A DNA stretch of 64,000 nt from Atractiella rhizophila (lineage: Eukaryota). The position numbers were made by a program, and so were the translations under genes. The stretch is from the NCBI GenBank assembly GCA_021432655.1, contig MU271212.1, positions 62,001 to 126,000 on the forward strand. The letters run 5' to 3'. The notes below the pieces were generated by a model that saw only the letters and a list, made by a program, of their open reading frames with translations, was not told the DNA's origin and did not search any database. Shown piece after piece: positions 1 through 64,000 of the stretch. Position 1 is the stretch's first letter. Every line of letters starts with the position of its first letter.

Positions 1-513
1 CTGACGATTTGCGAGCCCAGCAGGTGGCGGCGATAATGACAGGGATGAGAGCCGACGGGTTTAAGGCGAGGGATATAACGGATAACGAGATGGCGAAGAG
101 CCACGCAAGGTTTCTTATTGGAGGTAGTGGTCCAAAGGGAGGAATGCCGGAACGCATCTTCAGCTTCTCGTTCCCTGAGCGACCGGGAAGTTTGGAGGCT
201 TTCTTGGAAGGATTGAGATTTGGGTGGAACATCAGTCTGTTCCATTATAGGAATCATGGTGGCGGTTCGTTTCCTTCCATCTGTCTCTCTGGAACCAGTC
301 GAAACTGATTGATTACTGGAAGACATGGGAAAGGTGCTTGCTGGTATTCAAGTGCCACGAGAAGAGAATGGGTTACTAGACGAGTATTTATTGAAACTCA
401 ACTATCCATTTGTAGAAGAGACCGATAATCCGGTATACAAAGAATTTTTGGGCGATACAGAATGGGAGTCGTTGACCGATGGTGATGGAGACGCAAAAGC
501 AAATGGGGTATAA
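1..513 (+). CDS. ILV1: Threonine dehydratase (biosynthetic), C-terminal regulatory ACT-like domain; 5' part outside window
   Basis: Motifs DNEMAKSHARFLIGG, FSFPERPGSLEAFL, WNISLFHYRNHGG, then intron 265-322 (GTTCGT..AG), then DMGKVLAGIQVP..YPFVEETDNPVY; stop TAA at 511-513. Confidence 0.93.
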
Positions 514-632
514 TGGGGTATAAACAGCAGTTCCAATTTGTTTGTTTGTTTGTTCTAGAATACGTGCCTTGTACACCACCAGTAATTACCATTGCTTTAT
601 AGCCTCCTACATCTCTCCCGTCGCATTCGCGC

Positions 633-2123
633 TCACTTCAACTCCTTAGGGTACCCTTCTGCATTCAACAATCCAGCGCTAGCTGAAAGGACTCGCGGTC
701 CCGTTCCGACCTTTGTCTTGATAACTCTGCTGACAGCATTTTTCTCCTGCACTGGCACAACCTGTTCGAATCCCTCCAGCAAGGTGCCAGCGCCTCGTCC
801 CTCACCAGGGAAGAACTTCTCGACGGCGGCGAAGACCGTATCGACGTCCTTCTCAAGCGTATAAAGCACCGCGTTTGGACCAGCGTCGAAAGTATAAGCG
901 GCAACTGATCGTCCTGCGACGCGATTCAGCTCGTGTACCACCTTGATGATGGCTCTCGAAACGTCGTTCATGTAGAAAATAGGAGGCCAAGTATCGAGAC
1001 AGACGGCGTGGAAATCGTTCGAATCTCTCATCGTCACCTCTGCAAACGTCTCGAAATCTCTCTCCTTTATCGCCCGCTTCATGATCTCCATTCGCTCGGG
1101 AACAACCTTCTCAATCCGATGTTGAATCAGAGGAGACGTTTCAACTGTCTTCTGCATCCCCACGGTGGATCCGACGCCTTTCTTGGCGTCCGAGACGACG
1201 AGGATGAGGGCACGCATTTCCGGCCAATATTCCTCATTTGCAACCTGAACAGCGATGGAATCCTCTCCATCTTCCCGCGCACCCATTTCCCATGCAACGT
1301 AACCTCCAAAGACAGAGCGGCAGGCAGAGCCTGATCCGAGACGCGCTATGCGAGAGAGGGAGGAGAGAGAAAAGTTGGAAGTTGGTGGGGCGACAGAATT
1401 GGGATCAGGAGTTAGCTCGTAGAGGACGGAGATGGTGTATGAGAGTGCAGCGAAGCCGGAGGCGGATGAAGCAAGGCCAGCGGCTGTCGGGAAGTTGTTC
1501 TTCGAGCAGATATGAAGCGTTAGGTCGCTTAATTTCTACGAGACATCGATATCGATCAGTAATTATCACAGTTAACACGAGATATTGGGTGGACAGAGGG
1601 TCTGAACTGTGCAGCTCGTGGACCATTGCAGAATCTTGTAGGGCTCCTCAGCTGCCGGTAATGCATCCTTGCCATACCCAGTCTTTGAGATCAAGAACAA
1701 GCGATGTAAATTTAAGGAACCGCAGGGTGTTAAAACGACAAGAAAGCACCCCAAACCAGATCTACACGCTCAACAGCAACGAAACTCACTTCGAGATCTT
1801 TGTTCGCATCTTCTAACTTCTTTCTCTCCTCCCTTAACCACTCCAAGCACTTTCTCGTTCTGCCAGTGATTCCTTCTTCAGCCCCATTTAACCACAACTT
1901 ATCCCCTCCGTCCCACTTCCCAACCCTAGCTGTAGTCGTGGACGCCAGATCATCGACCGATAAAGTGACGGATAAGGAAGAGTTGGTGGGCAAATTCAAG
2001 GGCAACGAGCGCTTTCCCCAGTACTTGATCACGGCAATGTTTACCTGCACAGATCGTCAGATCGCGTTGTAATCGCTGCCAGCAACGCACAGGAGCACAG
2101 CATGTCACTTCTTTTGTCGCCAT
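633..2123 (-). CDS. MVD1: Diphosphomevalonate decarboxylase (Erg19/Mvd1), spliced
   Basis: Motifs [100 protein letters not shown] at 2123; short first intron and a 254-nt intron at 1536-1789. Confidence 0.96.
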
Positions 2124-2570
2124 TTTGTTCCTCACAGAGACCTTTCTTCTGTGTGCAATTAGCAATCGTCGAGGTAGAACTTAGCAAGAGCTAGATCAAC
2201 GAAGCCAGAAGAGTGATCAAAAATGCCGACAAATAAGTTTACAGTTTGCATTATGAGGCTTTGTTTGCCTCTCAGAAATTCAAGAAACAGAACAGAACAG
2301 GACGGGCTCGCCAGAGGGCAAGGACTGTGCGAACTAGTGCGAAGCCTGAGCTGAGGTGAAGCAGGGGATGTGAGCTATACGGTAAAGGGTAAAGGATCGT
2401 GGAAGATCCCGGAGCGAAGTGCACAAGTACTGTCTGGAAAACACAATGCTGAATTTCAATAAGCTGCCTTGTTCTGGTTCTACATCTTTAATTTGCCTCC
2501 CATCTGGGGGTTGTAAGCTTGGTTCAAGTTGCAGTTAAAAATCTTTAAGCTACAGTTACTAGCATCACCT

Positions 2571-5221
2571 TTATGACCTCCTAAAGAATGTTTGCCCCCT
2601 CTAGCGCCATGACAGCAAAGAGTCCTTCTGAAAGGTCAGTGGGAGATTGAACTGGAGAAACACGACTTGCCTCCTTGGACTGGACGAGCCCTGAAGTCGC
2701 TGTAGTGACCGGTATCGACTGCTTATATTTGAGCCAACGACGAATGGAGGAAACATGCTACGCACCAACATAACGATCACTGAAAGGCTCGTTGTTGAAT
2801 GCAAGGTCGAAAGTAGCGTAATCATGCACATCGTCAATGAACATGTCACGCGTAGTTGCGCTACTGGTGGCGGCAGCCCAGATCTAAATATTATGTGAGG
2901 TCAATTGCCGTAGAGACGAAATAACGCACCATCCAATCCGTCTTTCCTAAGGTGATGAGACTGAGAAGTGATCTGAATCAGCATTTATCTCCTGAAATGG
3001 AAGAGCCACACCTGGTAAGCTGCACTCCATGAGCACTCCTATGTTGGGGATACCATGCGCTCATCATGTCGAGAGATGCTTGGGGAAAGAGATTTAGTCC
3101 GTTCAACACCTGAGGGAAGAGATTGAAGTGCGTTGCCCAACTTGCCGCCATGTTTGTTCCGTTGTTATATACAACAGTAAAGTGCGTCTTCGCCTCATCG
3201 GTTCCCAATCCTTGATTATACAAGATGTCGACGAGTTGAGTAGCGTAGTCGCTGTAAGTCGGCTGATTTGTCAAGGCTCCATACCCTGCAAGCGCGACAG
3301 CAGATTTGATTGTTAACCCAGTTTGATTCGTCAGGACACCAGCAAAATCATCTGTAAATCCGTTTAAATCGGTAGCACTATGACGGGAATAGTCTTACCT
3401 GTCGAAAGCTGCTCGGCTTGGCTCAAGCTATTTGCTACCAGATAATCTGCGTAGCCTTTGAAGAGATTTGAGTAGCTCTCAGCCCAGGAAGTGTTGCCCG
3501 TAGCGTGAGTGTACGTGCTACAATTGCAAGTCAAGATTATGTAGAGGGAGACTAAGGGATGGAACTTACTAGACGCCGATGAAAAGGTCTCCAGTGCTTT
3601 CAAGGGGCATAAATTCAGCATTTCCGTCATCATGGCCCGTCGCGTTCGGGTAGTTAGCGCCAATGTCGTGGACTGCATACGGCTTTGGCCACCTCCCTAT
3701 ATTAGGTGGTTTAGGATTCAACAAAGGCTAGAAGATGCCATGCTTACCGCTGTTGAGGTAGCGAGCAACGGGTTCTAGAAGATATCGGATGTATTCTGCA
3801 TTTATAACGTAGAATAAAGGCAGGGCAGGATAACTAATACGGCGTGAGATTCTGAAGAGATTGAAAGAACTGCCTTACATCACGTCAGCGGTATTGACAT
3901 TTCCATCACTGCTGATTTCTTTCATGAACACCCTGCGATAAGTAATATCAGCAGTGCTTCAAGATCTGGAAAACGGAGAGAGACACACAAAGGATCCGAC
4001 GTGTCCAAAGTTGCCAGAGGAATCGTTACATCGAGGGCACCAAAGGTTTGCCTGACGGCGAGGGAAGTAATATCGACGTAGTTCTGACTGATCTTTCCAG
4101 CATGCTGCTCAACTGCAGCGTCAAGCGCGATTCCTTCTTCCAAAGCAGAAGCATAGTCATCCAGGAAATGAACGACGGCGCTACTAGCGTCTGGATATGT
4201 GGCTCTGTAAAAACCTGTGCGCTGGGATTCGAAGAAATTAACCGCTTCAACGCGATGATGTCCCACAGCGAAAGTCACGGCGCTGGCTGCAGAAATAGTT
4301 CCTAAATCGTGAGCGAAACCGTTAACGCTTCCTTCCGCCCAGGCTGGTTGTTCGCCACTGAAGGGAGGAATTACTTAGCACTAGCATGTAACTCAAGTAG
4401 AACGTCACCTAAGGGCTCCAGAGGCTACGAAAGCAGAGCGGACTATAGAGAGAGGACCAGATTGGCTGGTGAGCTTTGATGAGGCGGAAGGACGAGTGGA
4501 GTAGACAGTGGTTCCCCAAAGAGCCATTTCGTTGTTCTGAGTCCAAAGAGCGGGATTGGTGAGCTCCAGTTGGTAGATTGCAGTCGCGTCCACTGTCGAG
4601 AACGCGTTGACAGTCGAAGTCGTCTGTCCGGTCCAACTCGCATCAATATCTATTATTACCTTCAGCTGACTTGTCACAAAAATGCAAGAAATCTACCAGA
4701 GTAAATTTGAACCGAAGAGCTGCTTCCAGCGGCCGGAGTAGCCGTCACCGTAAGATAGGAGAATGGGAGACTTCCACGCAAAAGATCCTTTGCTGCAACA
4801 GGAGAGAAGAAGAGGAGTTCGAAAGTTGCGCCTCCGGCTTGTACATTGAAGATGGTTCTGGTCGATGTATAGCTCCCTCCGACGACGGTAGCAGCTTTGG
4901 TATTCTCTTCAGCAGCTGGCACGCCAAATAGGTTGTAGGCTACTCCGTCGACACGGGCAATGACCGACCAGGTTAAGTCTTGACCTCGCCAGAACTGAGG
5001 ATTCGTAGATGGGAAGGATGCTGCTTGAGAACCAGGTAACCAAGCTGTATAATATGTTATTCCTTAGTGATAAAGTCTAAGTAAACATACTCACCTGAGA
5101 CATACGGAGTTCTCACTGCAAGTGGGAACGAGTGTGGAGTGATTGGTGTAAATGTCTGAGCCGATGCAACTGCAAGCAGAGATGTGATGGTTGGGATGAC
5201 AGACGAGAGCCAACCTTTCAT
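2571..5221 (-). CDS. gtaA: Secreted glutaminase GtaA-like protein (DUF5127/DUF4965/DUF1793 architecture), multi-exon
   Basis: Signal peptide MKGWLSSVIPTITSLLAVASAQ followed by FPLAVRTPY; motifs SLPFSYL, FAVGHHR, YVDITSLAVRQTFGALD, LFKGYADYLV; C-terminal FRARPVQGGLFAVMAL and stop at 2571. Confidence 0.85.
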
Positions 5222-6698
5222 GGTGGTAGACAAAGGTAGGAAGAAATGGGAAACTTCCAAGCGAATGAAGTAAAGATTGTCTCAATAGCGAGAGTCCCGA
5301 CAATTCCAACAAGGCTTCGACTTCGTGGACTGCGAGTTAAAGGAAGGGAATCCTCTTTCCTTCCCCTTCTTATGTAGGTCCCAAAGAACTAAAGTTCTTG
5401 TGTCCTGTCATCCTCCCATGACGGGAAAGCCCCAGAGTCCAGACGACTATTGGCTCAAGGAGTACCATTACCCCGCAAACCACACGCGCCAGTCCTGGTT
5501 CCTCTCCTGATTTCCTACTCCCCTTTCGAGGTCAACGTTGGTGACACTATTGTTGGATCTACCGGGATCGTCTAGGATCATTGGCAACCTGCACTTCATT
5601 TTGGCGGCGGTTTAGTGAACCTTGCTCCATGCTACATGAGGACAATGAAATGTCAGACCATCACTAGAAATTACTTAAGATTCGCAGGTACCTCTTGGTA
5701 CACCATGTAATTCGGAAATGTTGCACAGTAGATTCAGCACTGTGGTCCCCGCCGCTTGGGTTGCCTAAGCACCAGGACTGGGACGCTGGCTTCACCTCAA
5801 TTCGGCGAGCAAACCTCAGGAAAGGGAAAGCATTTTCTAACGTAGGGAACGCTCTCGCCTTAACAGCGCTACATCAGCCCAGTAACTAGCATGTGTCTTG
5901 GTGGAATAGGACATCATCTAGTGCGACCACCTGGCGCTGGCTTCCTTATGGCCCCCATTAATGGTGCCATCGCACTTCCAGGGATCGGCTAAGATCTAGC
6001 TACACAACACATGGTGCTTCAATTTGGCGGAGACCTGATGGCTACTCAAAGTTAACAAAGACTAACTCACAAGTTTCATCCAGGTTGGCTTCAGCTTCCG
6101 AGAGCGGTGACTGTAGTAAGGATCGAGACACTTTCATGTGTACTCCCTTCAAAGAGTGTGACTACGGTTGCCACAGGTAGGGACGGGGAGCATGAGAAGA
6201 TAACTTGCAAAGAGAAAAGTGAAGGTAGCGAATGAAGAGAGGGAGACAACATTTCTCCAGACAGGATGAATGCCTACCGAATCGCAGGTCACACACGCGC
6301 GCTCCTCCTCGCTCCATGTAAACAAGGCAGAAAGAACCAGTGCTGAATCCATGAGTCAAAAAGGTGACTCTTTGTTGAAAGCGCAGCAAACACGTGACGC
6401 GAGAGACTTTGTTTACCACCGTGTTTTATCAATTATTGGACATAGCTGCCAAATGGGATGGTAAAGGGTTCCACACGAAGGTTGTTTACGTGTGATCCGC
6501 TTCAAGTTGGCAAACGCTCTGAGGAGCAATGTCGGCTGTCAACTTGACACAAGCACAGGTCATGCGACAGTGGCAAGGGGACGTCAATTACACGAGATGG
6601 CCACACTGGGGTGAACGTAAACAAGACAGCAACAATTTAACCAAAATAAAAGTGAAACAAATCTCCACCATGTCACCGCAACATCGCACCGTTCAAAA

Positions 6699-8373
6699 CT
6701 AAGAATCCATTGACTCTACGGATTGAGCATTCTTCTCGGATAGACCCAAGCGTGACGAAGGAGATGAGATATTCTGAAGTTGCACCGGCTGCTCAACGAG
6801 GTCCTCCTGTCCTGTTGACGTTCCTGATGTAACCTGTACTTCTGGTCAATTTGCCATTCAGGATGCACAAACGAGACCGACCAGTATCTGGCTCTGAAAT
6901 CGACGGCTGGAACTTTCTCCAGAACTTTGCTTGTTTCTCTCACGCTCGTGGGTGGAGTAACCTGGTGTGCCGGAGAATGCTGCTTCATAGAGCACAAGCA
7001 CGGCGACGACATAAACCTAGACAGAAAACGAGAAATGAGGGGTGAGGCGTTGCAAAGGAAGCTGTTCACAATATACCTTAGCCAGAGTATTACCAAACCC
7101 CGCCCACAAGCCAGTGTGCTTTCATATTCCCTTTCAACAATGTTAACCGAAGAGGAAGCAGTGAACGCACAGATCTCGTGATAATGAGGAGGAGTTCAAT
7201 AATCTATCTCATATCTCACCTCAAATTAAGAGGGGAAGGATATGCTTACCTGACCAATGGTTGGGATGAGTCCCGTTTCAAGCGTTAGTTTTCTGTTTCA
7301 TGTTAAGTTGATGGTTCTAACAATCACTATTAGACGACGCACATGTACTGCGCACGTAAGTAGGACTGAGCATTCAACGTAGCCTAGGGGAAAGATTGAC
7401 ATACTCTGGTAGCAGTCATGCTTGTCTGCTGAAAGTTTGTTTGTCGTTTATGACGTTGGAGATGATAGACCATGCAGGCACAGAGGATGACGTCCACAGC
7501 AGAGGCGCCTATCAAACAAATCAGCAGAGTAGCCTCGCAACTGCGGCAAACTGACATGCTAGAGCTAAGATCCCGGGGAGCATCAATCCAGGGAACCATT
7601 GCGGGATCGGTTTAGTGGTAATTTTTGTAAATATTATAAATCCAACTAGCTGAGAGTGGATTAGCGCAGACGCTGCAAAAATGAACGTCTTACAGAAACA
7701 ACCATTAAACCACCAGCAACGCAAAGGCATCTTTCCTCACATTAGAGAGGGCTGCTACCCCGTGAAAAAACTCACGAATACGTGATGACTTTGGCATGTC
7801 GTTGGAGCGAATTGAACTTTGACATGCCCCTAAGAGCAATTATCAATCATCAAGGAACATCCGAAACGAAAGGCGAACTGGGTCAGTCGGACAATCCGGT
7901 ATATATAGATCGACTGGACGTAGAGCGTAACAATTCCTTGAAAAATTGCCACGGGGACTGTGTGTTGATGTTACAGACCGTAAGTGATTTGATCAGAACA
8001 AAAAGACTTACCAGTGGCGGAAGCCGCATGTCCCAACAAGAAGACAGGGCCTGTCCGAGTTGTGTCCATGTTCTGAATGAACAAAATGTATTTGTTTACA
8101 CTATAAATTTCCACGATGTCAATACAGGTCTAGTGGAGAGAGGAAGCCGAACGTGTCTCCTATATTAAGCCAGAAAAAGCTCATCAAGATCCACCAGGAT
8201 GTTGAATACTTTATTCCTCGTGCCTCCATGAGCCTGAAAATTGCCAGAAACTGGTGCAATGTTACACCAAACAGAATGAAGCTGAAACTATCCCCAATCA
8301 TGATCGGCCATATGTGAGTGCGATAGAGATCCTTCGTCCACGGCACGAAATGTTCGACGGGCTCGCTGCTCAT
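6699..8373 (-). CDS. Multi-pass membrane protein, DUF6534-like (basidiomycete-expanded family), paralog 1
   Basis: Hydrophobic exons: IWPIMIGDSFSFILFGVTLHQF, AVDVILCACMVYHLQRHK..TNF, KLTLETGLIPTIGQ, VYVVAVLVLY; GT-AG introns; 3' end inferred by splicing. Confidence 0.7.
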
Positions 8374-10142
8374 TTTGCGAAAGAAGGAGGGGGATTCAAC
8401 CAGTGATCACAGCGAGAGAAGTCTTTCTGTTTTAAAGCAGGCTAGGTCTAAAGAAGGCAGGAAAGAAGGTGTTTCTCAGCTTTGCAGTACATCCGACTCC
8501 CGATCGTTTCAGCGCCCAAACAAACATAAGAGTGGGAGGAGTCCTCCTGGCCAGTTTCAACCTCAATAAGCGAGATTCCCCACAGTTCACAATAGGTAAC
8601 CGATGCTTAAGCGAGGGATTCCAAAAACCTCTGATCAGTCAGTACCATTATCCACCAACTCTCGGGTCTGAGCGCGCAGATCGAGGTGACCACCGCCAGC
8701 GGTGAATTATCAATTTGGTCTGACAACATCGTAAGACTCCAACATGTGCGTATGGAGAACCTCAACGCGTTGGGACCGAACGTTGAACTTTGAAGGTTTG
8801 AACACTGAGAGCGAGCTCAATGGACAGAAGTTTTGCTTGACGACGAGGTTCTAAAATAGCCTGGAAGACTTGAGAACAGACAGGAACCAGCGAATGGTGC
8901 AGTTATCGCTCCCCTGACCACACCCACAGGCGTCTCTCAACTACAGCAACCGAAATCCCCGCCTTCCCGATATCCATGGCAAGAAATCAACAATGATCGA
9001 CGATCTGTCAAAGATTCACACCGAGTCTATTGCAGACCAACCGTTCTTTCAGACAACAATATGGACTGGGTGAAGAACCTGGGAAAATGGGCATTGTCTC
9101 CGCAGAGTCCGCCTGCACATGCTGCATCCTTTCTCATTCAGTCGCTCAGGAGTTTTCACCCCGCAAACACTCCAGTCACCCTACGTCTCTCAGAGAGTAA
9201 CGAACCCATTGTATGGTCCATCTTCAGCTACTTCGCAACAATGCAACCGCAGCTATCCGCCTTCATAGCATTAACCGTGTTGGGAATGTTTTGGTATGGA
9301 GAGAAACACTCAGGAATGAATGCTGCTTGGGTTTTACGCGTCTGGCGACCATGCGCGCTCTGCTTCAGCTTCACTGTGTGCGAAACTTCCATGGGCGAGT
9401 TTAGTCGGGAGGAATTTAGGTTAACAATATTGCTTGCTTGACGAGTGTCCAGCTCTCTTGTGATGCAAAAGGAGGAAATAATTTCCATGAGTTTCATGAC
9501 GAAAGATGAAGGAGCCAGGCTCCCTGCTCTACAAGGAACGAGGCTGTCTTCGATTCAGGGGCCAGCGCGAGGATAAGTCGATCGCAAAACGATGGTAGAT
9601 ACAAACTTAAGCGCAAAAAAAAACTGGATAGACCAGCACCCAGCAAAGATTGTAGGATGGAAAGGGAGACCGCACAACGATCGAGGGGATTTGGATGTGG
9701 AAACAGCACCCACCTAGGGAGCGGGTTAACGGTTGCGTCCTGTTGGACGCGAAGGCGAGCGGAAACTGACAAAGCCTTGCAGCTTAGACGACCATCGGAA
9801 ATACCCTGCCTCAAACATTTTAGGCCTTATATCACCCTGTTCTATCGTTCTATCCAACCTGGTCAATTGACCTGATCCAACTAACCGTTCAAGGTATTGT
9901 AACAAAAGGTACAACATTCCAAGCGAAGGTTTCGCTCGACAATCGCTCTCAAGAGCGATATAGTCTCTGAAATATACAATGAAAACCTTAAACAAAATGG
10001 CACTAAAGGCCGGGGGCGTTGAATCACAACAGATGGGGCAAGGATGTGGAAACAAGGGACAAGGGACAAGGGCAAAGGAAGCAAAAACTAAAAGCAAATC
10101 AGCTCCACCATCCGCATCAACATAAATTCCGACTGGTAAAAT

Positions 10143-11837
10143 TCATGAGTCCCTTGACTCTTGAGAATGGTCATTCTTCTGTGATAGGCTGGAGGGACGT
10201 GGGATATTATGAAGTTGTACAGGCTGTTCGACGACCTCTTCCTGTCGCGTTGAAGATTCCGTGACCTGTGCTTAGGTTAATTGCCTTTTAAAGGATAGTG
10301 ACAACAATGGATTCCTACCAAGATCTGGTTATGAAATCTACGGCTAGAAATCTCTCCGGACCCCTGCTTGTTCTTCTCACGCTGGTAGCTGTGGCTTGAA
10401 TAACCCGGTCCGCCAGAGAGTGCTGCTTCATAGAGGACAAGCACCGCGACGACATAAACCTAGACAGAAAGACGAGAAAGGAAGATGAGAGGATGCGATT
10501 AAAGACCTCACGAACGCACCTTCGCAAGTGTGTAACCAAAGCCTGCCCACAAACCAGTGTGCTGTCATATTTCGCTGGTCAACGATCTTAACAGAACTGG
10601 TGTAATGGACGCACAGATTTTACGATGATGAGGACCAGTTCGGTAATCTAATACACCATATCAGGTTCAAAGTCAAGGTGAGAAAATATGCGTACCTGTC
10701 CGATGGTTGGGATGAGTCCAGTTTCAAGCGTTAGTTTTCTTGGTAGCAATGTTAAGTTGATGCTCTCCTCCGATCAGCCAACGACTTACATGTACTATGC
10801 ACGCAAGCAGAACTCAGAATTCAATGTAGAGCGGCGCGAGATTGACTTACTCTAGTAGCGGTCATGCTAGTCTGCTGAAAGTCTGTTTGTCCTTTATGCT
10901 GGCGGAGATGATAGACCATGCAAGCACAGAGGATAACGTCCACGGCAGATGCACCTAGTAGCCAAATCAGCAGGCAAGCCTAGCAGATAACACAACTGAC
11001 ACGCTAGAGCCAAGACGCCCGAGACCTTCAGTCCTGGGAACCATTCCGGGATTGGCTTGATGGTAATTTTTGCAAAGGTTAAGAATCCAACGAGCTGATA
11101 GTGAGGTTCAGCATGCACGCTACTATCAATGAATGCCTCACAGAAGCAACCATCAAACCACCCGCAATCCAAAGGCATCTTTTTCTCACGTTAGAACTGG
11201 AACTGTACCTGATGACAAAACTCACGAGTATGTGATGACTTTGGCACGCCGATGGAGCGAATTGAACTTAGACATGCCCCTACAAGAAACAGTAATCAAT
11301 CATAAAGCAAAACATCCAGAAGAAAAGATGAACTGGGTCAGCCGAATAATCCGGTAAATGTAGATCAGTTGGACGTAGAGGGTAACAATTCCTTGAAAGA
11401 TTGCTACGGGGACTAAACTTTGACATTAGTTCTGGCGAATACCGGCCGTTGACTGAGCTGGACGGCTTACGAGTAGCAGGGGCTGCATGTCCCACCAAGA
11501 AGACTGGACCTATTCGAGTCGCGTCCATGTTCTGAATGAACAAAATGTATTTGTTCACGCTTTCCATTTCCAGGGAGTCAATACAGGTACAAAGAAGGGA
11601 TGGGAAGCCAAACGTGTCTCCTAGGTTTATCCAGAACAAGCTCATCAAGATCCACCAAGACTTTGAGTATTTCATTCCGCGCTCATCGATGAGCCTGAAG
11701 ATTCCCAAAAACTGGTGCACCGTTACTCCAAACAGGATGAAGCTGAAGGTGCCACCGAGCATGAGCGGCCATATGTGAGTGCGATAGAGATCCTTCGTCC
11801 AGGGCACAAAGTGTTGTTGCGCGGGTTCGCTGCTCAT
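10143..11837 (-). CDS. Multi-pass membrane protein, DUF6534-like, paralog 2
   Basis: Colinear with 6699-8373, with the same start (MSSEP..HFVPWTKDLYRTHIWP), the same exon pattern and KLTLETGLIPTIGQ; stop inferred at 10143. Confidence 0.7.
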
Positions 11838-13414
11838 TTGCTACAAGAGGAAGAGAGATTCAGGAATGATCATAGACAGGAGCAGTCTTTTCTTCAGTTT
11901 TGATACTGGATTCAAGAGAGAATTGTAAAGAAGGTGTTTCCAAGCGTGCCATTGCGGTGGCTCCGTGCCGATCGTTTCAGCTCTCATTATAACTGAATGA
12001 TAAAGACTTGCAAGTGTGCGGTTTCATTCAACAACGTCTGCCCACAGTTGTGGGATTGCGATGCTTACGCGAGAGATCCCAAACCACCTCTCATCAGTCA
12101 AGGTCAGTTTTCAGGCACCAGGTTTGAGCAACTTAATGTTCAGGTGCGGATAACTTTGAAATAGCAACTTCGTCCGACTTTTGCTCCAATTCGTGTCAAC
12201 GGGGAAACTCAACTCATTCCGAATGAACACCTCAACCTGACGTTCTCATTTGGAGATCTGGACACATGTGAGGAAGACTGACAAGAGTACTCCTTGATTA
12301 CAAAGCTCTAAATACTGCAGACCTATGAATGAAAAAACAAACAAACGAGGCTTCCAATGAGCCCACCTGCATTCGCAGGACCGCGGAAGTTCACCGTCAA
12401 CACATGTGAAACTACAAAGCGAGAATTCTTTTCACACTTTGCCTCCATTACAGTAAAAGAAGACACCGTCTTGCCGATTCATGTACATTAGAGAAATCAA
12501 CCAGGATTTCATTATTCAATCTCAATCAACCGCCGTCGTTTATCTCATACATGGAGACGAAACCAAGCCATCCGACGAAAGCATAAACTGGAGCTTAGAG
12601 CTTTGGTAATGTGGAACCAGGAAACTGTACATCGACCCCGCACATACTGGCCTTTCCTCCTCATTTTGGAAGGTGGGAACTCATCACCATGACTTTCTCC
12701 GACTTTCTCCACAGTGCAAGCACCACACTTCCATTGCGGATTCTCAGCAGCGAGAACAAACGAACCCAATACTGCCCTCACCACCCGACCATCTGATTAG
12801 CCACGTATCAGCTTTATTCATAACCCAAATGCTCTTTAGGTGGACGCCAGAATGAAGCTCAGTTCACTGGTCACGTGGATAACACCATCAGCGAAGCACG
12901 TGACATGTAGACACAGGGAAATCGAAATCCTGGAAAGGAGGGGCAGCAAGGTTTGGGATTGATCGTGTTTCTGTAGGATTGTTAGAGCTTTTTAACGTTG
13001 AATGTGAAAGCTCTATTTGGCAAAGCGAGTAAACAGCCTGAGGTGAGCGGCCCTTCTCGATAGTGGAAAGTGGGATCTTTTGCTACTTTGATTCGTTGTT
13101 GATCTTTTCGTTTCTATTGGGTATTCATGAAAGAACAAAGACATGGTGTTGAAAATCAATCTTATTATCATACGGAACGCATGACTTAAGCCCTTTGCAA
13201 TTAGCGGTTCAGACAGGACAGTTGGTACGAGAGCTTTCGATACTTCTTGTTGATGAGGGTTGGTCAGCCAGTCTTTCCCACTGTTAATCGTTTCGAAGAG
13301 CTGCAAATTATTGTGTCCACATTGCAAGACGAGATATAATAGTTCCCAACAAGGCCCTTCGCGATATATACAAGGAAACAAATGCCGAGAAGCAGCTAAG
13401 ATGCAAAGCATCAA

Positions 13415-14713
13415 TCAGCTTTCCAAGAACCTGTTCCAGTCGAAGCTATGCCTATTCAGAGTCTTAACAACATCGAGATCCGCTCTCTCATTCGGAAAGA
13501 TGGGAATATCGGGTAGTGCATCATCTACGCCAGCAGTGGAGGATGCGGCAGAGAGGAACGAGAAGTCGTCAGCCGATGAAGTGACGGCTGTGCCATCTTC
13601 TGGAACGGGTGTCCACTCTCGGTACCCTTCGCCATCCCAGCAGAATCCACTGTCAGATCCCAAAAGACCGGGCACGTCTGCACTTGCTGGAAGTGGAGCG
13701 ACTGAGTTGGCTTCATCCGACGAGTCCTCAAAATTGAGCACGGGAAGGAAGGAGGTACGTGTGGGAGAAGTACCGAAAGGCAAGAAAAACGCTCTCGTGG
13801 GCGAAGCGCCAGAGGGTAGGAAGGTCACTCGAGTTGGAGAGGTTCCAAAGGGCGGGAACGAACGTTGAGTAGGAGAGAAGCTGCTGTGTGCGAAGGCGTT
13901 TGAGGAAGTAGAGTTGCTAAAGAGCATGTTGGAGAGTTGAAACCAGTCGTCATTTTTCAATGGCTGACTGGTTGAAGAAGGATAAGGAGCTGTTTGGATC
14001 TCATACACAGGTCCATGAGCAAGCGTCGTGGCATGAGACTGGACCGGAGTAGCGTAAGGAAGTAAGTCCACGGCTGCAGTCGATGCTGCATCCCAGAGCG
14101 GAGGGGCAATGGTCACAACCTCAGATTGTGATGCGGGATGTGAGGATGAAGTGGAAGCAGAACTTGAAGTAGAAGCGGTCGACTCTGATACGGCAGTTTG
14201 TGCTCGAGCTGCGCGTGCAGCTTTGACTGATGTGCGAGTTAGCCCAGTTGCTTTCTTCGACCCCTTCCTCTCCTTTCGCTGTGGACGATAGACGTATCCT
14301 ACATCATTTCCATGCACTTGAGCCTTAACTAGGGAGTTGAGGATGGATGGACAAACCAGGATACTTCCTCGCATGTTCTGCTGTTGCCTCGTCAGCTCGT
14401 CTCTGATAGTGCTCAAGTATACGTTTCAGCTCTGGAGGCGCATCCCGTCGCTTGCAATCGTTCCAGGCCTCTTGTGCCTCTTGTGCCTTTTTATCAAAAT
14501 TGATTCCTTCTTCAGAGGGCACCATGGTACGCTACCCAAACAAGTTAGCCCACAATCTAGCCGTGAGAGCGGGAGCATACGAGGTTGGCGATGAACTCGT
14601 TCTTAAATAAGAGGTAGCAGTTAAGTGCTAGGAACATGGTCTGGGTCATGCCTGTACCGGCCCTTCTTCCTTTGGGGTCTTGGTCTTGTAGTGGGAGGAG
14701 TTGAGGCAGACAT
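13415..14713 (-). CDS. HMG-box (SOX/MATA-HMG-like) transcription factor with an apparent frameshift at the start of the box
   Basis: Spliced reading: HVP[shift]LNCYLLFKNEFIANL / ..AQEAWN..LEHYQRRADEATAEHARKYPG / YVYRPQRKERK, followed by a Ser/Pro-rich tail (333-aa ORF). Confidence 0.75.
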
Positions 14714-15309
14714 TCCGACCAGGGAATGAAGAATTCAGGCTGGGGAGAGGCTTACACCAGCCTGTGATATATGGTGTGATGATCTGTCCTTGTTAAGAAT
14801 GCGTGCGAATCAGAGCAGTGAAGATCTTTATAAGTCGGCCGTCTTTGTTGACACAACTGAAAGGGACTTGATTGTTACATGGCACGCTTAGTCGGCGACA
14901 AAAGACTTTGCAATGGTTGTTGTAACAAGAGATTCCTGTGTGTCGTGGATGTCTAAGAAGAACGCAGTGCTTCACTTCCATTTCGTATATCAAAAACGTT
15001 GAAAGGGCTTAGGGTTTACATATTTGTCCTTATTTAACTTAAGTATACCTTGTCGGGTAAGGTACGGGGTATTGTTCACGTCTTCCAAGGCTGGAAGTCT
15101 TGCCACAGCTTGGATCCTTCCATCCGCAGTGTTAAGGATGACTCAGATGCGTCGGAATATTCTTTCCTTGTTCTTTGTTCTGCTGGTAATTAGGTTATGT
15201 TAGGCCGTAGTAACAGAATGCGTGTTCTTTGTCTTCCTGTTCTTTATCCGCAGACGTGGACTGGGTAAGCAAACCGCCGCCCTCTCAACCACCCGTCCGC
15301 CTGCTAACC

Positions 15310-15317
15310 TATATAAA
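15310..15317 (+). promoter_or_regulatory. Candidate TATA box
   Basis: TATATAAA about 40 nt upstream of the ATG at 15353. Confidence 0.4.
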
Positions 15318-15352
15318 CCCCATCTCTGTTTGAAGACTCAACAGCAGCCAGC

Positions 15353-16899
15353 ATGGGAAAGAAGAATAAAGAAACACCACCTAAACCTGTCGATCCTGAT
15401 AATCCGTATGGTGCGGTTCGAAATCAGAAGAGCGACTTGAAGCTTATTATTGTCTAGGATTCATCAAACAGCCCAAATTGATACCTTGGCCAGATCCCAG
15501 GTTTGAGGAACCGCATTTGGAATGGGTAAGTTTTAGCTTACGGCTCTTCTCGTGCTCACTTTCTTTGAAGGCAGGAAAGGAATTTGGTCCATATTCCGAT
15601 TTTGAGCCTCCTATTCCTCGTTCGTCTTCATCGCTCGTGACCATTACCAGAAACTGATATTCCGTCCAAAAGCGGAGTACAAGAAGACCTATGCGCAGAG
15701 AGAAGAGGAGGAAGCTATGTATCGGAAGAAGCCGTGGTTGAGACCAAGGCCTGGCCAAATTAAAGGTCCTTGGGATCATCTTCCTGAGGCGCAGAAGAAG
15801 CACAATCACAAGATCGCAATGTTCGTGATTTCCCACCTCTGAATTAGACGCTGACATCCCGTTATTTGATAGCTGCGAGTTTCTTGACTACATGTTAGCC
15901 TTTTATTCACTCATTTTACTCGAATTCAGCTAACGCGTTATTGTGACGAAGGGATCGCATCTACATCAAATATTACAAGAGTGGGTTCCCTTCTCCCTTT
16001 GCTCGTGCATTTAAAGGTCTTTTGACGTTCCGCCTGTAGTACATAAAGACAAGCGGCTTCGTAAGGGTCTCACCTGGCCAGCTGAAGCCCACCGTCCACC
16101 TGCAGATCCGCAATGGCGAAGCTATCCGTGCCCACTTCGCGGAGAGGCGGGGAGCGAGATGTTCGAGGAAGGGAGGTACAAGATTGGATACGAACGTGTG
16201 TGGAAGAAGGATTTGGCGGAGATGGAGGCAAAGGCGAGAGGAAGGGAAAAAGGAAAAGAAAGGAGCAGGGTATCAGGTCGTCAAGATAATGGACGAAACG
16301 AGTATGAAGCCGTCGACGCTCGTCATGCCCACTATGACGATTATGATGACGATGTCCCTGACGATGGGTATGCCCCAACGGATAGCTATGAATCTGGAAG
16401 AACCGAGTATCGGAACCCTCTGGATGCGAGACACGAGCGCTTCGATGCCTACCGCGAAGGCGAGGACGATAGACACAGCCCAAATGACAATTACGAACAC
16501 GCTCCATCTAGACACGAACATGCCTCTCCAAGACGCGACACGAAGTTTGACGACGATCAAGGCTACGAATTCGATGATATCGACCAACTCCGTGCTTCGC
16601 TAGAGCATCTTGGCACTTCTCAGTCCGGCTCTCATGGAAGCAGCCACAGACGGAGCAACTCGACTGGATACGGTACGGCGTCTACGTCTGCATCAGGGAG
16701 AAAGACCCTCCCTTCCAGCTACAACTACAGGCATAACCCTGCTCCACTGCAGCGAGGTTACAGTGCTGACGACGATGGGGTGGCGTATGGTGAGCGCCTC
16801 AGGAGCCCGGCACATTCCAGTAACAGACCGCAGCCTGGCGGGAGGTATTATCCCCACCCTGCTTACTCTACTTCTGGATATGGGCAACGTGGATATTGA
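15353..16899 (+). CDS. Hypothetical hydrophilic protein, multi-exon
   Basis: MGKKNKETPPKPVDPDNPY splices through about 6 GT-AG introns into frame with the 246-aa ORF 16159-16899 (D/Y/R/S-rich). Confidence 0.65.
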
Positions 16900-17669
16900 A
16901 GGTTCGTCCCAGAAGCCCAATCGTAGACTCGACAACGGTATTGTGTTAGGAAGTGAAAAATGTCTGTAAATATAACGTTTTCGCATGCAACGGATTCCTT
17001 CTGTGCTTTACTCTAAATAGATATGGTTTCGTTGCAGCGCATTAGGGACAACTTTCGACGTCGCCTTTATTCCTCTGGTTAATACTAATGCTGACAATAG
17101 TAAACAAACAAACAAGAACACTGAATCACTTTTCCGGCCGCATTGTGTTCAATTTGCGGTGAGATTATCGGACAAGTTTGGATACTTTGGAGGACTAGAT
17201 GCAATGGTCAGTCCTTTCCCACTTGGGAAGTCCACGCGCCATAGGCATTCTGCGTGTACTGGTTTGTGGAAAGGGAGCCATGACCGTGGTAGTGTGATTC
17301 CTTCTGTTGAAGACAACTTCACTGGAGCTTCTTTTTAATGCCTGTCACCTGCACAGACTGAAGATTGTGGCAACGAAAGAAGGTATCATTCAATCCATAC
17401 CTTCATCCTGGCATATTGTGAAAATAGAAGTATCAGCCATCCGTGAAACTGTCCTCAATTTTGTTTATCGGAGCTCTGAAAGCGGATGTGATGATTACTT
17501 CCTTTCAGCTCAGCCTCTGTCTAGGACAATTGCTGCTTTGCCTTAACTTTACGATCTAAATAAAGTGCCGAGTCACACGAGCTCGCACCTCAGTTCTGGC
17601 CAGGTTGTCTGGTCCGACTTTGCACCGCAAAGACTAGGTACACGAAATTGAAAAGTCAAAACATCAGCT

Positions 17670-18341
17670 TCAAAGGCAAGCCTGCTCTAGGTACTTTATA
17701 GTTTCTTTCAACTTCCTTTCTCGCTCGCTCAAGTGAAAGGGAGACATCCAGCTCTCTTCCTTCTCTTCAATTGCTACATGCACTCCCATTTCTTCGTCCC
17801 CCGGTTTCTGCCAAATCAGGCATTCGTTTACTCGTGCTGCTTTCACTGTTGTTGCACTATCGAAAGACTCGTGAGTCGGATCGACATCAATAATCCTTTC
17901 TGCCATGAGGCATCAAGGTCAGTGCCACTTGATAAAGAGGGAACTCGGATGCTTACCTGCATCAAGAGCACCAGTCACGGCATCGAACCAAATGCGGACC
18001 CAGTGCACCTTCATCTTTGCTGCCCTCTCCCTCACCTCCTTTTGGTGGATCCTTGGCAATCCTTCGTAATGTTCCAACGGCCACAGATCAAAAAGTCTTC
18101 CGAGCTCAAGCGAATAGAACAAAGAAAGATCCCATCGCTTCTCCCGTAGATACCCTCTCGCGCATTCATAGAGCGCGAAAGCGCGAAGGAGAGGATGGAG
18201 AGACATTCGGATGAGGAGAGTGAAGGCGTAAACGAATTCGTTCTCTTCTTCATATGACTGAAGACTTTCATATATGCCTAACTCAAACAGATCAAGAGGC
18301 TCGACATTGGGAAATGCAGGCAATTGCTTTCGGTGAACCAT
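17670..18341 (-). CDS. Hypothetical protein (two exons)
   Basis: The 140-aa and 78-aa ORFs join in frame through a GTAAGC..CTGAC..GGCAG intron (GALDA/ERIIDVD). Confidence 0.45.
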
Positions 18342-19149
18342 CGTCGAATCCTGCTTTCGACTTCTTCAGAAAGATATGGCAATAAGTAGCTGCTGTCCAC
18401 AGGTTTTTGAGCTGAATGTCTCCAGAACTGGAACAGCGGAGCTAATTCGAAGAAAGCGCCGGGATCAATATTAACAATTATTAAAGCTCATTGTTGTCCC
18501 CAGTTGCCCTTGTTGCTGCTGACATTGGGTTCTGATTCTAGAATCCCATTTGGAATATTTTTCTGCTTGTTGTCCATTGTCCATTGTCTTCATGAATGAA
18601 CTAAGAGGGACTTCGCAAACGACCGTCGTCCTCATCGTGTTCGTATCGACAGAAGGCAGTGCATGCGAACGACTGTGGGCGAAAGCGTCAATCTTGTTAA
18701 AGGTTGCTAATCTGATTCAGCTTTGGGAGTGGGAGTTTGTAAGCAAAGGAAAGTGGGTTCGCCACTACGGAGGAGCCGATTTCGAGTTAAGTTTCTAGGT
18801 TGTCTACGGGCCCAAGGATGGATGCAACAGAGGGAAAGGAAGACAGATTTTGCTCCACAGACAGAATTGGTCCTCTTCACATGGGACAGTAGACGGTCGA
18901 AAGATATATTGTGTAATACTGAGCATTGCATGTGTATATTGCACGAGCTCAAATGCAGGATTAAAGAATGAATGTCCGTTCGTGGAGTATGAGTGAGTAT
19001 GTGATATGCTATGTGAACGAATTTCTATGATTCCAATCTCTGATCGAAAGAGTTCCAAGGGATGAATATGTACGCAAACAGAAGCTGAAGTGTCCACTCA
19101 AAATCGGAGCAATAGGCATGGAGATGCTCGATATTCCAAGTCATGCCAA

Positions 19150-20688
19150 TCAGAAGAGCGCGGCGACGCCAGCTGCGAAAAGGGAAGTCATGGCTAGAAC
19201 GCCTCCGTATCTCTTCGCAGCTGACGAATCCTGGTCCTGTGCGGCTGGCGCATTGGACGATGCCGAAGTCGAGGAAGAGCTCGAGTTCCCCTCCTGCGTG
19301 CTCGCGACCTCATCGTCGCTCGTGTTGGCCATGTCCTTTCCACTGGCTGCCGTCACTCCAGAAGCGGTGAATCCGACGGTGGTCCACTTCGCGTTCGGTT
19401 GAACGGTGTACGTGTTCCTCTTACCAGTCAAGGCTTGGATGGCGTAGATCTTTCCAGCAGAAGTCAACTGGACGAGGTGAAGAGGGGAGGCGGCGTACGT
19501 GGCCAGTTTGTCTTTCGAGGTGGGGGCAGGGAGGATTTGGGTCGTGTTGATGAATGGAACGATACCTTCTGGCGCACCGGCGGAAGATCCAGCGACGGCA
19601 GGAGAGGTCCAATGCGTCAGGACGTAGGTGGAAGAGAAGTCATCGGGGATGAAGGCGAGTTGGCGTTGTGCCACTCCGGCTTTTTGGTAGAATGAGGTCG
19701 CTTGGCCGTGCGTGGATGGGAAGGTTTTGGTGCTGTCGAGTGTCTTGAAAGCTTGCGCCTTCTTCTGGAATGACGAAACTGTCGATACGTTATCAACCCT
19801 AGAGATACTAGGTGGTGGAGGAGAACGCACAGTGGACAACAAAGATATCTGCTTGGCCAGCCGAGGCGTCTCCACCAAAGATCATAAGATGGTTCTGGGC
19901 CTCCGCCATTGTAGCTTTAAAGTTCTGTTGGCCTATTAGCTCACGTATAGCGCCTCCAACAAAGGACTAACCGCTTTCTTTGTTCCACTGCTTCCCTGGG
20001 TGACCCATTTGAGCGTCTTGGTGGTCGCCTTCCCACTAAGGCTAGAGAAATCTAAGCTCTTCATCGTCGTCCCGTCCAAGCTGAAGAACACATCGGTGTC
20101 ATGATCCAAGATCGTGGCGGTGTTCGCGAAGTTGGGAATGTTGGAAGAGGAGACCTTTTGAGTGGACCAGGTGTTGGATGAGGGATTGAAGACGTAGGCT
20201 GTTGCTTGATTCGATTTGTCGGCTCCAAGGATGTAAATCAAATCTTTGGATTGGGAGAGGAAGCAGGAAACGGAGGTTCCGGTGAACGGCCTGCACAGCA
20301 CAATGAATAGATGTGAAGGTTGTCTGGATCATGAACTCACGGTCGTCCTTTGGTCGAGAGGGTCTTGGGAGTAGGAGCTGGACCATCCGAAAATAGCGCG
20401 GTCGCCAAAATGAAAATCGGTGAAGGTTAGACGGAGAGAGAAGAAAAGGACATGTTAGGTACTTTGAGGCAGAGAAAGGAAAACGAACAAGTCCAGCTAG
20501 CAGCTGCTCCCAAGTTGACGTCCTTGCTTCCACCAAAGACGTAGAGATTGCTCTCAGCGTCACTGCATCGGCAGCCCATTAGTACGAAGGAGGAAAGCAA
20601 GAATAGGAATGCACAAGACCACACAACTGCTCAGCCCTCTCACGGAGGCAGTCAAGGCAGAGAATAAAAGAAGGGCAGGGAGAATCAT
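19150..20688 (-). CDS. Secreted, probably GPI-anchored, kelch/beta-propeller-like cell-surface protein
   Basis: Signal peptide MILPALLLFSALTASVRG; kelch-like LYVFGG and AYVFNPSSNTWSTQ; Ser/Thr-rich stalk; hydrophobic C-terminus SSAAKRYGGVLAMTSLFAAGVAALF. Confidence 0.7.
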
Positions 20689-21135
20689 TTTCAGTTAGTT
20701 GGTTGCTCAGTAAAGAATGTAGGCCGACCAGGATTCTATCTAGGTCGATAGCTGGAAGAGTTGGGAGATATTGATGGGAGGTATTCGCTGAAGTAGGGTG
20801 AGGTATTCGTCGTTGCAGACTTATGCAGTGTGAAACACCTAAATTTATAAGTTCGGTTCCGGAAATAAGGACGCTCCCCAAAACAAGGCAGGAGTACTCG
20901 TCACATCCAAAATGGGAAGCACCTTGGGACTCTATTCTCCATTGGATGCGTAATAACTATGCTTGCTCTCTTTCCCCTGAAGCGCAGTGCCGCAGTGTGA
21001 GGAGAATACACGTTCGGTGAGGCGCGGGTTGGCGCATTAAAATTCCATCCGTGCGCGGACCCACGACCAACCACACAACTGAGCAACGACGAGAACTTCA
21101 ACTAAAAGCCAGCTCCAGAGCCTCGTTGGATCATA

Positions 21136-21714
21136 ATGGCACCACTCCTACGCCCACCCACCCGAATACCAGCCTCAGCATCTATTCTCCGCGCATTCCA
21201 ACAACCACTGCCCCCGTCTTATGCCAGCTTCCGACTGTCGTGTCTCAAGCTCATTCTCGTTTACAACCCAAAACATGACAGCTGGTACGTTAGTTCTTCT
21301 GCAACCAATTTCTTCTCATTGAATGTTCTTGGTTGGCTTCACAGTAAGCAACTCGAAAACTTTATAACCAACCCGAAATTCCTCGTCACCATTGCAAAAC
21401 AATATCCAGAAGTCGAATTCATCGTTCGTCCACGGACGAAGAGCATCACTCCATTCCTACGCGGCGTGTACTGTTCGTTGTCTCTCCTCACCTCTCAAAA
21501 CTGCTTCCTAACCGTTTCATTGTGCGGCACAGCTAACAATCGGACCAAGATGATTCAGGTTGGCAGGCTTGACCTGATGGGTATCAGGGAGAAGGTCAAG
21601 CTGATATTGGACTCGAGCGGTGATCAGCTCAAGGACTACGATAGGGCTACAGTGGAGAGTCAAACACCGAGCGTTAGGGGCATATGGAGTCCATTTCATG
21701 AGGAGTCTGCATGA
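21136..21714 (+). CDS. MRPL51: Mitochondrial ribosomal protein mL43 (MrpL51), copy A
   Basis: Motifs AKQYPEVEFIVRPR..PFLRGVY, LILDSSG, VESQTPSVRGIWSPFH; introns at 21285-21344 and 21473-21532. Confidence 0.88.
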   Translation: MAPLLRPPTRIPASASILRAFQQPLPPSYASFRLSCLKLILVYNPKHDSWYVSSSATNFFSLNVLGWLHSKQLENFITNPKFLVTIAKQYPEVEFIVRPRTKSITPFLRGVYCSLSLLTSQNCFLTVSLCGTANNRTKMIQVGRLDLMGIREKVKLILDSSGDQLKDYDRATVESQTPSVRGIWSPFHEESA

Positions 21715-21830
21715 TGACGTTTATTGCAGTTACCCGTTTGCTGTTTAATAACTTCTAATCAAAGTCGTTGTCCATTCATTCCATTGGCATCCGTCAAAGT
21801 CGAATTCCCGCAAAGTGTTTGGTGCCATTG

Positions 21831-24107
21831 TTAGCTCTTTCGTCTCATCCCAAACATAGACCTTCCACCACTCTTCGTAGCCTTAAGGTCCTTTTGATCC
21901 GCCACACTCTGCTCCATAATCTCGACCTCCTTCCTCTCAAACTCCTCCTTGACTCTTTCTCTCCATTGATCTTCCTTGACAGCCTTCCACCCGACAGCCG
22001 CTAGCCCTTTCATAGCAATAACTGCGCTCTGGTGGGCTTCAACACTCTTCGCCGCCTCTGCGAACTCTGGAGTGTGGTTAGCCGCCTTGGCCGGTATCAG
22101 GAAGCCCGCCTGCAATCCCGGTAAGGCGTAGCTGACGTCTCCGAAGTCTGTACTCGCTGATCCTTCCGTTGTAATAGAGACGGGGATGTCGTGGCGAGCA
22201 GCAAGGTAGGCTTTGTACTCTTCGCAGAGAGTGTAGTTGAGCTTCGTGTCTGACCACACCACATCAGCATCAGCATCTACTTCCAGTCCTCCAACACATA
22301 GAGGTAGTAGAATAGTAATCTCACCTTTATACTGCATCGCCCACCTGCTCTCAACTTGACATCCGCTCCCGTTCTCCCCTGCCTTTACACACCCTTCCAC
22401 CTTAGCCTTCAACTTCTCGAGCTCCTTCCAAGTCGGAGCCCTCATCCCGATGTCTATCCTCGCCTTCCCTGGAATGATGTTCTGGACGAATGGCGCCCCT
22501 TCCGGACTCTTGATGACGGAGTGCACTCGATGAGTAGGCGGAAGCTGTTGGCGCAACATGGCGAGCGAATTGTACGTCGTCACGGCCGCGTCGAGCGCGT
22601 TCACTCCTTCCCATGGCGCTAAAGCTATTTCATACCATCCCTTAGAACTTTTCACTGGACGGAGACAGGAAGAGAACACACCAGCATGTGCTGTGTGTCC
22701 AGTAAAATTAGAGACCAGTGTGGCCACTGTGGGTCCCGTCAGCGTTGTGGATGAAAGAGAGAAAAAGTGACTTTACCAGCTAACGACCCTCCTATACCAG
22801 CTACCTTCGGATCGCCTTGTCCTGGATGAGCCATGAGGCACCTTTTCACCATCAGTCCTCATCTTTACAAGTAGGGGGCTGCCGCACAAGTCCATGTCCT
22901 CATACTCCCCTCTTTCAAGCAGCTTGACTTTTCCACCGCCTCCTTCTTCAGCTACATCATGTGTATCAGACGGGGATGCAAGGAATATGAGGACTATAAC
23001 CTACCTGGTGTTCCTAGCAAGATACAAGATCCAGGAACGCCGAATCTTGCCATAGTGCTCGAGAGAGCGAGGAAGGCTCCGACGCCAACGATGGCGATAA
23101 GATTATGGCCTTTTCACCATCCCATTCAATAGGTCACCCCACCTCGCCAGGGAGGAGAAGGAAGATCTCGAGCCTACCGCATGCATGTCCAATACCAGGT
23201 AGCGCATCCTGTGGTATGAAGAATATCAATATCCAGTCATTCGTGGGGAGACGTGAAAAAGTACCATCTCGCTATTGAATCCAACGCGACCACCCTTTCC
23301 TCCTTCAGTTGGCAAGGCGTCGCTCTTGTATACCACTTTCCAGGCTGTTTCGAGGCCACCGGTGCCCGTGGTTATTGTGTACCCCTTTTTATTCCCCACT
23401 ATGGATCAAACATGGTTAGTTGCAGGCGTTGGAAGAAGACATAGAAGACTAGTGGGGGGTAATGAGTTGTCTGGAGGTTAACTAGCATGGTTAATTTTCT
23501 CTCTCCTACGTCTCAGAGTATCTATCATCTTCCATTTCCTACGGATAGTTGACGGTAATTTCATCATGAAAGGGTATAGGCTGCTCATGATGATTGCGTC
23601 CTATGCATCTCCAGGAGGTTTCTCGATGTCAAGAACTTGGCGTCCACCTGTGGCATAGAATCGCCAGACTATTGATAGATATGGCTTATACCTCAAAATT
23701 CGAACAAACAAGGGTCGATGACAGACATTGTTGAATCTGTCATGCTGCTTCAAATACCCAGCACAAGAATGTAAAGGATACAAAAGCGAAAAGAGTTCAA
23801 GTATCGAACGGAAGCCAAAAAAATTAAAATGACCAGACACACCTTGTTTCTTCATAAACTCGACCATCGCCTTCGCCGTCTTCCTCTCCTGCCATCTCGT
23901 CTCTTTATATCCATGAATCTTAAGCGACAAATTTCTCAGAGCCGGAGAAAGCTGATCCACCGCCTTCTCCAAGGCTTCTACCTGACCAAGAGGGCTCAAA
24001 GTCTCGTAAATCTTCGGAGTGTAGGACGGTGGTTCCTCTGGTGCTGCCTTCTCGTCGAGAGATGGTAGGGAACTTGAACGACGGAAAGCTGAGAAACAAG
24101 ACGGCAT
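21831..24107 (-). CDS. M20 family peptidase/amidohydrolase (PM20D2/Acy1L2-like), copy A
   Basis: Motifs FNSEMDALPGIGHACGHNLIA, LLGTPAEEGGGGKV, APWEGVNALDA, GSASTDFGDVSY, ANHTPEF; 444-nt first intron at 23399-23842. Confidence 0.92.
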
Positions 24108-25058
24108 ATCGAACTTTTCGACAAAAATCAACGAGGGAGGGGAGCCTGTACTGGTGAGCCTGAGTTCTTGAGGGACAATAAAGTAATCAAGCACGCAGGA
24201 ATGCTGGTCAATATCGCGTCATTTCTCCGACCACGGGAATGCGCCAATAAATACGAGCAAACATGTCAAAAAAATTTCCAGACGACCAGTCAGGACAAGT
24301 CGAGACGACGAGAGAGGCGAGAAGAGGCATTGGAGGTTTGTCAGGAGGATCGTTCATTTAACACTAATCGTTGCACAGTGTATGCAATGACTAGCTAAAT
24401 AAGCTGATTTGGTGAGCTTTTGTCAACATTTTATCAAAATTGGTGAGGAGAAGATGAGCAATATACGTCTTGCTGCATATCCTTCCGAGAACCTCCCAGC
24501 TCTTGAGTTGGCTAAACTGAGGATACTCCTATCTAGACTCGCGTCTGATCTTACCTGATAACATTTTTCCTTTTCCAAGACTTGATGAACTGATTTCTTT
24601 TGTGTCAATAGGAAAGAATTTATGGTTTAGACAGGGCACAGTCTGCGTGTCAGCAATCTGAGTGGAGTGTATAAAGGAACAACAATTGTATGGTAGCAAA
24701 ATGTTTGATGCAATATGTGTGAGCAAGGTTGAAAAATTCAGCTCTTAAATTGTGGCTGTCTCATGTCTCATGACTTCCCTCGAACAGCACACATCAGCAT
24801 GCTAAACTCGAATTTCTGTTTGTTCTGTCCAAACCATAATAAATATCGTACTGACAGCTTGCCGTGAAGCTTGCCTGAAGGATTGGAGTCACCCATCTTT
24901 CGCAGACCTTTCACTGAGTACTCAGTGGGTGGATGACTCCTCCTCGACCGCATTTACTCTTACTCTCCCAAACCCACCAGAGTGTTTCCAGGCGTTTCTT
25001 TCTGTTATAATTACCCTCTCCCGCCACTTCCTTGTCTCTACTCTTCTCTTTACGATTC

Positions 25059-25512
25059 ATGATGAAACGATCAAGCACCCCTCCACCAAACTTTCCAAAC
25101 AACAGCTCTCTTCTCCACACTCTGGTTTCATCCCCTTCTTCGCTGGTAAAACCAAGACGACGTGTCTCCTCCCACCCAGTCTTTCCCTCAGCACTTCCCT
25201 CTTTCGAGTCCATCACACGCAGCGCAAGCGCTCAAGCAACCATACTCAAACCGCAGCGAGAGCCAGAACGCACACAAACCCTTGAGGAAGAACTGGACGA
25301 AATATTGGCTGAGGCTGAGGTGCCAGCCAGCGTCCATCGGCGGAGCAGCAGTACCACGTCACAAGGAGACTCCGAGCCCCGTTCACGCTCCAGCTCAACT
25401 TCAACACGGCAAGTGACGAAGAAACCGGCTGAGGCGTTCGAACTCTTCCGAGCGATCGAGAAGAAGGATGTGATGCGCATCATGGAGATTCGAGACACCG
25501 CTTTCCCTCTCC
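25059..25512 (+). CDS. Conserved fungal hypothetical protein, copy A, 5' part; the remainder lies in the mirror block
   Basis: MMKRSSTPPPNFPNN..AFELFRAIEKKDVMRIMEIRDTAFPL continues in frame as LLSLKSGLSPLTYSMRIG only when 30993->25513 is read backwards. Confidence 0.75.
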
Positions 25513-28500
25513 GAGGGAAAAGCGGCTGGAGAGAGACGGTCATCTCCGATTGACAAAGAAGCTGAAGCAAGAAAGTAGATTGGTTAGTTGGCTGGCTGGC
25601 TTTGAGCTAACAGCAAGCTTTCCCAGGCTATCTCAGCACAGAAAAATATGGAAAGCGAGAGTGATGGATGGATGCCGAACTCGGAGTCTCGAAATAAGGG
25701 AAGGATTAATGTAGGTGCTTAGAGTTGCACTCAGAGAAAGGAGGGAGGGTAAAACACAAGGGGCCGGCCGCACTCGACGTGTTCTGCTGTGGACTGACGA
25801 CGAAAGGGCGTCGGGCTGCGTCAGGAGGTGCCGGTGGTGGTACAGTCTGGATCTAGCAAGATTGAAAGAGAGGAGGGAAGCTTGTAGGAGGAGGGCGGTT
25901 CCTGGGGTTTGCCGGTGGAAACCCTTAAAGCGAGTCGTTGTTGTTCAAGGAGTCGTTTACTACCTGCACTTGGACGAGTTGGTTTACGCCTAGGTTTTGG
26001 AGTTCGAAGTCCTCGTTTAGGAGGAAGTTGTCAAGGTCCGGGTCGTTCGAAAGCTCGTCTACGTCATAGTTGTCGTAGTCGTCGTTGTCAACCCCTTACC
26101 CCCCTCTGGCCAACAGCCGCCGCGATCCCTTGCTTCACAATGCCTAAGGCCCAACCCCTATGTCTCAGGCAGTAACATACCCTCCCCTAAACCTGTCGTT
26201 GTTCTTCTCCTATACCTGAATGTTGTCGTCAACTACTACGAGGCTGAACGGCTGGTTGTTGTCGTAGTTGTCGTTATAGGGAGAGTCCAGGGCGTTTGGC
26301 GTAAGCAGTTGAGGGCGAGCAAGAGACTAGTCGTCGTTTAGTCGAGAGGCTGGTCGAGAGCAGACGGAGGAAAGGAGAGGTGTGCAGGTCCTCTGCCTCC
26401 TTAGGTTCGACCTGTGTAGGAGCGACGAGTGCGAGAACGCTCTTTCCCTTCTGTTTTGTGCTACGGCTAGAGGAGACCACGCTTGCTGCTAGTCAAGGTC
26501 AGCAAGAGGAGGAAGCCAGGGGAGCAAGTTGTCAGGGTTTTCAGACCTCCAGGGTTGTTGGGAAACTCTCGTCCTGTGGTAGCTGCGTCGAGGAGCTGAT
26601 TGAGAAAGGAGAGCAGTAGCCCTTCAGTCTGTTCGTTGCCCTAGTAATGGGGGCGAGACCAGAATAGAGCTGGTCCGCTTCTTACCGGTTGAAGGGGTCA
26701 CAGGGTTGGCCTGCTACCTCGCTAGTTCTTCGTCCAGGGTTCCCAGTGCCACGCTTGCTTTCGGCGAAGGTGAAGACACCTGCTGAACTAGAGCGGGTGA
26801 GTTTTAGCCTTCCGTCGAGTAGCTGTGAGGGTAAGCTTCCTTAGCTTGAGAAGGCCGACAAGAAGTCTCCTTTCGTAGAGGAGGCTATTCTCCCTCCTCC
26901 ATGCCAGACCTCGCTCGTGCTGCTTGTGCTCGAGCAAGCTCTCGAACTCGCTGGTCAAGGTCTTATCCCTATGAATACTCCAGCTCTTGCTCGTCCTCGT
27001 TAGACTCTAGCAATCCGGTTTATCTCGGTTCCCGGAGTGACGACGGAACAGACCGCGACCTTGCTCTGTCGCAGGCCGATCAACCCCCTTACCCTATGGA
27101 GTCCCTAACTTGAACTTGGAGTTGCGCTACTACCGAGTCGTTTTGCGCTACCCTCCTCCTAACCCGCCTGAGCCTTCAGGACACGTCGGATTATACGGCT
27201 ACTACTACTTAGGCAAGCGCAGCCGAAAGTCGGGTTGGCGTGGACGAAAGTTAGGAGTAGTCCATCAGGAGGGATGGTGGTGAGTTCGAGGACAATTCGG
27301 CGGGAGGGGAGGAGTCGGAGTTGGCCACCTCTTCTCTCGCGGTTACGAGGAGGTTAGAGTATTTGTCCTATGTAGCTTGTGTCAGTAGCAGTAAGCTGTT
27401 GGATCTCCTGGTCGACTTCTATTCCTGGAAGGAGAATCTTTGAAACGCCGAGCACCACCACCTTTCTCCTAACCTCCCTCGCCACCTAACTTTGACTGCT
27501 GCTTATACCTGGCTTTGCGCCGACGCTTGGAATCTTCGGGAAGGGGGTTCTAATTATCCTGAGGCAGCGGACCTTCGCCACAGTCGTGCGGATGGTCGCG
27601 CAGACGAAGACCTTCACCCTCCTCCTTGCCCTTACCCTCACCTTTCTCCTGCGGCTCGGGTGGACCGCCACCACCAGCCCCTTCACCTTCAACCTCCTCG
27701 TTCTACTTCTCGGGCTGACTCCCTTCTGTTCTATTATCTAAGAAAACTAACCTAGGCTTACTGAGACATTGTAGAACAGGGTAATCAGAAGAAAGAAAAG
27801 AAAGGAAGAAAGAGAAAAGAAAAAGTAGTAGGAAAGCTCTTCAAGGTGTTTTGGTAAAGGGGAAATATGGACGAGAAACGAAGTCAACTCTCCAACACTA
27901 ACATCGTTACCTGCAACTACTTAGGCAAAGAGTCTCAATGGCAGGGTAGTTGAACTTTCGATACCTGAACCCACCAACTAACAATTCAACTAACCACGCT
28001 TAAACAAACAGTAAGAAATGAAGAGACAGAGGGCTAACTAAGCCAAAGCCCTCGTTATACAGAACATTCAGGAGATAAGTTGGAACGAGTTTGAAACGTC
28101 GTCGTGACTGCCATAGCCTACGCTGTCTAAATGTGAGTCTATGTAAGACCAGAATACCTAAGGTTATAGTAAAAGTGGTCCGAGTGTCTCCACTTCGACG
28201 AGTCATATACGCTCCTCCTCTCCTTCTCGTACTAACCCTTAACTCCCTTCTACTACTACTCCACCTCTAACTATCTTTCTTCTTTTAACGGAACTAATCT
28301 CCCGGCTTTGACCTGGTCGACGACAATCTCCACTTCTTCCCACTACTACACCAATTCTGAACTCGTTTCTTTCGACGGTTTGTGTTACCATACAAACAGA
28401 TGTTAAGGCTTAAACTACACTCGTCACTGTATTTTACGTAAGTCCGTGGACTCCAACTATAAAACATTCAACTCACACGGAGAAAGAGTGATGAAAAGCT

Positions 28501-30993
28501 CTTTTAGAAGCAAACTTCATTAATGGCCTTGAGTGTCTATATTTTTACATAGTTTTTCGTTACCGCGATTTACAACTGGAGACTGACAGGTTGACAGGTC
28601 TGTTTGACGTTGCGTATCTTCCGCCTTTAATTCCAAAACGGGATGGGAACCTGTATCGTGTCTTATCCCTCACGCGCGCAACAGCGCCCCTACGCGTCCC
28701 CGTGAAGGGCGCACCAGTACGCCTCATTAACGCGTTGCTCAGTTGCTGGTTGTCGTTGTTGACGGAGGGGAGTTATAGTGTGGCGAGCTTGAGCGTTCGC
28801 AAAAATTCCGGGCCTCTCGTGACATTGTCGTAAGGGTGGGTTGCAGTACAGGAAACGGCTGGAACTTGCTCCCCGAGGGTACGGAGCACGATGACAGCGT
28901 GGACGACCAAACAGAAGAACGTTAAGACGGATTAAGACGTTCTTATTATCTTGACTACCAATTAAAACAGATCTAAGAGCACCAAGTTTCCGGAACGAAC
29001 TGGCATAAAGGTATGTCTGCATGTTCTAGCTTCGGTTACAATGTCCGAACTTAGCCCACGAACTCGAGTACTTCTGTTCCCCTCCACTACTGAATGCGCA
29101 AGCCAACATTCGGGTAATGAGCTTTGAATACGTTCTAGTAACTAAACAAAACAATCTTGACTGAACTCGCTTCGGTGCTTTCTTCAATAATTCCAAAGAA
29201 ATGGCCTACACTTCCGAGAGAGTTGGGTAGGCTCACACGCAGGGAAAGTCTTTCTTCTCTTTTATCTCGAGTTAAGGAAACAAACATCGCCGGTCTCCGC
29301 TTGTTCCGTCGAGTTCTGAAAGTCCGACGACAGCCTGCCAAATTGTTCCACGTCTCTTCACGCCGGCTTAAGGTCGCCTCCTTCCACCTACTCTCAGCAC
29401 GCCGCGAGCTTCCTTGTTGTTCAAGAGGGTAGGGAGGAAGGAGAAGTAGCATACAAAAAGTCAAAGAACTTCAGTGCCATGTTAAACTGTGATTTGATAC
29501 CGCTTATTCATCGTCTGGAAGTAGTGGTTCCCTTCTCGTTCACATACAAAGTGCAGACAAGGATACACGCGGCTTCGCCTACAACTAGTCTATGACGGCT
29601 TATCTGTTGTGGTCTAAGTCTACCTGAATCAGAGTCTACGACTGTAGCTTAAAGTTCTTGCTCACTAACTTCTTGCTCTCCAAACAGGGGAGTGAAAGAA
29701 AAGAAATTGGGAATGGCTGTCCACAAACTTACATCCTTCGCGACTCCGTATAACTTAGACTTCACGTGCTTCATTTGCTCTAGAAGGCCCTAAATCCGTG
29801 TTACCACGTAGTCGTCGTCTCGTACTAACCATATAAGAAAGAGTGTCACTATTATAATCCTCACGAATAGCAGTACATCTATTGTAACTCAGTTTGCAAA
29901 TGAGGCAGCTCGTTCTGTGGTCACCACGGCAGCTTCTTAACCTAGTTCGAGTGCTTATGGTCTTCTTCCGCCCCTCCGCCTACGAAACGGAGGAGTAGTA
30001 AAAGTAGTAGCAATAACGCCAACAAGACGAGCGACATACAGAAAAGAACAGTAGAAGACCCTATATTTTGACTATGTACTATTACATGTCCAAAACCGTA
30101 CTAAACATCCCATATTATGTCTCATCTACAGTGAGGCCACCAATTACCTGTTGTGACTCGGATAAGCAATATGTTGTGGCTGTTGCATTGATTACACCCT
30201 TAGGCCCTCTCTGTATTTCCCCCCTTAGGGAAGGAGGTAACGGAAGAGATTCTTAGGTTGGGCTGAAGTTCGGAGAGACGAAAGAGCGCTTTGGGTTATA
30301 AGAAGGACAGGTTGGATACGAAGGAGATTCATAGAGAAACTAGATTTGTCGTTCTTCTTCGTATGTGTACAAGGTAGGAGAGGAGGTAGAGCTGGTAGGT
30401 AAAGAAGGAGCGAGGGGGAGAGCGGGGAGGTCAGTATATGGTGGTGAGGGATTTCGAGTCGGTGTGGGAGAGTAGGGAGCGCTTGACGGTTTCTCCGTTG
30501 CTCACTAGGGGACGGGGTAGGCGGAGACTTCGATTGAAGGTATCGCGGTTGTGCTGTTACAGCTGCGAGCGCAATCGCTCTTTAAGTCACTGCCTTCGCT
30601 GCAACTCCTCAAGCAGGGATAGAAAGAACAGCTCTCTAACACTGCGTTTGAACATGTAGAAGCACGCCCGCAGAACCTGACCGGCAAACCAACCTTTGTC
30701 TCGACTCTAGCGTTGAACCTGCTTCCAACTCCTGTACTACTGGTGAACTTCTATCCTACTCTATTCTAGCCATTAGAACAAGACTTCAGGCTTGCGTTAT
30801 CGGCGGAAATTTAAGCAGGAATAGGGAAAGTTGTTTGGCTAGTAGAGGGGTCATCCTACGCGTTCGAGAAGTAGCGATTTCAACAACTGAGCAGAGCTAT
30901 AACGTGGCTGGTTATTCTACCACTAGAGCGATACGCTAAAAGGTTATGCGTAGCTCATACATTCACCCCTCTCAGGTCTAAACTCCCTATCCT
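25513..30993. other. Mirror (reversed, uncomplemented) block equivalent to ~37767-43178; probable assembly artefact
   Basis: 30980->30901 read backwards gives ATCTGGACTCTCCCCACTTACATACTCGATGCG.. which matches 37766 onward; 25513 GAGGGAAAAGCGGCTGGAGAGAGACGG is the mirror of ~43153-43178. Confidence 0.97.
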
Positions 30994-31018
30994 NNNNNNN
31001 NNNNNNNNNNNNNNNNNN
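30994..31018. other. Assembly gap (25 N)
   Basis: Run of N exactly at the copy A / copy B junction. Confidence 1.
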
Positions 31019-31376
31019 ATGAACTCACGGTCGTCCTTTGGTCGAGAGGGTCTTGGGAGTAGGAGCTGGACCATCCGAAAATAGCGCGGTCGCCAAAATG
31101 AAAATCGGTGAAGGTTAGACGGAGAGAGAAGAAAAGGACATGTTAGGTACTTTGAGGCAGAGAAAGGAAAACGAACAAGTCCAGCTAGCAGCTGCTCCCA
31201 AGTTGACATCCTTGCTTCCACCAAAGACGTAGAGATTGCTCTCAGCGTCACTGCATCGGTAGCACATTAGTACGAAGGAGGAAAGCAAGAATAGGAACGC
31301 ACAAGACCACACAACTGCTCAGCCCTCTCACGGAGGCAGTCAAGGCAGAGAATAAAAGAAGGGCAGGGAGAATCAT
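31019..31376 (-). CDS. 5' part of the secreted kelch-like gene, copy B, truncated by the gap
   Basis: Near-identical to 20331-20688. Confidence 0.7.
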
Positions 31377-31822
31377 TTTCAGTTAGTTGGTTGCTCAGTA
31401 AAGAATGTAGGCCGACCAGGATTCTATCTAGGTCGATAGCTGGAAGAGTTGGGAGATATTGATGGGAGGTATTCGCTGAGGTAGGGTGAGATATTCGTCG
31501 TTGCAGACTTATGCAGTGTGAAACACCTAAATTTATAAGTTCGGTTCCGGAAATAAGGACGCTCCCCCAAAACAAGGCAGGAGTACTCGTCACATCCATA
31601 ATGGGAAGCACCTTGGGACTCTATTCTCCATTGGATGCGTAATAACTATGTTTGCTCTCTTTCCCCTGAAGCGCAGTGCCGCAGTGTGAAGAGGATACAC
31701 GTTCGGTGAGGCGCGGGTTGGCGCATTAAAATTCCATCCGTGCGCGGACCCACGACCAACCACACACTGAGCAACGACCAGAACTTCAACTAAAAGCCGC
31801 TCCAGAGCCTCGTTGGATCATA

Positions 31823-32401
31823 ATGGCACCACTCCTACGCCCACCCACACGAATACCAGCCTCAGCATCTATTCTCCGCGCATTCCAACAACCACTGCCC
31901 CCGTCTTATGCCAGCTTCCGACTGTCGTGTCTCAAGCTCATTCTCGTTTATAACCCAAAACATGACAGCTGGTACGTTAGTTCTTCTGCAACCAATTTCT
32001 TCTCATTGAATGTTCTTGGTTGGCTTCACAGTAAGCAACTCGAAAACTTTATAACCAACCCGAAATTCCTCGTCACCATTGCAAAACAATATCCAGAAGT
32101 CGAATTCATCGTTCGCCCGCGGACCAAGAGCATCACTCCATTCCTACGCGGCGTGTACTGTTCGTTGTCTCTCCTCACCTCTCAAAACTGCTTCCTAACC
32201 GTTTCATTGTGCGGCACAGCTAACAATCGGACCAAGATGATTCAGGTTGGCAGGCTTGACCTGATGGGTATCAGGGAGAAGGTCAAGCTGATATTGGACT
32301 CGAGCGGTGATCAGCTCAAGGACTACGATAGGGCTACAGTAGAGAGTCAAACACCGAGTGTTAGGGGCATCTGGAGCCCATTTCATGAGGAGTCTGCATG
32401 A
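31823..32401 (+). CDS. MRPL51: Mitochondrial ribosomal protein mL43 (MrpL51), copy B
   Basis: Same translation as 21136-21714, with synonymous SNPs. Confidence 0.88.
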   Translation: MAPLLRPPTRIPASASILRAFQQPLPPSYASFRLSCLKLILVYNPKHDSWYVSSSATNFFSLNVLGWLHSKQLENFITNPKFLVTIAKQYPEVEFIVRPRTKSITPFLRGVYCSLSLLTSQNCFLTVSLCGTANNRTKMIQVGRLDLMGIREKVKLILDSSGDQLKDYDRATVESQTPSVRGIWSPFHEESA

Positions 32402-32517
32402 CGATGTTTATTGCAGTTACCCGTTTGCTTTTTAATAACTTCTAATCAAAGTCGTTGTCCATTCATTCCATTGCCATCCGTAAAAGTCAAATTCCCGTAA
32501 AGTGTTTGGTGTCATGG

Positions 32518-34846
32518 TTAGCTCTTTCGTCTCATCCCAAACATCGACCTTCCACCACTCTTTGTAGCCTTAAAGTCCTTTTGATCCGCCACGCTCTGCT
32601 CCATAATCTCGACCTCCTTCCTCTCAAACTCCTCCTTGACTTTTTCTCTCCATTGATCTTCCTTGACAGCCTTCCACCCGACAGCCGCTAACCCTTTCAT
32701 AGCAACAACTGCGCTCTGGTGGGCTTCAACGCTCTTCGCCGCCTCTGCGAACTCTGGAGTGTGGTTAGCCGCCTTGGCTGGTATCAGGAAGCCGGCTTGT
32801 AATCCCGGTAAGGCGTAGCTGACGTCTCCAAAGTCTGTACTCGCTGATCCTTCCGTTGTAATAGAGACGGGGATGTCGTGACGAGCAGCAAGGTAGGCTT
32901 TGTACTCTTCGCAAAGAGTGTAGTTGAGCTTGGTGTCTGACCACACCACATCAGCATCAGCATTTACTTCCAGTCTTTCATCACATAGAGGTAGTAGAAT
33001 AGTAATCTCACCTTTATACTGCATCGCCCACCTGCTCTCAACTTGACACCCGCTCCCATTCTCCCCTGCCTTTACACACCCTTCCACCTTAACCTTCAAC
33101 TTCTCGAGCTCCTTCCAAGTCGGAGCCCTCATCCCGATGTCTATCCTCGCCTTCCCTGGAATGATGTTCTGGACGAATGGCGCCCCTTCCGGACTCTTGA
33201 TGACGGAGTGCACTCGATGAGTAGGCGGAAGCTGTTGGCGCAACATGGCGAGCGAATTGTACGTCGTCACGGCCGCGTCGAGTGCGTTCACTCCTTCCCA
33301 TGGCGCTAAAGCTATTTCGTACTATCCCTTAGAACTTTTCAGTTGACGGAGACAGGAAGAGAACGCACCAGCATGTGCTGTGTGTCCAGTAAAATTAGAG
33401 ACCAGTGTGGCCACTGTGGGTCCCGTCAGCGTTGTGGATGAAAGAAAGAAAAAGAGACTTTACCAGCTAACGACCCTCCTATACCAGCTACCTTCGGATC
33501 GCCTTGTCCTGGATGAGCCATGAGGCACCTTTTCACCATCAGTCCTCATCTTTACAAGTAGGGGGCTGCCGCACAAGTCCATGTCCTCATACTCCCCTCT
33601 TTCAAGCAGCTTGACTTTTCCACCGCCTCCTTCTTCAGCTACATCATGTGTATCAGACGGGGATGCAAGGAATATGAGGACTATAACCTACCTGGTGTTC
33701 CTAGCAAGATACAAGATCCAGGAACGCCGAATCTTGCCATGGTGCTCGAGAGAGCGAGGAAGGCTCCGACGCCAACGATGGCGATAAGATTATGACCTTT
33801 TCACCATCCAATCCAATAGGTCACCCTACCTCGCCAGGGAGGGAAGGAAGATATCGAGCATACCGCATGCATGTCCAATACCAGGAAGCGCATCCTTGTA
33901 TTCGCAATATCAATATCAAGTTCGCGAGGAGACATGAAAAAGTACCATCTCGCTATTGAATCCAACGCGACCGCCCTTCCCTCCTTCAGCTGGCAGGGCG
34001 TCGCTCTTGTATACCACTTTCCAGGCTGTTTCGAGGCCACCAGTGCCCGTTGTTATTGTGTACCCCTTTTTATTCCCCACTGTGGATCAAGCATGGTTAG
34101 TTGCAGACGCTAGGAGAAGACTAGTGAGGGTAATGAGTTGTCTGGAGGTTAGCTAGCATAGTTAATTTTCTCTCTCCTACGTCTCAGAGTATCTATCATC
34201 TCCCATTTCCTACGGATAGTTGACGGCAATTTCATCATGAAAGGGTATAGGCTGCTCATGATGATTGCGTCCTGTGCATCTCCAGGAGGTTTCTCGATGT
34301 CAAGAACTTGGCCTCCGCTAGCGGCATAGAATCGCCAGACTATTGATAGATATGGCTTATTCCTCAAAATTCAAACAAGGGTTGATGAGAGACCCTGTGA
34401 GCAACTTAAACCTGTCATGCTGCTGCAAATACACAGTACAAGAATGTAAAGGATATAAAACCGAAAAGAGTTCAAGTATCGAACGGAAGCCAAAAAGAGT
34501 TCAAGTATCGAACGGAAGCCAAAAAGAGTTCAAGTATCGAACGGAAGCCAAAAAACAAACAAACAAAATGACCAGACACACCTTGTTTCTTCATAAACTC
34601 GACCATCGCCTTCGATGTCTTCCTCTCCTGCCATCTCGTCTCTTTATATCCATGAATCTTAAGCGACAAATGTCTCAGAGCCGGAGAAAGCTGATCCACC
34701 GCCTTCTCCAAGGCTTCTACCTGACCAAGAGGGCTCAAAGTCTCGTAAATCTTTGGAGTGTAGGACGGTGGTTCCTCTGGTGCTGCCTTCTCGTCGAGAG
34801 ATGGTAGGGAACTTGAACGACGGAAAGCTGAGAAACAAGACGGCAT
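32518..34846 (-). CDS. M20 peptidase/amidohydrolase, copy B
   Basis: Same motifs and exons as copy A with a few substitutions (e.g. KAK/KVK, VIA/VVA). Confidence 0.9.
34464..34549. repeat. 29-bp minisatellite, 3 units, in M20 intron 1
   Basis: (A)AAAAGAGTTCAAGTATCGAACGGAAGCC x3; a single unit in the other two copies. Confidence 0.95.
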
Positions 34847-35315
34847 ATCGAACTTTTCGACAAAAATCAACGAGGGAGGGGAGCCTGTACTGGTGAGCCT
34901 GAGTTCTTGAGGGACAATAAAGTAATAACGCACGCAGGAACGCTTGGTCAATATCGCGTCATTTCTCCGACCACGGGAATGCGCCAATAAATACGAGCAA
35001 ACATGTCAACAAAAAATTTCCAGATGACCACGACCAGTCAGGAGGATGAGAGAGACGAGAAGAGGCATTGGAGGTTTGTCAGGAGGATCGTTCATTTACC
35101 ACTAATTCTTGCCCAGAGTATGCGGTGACTAGCTAAATAAGCTGATTTGGTGAGCTTTTGTCAACATTTTATCAAAATTGGTGAGGAGAAGATGAGCAAT
35201 ATACGTCTTGCTGCATATCCTTCCGAGAACCTCCCAGCTCTTGAGTTGGCTAAACTGAGGATACTCCTATCTAGACTCGCGTCTGATCTTACCTGATAAC
35301 ATTTTTCCTTTTCCA

Positions 35316-36626
35316 ACCCTCCTATACCAGCTACCTTCGGATCGCCTTGTCCTGGATGAGCCATGAGGCACCTTTTCACCATCAGTCCTCATCTTTACAA
35401 GTAGGGGGCTGCCGCACAAGTCCATGTCCTCATACTCCCCTCTTTCAAGCAGCTTGACTTTTCCACCTCCTCCTTCTTCAGCTACATCATGTGTATCAGA
35501 CGGGGATGCAAGGAATATGAGGACTATAACCTACCTGGTGTTCCTAGCAAGATACAAGATCCAGGAACGCCGAATCTTGCCATGGTGCTCGAGAGAGCGA
35601 GGAAGGCTCCGACGCCAACGATGGCGATAAGATTATGGCCTTTTCACCATCCCATGAAATAGGTCACCTTACCTCGCCAGGGAGGGGAAGGAAGATATCG
35701 AGCATACCGCATGCATGTCCAATACCAGGAAGCGCATCCTTGTATGAACAATATCAATATCAAGTCATTCGCGAGGAGACATGAAAAAGTACCATCTCGC
35801 TATTGAATCCAACGCGACCACCCTTTCCTCCTTCAGTTGGCAAGGCGTCGCTCTTGTATACCACTTTCCAGGCTGTTTCGAGGCCACCGGTGCCCGTGGT
35901 TATTGTGTACCCCTTTTTATTACCCACTATGGATCAAGGATGGTTAGTTGCAGGCTTTGGAAGAAGACTAGTGGGGGGTAATGAGTTGTCTGGAGGTAAA
36001 CTAGCATGGTTAATTTTCTCTCTCCTACGTCTCAGAGTATCTATCATCTCCCATTTCCTACGGATAGTTGACGGTAATTTCATCATGAAAGGGTATAGGC
36101 TGCTCATGATGATTGCGTCCTGTGCATCTCCAGGAGGTTTCTCGATGTCAAGAACTTGGCCTCCGCCAGTGGCATAGAATCGCCAGACTATTGATAGATA
36201 TGGCTTATACCTCAAAATTCGAACAAACAAGGGTCGATGACAGACATTGTTGAATCTGTCATGCTGCTTCAAATACCCAGCACAAGAATGTAAAGGATAC
36301 AAAAGCGAAAAGAGTTCAAGTATCGAACGGAAGCCAAAAAAAATAAAATGACCAGACACACCTTGTTTCTTCATAAACTCGACCATCGCCTTCGCCGTCT
36401 TCCTCTCCCGCCATCTCGTCTCTTTATATCCATGAATCTTAAGCGACAAATTTCTCAGAGCCGGAGAAAGCTGATCCACCGCCTTCTCCAAGGCTTCTAC
36501 CTGACCAAGAGGGCTCGAAGTCTCGTAAATCTTTGGAGTGTAGGACGGTGGTTCCTCTGGTGCTGCCTTCTCGTCGAGAGATGGTAGGGAACTTGAACGA
36601 CGGAAAGCTGAGAAACAAGACGGCAT
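35316..36626 (-). pseudogene. Third, 3'-truncated copy of the M20 peptidase (5' exons only)
   Basis: At 35316 the upstream sequence (..TTTTCCTTTTCCA) jumps to ACCCTCCTATACCAG (=33473 / ~22786), which is mid-gene. Confidence 0.85.
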
Positions 36627-37565
36627 ATCGAACTTTTCGACAAAAATCAACGAGGGAGGGGAGCCTGTACTGGTGAGCCTGAGTTCTTGAGGGACAATAA
36701 AGTAATAACGCACGCAGGAACGCTTGGTCAATATCGCGTCATTTCTCCGACCACGGGAATGCGCCAATAAATACGAGCAAACATGTCAACAAAAAATTTC
36801 CAGATGACCACGACCAGTCAGGAGGATGAGAGAGACGAGAAGAGGCATTGGAGGTTTGTCAGGAGGATCGTTCATTTACCACTAATTCTTGCCCAGAGTA
36901 TGCGGTGACTAGCTAAATAAGCTGATTTGGTGAGCTTTTGTCAACATTTTATCAAAATTGGTGAGGAGAAGATGAGCAATATACGTCTTGCTGCATATCC
37001 TTCCGAGAACCTCCCAGCTCTTGAGTTGGCTAAACTGAGGATACTCCTATCTAGACTCGCGTCTGATCTTACCTGATAACATTTTTCCTTTTCCAAGACT
37101 TGATGAACTGATTTCTTTGTGTCAATAGGAAAGAATTTGTGGTTTAGACAGGGCACAGTCTGCGTGTCCGCATCCTGAGTGGAGTGTATAAAGGAACAAC
37201 AATTGTATGGTAGCAAAATGTTTGATGCAATATGTGTGAGTAAGGTTGAAAAATTCAGCGGCTAATTGTGGCTGCCTCATGTCTTCCCTCGAACAGCACA
37301 CAATCAGCATGCTGAACTGGAATTTCTGTTTGTGCGTCCAAACCGTAACAATTATCGTAGTGACTGCTTGCCGTGAAGCTTGCCTGAAGAATTGGAGTCA
37401 CCCATCTTTCGCAGACCTTTCACTAAGTACTCAGTGGGTGGATGACTCCTCCTCGACCGCATTTACTCTTACTCTCCCAAACCCACCAGAGTGTTTCCAG
37501 GCGACTCCTTCTGTTATATTACCCTCTCCCGCCACTTCCTTGTCTCTACTCGTCTCTTTACGTTC

Positions 37566-38498
37566 ATGATGAAACGATCAAGCACGCCTCCACCAAACTT
37601 TCCAAACAACAGCTCTCTTCTCCACAATCTGGCATCGTCCCCTTCTTCGCTGGTAAAACCAAGACGACGTGTCTCCTCCCACCCAGTCTTTCCATCAGCA
37701 CTTCCCTCTTTCGAGTCCATCACACGCAGCGCAAGCGCTCAAGCAACCATACTCAAACCGCAGCGATCTGGACTCTCCCCACTTACATACTCGATGCGTA
37801 TTGGAAAATCGCATAGCGAGATCACCATCTTATTGGTCGGTGCAATATCGAGACGAGTCAACAACTTTAGCGATGAAGAGCTTGCGCATCCTACTGGGGA
37901 GATGATCGGTTTGTTGAAAGGGATAAGGACGAATTTAAAGGCGGCTATTGCGTTCGGACTTCAGAACAAGATTACCGATCTTATCTCATCCTATCTTCAA
38001 GTGGTCATCATGTCCTCAACCTTCGTCCAAGTTGCGATCTCAGGTCTGTTCCCAACCAAACGGCCAGTCCAAGACGCCCGCACGAAGATGTACAAGTTTG
38101 CGTCACAATCTCTCGACAAGAAAGATAGGGACGAACTCCTCAACGTCGCTTCCGTCACTGAATTTCTCGCTAACGCGAGCGTCGACATTGTCGTCTTGGC
38201 GCTATGGAAGCTAGCTTCAGAGGCGGATGGGACAGCCGATCACTCGTTGCCTCTTTGGCAATTCGCGAGGGATGAGAGGGTGTGACTGAGCTTTAGGGAG
38301 TGGTGGTATATGACTGGAGGGGCGAGAGGCGGAGCGAGGAAGAAATGGATGGTCGAGATGGAGGAGAGGATGGAACATGTGTATGCTTCTTCTTGCTGTT
38401 TAGATCAAAGAGATACTTAGAGGAAGCATAGGTTGGACAGGAAGAATATTGGGTTTCGCGAGAAAGCAGAGAGGCTTGAAGTCGGGTTGGATTCTTAG
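37566..38498 (+). pseudogene. Conserved fungal hypothetical protein, copy B, with an in-frame 267-nt deletion and a premature TGA
   Basis: PQR joins directly to SGLSP, 89 codons fewer than copy A; TGA at 38283-38285 where the mirror copy has TGG; last exon VLDRKNIGFREKAERLEVGLDS* after intron 38381-38431. Confidence 0.7.
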
Positions 38499-38643
38499 AG
38501 AAGGCAATGGAGGAAGGGATTCCCCCCTTTATGTCTCTCCCGGATTCCCACATTAGTTACGTTGTCGGTGTTGTATAACGAATAGGCTCAGTGTTGTCCA
38601 TTAACCACCGGAGTGACATCTACTCTGTATTATACCCTACAAA

Positions 38644-39900
38644 TCATGCCAAAACCTGTACATTATCATGTATCAGTTTTATATCCCAGAAGATGACAAG
38701 AAAAGACATACAGCGAGCAGAACAACCGCAATAACGATGATGAAAATGATGAGGAGGCAAAGCATCCGCCTCCCCGCCTTCTTCTGGTATTCGTGAGCTT
38801 GATCCAATTCTTCGACGGCACCACTGGTGTCTTGCTCGACGGAGTAAACGTTTGACTCAATGTTATCTACATGACGATAAGCACTCCTAATATTATCACT
38901 GTGAGAAAGAATATACCAATCATGCTCTGCTGCTGATGCACCATCGTGCCTAAATCCCGGAAGATCTCGTTTACTTCGTGCACTTCAGATTCAATATGCC
39001 TCAGCGCTTCCTACATTCAAACACCTGTCGGTAAGGGTTAAAGAAAAGAAAGTGAGGGGACAAACCTCTCGTTCTTCAATCACTCGTTCTTGAAATTCGA
39101 TGTCAGCATCTGAGACTAAGTCCATCTGAATCTGGTGTTGTCTATTCGGCAGTATCTGATCAACATCCGCTTCGGCGCACATAGGAACAGACGTGAAACA
39201 TACACTTGCTCTTCCCTTGGTGATGAAGGTCTGCTACTTATTCGCCATAGTTTAGTGTCAAATTGTACCGTGACTTCAAGAAACTGAAAAACATACGATG
39301 AAGAGGAAGGAGGGATGGGAGAACTTGTTGTTCCTTCGAGCGCCGCACGACTCTCATCCACCTTCCTCCGCTGGAATTCGGCCGCACTTCTCTGCACCTT
39401 GTTAAACCGTCCGACAGCAGCCTGAAAGTCTTGAGCTGCCTTGTTCGCCTCTGGCCGCTACAAACAGAGGAAGTTGAGCTCTATTTTCTCTTCTTTCTGA
39501 AAGGGACGCACACTCGGATGGGTTGAGAGAGCCTTCACATCCGGTAAAGAAACCTTAATAACCTCTTTCGTGGCTTCGCTCAAGTCAGTTCTAACAAAAC
39601 AAATCAATGATCTTGCATAAGTTTCGAGTAATAGGCTCACAACCGAACGCGTAAGTCATCACCTCCCCTTGTCTTCATGAGCTCAAGCACCCGATTCAAG
39701 CCTGTAACATTGGCTTCGATCTTGTACGTCTGTATGGAAATACGGTCAAGCAAGGCCTTTGAACCACGAGAATCTAGACAAAATTAACCATCAGTTCTAT
39801 TATTCTTGCAGAAATAGGCAGAATTGCAAGAAGACAAACCAGCAGGTGCGACAGTAGCACGAGGCATGGGAGCCCCTCGTTCAAGGTCGGCAAAGGACAT
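38644..39900 (-). CDS. PEP12: Endosomal/vacuolar syntaxin (Qa-SNARE, Pep12/Vam3/Syntaxin-7 like)
   Basis: MSFADLERG start; Habc region DFQAAVGRFNKVQRSAAEFQR; SNARE motif FQERVIEERE..HEVNEIFRDLGTMVHQQQSMI/DNIESNV..EELDQAHEYQKK; C-terminal TM segment MLCLLIIFIIVIAVVLLA. Confidence 0.85.
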
Positions 39901-40950
39901 GACGTTGGGTGGGAATGCTGTTACAGTGCTCTCCGGGCCTTAAAAACGCTTGCGAGTTCGAGCGGTGTGATATTGAGGGGAGGCAGTTGTTGCTGTTGGT
40001 CGTTGACTCGTTGCGCAATTACTCCGCATGACCACGCGGGAAGTGCCCCTGCGCATCCCCGCGACAACGCGCGCACACCATATTCTGTACTATGTCCGAG
40101 ATCTTCTGGTTGTGTCCAGATGAATGAATTTAGGTAGCCTTTGGTCGCCGATGCGAGTTTGTCTCCGTTGCAATCAAAGCTCAACAACTAGGCCATTGCA
40201 TTGGATACTTGTTCAACTTGGCAAAAGTAATTACTTCAAACGAAGATTTTCTCGAAAAGTAGTGAGAAAGAGGCACACTCAACTTACAAAATAGAAACCA
40301 AAGGTCCAAAGAATTAGCAAGCTACACAAATTCGAAAGTGTAGACAAACTCAAAGTGTTGAAAATTCTAGGATAAACTCGAAACAACTGGAGTTCTCCTA
40401 AAGATGAGTCGTGGAATCTGATCCAGTCAGAGATTTGGTTTCATAGTTCTTGTTGTTGGGTGAGGTGAAGAATGTGTGTTTGACCTAGTAGCAGAGGCGA
40501 TGGGACATGGGTTGTGTGAAATATAATCGCTGCTTGTTGCAGAAGGAATGACGACAAAGACAAAAGTGTAAATCTGTCGCATCCGATACCGTCAGTGCTG
40601 CTGCAAAGTTTGAGCAAGGTAGAATAGAGGACTTACAAGACATATTGCTCCCGAAACCGAATCAATCGGGAGACAGAGAAGTAAAGAATGACAAACAAAT
40701 TCGCACCAATCAACTTAACAATCAACCACCCAAGTCCATAGCTTTCAAGTTGATGGGACGGTAACTCTGAGAAACGGATTCATCAACGTCCATTGCTACA
40801 ATCACAACCTCTCAACTGAAGCAAAGAGCAGGTATAAAGGGAAATGGTTTGTGGAACTTCTCGAAAGGATGATGAAAAAGAAAAGAGAAAGAAGGAAAGA
40901 AAAGAAAGAAGACTAATGGGACAAGATGTTACAGAGTCATTCGGATCCAA

Positions 40951-42854
40951 TCAAAAGAATCTATTATCTTGTCTTCCCTCAGTCGGGCTCTTCATCTTGC
41001 TCCTCCAACTTCCACTTCCCCGACCACCACCGCCAGGTGGGCTCGGCGTCCGCTTTCCACTCCCATTCCCGTTCCTCCTCCCACTTCCAGAAGCAGACGC
41101 GCTGGTAGGCGTGCTGACACCGCTTCCAGGCGACGGAGTCCTATTAATCTTGGGGGAAGGACTTCTAAGGTTCGCAGCCGCGTTTCGGTCCATATTCGTC
41201 GTCAGTTTCAATCCACCGCTCCCTCCAATCCTCTTTCCACCACCACGAGCCGCAAAATTTCTAAGAGGAAGGTCCTTATCTTCAGCTGGTCCTCTAGGCT
41301 GACGAATGACGATGACGGTGTTCGATGTATCCTGTTTATGAGATTGGAGGAGCATTGGCGCTCTCTTCTCCACCGGTTGAGGCTGAGGAGGGGAGGGCGG
41401 CTTAACAGGAGCTTGAGTGGTGGTAGGGAGGACTACCTGATGAGGATTGAAAGCAGGTGCGGTTGGGCTGAAAGCCGACGCGAACGGATTCATCATCATC
41501 GGCATATTAGGCTGCACAGGACTTCCGAGTCCGCCCAATCCTCCTCCCATCGCGTTTTGCTGAGCCATCATCGCGTTGAGGTTCAAGTTCAATCCCTGAG
41601 GTATCCCATTCCCCCAACTAGCCGGACGCTGTCTCGTTCCAGCGCCAGACAAGGCAGCAGTGAGGCCCTTGGCTCTATTTGGCCTAACGATCTCAGATTG
41701 CTCCTGCTCGTTCTCGACCTCATAAGTATCCCTATTCTGGAACTGGTCGCTCAAGCTCTCGAACGAGCTCGTGTTCGTCGTGCTCGCTCCAGACCGTACC
41801 TCCTCCCTCTTATCGGAGGAGATGCTTTCCTCTGAAGAACAGCCGGAAGAGTTCGATTCCTTCGAATGGGAGTGTCGATGAGCTGCCTTCCGATTTTGAG
41901 TGGGCGAGATCAAGTCGTCCACAGAAGTGGAAGCGGCTTTCGTTCGCACCGTGACCCTTGGGACCTGCTTCTTGATCGCTCCATCATCGGTTGGGACACT
42001 GGGGAAGTTGGCCATTCTTCGCCTGGTCGAGATAAGACCAGAGCGGGGGTAATGATCCCGTTGCTTGTCTGACTTCCCGATGACGAGAGGAAAGAGTTAG
42101 TCGAGGAGCTGCGTCGATGGTGTCCTGCTCTCAAAGGGTTGTTGGGACCTCCAGACTTTTGGGACTGTTGAACGAGGGGACCGAAGGAGGAGAACGACTG
42201 GAACTGATCGTCGTTCGCACCAGAGGAGATCGGCATCGTGTTCTGTCTTCCCTTTCTCGCAAGAGCGTGAGCAGCGAGGATGTGTCCAGCTTGGATTCCT
42301 CCGTCTCCTGGACGTGTGGAGAGGAAAGGAGGCAGACGAGAGCTGGTCGGAGAGCTGATTTGCTGCTGATCAGAGAACGAGCGGGAGTTGACGAATGCGG
42401 TTTGCGGGACCTGAGAGGGATATTGCTGTTGATGCTGTTGTTGGTCGGCAAGTCGGAGCATCATCAACTGCTGTTGTAAGTCCATATCCTCTTCTTGTTG
42501 CTGTCCAAATCCCCTCCCATACAACGACGGACTCTGTATCCCCAACCCGGAATCCGTAACACTTCGTTCCCTAGCGCCGCCGACAACCGGTCTCCCCATC
42601 CCCAACTGTTGCTGCTGATGCTGTTGATACTGCATCTGCTCGAAAGCTTGCTGGGCCTGGAACTGTTGAAGGAGGATTTGCTCCTGAAGCTTGAGGTTTT
42701 GGATCCGCATTTGGTTGAGCAGGTTCACGTCCATCATTTGCTGAGGAACTTGTTGTTGCTGAGCGAAATTCCCAAAGGTGGCAGTTTGGGGTCCTTGGCG
42801 GGAGGAGGATGTTCGAAGGGAGGAGAGAAAGTTAGAACGATCCAGGTCTGACAT
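40951..42854 (-). CDS. Q/S/P-rich low-complexity hypothetical protein, with a 1-nt frameshift near 41988 in this copy
   Basis: Overlapping 314-aa and 354-aa ORFs; the mirror copy has CAA CCG GAC GAT, which joins them (SQPDDGAIKK). Likely 5'UTR intron at ~42869-42964. Confidence 0.75.
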
Positions 42855-44334
42855 GGTGGCTTGGAGGACTGCGTCGGGCTGCGGGAAAAGCAGCAGTCAG
42901 GTGTCGTCTTGTGCAGCTCACGCCGGCCGGGGAACACAAAATGGGAGGGAGGAAAGAGACTCACGTTGAGATTCGTGGATGTAATTAGGAAGGGAATAAA
43001 GCTCTGAGGCTCAAGCCGTAGGTAGGTAGTGAGAGCGAAAGGTATAAAAAGACACGACTCTATCGGACCCTTTCGAACGACAATCGAGTTTCGGTCGGTC
43101 GGTTGATTGGTTAGATGAAAGAACGAAGTCGAAGAAACAGTTAGCCTCTACTGGCAGAGAGAGGTCGGCGAAAGGGAGGTAGTCCGGCTTGGGATAGTTT
43201 CTTGATTGGCTTGGCTTGATGCGAACCTCGTAGAGGCAGTCAGGTGGATGGTTGGTTGGCGACTTGAAAGTTGAAAAAGTGTAGTGCGGTGCGAGTGAGG
43301 CTGAAGTGCGTAGGATCACGAATAGCTTTTGTTCTTGAGACTTTGAACGAACAGAAAGAAAGAAGCGACACCTTTCCATCCCACGACGTACATCAACACC
43401 ATACCCTCTCCCAATATCAGAAGACACACCTTTTTTGAGATTTTTAATTTGTTTTAAGATATAAAATAACTCCCCCAAATCTCCAGCTCTCCTCAAGCCT
43501 GAAAAGCAGCGGCAACGCGAAATGGAAAAGGTTCGAAGTATATAAGATTTAGAAAGTACAGAAATCGAACGATAAGTAAGTAGAACCAGATAACTGAAAA
43601 GGGGGCTAGGGGGGGCTTGGGGAGGGTATTGAGGAGAAAAGGGATGGAGGACTGAAAGCGGAATCGCTCACTGCGGTCGTCCTTGGGTTGCCGCACGACT
43701 GTCTTACTTCCCCGGACTTCCGTGACAGTGGGAAAACGATGAACACGACGACCACCACCACCACGATTTCAGAGCACTCGGGCCCAAGGAACGCCATTTT
43801 GCATGTGGAATAGGTATTAATGAGGCATAATTAATGATGTAGTTTCATTGACTTGCTGTTTACCAAGTTTCTGACAGCTTGAATCAAGTGAGTGATTTCA
43901 GCGTGATTAATGCTGTTGCAATTCATTCTATTATGTCTTAATCTCTCTCGCTTTCGTCGTGCGCACATCGACTTCAGCGTGGAATCGATCATATTAAGCA
44001 GTTCGGGTTGGATCCTACGCCCTCCCAAACTCGTTTCACCCAGGATACTCTTTCACACTTTCGAGTTCTTCAGTGGAAAGAGAGTAATTTTCTAGCTTGC
44101 TTTCCGGCTTCTTTGCAACGGGACAGACACGACCCTCAAATTGTGTCTCGCGAGATTGTCGGAACTTCGCCAACTGAGCCTGTTTGACTTGCGTCCCTCT
44201 ACGTTGACTTGGAGAAATGTTGCTGCAGCACTGTGTCGCTGGGCGGTTGTGATCACGTATTCGCAACACACGATGAACATTGTACGCAGCGCAGTGGCCA
44301 TGGGGTTGCTTCTTGAAATGTTCTCAAGTCGTTG

Positions 44335-46803
44335 TCACTGTCTATTCTTGGTCAAGAGGACACCGTGGACGTGGAGGAGGAGCTTTGCACTGTGGTCATG
44401 GAGGACTTGTGGGCCCTGATTTCTAATATAAGCATTTATACGTTCTCTAACAACGCTCCAAAGCTGCGAGGGAAAATTAGGGTCCATTTGATTGAGAGAG
44501 TGCCGCAGTACACAACAAATGTCGAAACTAGATGTACAGATATACCTTGGTCCTTTGTCTACTGTCTGTTCCGAGGCTCTTAATACAGAAAAATCATCCG
44601 ACAACAACAGGTTAGGAAAGCACTTGAGAAAGCGTCTGATCGAAATCGACAAGGTTTGATACGCCAGGTTGGGGAGGTGATGGAGGACGGACGAGTTGGG
44701 AATAAGTGAGTTCGAAACCTTCCATCTGCGGACGAAGGAGTTCGGAATAGGTTTGTTCGAAGCCTTCAATCTGGGTGGACAGCTTTTGCTGTGCATCTCT
44801 CGCTGGTGACTGAGCCGCCTCCAAACCACCAATACCATCAGTCCAGTGGTGCTTTTTGAAAAGGTGGCGTGGAATATTTACCTGTAGCTTCTGAACTTCG
44901 TCTTCGACGTCAGACACGGCATCTGCAAGGTGCTTGCTGTACCAGCTCATGTGTTTCCACGATTGCAATATTCTGCCCGACCCCAACACATAAACTAGTC
45001 TCTAGGCGAAGGGTAAAGAGCAAGTGCATACCGCTTCAAATCCTCTTGATCCACAAAGCGATCGTTATTCCCTGACCTCATCCAACGGGCAAAATAACGG
45101 TATCCACCAGGAAGGTGTTGGAAGTGTTGAAAAAAGACGAGGTCTATGTCGAGCCTTCCACCATGCATCAGGCTCGTGTTCACCCTCTTATGTATCTGAA
45201 GCGCATGATGCATCCACGCCCACGCCCTCACGATCACGGTCTGACAATACCTTTCTCCCTGATCCCTGAGCTCTTTCAAATTGGCATTACGCGGGAATCG
45301 ACGGCTGGAGGTGCGGAGCATTTCGAAGACCATGAATGCTATTAGTTCTTCGTTCTGGAACATGATTCGAGAGAACCAGCGCGATTCTTCTCCATATGGA
45401 CCCGTGTAGAAGGCACAATCTTCTTGGTCATAGTCGGGCGATTCGATGGGTTTGAAGTTGCTGGAATAGAAGGAAGAGAAGTCGATGACGAGGTTGTAGA
45501 CCGCTGAACACATCTGTTCCACTTCTGCTTCTTTCATCCATTGTAATTTCACCTCTTCTCCTACCCAAAACGGATGAGCATTGTGTCACTGATCAGAAGT
45601 GTAAAGGAAGCTTACTGGCGGATGCGCAATATCGAAAGAGACACATTTGCGCCGCCCACATTCCTTCCCGATACGCCTCACTCTCCTTCGGCAGACGATC
45701 CTCATTAAAATAAAATGGATTGGTGAGTAACTGTAAAGGATACGAAACACCTTTCATGAACTTCTTAAACTTGCCCATCTCAACGGCTGGATAACCGCCG
45801 AAATCGACACAAAATTCGACATCAAAAGTGAATATATATTCAAACGAGTATGCCAGTTGTTTCTTATAATCCTCCTCAGCAGTCTCCCACAGAGCTTCGA
45901 GGCATTCTAGACCAAGACGGATGAGGGAGCGGGCCTGCGATCCGTTTAAGAAAGGCTTGGAGAGGCTGCCTATGAGACTGAGAAGGATCGCGAGGGCCTC
46001 TTTCGTCTTCAAACGTAATGGGGAGGCCGAAGAAAGAGCGTATGAAAGACACGCGCTCATTAATGCTCCTCTCGCTTCTTGCCTTCTCTGGCCATAAGAC
46101 CTCAAGTCTAGTAACGGGTCGTTGAAGGATCGATGAGGAATGGTAAGCGTGCCTTCCGTCCCTAAGATGTCCTTCATTCAAGTTCCTCATTATAGCGATG
46201 CTTTTGAAGAGAAATGAAGGGACGCACGGAGTGAGGAGAATGTGAAGCTGCACGCGCGATCAAATATTTGAACCACAAATCGACGTATGGAGAAATCTCT
46301 CGCTTGTCCAACTTGAGCTGATAGTATTCGATCCACGTAGACTGCGCTCCGTCGAGGCTGCTAATTGGTCCCGGCATTCGAATCACCAGTTCTTCCGTCA
46401 CGACTGCACACATGCAGTCAACTCTACCTCTGCAGTCTCTGGTCATTGCAACCTTAAAACTCACCAGTCAAAAGGTGCTGTCCCAACAAGAAGGCTCGCT
46501 GAACGTCTCCCAGCTTCGCGTCGAACCGTCTCGAACCGAAGCCTTGCATTACGTTTGAGTTTCTCGACCTCTTCTGGAAGGGTTCATGTTTCTTCTTCGT
46601 TGCCAATTTACGGGGCTTCACGACCTGCGACATTTCGCAACTGCGAGAACGCGTCAGCTCTCCATGTTTACATTCAGTGAGCGCAGGACTCACATCTCTC
46701 CTACTTCCTTACACCTCTGGCATGGTATTCTGGATGTCTGGTGCTCTGGCTTCCTGCAAGTGACGCGTAATCGGCGACAGCGTTGACAGGACTGCTGGCT
46801 CAT
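44335..46803 (-). CDS. Zn(II)2Cys6 binuclear-cluster transcription factor, multi-exon (3' end approximate)
   Basis: MSQQS-CQRC-RRLRVT-C-RKPEHQTSRIP-CQRC-KEVGEI/C, with the last Cys after a GTGAGT..GCAG intron; successive minus-strand exon ORFs run to ~44335. Confidence 0.75.
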
Positions 46804-47094
46804 CGTTGAAAGTTATGCTCCTCAATATGGGAGATGAAATCTGCTATTTTCAGTTGGAAGAAGAGGCATGACTGACTCCCTTCCCAAAAGCAATAGCCCG
46901 GAGAATGTGGTCGCATTGCTGCCTACTGATGACTCAACAAGAAAGCCAATTTTAGACTAAGGTTAAGCGGATCGTAGTGTGAAACTAGAACTCCAAAACA
47001 ACGAGAGAACGACGAATTTACACGAATCGGCCACTTCCCTCTATATCTTGACCTTACAGCGCACTAGTCTGCCTTCCAGAGCAGCAGCAGCAAG

Positions 47095-50000
47095 ATGGCG
47101 TCCATGCCAGCATACTCTCCCTTCGCACCGCCTACCATCCAGCAGCTGTCCAACATGGCCTTCATCAAGTTCGATCACAAAGTATCGCTCAAGGAATGGA
47201 TTAAGCAGGTCAATGTCTGGAGGAACCAGTCCGTATTCCCTCTGTTACTCGGTGCAGGCGTGGGTTTTGATGGAAGGACAAGGGCAACCGCGCAGAACGA
47301 CGACGGCGATATCGATGGAGCATTCGTCCTCCTTGTCAAAGTCGCAAAGTGCGTCCATTTGCACTCCTTCCATCTCCATCTGTCGTCGCTGAGCAATGCC
47401 GGGCAGAGTGACGATAGAAGACGCGCCCAAGCATCCAGGCTACTCCAAGCTCTCATCAGACCACAAGCGCGAATTGCAGGAAGTATGTCCCGCTCCCTCC
47501 TCGCTCACTCAAGCCTAGTTGACGGTCGTGTTACAGCTCGCCCAAACCGCGCTCACAGACTTGGCGGATATGAAGCCGGTCATCAAAGCGCGATACGATG
47601 CTTGGGCCGCCTCGCAGGGACACCAACCGCCAGCTCCGAACTCGGCTGGAACTCCTTACAGTTACCAGAATTCGAAGCTCGCTCCTTTCCCTTCTCCCAT
47701 CGGCGAAAATGCACAGCTGCGACCTGGAACTGCAGGTAGTGGAAGGACGACGCCTGAGTTGATCACTCGGGAGGAGATTCAGGGTATGCCGATGGGGATA
47801 CCGATCCAGTCGACCGTGGGGAAGAAAGAGAAGGAGAAAGATAAGGAGAAGAAGGGGTTTAGGAAATATTTTGGTGGGAAAGGAAAGGAGAAGGAGAAGG
47901 AGAAGAAAGATGGTGCTGGAAGCGATAGAGTTAGCGTGGATTCAAATGACAGTTGGGAGAACTTGAGGAGGGATAGTGACGATCGAAGGGCGTTTTATCC
48001 TCCAGCCAACCACGAAGAGTACATCAAGCTCAGCCTCGGCCAGCTTGACAATCTACACCCTAAACCCTCACAACAATCAGAGTGCGTTTCCTTTCATACT
48101 GTATGAGACATTATCAGCTAACTGGTGGCTGGCTCGCTCGCGCAGGCAAGTCATGCAGCGGAAGAATCCATCCGGCTCCTCACTCTCATCCCACTCCCAT
48201 TCTCACTCCATACCCTACGAGCCAACCTCCCAGCTCTCGCTACAAACCACATTCGCGGCCCCACCGTCCTCATTTTATTCTCCCTCCACACCATCATACC
48301 CCCGTCAACAAAATCCCCACTCGCCTGCTTTTGCACAACCCCTCAGTCCGAACTTTTTCAGTCCCACAGCCTCCACGCCTACGATGACGGGAATGGGACA
48401 AGGTTCATTTCGTCAGCAAGGACAGGGACAAGGGATGCCGTCTCCATTTCCTAATGATCAGTCAAGAAATCCGGAAGGGATAGAATATCACGTTTCCAAG
48501 CTGTCAATCAATCACGCGCACCGACCCTCGGTAGAGACTTTCTCTTCCCCCTCCCCAACCTCCTCTTCCAGTTCCCGCACCCCATTCTCCCCCCAGTCGC
48601 AGTCTCAACCACAACAACAACAGATGCATGGCCTCGTCCAACACCCATCACTCGAGGGTTTGGTTTCGCCTTCAACGCCGCGGACGAGGGATCCTCATCC
48701 GCCGCATTCCTCGGGACATGGATATCCCACACAAGCACACCGTAGTGGCTCCGGCGGCTCACCATCTACTAACAACGCGATGGTGAATGCGATAACGTAC
48801 AGTCCGTCGAACGCCAATCAACTCAACCAGTCGTACATCCAACAATCCCAGCAGCAACAACACTTTCCTCCTGCTCGAGCTCCCCCCACTGCTCCCGAAA
48901 GCATTGTGTACGCTCAACCGTCACAAAGAGCTCACGAACCGATAACTTATCCTCGTCCCTCTAACTCCCAACCTTCGCCCGTCACTCCTTCTCGTCAAAC
49001 CTCGGTTTCTTCTTCGTTGCATTCCAGACAGTCAATCCTCATGGCGCCGGAGGAACAAATGGCTTCACTTCAGCGTAGAATGTCTCGTCTGACCCCTTCG
49101 CATCAGGCCAAACAAGGCTATGCACCCCCATCATCGTCGCAGAGCAAGTTCCTCAACCGGATGTCGTCGGTAGACGAAGACATGGTATTCCCTCTAACCT
49201 ATCCGCGGACACCCATCGATCATCCAGAAGTTGACACCCCAACACAGTCCAAATTCTCGTATCCCGTCCCTCCTGCTCCTTTAGGACCAAGGGAGTTGAT
49301 GGAGCGGAGGAGCAGTACGCACAGTATGAACAGCGTACATTCTATCGTCTACACTCCCCCTTCACCCTCCGTCCTCTCCAGACGAGAACGACCGTTAAGT
49401 CAACCAATCAATTCTCCATCCCCTACTCCTGTCTCCGTTCGCGCCGGTCAGCGATTCATATACCCCGAAGTCCAGGAGGCACCTCCTCCTCAACAACAGC
49501 AGCCACCGCCACCGCAGGTTCAACCCCCTCCACGACCCCGGAAAGAACCCCTGTCCGTCGTTCACGCTGAAGAGGAATATGAGGATCCGTCTCGGCTAAA
49601 AGCGATGCGATTCCCGTCCCAAATCGTAGACACCTTTCTCTCTCTCTCGGACCGGAATACACGGATGGGAATCGAAACTCTGGGGTTGTTGCTTGGGAAA
49701 CAGGTCGGGAAGGAATACCTCATCTCTCATCTCCTGGTTCCGAAACAGTCGGGAACACCGGATACGTGTGCGATGGATGAGGATATGAGCGCGTTCGAGT
49801 ATGGGTGGGAGAAGGAGTTGAATCAGCTGGGTTGGATCCATACGCATCCTACTCAGGCGACTTTCATGAGTTCTGTAGATTTACACACACATATGAACTA
49901 TCAGGTTCGTCTTGTCCTTTTGCTTCCTCCTCCGCTTCTCAGATGTAAAATGGAGCCTGACGAACGCGATGTGTAGTCGACATTACGGGAAGCGATAGCC

Positions 50001-50289
50001 ATCGTGTGCGCTCCGACAAGTTCCCCAAGCTACGGTATATTCCGTCTCACAGATCCTCCCGGTTTGAAGATCATTCAAGACTGTCGGGAGGGACCTCAGT
50101 TTCATCCTCATGCTGAACTTCCAATCTACACCGTGAGTACTGCTCTCGCCCCATTGCCACCAATTTTTGAAGAAATGAACGTAGGACGCGGACGGCTACA
50201 ATGGACACGCAATCCCTTCTATCATGGAACTCCAAGTGTGCGATTTACGTTCTGGACAAGAGTTTTGTGTCCCACCAGCTCCTCACTGA
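47095..50289 (+). CDS. AMSH/STAMBP-like JAMM (MPN+) deubiquitinase
   Basis: C-terminal NTRMGIETLGLLLGK..LLVPKQSGTPDTC..LGWIHTHPTQATFMSSVDLHTH..EAIAIVCAP..YGIFRLTDPPG..FHPH; N-terminal MIT/USP8-like segment; long low-complexity linker. Confidence 0.9.
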
Positions 50290-50467
50290 TGGGTTAAAGC
50301 GAGATGTAAAATGAGAAGGGAAACTTGGTTTAATGAGTTCATTGTGGGTGCCGTTCGGATTGCAAGAATGTTTGTAATGAAATCAAGGTCATGCATGTGT
50401 ATTAATACTGGAATACAAATGGCACCAATACCAAAAACTAAAAGGCAGTCCACTCTAGTAGCAAGTA

Positions 50468-53400
50468 TCATAAAACTCCCAAGGGATCTAGCATTTTCTG
50501 TGGTGTCTCCTTCGACGCCGACGTCGGTTGTTGTGAGGGTTGTGACGGCGAAGTCGCCAAAGGCTTAGGCTGTGGAGGGGTGTTGACCGAAGCAGGCGGG
50601 AGCACCGGCGCAGGGACAGAAGCTATAGGGTTGGGAAGAGGTTTGGACAGACTTGACTCGGTGATTACGGAGCTAGTAGACGAAGGAGCGGGGGAGGGGT
50701 TCTGTCTGAATCGTGAAGAAGGTGAAGTCCACGGGTTCGGGTCAACGGCGCCGCCTAGGAGTGGATCCGCAAATGCAGTTTGAGACTTGAAGGTTGACGG
50801 GATTGGTGGTGGGTCATTTTGTCTCAGGGTTCGCGTCGAAGAGGTTGGAGTAGGATTCGTCCAGGGATTTGCTGCGATAGACGGATTTTCCGGTCGTCTA
50901 GAGAGTGAACGGGTTGACTCGCTCGTTGAAGCCGATGGTGTGTGTCCTCGGGAGAAAGAGCTCCCTACAGTATTGGAACGACCGAGAGACGGCTCTGTCC
51001 CTGACCGCGACCCTCTTGTAGTGTTAATCGGTGGGGAGGGACTGGCATGGATCTCATTCCAGCCATCCTGGATAAGTGCAACTTCACCACTTCTGAACTG
51101 AATCGACCGCTCTCGTCCATGATGGCCCCTCCGCACTTTCTCATCCACAGCCTTCTCTGGCAAAAAATCGCTCATACTCGACGCTGGTGTCGTATTCGAT
51201 CCCCCCGATCCAGAGAGAGGGGTGCTACCAATCTCAGTCTCGTTCGCGTTCGACGGCGGCACGGCATTGAGCTGATTGATTGCGTCCGAGTACCTCGCAG
51301 AGACAGTCTTCCAAGTGCTGCCTCCCCACTTCAACGCGCTCTGTAAACCCGTTTGTAGCCTCTCCTGGATGACTGATGGTCCCTCTTCTTCCGCGATGGG
51401 TGTTCCGCTCCGAGGGGACGCATTCACCTGTCGCCTGCCTAACGAGACGCGAGGGAGGGAGAGAGACTGGCTCCTCTTCAGATCGCCCAAGAATCCATTG
51501 CTTCCACTCATCGAATTTGCGCTTTCCAAGACCGGATCCTGTTGCGAATTCTCGACGACAATCTCTTGATCGGGTTCGGTTTTCGACGCTCCGTATTCGT
51601 CACGAAAATTCATCTCCTCCTCCTCTCTTCCGAACCACTCCGCCCAAAACTTTACATCCTGCGGATCAACCAACAAGACTCCAAGATCCGAGTCCTCCGC
51701 CCTCTTCCCTTTCTCCCTCTCATCCAACTCTGGTCGATAGAGTGGGTTCCGATATTCTTCCTTTAGTTTGAAGGTGTCTGAAGAAGAGTCATAATCCAAG
51801 AGCTCCTCCCACACGCTTCTCGTCCTCTTGGCCGCCTCATCCTCCAACCGATCCCTCTCACAATTCCACAAGAACGTGCCATACTGACAGCTGAAGACAT
51901 GATAACCCATTCTCCTCAAAAAGAGTTCGTTGAACTCGAATCGGTTCGGAAACTGTCGCATGACCTGCCAAGTGCAATCGAGGTACTGTAAAAAGACGGG
52001 ACAAGTCTCCTTGAACGCGCTACTCTTGCCCTCCAGCCTCTTCTGGACACTGGCCAAGAACGCCGCTCCATTCTCAATGTACCCTCTCTCTCCATCCAAA
52101 GGCAGCGCATGGCGGACATCAAACGTCGTTCTATCCCTCACTAGATGACCAGTTCGGTCTTCAAACTTATGGCCATACGACAACCAGTCCTTCTCCACGA
52201 GCGTGACGTAGCCGAATGCCGTGCGGTAAAAGGGGTCGAGGCAGAGTTGCGGAAGCGCGCAGAGCTGGGAGGTACGGTCCCAGCCGTCTGAACAGTGGAC
52301 AAGGACGTGAGAAGAGTAGATGTGCACGTTCTTCACTATCGTCAGGGTGCCTTCTAGGATGTTCGAAAGATGCTTGAGCCAGTTCGTCCGTCGCAATAAC
52401 GATCGATCGACCACTCCTGTTGTGTCCGCCAACTTGAGCGCTGTAATTAAAAGTATCAGCCGCTGAGTAAGGTAGGGACGATGAAGACGAACCCTCGTTC
52501 AACTTGTTCATCGAGTCTCGCATGACATGAATATTATCGATCCCCAAATAAACCTTCCTACAGCCCCTATAGTAATCCATATTCTCCGTCCCCGCCCCCT
52601 TCGCCACATTCGCCACGGCATTAGTTGTCGGTCTCGCATCGATAATCATATTCGTAGCTGTGGCGCCGTAGATATCTATCTTTGAACCTGGTTCTGAAGG
52701 GATTTGGCTGACGAGCGAGGTCGGAGCGGACGTTGGAGAGGTGGGATTTGGCGTCGGAGGGTGAGTGTGAAGATGGGAGGAGAAAATGCATTCGATCAGC
52801 TTCTCGTCTTGTATGGATCGATTGTTTTTCAGTCCAACCATCGGTTGCGAAGAACGTGTTATGGATCCCTGCTCCAACAGCCTCGTCAGAGTATCCTGAT
52901 TTGAAAAAAAAATCGTGATGAGACGCACGAAATTCCCCCAATGCAGGTAAACCAAACCTGGTATCCGTCCCTTGCTCCTATACTTAACCGCATAATTCAA
53001 AGTCGTGTCACTAATCCGTGCAGGTACCATAATATGTTGGGGATAGGTGGGACAGTACTACCACGAACAAACCATTGCATCAACATCAGTGAGCACTGAG
53101 GAAGCGGTTAGACAAACGCACCGAAAAATCTTTGTTGACGGTAGTGAACCGCCACGCGACTGTGCGTCCTGTGGATGGAGAGGAAGAAATGCCCATACGG
53201 CTGAATTCACGGGAGGGGTTGTATATTGACCAGAAAGGTGAAGAGGATGGTGGGGAGGCGTGGGATGTTGATGGAGTGTAGAAGAAAGCGTAGAGCTGGG
53301 AGAGGGAGTCTGTATATTTCACTATCAGCTAGGATGGTCTGAAGAAAGAACGCGTAACATGTTTGGTTGAGATAAGGAACAGAATAGTTATAGATGGAGA

Positions 53401-54052
53401 AACCATCCTTGTGTGATTGCCTCTGCGCTCTGCAACAGAGATCCCTGTATGCACTGGCATATTGCTAAAAGCACTCGAGGGAACTCGGAGTAGCATGCAT
53501 GAGAAGTGCATGCACGGATTCGCCTCGCCACAACACCTTAGAAGACAAGCAAAGAAAAGGTACGCACCCGTTCCCATAGATATGTTCCTCAGGCTCTCCC
53601 AAACATCCAACGCTTCGCTTTCATCCCTCATGACGATACTGTACGCCTCGAAGTCCCTCAGTCGCACCTCCAATGGGTTCTTGGTCCCTGTCAGGTCCGC
53701 TGGAAGGCGTGTAACAGACCATAGGAGTGGGTAAGGGAGCTACAGCCATTCATTCATTAGACGCATAAAACAGGAGCCAAGGAACACGATGGTGAGAGTT
53801 GGAGGAAAGGAGGAACTGACCCAAAGCTCCACACCCGCTCCCTCATCCGCACCTCGAAAGATTAGATGGTGTGTGGTCAAATGCAACGTGCCTAGCCAGA
53901 CGGGAGAAGAGCCACGGGGAAAGTGCTCAGGGGAGGAAGGAGAGGCAGGCCCTGAGATCTTGGTGAGAGTAACACCGTTCACCTGTGCGTCTGGTTAGCT
54001 GTGTATAACATGAGAGACACACACTCACTTTGGCTATCTTGATGGCGTCCAT
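50468..54052 (-). CDS. YMR1: Myotubularin-family phosphoinositide 3-phosphatase
   Basis: Catalytic VHCSDGWDRTSQL; motifs YRSKGRIP, ITRSSQPMVG, IIDARP..NA.AN..KGAGTENMDYY, EKDWLSYGHKF; start MDAIKIAK. Confidence 0.93.
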
Positions 54053-55211
54053 AGCGTGAAAGACTGTCGGACGTGGATGTGGTTTGAAGTTGCGTTGGCC
54101 TGAAAGTCTACCGACGCGCGTAGTCGCGCGTTGGCGCAAGGTTATAAATGAAGGTCTGGTGTGTCATGTCAACACGAGAACTGCATGAAAGCGGTATGTC
54201 TATGGCTGTATGTTGAGAAATCTAGTGTGGCGAATATGGCCAATTGACACCAGAGACCCCGTGGAAGCTGACTATATCTACTTTCTCATACTCCATTCGT
54301 ACCTTTCATCATGGTTGCAAGGAAGTGACTGCGATATCTACTTTGATTCGAAAGACATTGGTATTGCAAGAGCTCGTGCCTCACCTGAAACAAAGATCCT
54401 ACAAGTCAGCAAGCTAAGGCAGTTCAATATCCCCAATCATTGTGCGATTTGCAAAAGTTGTCTCAAAGCTGTACTCTAAAGCGTCAATATCTCGAGTCTA
54501 GTTTTCAATGTTTTTCTGATCATCCCCTTCTTTTATGTACTCCAAAATATTCACTTCACCGTTCACCAACAGCGATTAGTGTAGAAATCATCAGAGGGAA
54601 CCAGACAAAGCTTACTATCCTTTGAATGAAAGGGCAAAGACGCTCTTTGTATCAATATGCATTCCGGCCTTTCCATTTTCATACGACTGGACAAGGCAGC
54701 CACGAGACTATTCGGTCACGTTTGAACTTGGAATTTGTGCCCAATAGATATGGCTAATATTTCGTGTGGGCAGCAAACGAAGAAAAAATTTTCCGCAATT
54801 TTCCAGCCTTATGTAAAAGTACCTTCTAACTGAGCTTTGGCCACAGTCACAATCCAACCGCTTAGACCGCGTTAGCCACCATGTTTTACAGAGTAGTCGT
54901 ACTGTACTCCAGCTAGTACAGTATGCAGCCCGAGTCGCGTTAACCGCGCTGGAGACAAGGGCAAAGCCACGGAAGTGAAATTCTCCGTGAAGCAACATTT
55001 CCTCAAACGTATCTGCGCCGGAAACGTCACAGCAAGGAATATTGGACGGAGTCTTGTCATCATTTCCCCAGCTCTGCTTCGCTGTCTTTGAGAAATAATG
55101 TTTAGGTGTTCAGTTCTTGCTTGAACTCCTACACATGACTTCACTGCATTGGCCCACGGCCTGAGGTTTCTCTACCGAGCGAGGAGACGACGAATAGGGG
55201 TCAAACCAACG

Positions 55212-55218
55212 TATAAAA
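55212..55218 (+). promoter_or_regulatory. Candidate TATA box
   Basis: TATAAAA about 85 nt upstream of the ATG at 55300. Confidence 0.4.
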
Positions 55219-55299
55219 GGCGACTTTGCTCATCTCTTTCCCTACTATTCATAAATATCAAGCGTCCAAACTCGTCGAATTCGAACTCTTCCAGTCAAC

Positions 55300-56936
55300 A
55301 TGTCGTCTAACGAAACTATGCTCGGTGCCTTCTTTGTCCCAGGAAACGATTCCGTGCGTCCGCTTTCCTTTTCAGCCAAGGCATGGCACATTAACCATTG
55401 CAACGATAGGTTGTCCTGAAACGAGTTCCCATTCCGACTCCTGCAGCAGATGAGGTGCTTCTAGAAATCAAAGCAAGTATCCTATAAAAAGGCTTACAGC
55501 ATCTATCTAACTTGTACACAGGCTTGTGGAGTATGCCATACAGATGTATGATTCTCTTGTCGAAGTTAAAAATTTTTTTCGCGACTAAGGACATGGTGCG
55601 CAGGTCTTCTTGCTCACCGAGTTTAGCGCCGTCGGCAGCGCATTGACAGAGCCTTTTATCCTCGGACACGAATTCGCTGGAGTCCCTGTCAGGTTGGTCT
55701 CGTTCCCTTTTCTAAATATTCAGCAGTTCTAACAGTTTTGCAGACTTGGATCTGATGTAGATGCGACCGAAATCAGGCTTGGACAGCTATATGTAGTGAA
55801 CGGAGACAATCCCTGTATTCGAGGGATCACCATCCTTCCCAGTCCCGGTCTAGGCGCAAACGGAGGGTATGCAGTAAGCGTCTGGATCTCCCCTACGATT
55901 GGAGGGCTTAACATCTCTGCGTAGGAATACGCTGTCATTAAAGCCGTGCAGCTCGTTCCTGTCCCCGAAGGTTTACCAGCCGAGATCGCTTGCCTGGCTG
56001 GTGATGCTTCGACTACAGCTTCGCACGCTGTGCTCGAAATCGCCAAGGTACAACGTGGCTATAAGGTGTTGATTTTTGGAATTGGCGGTCTGGGTACGAT
56101 TCCATCATCTCTTTTCTACTAATTCGTCTCACTGAACCCGGCTTTAATAGGCCTTCAGGCGGTACAACTATGTGTTGGTCAGCTTCCTTCTCTACGCACT
56201 TAGCTGTTACTTACCCTTGATTCCAGAACTTGGTGCCACTGTCTATGCTGTGGACATCAAACCGAGTAGTCGTAAGCTAGCTGTCGAAGCGGGTGCAAAG
56301 GAAGCGTTCGATCCTGTTCAGCTCGACCAAAGAATTTCAAAGGGAGATTTCAACATGGATATCACGATTGACTTCGTTTCGAAAGGGACAAGTCAGTTTT
56401 TCCCTGCCTCTCTGTCCCCGTTCTGACTGATGCTTGTGAAGCTTTCGGATTGGCTTTCAAAGCAGTCCAGACGACGGCTCAGAAGTTTGGGCGGGCTCCT
56501 CGGATGCTCATCGTGAGTATAACCCCACCCACATGCTTGTAATATTGAGTATCATACAGGTGGGTGCTGCCTCAGATACATTATCAATTAATTCTACCGA
56601 CCTTCTCGCTTCTGAAGTGCAGAGTGAGCTGTACTTCCTTACTCTTTCTAGTGTACTGATGGTTCTCCCACCCAGTCTTAACGTCACTGTATGGTAGCCT
56701 ATCCGACATCAAGAGAGCGTTAGACCTCCTAGCCAAGGTTGTCCACCTACCTGTGATTTTTATTCAAGCACTGACACTTCCGTTAGGGAGTCTTAAAGCC
56801 CATCGTGCAGACAGTTCCTCTGGAGAAAACGAACGACGCCATTACAGACCTCCGTGCTGGCAAAGTAAAGAACAGGAAGGTAGTTATACCATCAACAGCC
56901 GCTTCTTCATTCCAGTGGAAGCCCACAAACCACTAA
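55300..56936 (+). CDS. Zinc-dependent medium-chain (GroES-like) alcohol dehydrogenase, many small exons
   Basis: Motifs VPIPTPAADEVLLEIKA, GVCHTD, FILGHEFAG, GLGANGGYA, IFGIGGLG, VYAVDIK, AITDLRAGKVKNRKV; stop at 56934-56936. Confidence 0.85.
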
Positions 56937-57317
56937 TTACTGGAGGTGAAATCCTCGGATCTCTTACGGACCATTGACAGACATCAGACATTTCCAATAT
57001 AGTTGTGTTCATACCTGGGTACATGTATCGGTTGCTGACGAATTCAGTTACTTTACCTATCTAAATGCCGTTTGTTGGTTGACCCCCGGCCATTGAAGCT
57101 TTGAACATTATGTTAAGTAGAAGTTGGTAGTAGAGGTAACGGCATATCTTAAGCCCCTAAATATTCGAAATTCCCAGATACATGGGTTTCGTGCAATCTT
57201 CAGTTCCACGTGAACGTGAAGTTCACAATACTACTTTATACCTCAATATATTCATATGCCTTGCCCTATCTTAGTTGTAGGAAAATTCCTCGCTTGTCGT
57301 TATCATTGTAACCAACA

Positions 57318-57590
57318 GAGTTCATAGCTACGCCTGGAGCTTTGGACATCATGATGAACGGGGAGTAGACTTGGCTTGGAGGACCAACGGGAGATTTCAA
57401 GCACTTTGATTGCCAGGGAAGCCGCAAACTCCATGTTCGCTACCTCCGTCGCCGTTAATAAGCTCTGGACATCTTGTTTATATTACGGTTGGGCAGACGG
57501 GCTATAACTTCAACAAGTATGTCTGACTTGGCTAATAGGAACTAGGAACACAACTCTTAGTGGTAATTCTTTTAAAATTATTACCTTTGG
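57318..57590 (-). pseudogene. Degenerate fragment of an Aim9/APH-like gene
   Basis: AGAGTTCATAGCTACGCCTGGAGCTTTGGACATCATGATGAA..GCACTTTGAT..GGCAGACG aligns by eye to ~60927-61130, with indels. Confidence 0.75.
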
Positions 57591-58087
57591 CACCTATACA
57601 TCCGTCCACACCACTCAATATGCAGCTAAGTCTTCCGCTGCGTCCAAGCGAGTAGTCCACATACATCCTTCTTCAGGTTCCGGGAACCTAAACAAGCCCT
57701 CCACTCCACCGTGTAACGTAATTATTGGAGTTGGAGGCACTGAAATCTCTGCTGGCGCTGAAATCTGATCTCAATCACAGATATATGATTGTATTTCAGG
57801 CTGAGAGGTGATGCGATGCGATACGATGTCTATTTGATGTCTGTCCATTTGGCGATGTGGATAAATAGTACTAGCGTCAATCGTGCGTTCCGATCCTGAC
57901 AGTCTTGGAGCATCCTTCATCCTCCCTCCGTGACCACTATCTTGTGAAGCACTCTTGTTGCTGCTAGTGACTCGGACTTGTCGGAGCCCGTCGATTTCCT
58001 TTTCTTTGCCGTTTAAACGCTTCTCCATCTTTCAGAGGCATCAACCTCCCCAGAACTGGCCAGAAACTCAGAGCGAATACGATAACA

Positions 58088-59618
58088 ATGACTTCCCCGT
58101 CATTACGACTTAGCCAAACTATTCAACGCATACTCAAAGAATCCACCACCTCTGCTGGTCCAGTTGGCGCCGTATTTGCATCTGTCGACAGACAGGGGAA
58201 CTATCTCGCGTATAACGCTTCAGGGAAGAGGAGTTTGGAATGTGAAGATGCCATGAAAAAGGACGACATTTTGCATGTCTCCCATTCGATTTTCATGGAT
58301 ATTCTTGAAATAATAAGCTAATGATGAATGGACACAGTGCCTTCTTTTCCGTCACAAAGCTGATCACCACTATTGCGTGCATGCAGCTCGTCGAGCGCAA
58401 TATTGTCAATTTAGACGATGCAGAGATAATCAACAGAATCCTCCCGGAAGTAGCGAACGCAAAGATGGTCGATGGGAGCGAGAGAAAAGGGGAGGAGATC
58501 ACCTTGCGCATGCTGTTGACACATACAGCAGGATACGGATATCCTGTTAGTCTGCCCTCTTTATGCTTTCAAACCAGCGTAATAATTGGTATGACAGTTC
58601 TTCAATCACCAACTCAAAACCTACTTGCAAGAACATGACTACTCTAGCCGCGTTGGGAAGCTAGAGAACATCGTCCAACCGCTCGTCCATAGTCCAGGAA
58701 CAGCGTTTTCGTACGGCATCTCCCTAGATTGGGCAGGAGAATTAGTCGCCCGTCTCACCTCCCAACGACTGGGAGACTACGTCCGCACACACATTTTCGA
58801 CCCTCTCGGATGCCAAGACATCGCGTTTGGCGTGCGAGAAAAGAATAAGAAGACGATTGGAGAAAGGATGGTGGGGATGAATGTCAGGTCGGATGACGGA
58901 GCGCTTAAACCGTCCGTTCATGCTGCGACTACTAAAATGACTATCGATGGAGAAGAACCATATCATATCGGAGGAGGAGGACTGTTAGGGACAGCCGAGG
59001 GCAAGTCTTCTTTCCGCCTTCCCTCCTTCTTTATTTGGGGTTACATAAATCTGCAGACTTCCTCAAGATATCGACAGTGATGATCAACTCCGGTCGTGGC
59101 GCAAATGGAGCGCGAATACTGCGTCCAGAGACAGTGAAGATGATGTACGAAGACCAGATCACTCATCTCCCACTCTCTAAAGAAGGACTACATGCTTTGG
59201 ATGTGGAGATACCCGCTGCGAATCCAGCGCTTACGTATCCAGTTAAGCTCATGCCAGGGGTAAAAAAGGGCTGGGTTCGTCTCTCTTAACTCTTTTCTCT
59301 CTCGATAACCCATTTTCCCTCTTGCGATGCCAGGGTCTTTCATTTGTTATCACCAAGGACCAGCTCCCAACTGGCCGCTCTCCGAACTCGATATGGTGGG
59401 CAGGTCTCGCCAATCTATATTGGATGTGTGATCCCGTGAAAGGGATAGCGAATATCTTGTGTACACAGAGGTTTGTTTTTACCTTTCCGACCTTAAACAG
59501 TAATCTCATGCTGGTAATCGGCAGTTTCCCATTTTACGACCCAGAAGTACTAAAGCTATGGTTTGAATGTGAGAAGGCAGTTTATGACGAGTTGGACGGA
59601 AAAGAGGTAAACAGCTGA
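58088..59618 (+). CDS. Beta-lactamase-family serine hydrolase / transesterase (LovD/EstB-like)
   Basis: SxxK motif FSVTKLIT; ITLRMLLTHTAG; PLVHSPGTAFSYGISLDWAG; GGGGLLGTA; TGRSPNSIWWAGLANLYW. Confidence 0.92.
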
Positions 59619-59754
59619 TTTAGTTGTAAGGTTTGCAACTTCTTTTGCTTCGTTATAAAACTGCACACTGTTACTTCGTCATGATCGAGCCATCAGACGA
59701 GATTATCACGATGACAGGTGGATCAATCAATAAATTAAATTGCTTCACATACGA

Positions 59755-61437
59755 TTACTCCGGAGGAAAAGGCCAAGCTTTGGATCTCAATGATCTGTGT
59801 GTTTCTTTGCGCTCTTCGCTCAGTTCTTCAGCCCTCGGAGGTCGTTGCATCCATGCTTCGTACCCACGCTTGTTGAGGTTCTGCACCTTCTCAAATCTCT
59901 CTGGGTCTATACACCCATCGCGTCCTGCTCCAAAGAAGCTAGCCAGCTGATCTGCATGGTCTCTCATGTTTTGCCATGCTGCAGCTTCATAACGGTGTTG
60001 CTCCCGCTCTGCCTCTCCCATAGGTGGAACTGGACACTCTGTTTCCGAGTTGAAAAGGGTCCAATTATCCACGACTCGCAAGAGAGATTCTCGAAGCTGT
60101 CGCGTTCATCAGGCACATGCAATGCAGCCATGAAGGAGAACGCACAGGTACAATTCCATCTGTCGTGGTTCGGCGAATTTGAAGCAAAGGAAAATCAACT
60201 AGATCCCGTTGCAAAAAGGATTGGCCCTTGAACAAAGTCGGATTGCGTTCTTTCGTCAGGCCCAAATAAATGTTCTGAAGTTCGGCTTTCTCTTTTGCAG
60301 CGTCCACAGCGGCTTTAGCCTCGTTGTCTAATTCGTCATAGTTATCTGGGTATTGCCACTGTGGCATGAGGCATTGCAATGACGGACGCGAATGCAGGAA
60401 AACGCGGGGAGGTAACGGCCTAGACAACAGCGGCGAGGGATGCTCCATCTGCCAGTCAATGATGCAGGTTATGTCAGCAGTAGATTCGTCAATAAATATA
60501 TTGTCACCATGTAAATCGCGATGGAGGAGGACAGAGCGAGTAAGGTCTGGATCCTTTGGAATCAGGGACGGCAAGAGAGTAAGCAAATCGTCAAAGAGAT
60601 CGAGATACTCAGCGACTGTCTCCTCTACATATCCGCTCCACGTGAATCGAGTGACATCTTTTCCGAATCGTTCTACGAGCAACCTTTCGCTTTCTACAAG
60701 GGCACGAAAGTAAGAATGAGCGTCATTCCAGGGACCTCGATCAATGTTCATCGTAGATTTTTCGTCGTCCCAAAAACAGAGGTTAGTAGAAGGGCCAACC
60801 GCCAAACGGCCGTTAGCATCACAGTGCAAGCTGCCGAACTTCTTCCAATCGACATCGACAAGTTTCCGTTCCATTTCGACCACTTGCTCCAAAATCTTCA
60901 CCCTCTGAGACCAAGAAAGCTCGACAGAGTTCATAGCCACGCCTGGAGCTTTGGACATGATGATGAATGGGGAACCGACTTGGTTGTGGTGGTCTGGAGA
61001 GGACCAATGGAGAACTCGAGGCACTTTGATCCCCAAAGAAGCTACAAACTTCATATTTGCTACTTCCGTTGCTGTGACAAGGTCTGGACATCGTGTGTTC
61101 GGGTTAGGCAGACGTGCAATAACTTCATGAGGTCCATCGGTCTTGACCAAAAAAACCTGCGAACAAAGTCAGAGAGTCATCGTAGGCAGACGACCTACTT
61201 ACTGCAACTTACCTTATTGAAAGTCCCTTCGGGAAGTTTCTCCATCGAAAGAACGCGTGTAGCGCCAGTGGCCACCAATATCTCCTTCTCCAGTTCTTCC
61301 ACGTTGAAGTAGAGGTACCTGTCTGCTAACTCCTTTTCCTCGTTCGTCAAAAATCTGTTAGACGTGTGCCGAAAATAATAGTGATTGGGATCCAGAAATT
61401 TGCGCCTGGATCGGAAAAGATTGCGAAAAAGATTCAT
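59755..61437 (-). CDS. Aminoglycoside-phosphotransferase-fold (APH) protein, Aim9-like
   Basis: Motifs FRHTSNRFLTNEEKELADRYLYFNV, KLPEGTFNKV, EVIARLPNP, TATEVANM, HRDLHGDNIFI, CIIDWQ; C-terminal WPF. Confidence 0.85.
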
Positions 61438-62046
61438 GAATGTAAGCAGGCTACACGCTGTTGCGTTGATAACCTGGGGTACAGCAGTCGAAAAGTTCTT
61501 GCACTTGAAAGAGTCGCACTCCTCCAAGGTTGGTTTAGTGTGTTCCTGAACAAGCAAATCGTTGGAAACAACAAGTGGTTTGAAGGTACTGATTCGTCTT
61601 CGTTTGATATTAGCTCGAATCTTGAAGCGAATGTGTATCGAAGAAATTTCAAGAGAATGAGGCTCCGTGTCAATGTTAGGTCGAGACAGAGAATTTCCAG
61701 AGGCACTGAGAAATACTACTGCTTCAACCGCTCAGCTGGAAGCAGTCGGCGACTGCGATGATGAGTTGTGCCATTGAAAAGGTCGAAACATTCCGTTTGA
61801 ACATTCAACGTGCAACCTCGAATTAAACTAGAACAGCATGTACATGTGTGCAACCAGCGACGGGAGAACCGACAAAACAGACATTTATTATAAGTACAGT
61901 ATTACGACATTTCCATAAGTACAAGCTGCATTTAACGTTAACGAACTCAAGACGAATATTTCACGGGCAAAGCAAAATTAGACAGGCAGGAAGGGAAAAG
62001 TACATAACAAGACCGTTATACACTCATTATTTCGCATTCAAGTCTT

Positions 62047-62960
62047 TCACAATCTTTCGTCCATAGTGCTCCTTCTTCTTTTCTTCTCCGTGTGTTCTTC
62101 AGTATTTTGAGCATCGATTTTCTTATTCACAGCACCAAGTAGCGCTTGCCTATCGTCACAACGCACTCAGTCTGACTAAGACTAAAAATGGAGAGGGAGA
62201 ATGACATACAGGAGGAATTCGCTTGTAACGCGTCCAGGATATGAAACGGTGTCAACGATATCTCTAATGCCATGTTCGGCCTTCAGGTCGTCGTCCAACT
62301 CTCGCAAGAACTCCTCCGCATCCGGGTCGTCACCGATCTGTAGAAACTGGACTCCAAGTTGGAAAGGGGGGAACCGTCCGTCGTCCAATCTGCCGGCCAT
62401 TTCGACAATGACTTCTTTGACGAGGTCAGGGTCGTCCGCGCGTCCATCGGTGATGACAAGGAGGAGGAGCGGCTTGGGCCGTGGTTTTCCATCTCGTTTG
62501 GCGTCTTCGAGGGCATCGACGTACGGACGGAGGAGATCGTCGAGACGCATTCCTGTCGGAGTGGAACCGAAGGGGGTTGGACGGAGTGAAAGAGGTTTTC
62601 GATCGATTGAGGGTCTCGAGCGGACTCCAGCTGTTCGCCTGAATTCATGAAATACACGTCCAATCCGTCCCCGGTCATACTGCAGACATCGTTCCGCGAC
62701 ACCCATCAGCGCGCCCTGCACATCGGGCCAGAGAACGNNNNNNNNNNNNNNNNNNNNNNNNNGGAGGAGTTGCGAGAGAGGGGATCGGGATTGACGACGC
62801 GGGCTGAGATTCGGTTGCCTCGTATCCGAAAGTCCTCCGGACTGCGAGGAGCGGCAGGAGAGGTGGCAATTTCGTACGATGGCGGTGGGGGACCCGTGGG
62901 GATGGCGACGTTGAGCGGATTAGGCTCTCTATATGCGTTTGATGTGCGGTTGCGTGACAT
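62047..62960 (-). CDS. von Willebrand factor A (VWA) domain protein, interrupted by a gap and two frameshifts
   Basis: Motifs DGLDVYFMNS, STPTG, KPLLLLVITDG, LGVQFLQIGDD..EEFLRELDDDL, RDIVDT; last exon ALLGAVNKKID. Confidence 0.8.
62738..62762. other. Assembly gap (25 N)
   Basis: Run of N inside the VWA gene. Confidence 1.
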
Positions 62961-64000
62961 GAATAATACTTCTACACTTGCAGTAAGCAGTCAGTGAATG
63001 GGCGTCATATGTCAAAAATAAGTGTGATGAACAAGTTGTGTGGCGACTCAAATGCAGTTCTGTGCGCATTAGCGTCACAGCGACTATTTTTCTGACAACT
63101 CCTCTGGCAACAACCAGAACTGAGTTCAGGAATGGACAGAAATCCAATCTAGACCCTCATAGGAAGAGCTGGCTGTGAGACGGCGCAAATGACAAGCCTC
63201 TTTCACGAGCACTTGGTCCCTCCCCTAACTGATGGTGAGCTCAGCAGACTGAGCGAGACGACCACTTTGAGTATCCATCACTGGCGCACTCTTCTGTCAC
63301 TTCTTCGGACCCACACCAGAATCCAGGGTTCATAGCGTTAAGCAGATTTAACATTCTCGACATTCTGCAACTTTTCATGTCTCGCCATAACTTGGCGGAC
63401 CAACAGAAGGCAGGTTTAGCAGCCATCAAAGACCAAAAATGGACTGACGTCCTCTGCCCAAGGAGAACAACGATCAGATCGCTATATTTAGGTAAAACTC
63501 CTGTCTGCCTTCGTTCTTGGAACGATGAGTAGCATAACAGCTCCCTCCATCTCTGCAGGGCACCGATGTTATCAAAGCAAGTAAAGTCAACGGATGCATG
63601 TGAACAAGGACAAAAGCTCATTTTACGTCTGAGGATGCGATTCATTCCTCCTTGGACATTGAAGTAAGGGAATCGCCTCATCCGTAGAATGAAACACTGT
63701 AGCCCATTCTTGCATTGTAATCAAGTAATCAACTTAAGCAGGATTATGAGCAGTCTGAAAAGCTTTGAAAGGAGTGGCACCATCCAACCCCTGGAAATAT
63801 CGCCTCCTCTTTACACATCCAAGCAGAAACGCACCTTTGTTCGAGTAACCAAACTCCTCCTTTCGACTTTTCTTAGATCTCTCTTGAAGACAACGATGTG
63901 AGGTCACACAAAGCGAGCCTTGGTCGTTCTTTTGAGCATTCGCCCCTGCCGTAGAACGGAGTCACGGATTCAGATCAGGTGATGTCGTATTTTCGTTCCG

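Follow-up and report, generated by a model that had tools for sequence, protein, structure and literature searches.

A 5.5-kb block of the Atractiella rhizophila assembly is reversed without complementing, almost certainly by assembly software

The window analysed here, a 64-kb stretch of the Atractiella rhizophila assembly, carries one locus twice, as copies A and B on the two sides of a 25-N scaffold gap (Table 1). By direct BLAST, 20331-24578 matches 31019-35316 with 94.5% identity, and 22786-25259 matches 35316-37766 with 95.6%. The first base of contig 2 corresponds to position 20331, and the span 20331-25259 matches 31019-37766 directly. Every gene is annotated twice across the gap, for instance P0001/P0002, and the open reading frames 21136-21714 and 31823-32401 form such a pair. 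The locus also contains a 1.8-kb unit in three versions (copy A, copy B unit 1 and copy B unit 2), whose identities to one another are 91.0, 96.4 and 93.0%. Between the forward part of copy A and the gap lies the 5.5-kb block that is the subject of this study. As previously described, it directly adjoins the N run.

Table 1. Coordinates of the features at the locus, numbered from the first letter of the window.
Feature	Position	Strand	Description
Copy A, correctly written part (end of contig 1)	20331..25512	+	Colinear with the first part of contig 2
BT69DRAFT_1346711 (P0002), first exon	25062..25538	+	tblastn residues 1-159, 100%; extends 26 bases into the block
False junction between correct contig and mirror block	25512..25513	.	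Contigs of X1, X2 and X3 (records 3, 13, 18) cease to fit after 25512
Mirror block	25513..30993	.	5481 bp of genuine sequence, reversed without complementing; true first base 30993, true last base 25513
S/Q-rich 650-aa open frame	25796..27745	. (minus sense of the restored sequence)	Visible only with the block reversed
BT69DRAFT_1346711, last two exons	26704..27000	+	tblastn residues 160-242, identical except for one 16-codon intron; mirrored DNA, meaningless
25-N scaffold gap	30994..31018	.	N run adjoining the true start of the block; really negative, as the contigs overlap
Copy B (start of contig 2)	31019..43178	+	Same locus anew, probably from the other haplotype; contains the block's normally written partner (37766-43178)
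Syntaxin/SNARE gene, copy B	38679..39457	-	Pfam match; copy-A counterpart hidden in the mirror block

The preliminary description of this sequence had claimed that the block matches copy B as a mirror image. The whole window was reversed without complementing and searched by BLASTN against the window as deposited (E ≤ 1e-5). This search returned two matches with their reciprocals and nothing else. Read from 28136 down to 25513, the block aligns to 40565-43178 with 99.01% identity over 2625 columns (14 mismatches, 7 gaps, 4597 bits, E = 0), and reading from 30980 down to 28393 it aligns to 37766-40349 with 96.08% identity over 2605 columns (64 mismatches, 18 gaps, 4192 bits, E = 0). The remaining 58.5 kb of the reversed window served as a chance control and gave zero matches at the same threshold. 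Normal self-BLAST of the window found no partner for the block on either strand. The mirror claim is thus borne out, with a partner interval that ends at 43178 as given before and starts at 37766 rather than 37767. At 99.0 and 96.1% identity the block is not a literal copy of its partner and carries variants of its own, as had also been noted. The bulk of this divergence lies around the middle, where 28137-28392 aligns poorly with 40350-40564. The last 13 letters of the deposited block (30981-30993) and bases 25260-25512 make up a 267-bp in-frame segment (89 codons) which is absent from copy B.

The orientation of the block is also visible in its composition. We calculated a k-mer reversal log-odds score trained only on positions 1-19000 and 44000-62737. 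The score is negative in all eight windows within the block and positive in each of the 36 windows that lie in A and B outside the block. Moreover, every 1-kb window beyond 25501-30501 scores positive, including those beside a second 25-N gap at 62738-62762, so that no further mirrored block was detected in the window. The frequencies of TA and AT are 0.117 and 0.070 in the block and 0.070 and 0.114 in copy B, and GA/AG and CA/AC are swapped likewise. As deposited, the longest frame in the block encodes 118 aa (among frames of at least 100 aa), while frames of 650, 319 and 221 aa appear when it is read backwards. Both the direction-sensitive composition and the coding signal of the block are those of reversed DNA.

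Restoring the orientation brings back three genes as well as an in-frame exon. The frame starting with the ATG at 25062 encodes 163 aa as deposited and 372 aa with the block reversed, and 233 of the 238 residues that align with the copy-B gene model are identical, which supports the in-frame continuation past 25512 suggested earlier. Near-length homologues of this junction gene were found in two of 838 candidates, both being models of the A. rhizophila genome itself. The expected Q-rich gene is present as an S/Q-rich frame of 650 aa. Its copy-B version is divided over two frames (40951-42096 and 41910-42896) by a 1-bp difference at 26711/41988, the intact frame belonging to the mirrored copy. 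Several of the 1-bp differences between A and B, this one included, sit in short homopolymers. A hidden Pep12-like gene had likewise been proposed, and the call holds at the level of a syntaxin/SNARE gene, whose copy-B counterpart contains the Pfam SNARE domain PF05739 (E 1.4e-13, 51 bits; cut-off 26.8); Syntaxin_2 (PF14523, E 4.9e-5) reaches 23.8 bits, under its cut-off of 26.5. The Pfam search assigned no family to the junction gene or the S/Q-rich frames.

The public annotation was made on the faulty sequence and missed three genes. It also contains at least one chimeric NCBI model, BT69DRAFT_1346711, of which about 92 of 242 residues (about 38%), at the C-terminal end, are translated from mirrored DNA. 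Because this model is translated from the deposited orientation, the error predates both annotation and release. It was already in the public A. rhizophila assembly at the time of gene calling and was not added to the window later.

Further information on the junction was obtained from four public sequencing runs (X1-X4), in the form of Logan contigs built from their reads; X1, X2 and X3 together represent at least two samples. X3 and X4 are RNA-like, with joints that have CT..AC ends, and X3 has spliced joints. In each of X1, X2 and X3, one contig agrees with the deposit through 25512 and departs exactly there, continuing for at least 255 letters (median length); records 3, 13 and 18 reach about 1370, 1513 and 442 letters past this point. 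In all three runs the continuation, TCCTATCCCTCAAATCTGGACTCTCCCCAC, agrees in 30 of 30 letters with the reversed block, 30993 down to 30964. Since its first 13 letters are absent from copy B, the departing contigs are not copy-B contigs. One of them, record 18 of X3, is transcript-like and passes 25512 into normally oriented sequence. Within the block (25632-30941), depth was 0 in 15 of 15 bins in all four runs, although missing cover proves nothing in Logan contigs; the flanking bins (22800-25631 and 30942-33400) had depth in 15 of 15 cases in X1-X3 and in 13 of 15 in X4. Judged by the loose ends at 25512, and with this cover not counted as evidence, the read test proposed for 25512/25513 contradicts the deposited junction and yields the re-reversed continuation in its place. 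The true genome after 25512 consists of the block from 30993 back to 25513.

We conclude that the block is almost certainly an artefact of assembly software, written backwards without complementing. The read contigs, the k-mer direction, the restored frames and the position of the seam agree with the software orientation error that had been suspected. That the mirror copy is real DNA, arising through a process which reverses 5.5 kb on the same strand without complementing it, has the deposited sequence itself and the block's own variants relative to copy B in its favour. However, the contigs of three runs contradict the junction and show the normally oriented continuation, the transcript-like contig of X3 enters that same sequence, and turning the block round recovers three genes along with an in-frame exon. 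To our knowledge, template-directed polymerases and recombination yield reverse complements and never plain reversals. We therefore consider real mirror DNA so improbable as to deserve almost no weight. A reversal by hand or by later file manipulation, whether by the depositor, the database or the preparer of the window, would equally account for a reversal that is exact and in place, and the sequence would look the same after a script bug as after manual editing. But the gene model P0002 was predicted from DNA that was already reversed, which places the event before annotation and release, and an extent from a contig-internal point to the gap better suits automated gap extension; manipulation outside the assembly pipeline is thus very improbable. 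The in-silico manipulation offered as an alternative in the preliminary description is narrowed accordingly, since introduction into the window at a later stage conflicts with a public model that already translates the block.

Two other origins were considered and rejected. A biological inversion or inverted repeat should match on the minus strand, where no match of the block exists, and plain reversal alone aligns. An origin in sequencing chemistry, with reads emitted 3'->5', would on general knowledge still require placement by software, and the read contigs are normally oriented.

The arrangement of copies A and B bears on how the block may have arisen. The copies are colinear at both sides of the gap, and both sequence types occur in the reads, as in a false duplication: of the 31 read variants listed on copy A, 28 are copy-B letters, and A-type contigs (records 9, 12 and 15) occur as well, with 0-1 differences. 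Unmerged haplotype overlaps at contig ends are known to give false duplications in heterozygous assemblies, and A and B are probably two haplotypes stacked across the scaffold gap. The colinear copies of about 95% identity flanking the gap and the genes annotated twice resemble such cases; the difference is that half of one copy is mirrored here, so that ordinary alignment detects just 5 kb of the false duplicate of about 11 kb. The alternative, that a single genome truly carries a segmental or tandem duplication, gains some support from the three versions of the 1.8-kb unit, which imply one real duplication event or more. Against it, the X2 sequence preceding 31019 resembles that before 20331, to which its loose end aligns (20303-20329), and not the end of copy A, indicating that no duplication boundary lies at 31019. 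Some A-specific contigs of X2 (records 9 and 12) also show about half the depth of the others (137 and 108 versus 170-305), a weak argument, as these are contig word-depths and not copy numbers. We regard a true duplication of A and B as unlikely.

A gap-extension history of the block seems most likely. In a heterozygous region, two overlapping contigs would have been set end to end with a gap, copy A ending contig 1 and copy B beginning contig 2. Gap closing would then have lengthened contig 1 by 5481 bases into the gap and, when no join was found, a minimal gap of 25 N would have been kept. The extension would have needed reverse-complementing into scaffold orientation, and string reversal alone may have been applied. 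In support of this, the block spans from a contig-internal point exactly to the scaffold gap. Outside its divergent middle, the block is about 99% identical to copy B, compared with 94.5-95.6% for the forward copy A. Being closer to copy B than forward copy A is, it is not explained by an extension of pure haplotype A alone. The flank of the second 25-N gap is not mirrored, and such a bug, if it is one, did not act at every gap.

This history has a partial parallel in PBJelly, for which a run counts as a gap from 25 N upwards, and passages of whose description treat flank extension and 'overfilled' gaps in negative-gap settings (English et al. 2012, PMC3504050). Like an overfilled gap there, the present contig end would have been extended without closure of a negative gap, leaving the minimal 25 N; unlike PBJelly as described, the extension is reversed and uncomplemented, a case that does not figure in those passages (PMC3504050). 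An attribution to a PBJelly-type overfilled gap would find agreement only in the 25-N size and the negative-gap geometry. A gap size of 25 N is not specific to one tool. A literature search found no published description of this genome's assembly or of PBJelly being applied to it, and a search by title and abstract found no literature on reversed, uncomplemented assembly errors.

The block can be compared with two further kinds of sequence. A biological inverted duplication or palindrome also has a nearby second copy on the kilobase scale with the opposite reading direction; the arms of a real one match as reverse complements, whereas the block matches by plain reversal only. In regulatory genomics, reversed uncomplemented DNA serves as a deliberate scrambled control (for example 10.1101/2021.03.18.435942 and 10.1101/2025.02.04.636130). 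There the string operation is identical, keeping composition while destroying motifs and genes, but such controls are designed and declared, and the block is an error that the reference genome contains undeclared.

The finding brings no new biology of A. rhizophila; its value lies in data quality, and the record needs correction. The public reference assembly of the species carries 5.5 kb of sequence written backwards, which hides three real genes of copy A, and the locus is probably falsely duplicated across the gap. It is possible, though we put it forward only tentatively, that a systematic code fault reverses some gap or flank extensions, here and perhaps in other assemblies processed alike. 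If so, such blocks would go unseen by BLAST, synteny and six-frame tools except where a second copy lay nearby, and would feed nonsense models into protein databases. A second copy is not needed for the strand-symmetric k-mer reversal score, which separated the block cleanly here and is usable as an assembly screen.

When the whole window was reversed without complementing and compared with the window itself by BLASTN (E ≤ 1e-5), the block at 25513–30993 (5481 bp) found its partner in two matches. Read from 28136 down to 25513, it matched 40565–43178 at 99.01% over 2625 columns (14 mismatches, 7 gaps, E = 0), and from 30980 down to 28393 it matched 37766–40349 at 96.08% over 2605 columns (64 mismatches, 18 gaps, E = 0). 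The rest of the reversed 64-kb window gave zero matches at this threshold, which excludes chance as the explanation, and the ordinary self-comparison of the window, on both strands, yielded no partner for the block. The preliminary description of a plain reversal adjoining a 25-N gap is thus borne out. Its partner, proposed as 37767–43178, stands as a match but begins at 37766; the bases 30981–30993 (13 nt) have no counterpart in copy B (31019–43178, the start of contig 2), and the middle of the block, 28137–28392, which holds most of the divergence, aligns poorly with 40350–40564. The mirror observation is therefore confirmed, and the block as deposited does not reflect the actual genome.

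Reading direction was also scored with a strand-symmetric k-mer model, trained only on 1–19000 and 44000–62737, as the log-odds of forward versus reversed in one-kb windows. All eight windows inside the block were negative (k = 4: mean −49.7), while the 36 windows of copy B and of copy A (20331–30993, the end of contig 1) outside the block were all positive (mean +42.7). No other part of the window scored as reversed, including the flanks of its second gap. The dinucleotides TA and AT occur at 0.117 and 0.070 in the block, compared with 0.070 and 0.114 in the partner. Among stop-to-stop frames of at least 100 aa, the longest in the block as deposited is 118 aa, and the block read backwards contains frames of 650, 319 and 221 aa.

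Eight public runs contain part of 21000–30993, a query of which 45% is forward-written; the two best cover 0.30 and 0.28 of the sampled words. Contigs of four runs (X1–X4, all Logan contigs) were aligned on 22800–33400 at 90% likeness. In X1, X2 and X3, one contig each (lengths 1838, 2147 and 914) fits the deposit to 25512 and then departs from it. The first 30 letters beyond this point are the same in the three runs, TCCTATCCCTCAAATCTGGACTCTCCCCAC, and equal the block read backwards from 30993, letter for letter. Since the first 13 of these letters are specific to copy A, the contigs are not misplaced copy-B sequence. The reads thus contradict the junction 25512/25513 as deposited, which supports the software artefact suggested earlier. 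X3 and X4 contain numerous short skips bounded by CT..AC and therefore behave like RNA, so that a transcript-like contig also crosses 25512 in normal orientation. No contig aligned to the block itself, although with Logan contigs missing cover counts neither way. At 25332, the deposit has G and all four runs have A; at 25079, it has C and X1–X3 have G, with no contig carrying the deposited letter. These are possible base errors of the deposit or strain differences.

Reversing the block in place lengthens the frame that starts with the ATG at 25062 from 163 to 372 aa, in agreement with the in-frame continuation described previously. The longer product is identical to the copy-B protein at 233 of 238 aligned positions and has 89 residues more; the copy-B frame (37491–38285) is 100% identical to NCBI 'hypothetical protein BT69DRAFT_1381759 [Atractiella rhizophila]'. 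Another model from this genome, BT69DRAFT_1346711 (242 aa), is the copy-A version; it spans the false junction and takes its last ~92 residues from mirrored DNA. Annotation therefore came after the reversal, and introduction of the reversal during preparation of the window is ruled out, as this model had already been called on reversed sequence. The Q-rich gene expected from the reversal likewise appears, as an S- and Q-rich frame of 650 aa (27745 to 25796 of the deposit, read backwards). In copy B (40951–42896, minus strand) this gene occupies two separate frames (381 and 328 aa), and a 1-bp difference between the copies lies within it at 26711/41988; copy B may contain a frameshift error or a short intron here, or be a pseudogene allele. 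Judged by its domain matches, a further copy-B gene is a syntaxin gene.

Coordinates of gaps, repeat units, gene-model segments and domain matches
Feature	Position	Strand	Remark
25-N run	30994–31018		adjoins block end
25-N run	62738–62762		second gap in window
1.8-kb tandem units of copy B	33473–35316 and 35316–37096		93% identical
BT69DRAFT_1346711, residues 1–159	25062–25538		tblastn
BT69DRAFT_1346711, residues 160–242	26704–27000		tblastn; one intron between last two exons
SNARE domain PF05739	38679–38984 (copy B)	minus	E 1.4e-13
Syntaxin_2	39116–39457 (copy B)	minus	sub-threshold: E 4.9e-5, 23.8 bits vs cut-off 26.5

Direct self-matches join 20331–24578 to 31019–35316 (94.5%) and 22786–25259 to 35316–37766 (95.6%). 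Once the block is turned back to its proper order, copies A and B are colinear throughout, with two exceptions. One is a 1.8-kb unit, single in A (22786–24578) and tandem in B; its three versions show pairwise likeness of 91.0, 96.4 and 93.0%, and the repeat may reflect a genuine duplication on one haplotype, or a further stacking error that left no N gap. The other is a 267-bp in-frame segment (89 codons) found in A only, consisting of 25260–25512 and the first 13–14 letters of the backwards-read block, and missing in copy B at 37766. Read contigs with copy-B letters just upstream (24916–25187) still contain this segment, and its deletion in copy B may in turn be due to assembly or to a haplotype switch. 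Copy A before the gap and copy B after it are two versions of one locus overlapping by ~11–12 kb, so the gap is really a negative gap. No duplication was found across the second gap by self-match within the 1.2 kb of window to its right. Elsewhere, 6703–8513 and 10147–11981 form a direct repeat (74.8% identity over ~1.87 kb), probably two paralogous genes.

The 33 variants listed within 22800–25332, from a table with 96 further rows, were compared with copy B except for 25272 and 25332 in the A-only segment. At 28 of these 31 places the variant agrees with copy B unit 2, and contigs with 0–1 differences from copy A were also present, so the runs contain both versions. The 30 letters that precede 31019 in X2 gave no match at ≤ 3 mismatches and aligned to copy A 20303–20329 with a score of 23/30; homology thus extends left of the first base of contig 2. 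This is compatible with two haplotypes or with a larger duplicate, but not with a tandem duplication that has its boundary at 31019. The X2 contig depths, 108–137 for A-specific contigs versus 170–305 for others, weakly hint at haplotypes too. It is quite likely that copies A and B are stacked haplotypes.

The reversed string starts inside contig 1 and stops exactly at the scaffold gap, as an in-place reversal, beside a negative gap in a probably heterozygous region. A long-read gap closer could have extended the contig flank, failed to close and left a minimal gap. A local assembly on the opposite strand needs reverse-complementing; if only the reversal were applied and complementing omitted, exactly the pattern of the block would result. 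We consider this gap-extension history somewhat favored, and regard PBJelly as a possible responsible program, at slightly less than even odds. The paper on PBJelly sets 25 N as the minimum size of a gap and reports 'overfilled' gaps, 44% of them in one genome being negative gaps (PMC3504050). The block shares with this setting its negative gap and 25-N remnant. No published account of the assembly of the Atractiella rhizophila genome was found, nor, among the matches listed, a paper on reversed, uncomplemented assembly blocks.

Through the duplication, genes can be annotated twice, as the pairs 21136–21714/31823–32401 and 21831–22727/32518–33291; for one pair a weak match to L51_S25_CI-B8 (mitochondrial ribosomal protein) stays below the Pfam cut-off, and the other has an M20_dimer peptidase match. 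The gene count of the assembly is inflated at this locus. The practical value of the finding lies in correcting the public record, and the k-mer direction test offers an inexpensive screen for errors of this kind, which are invisible to standard tools.
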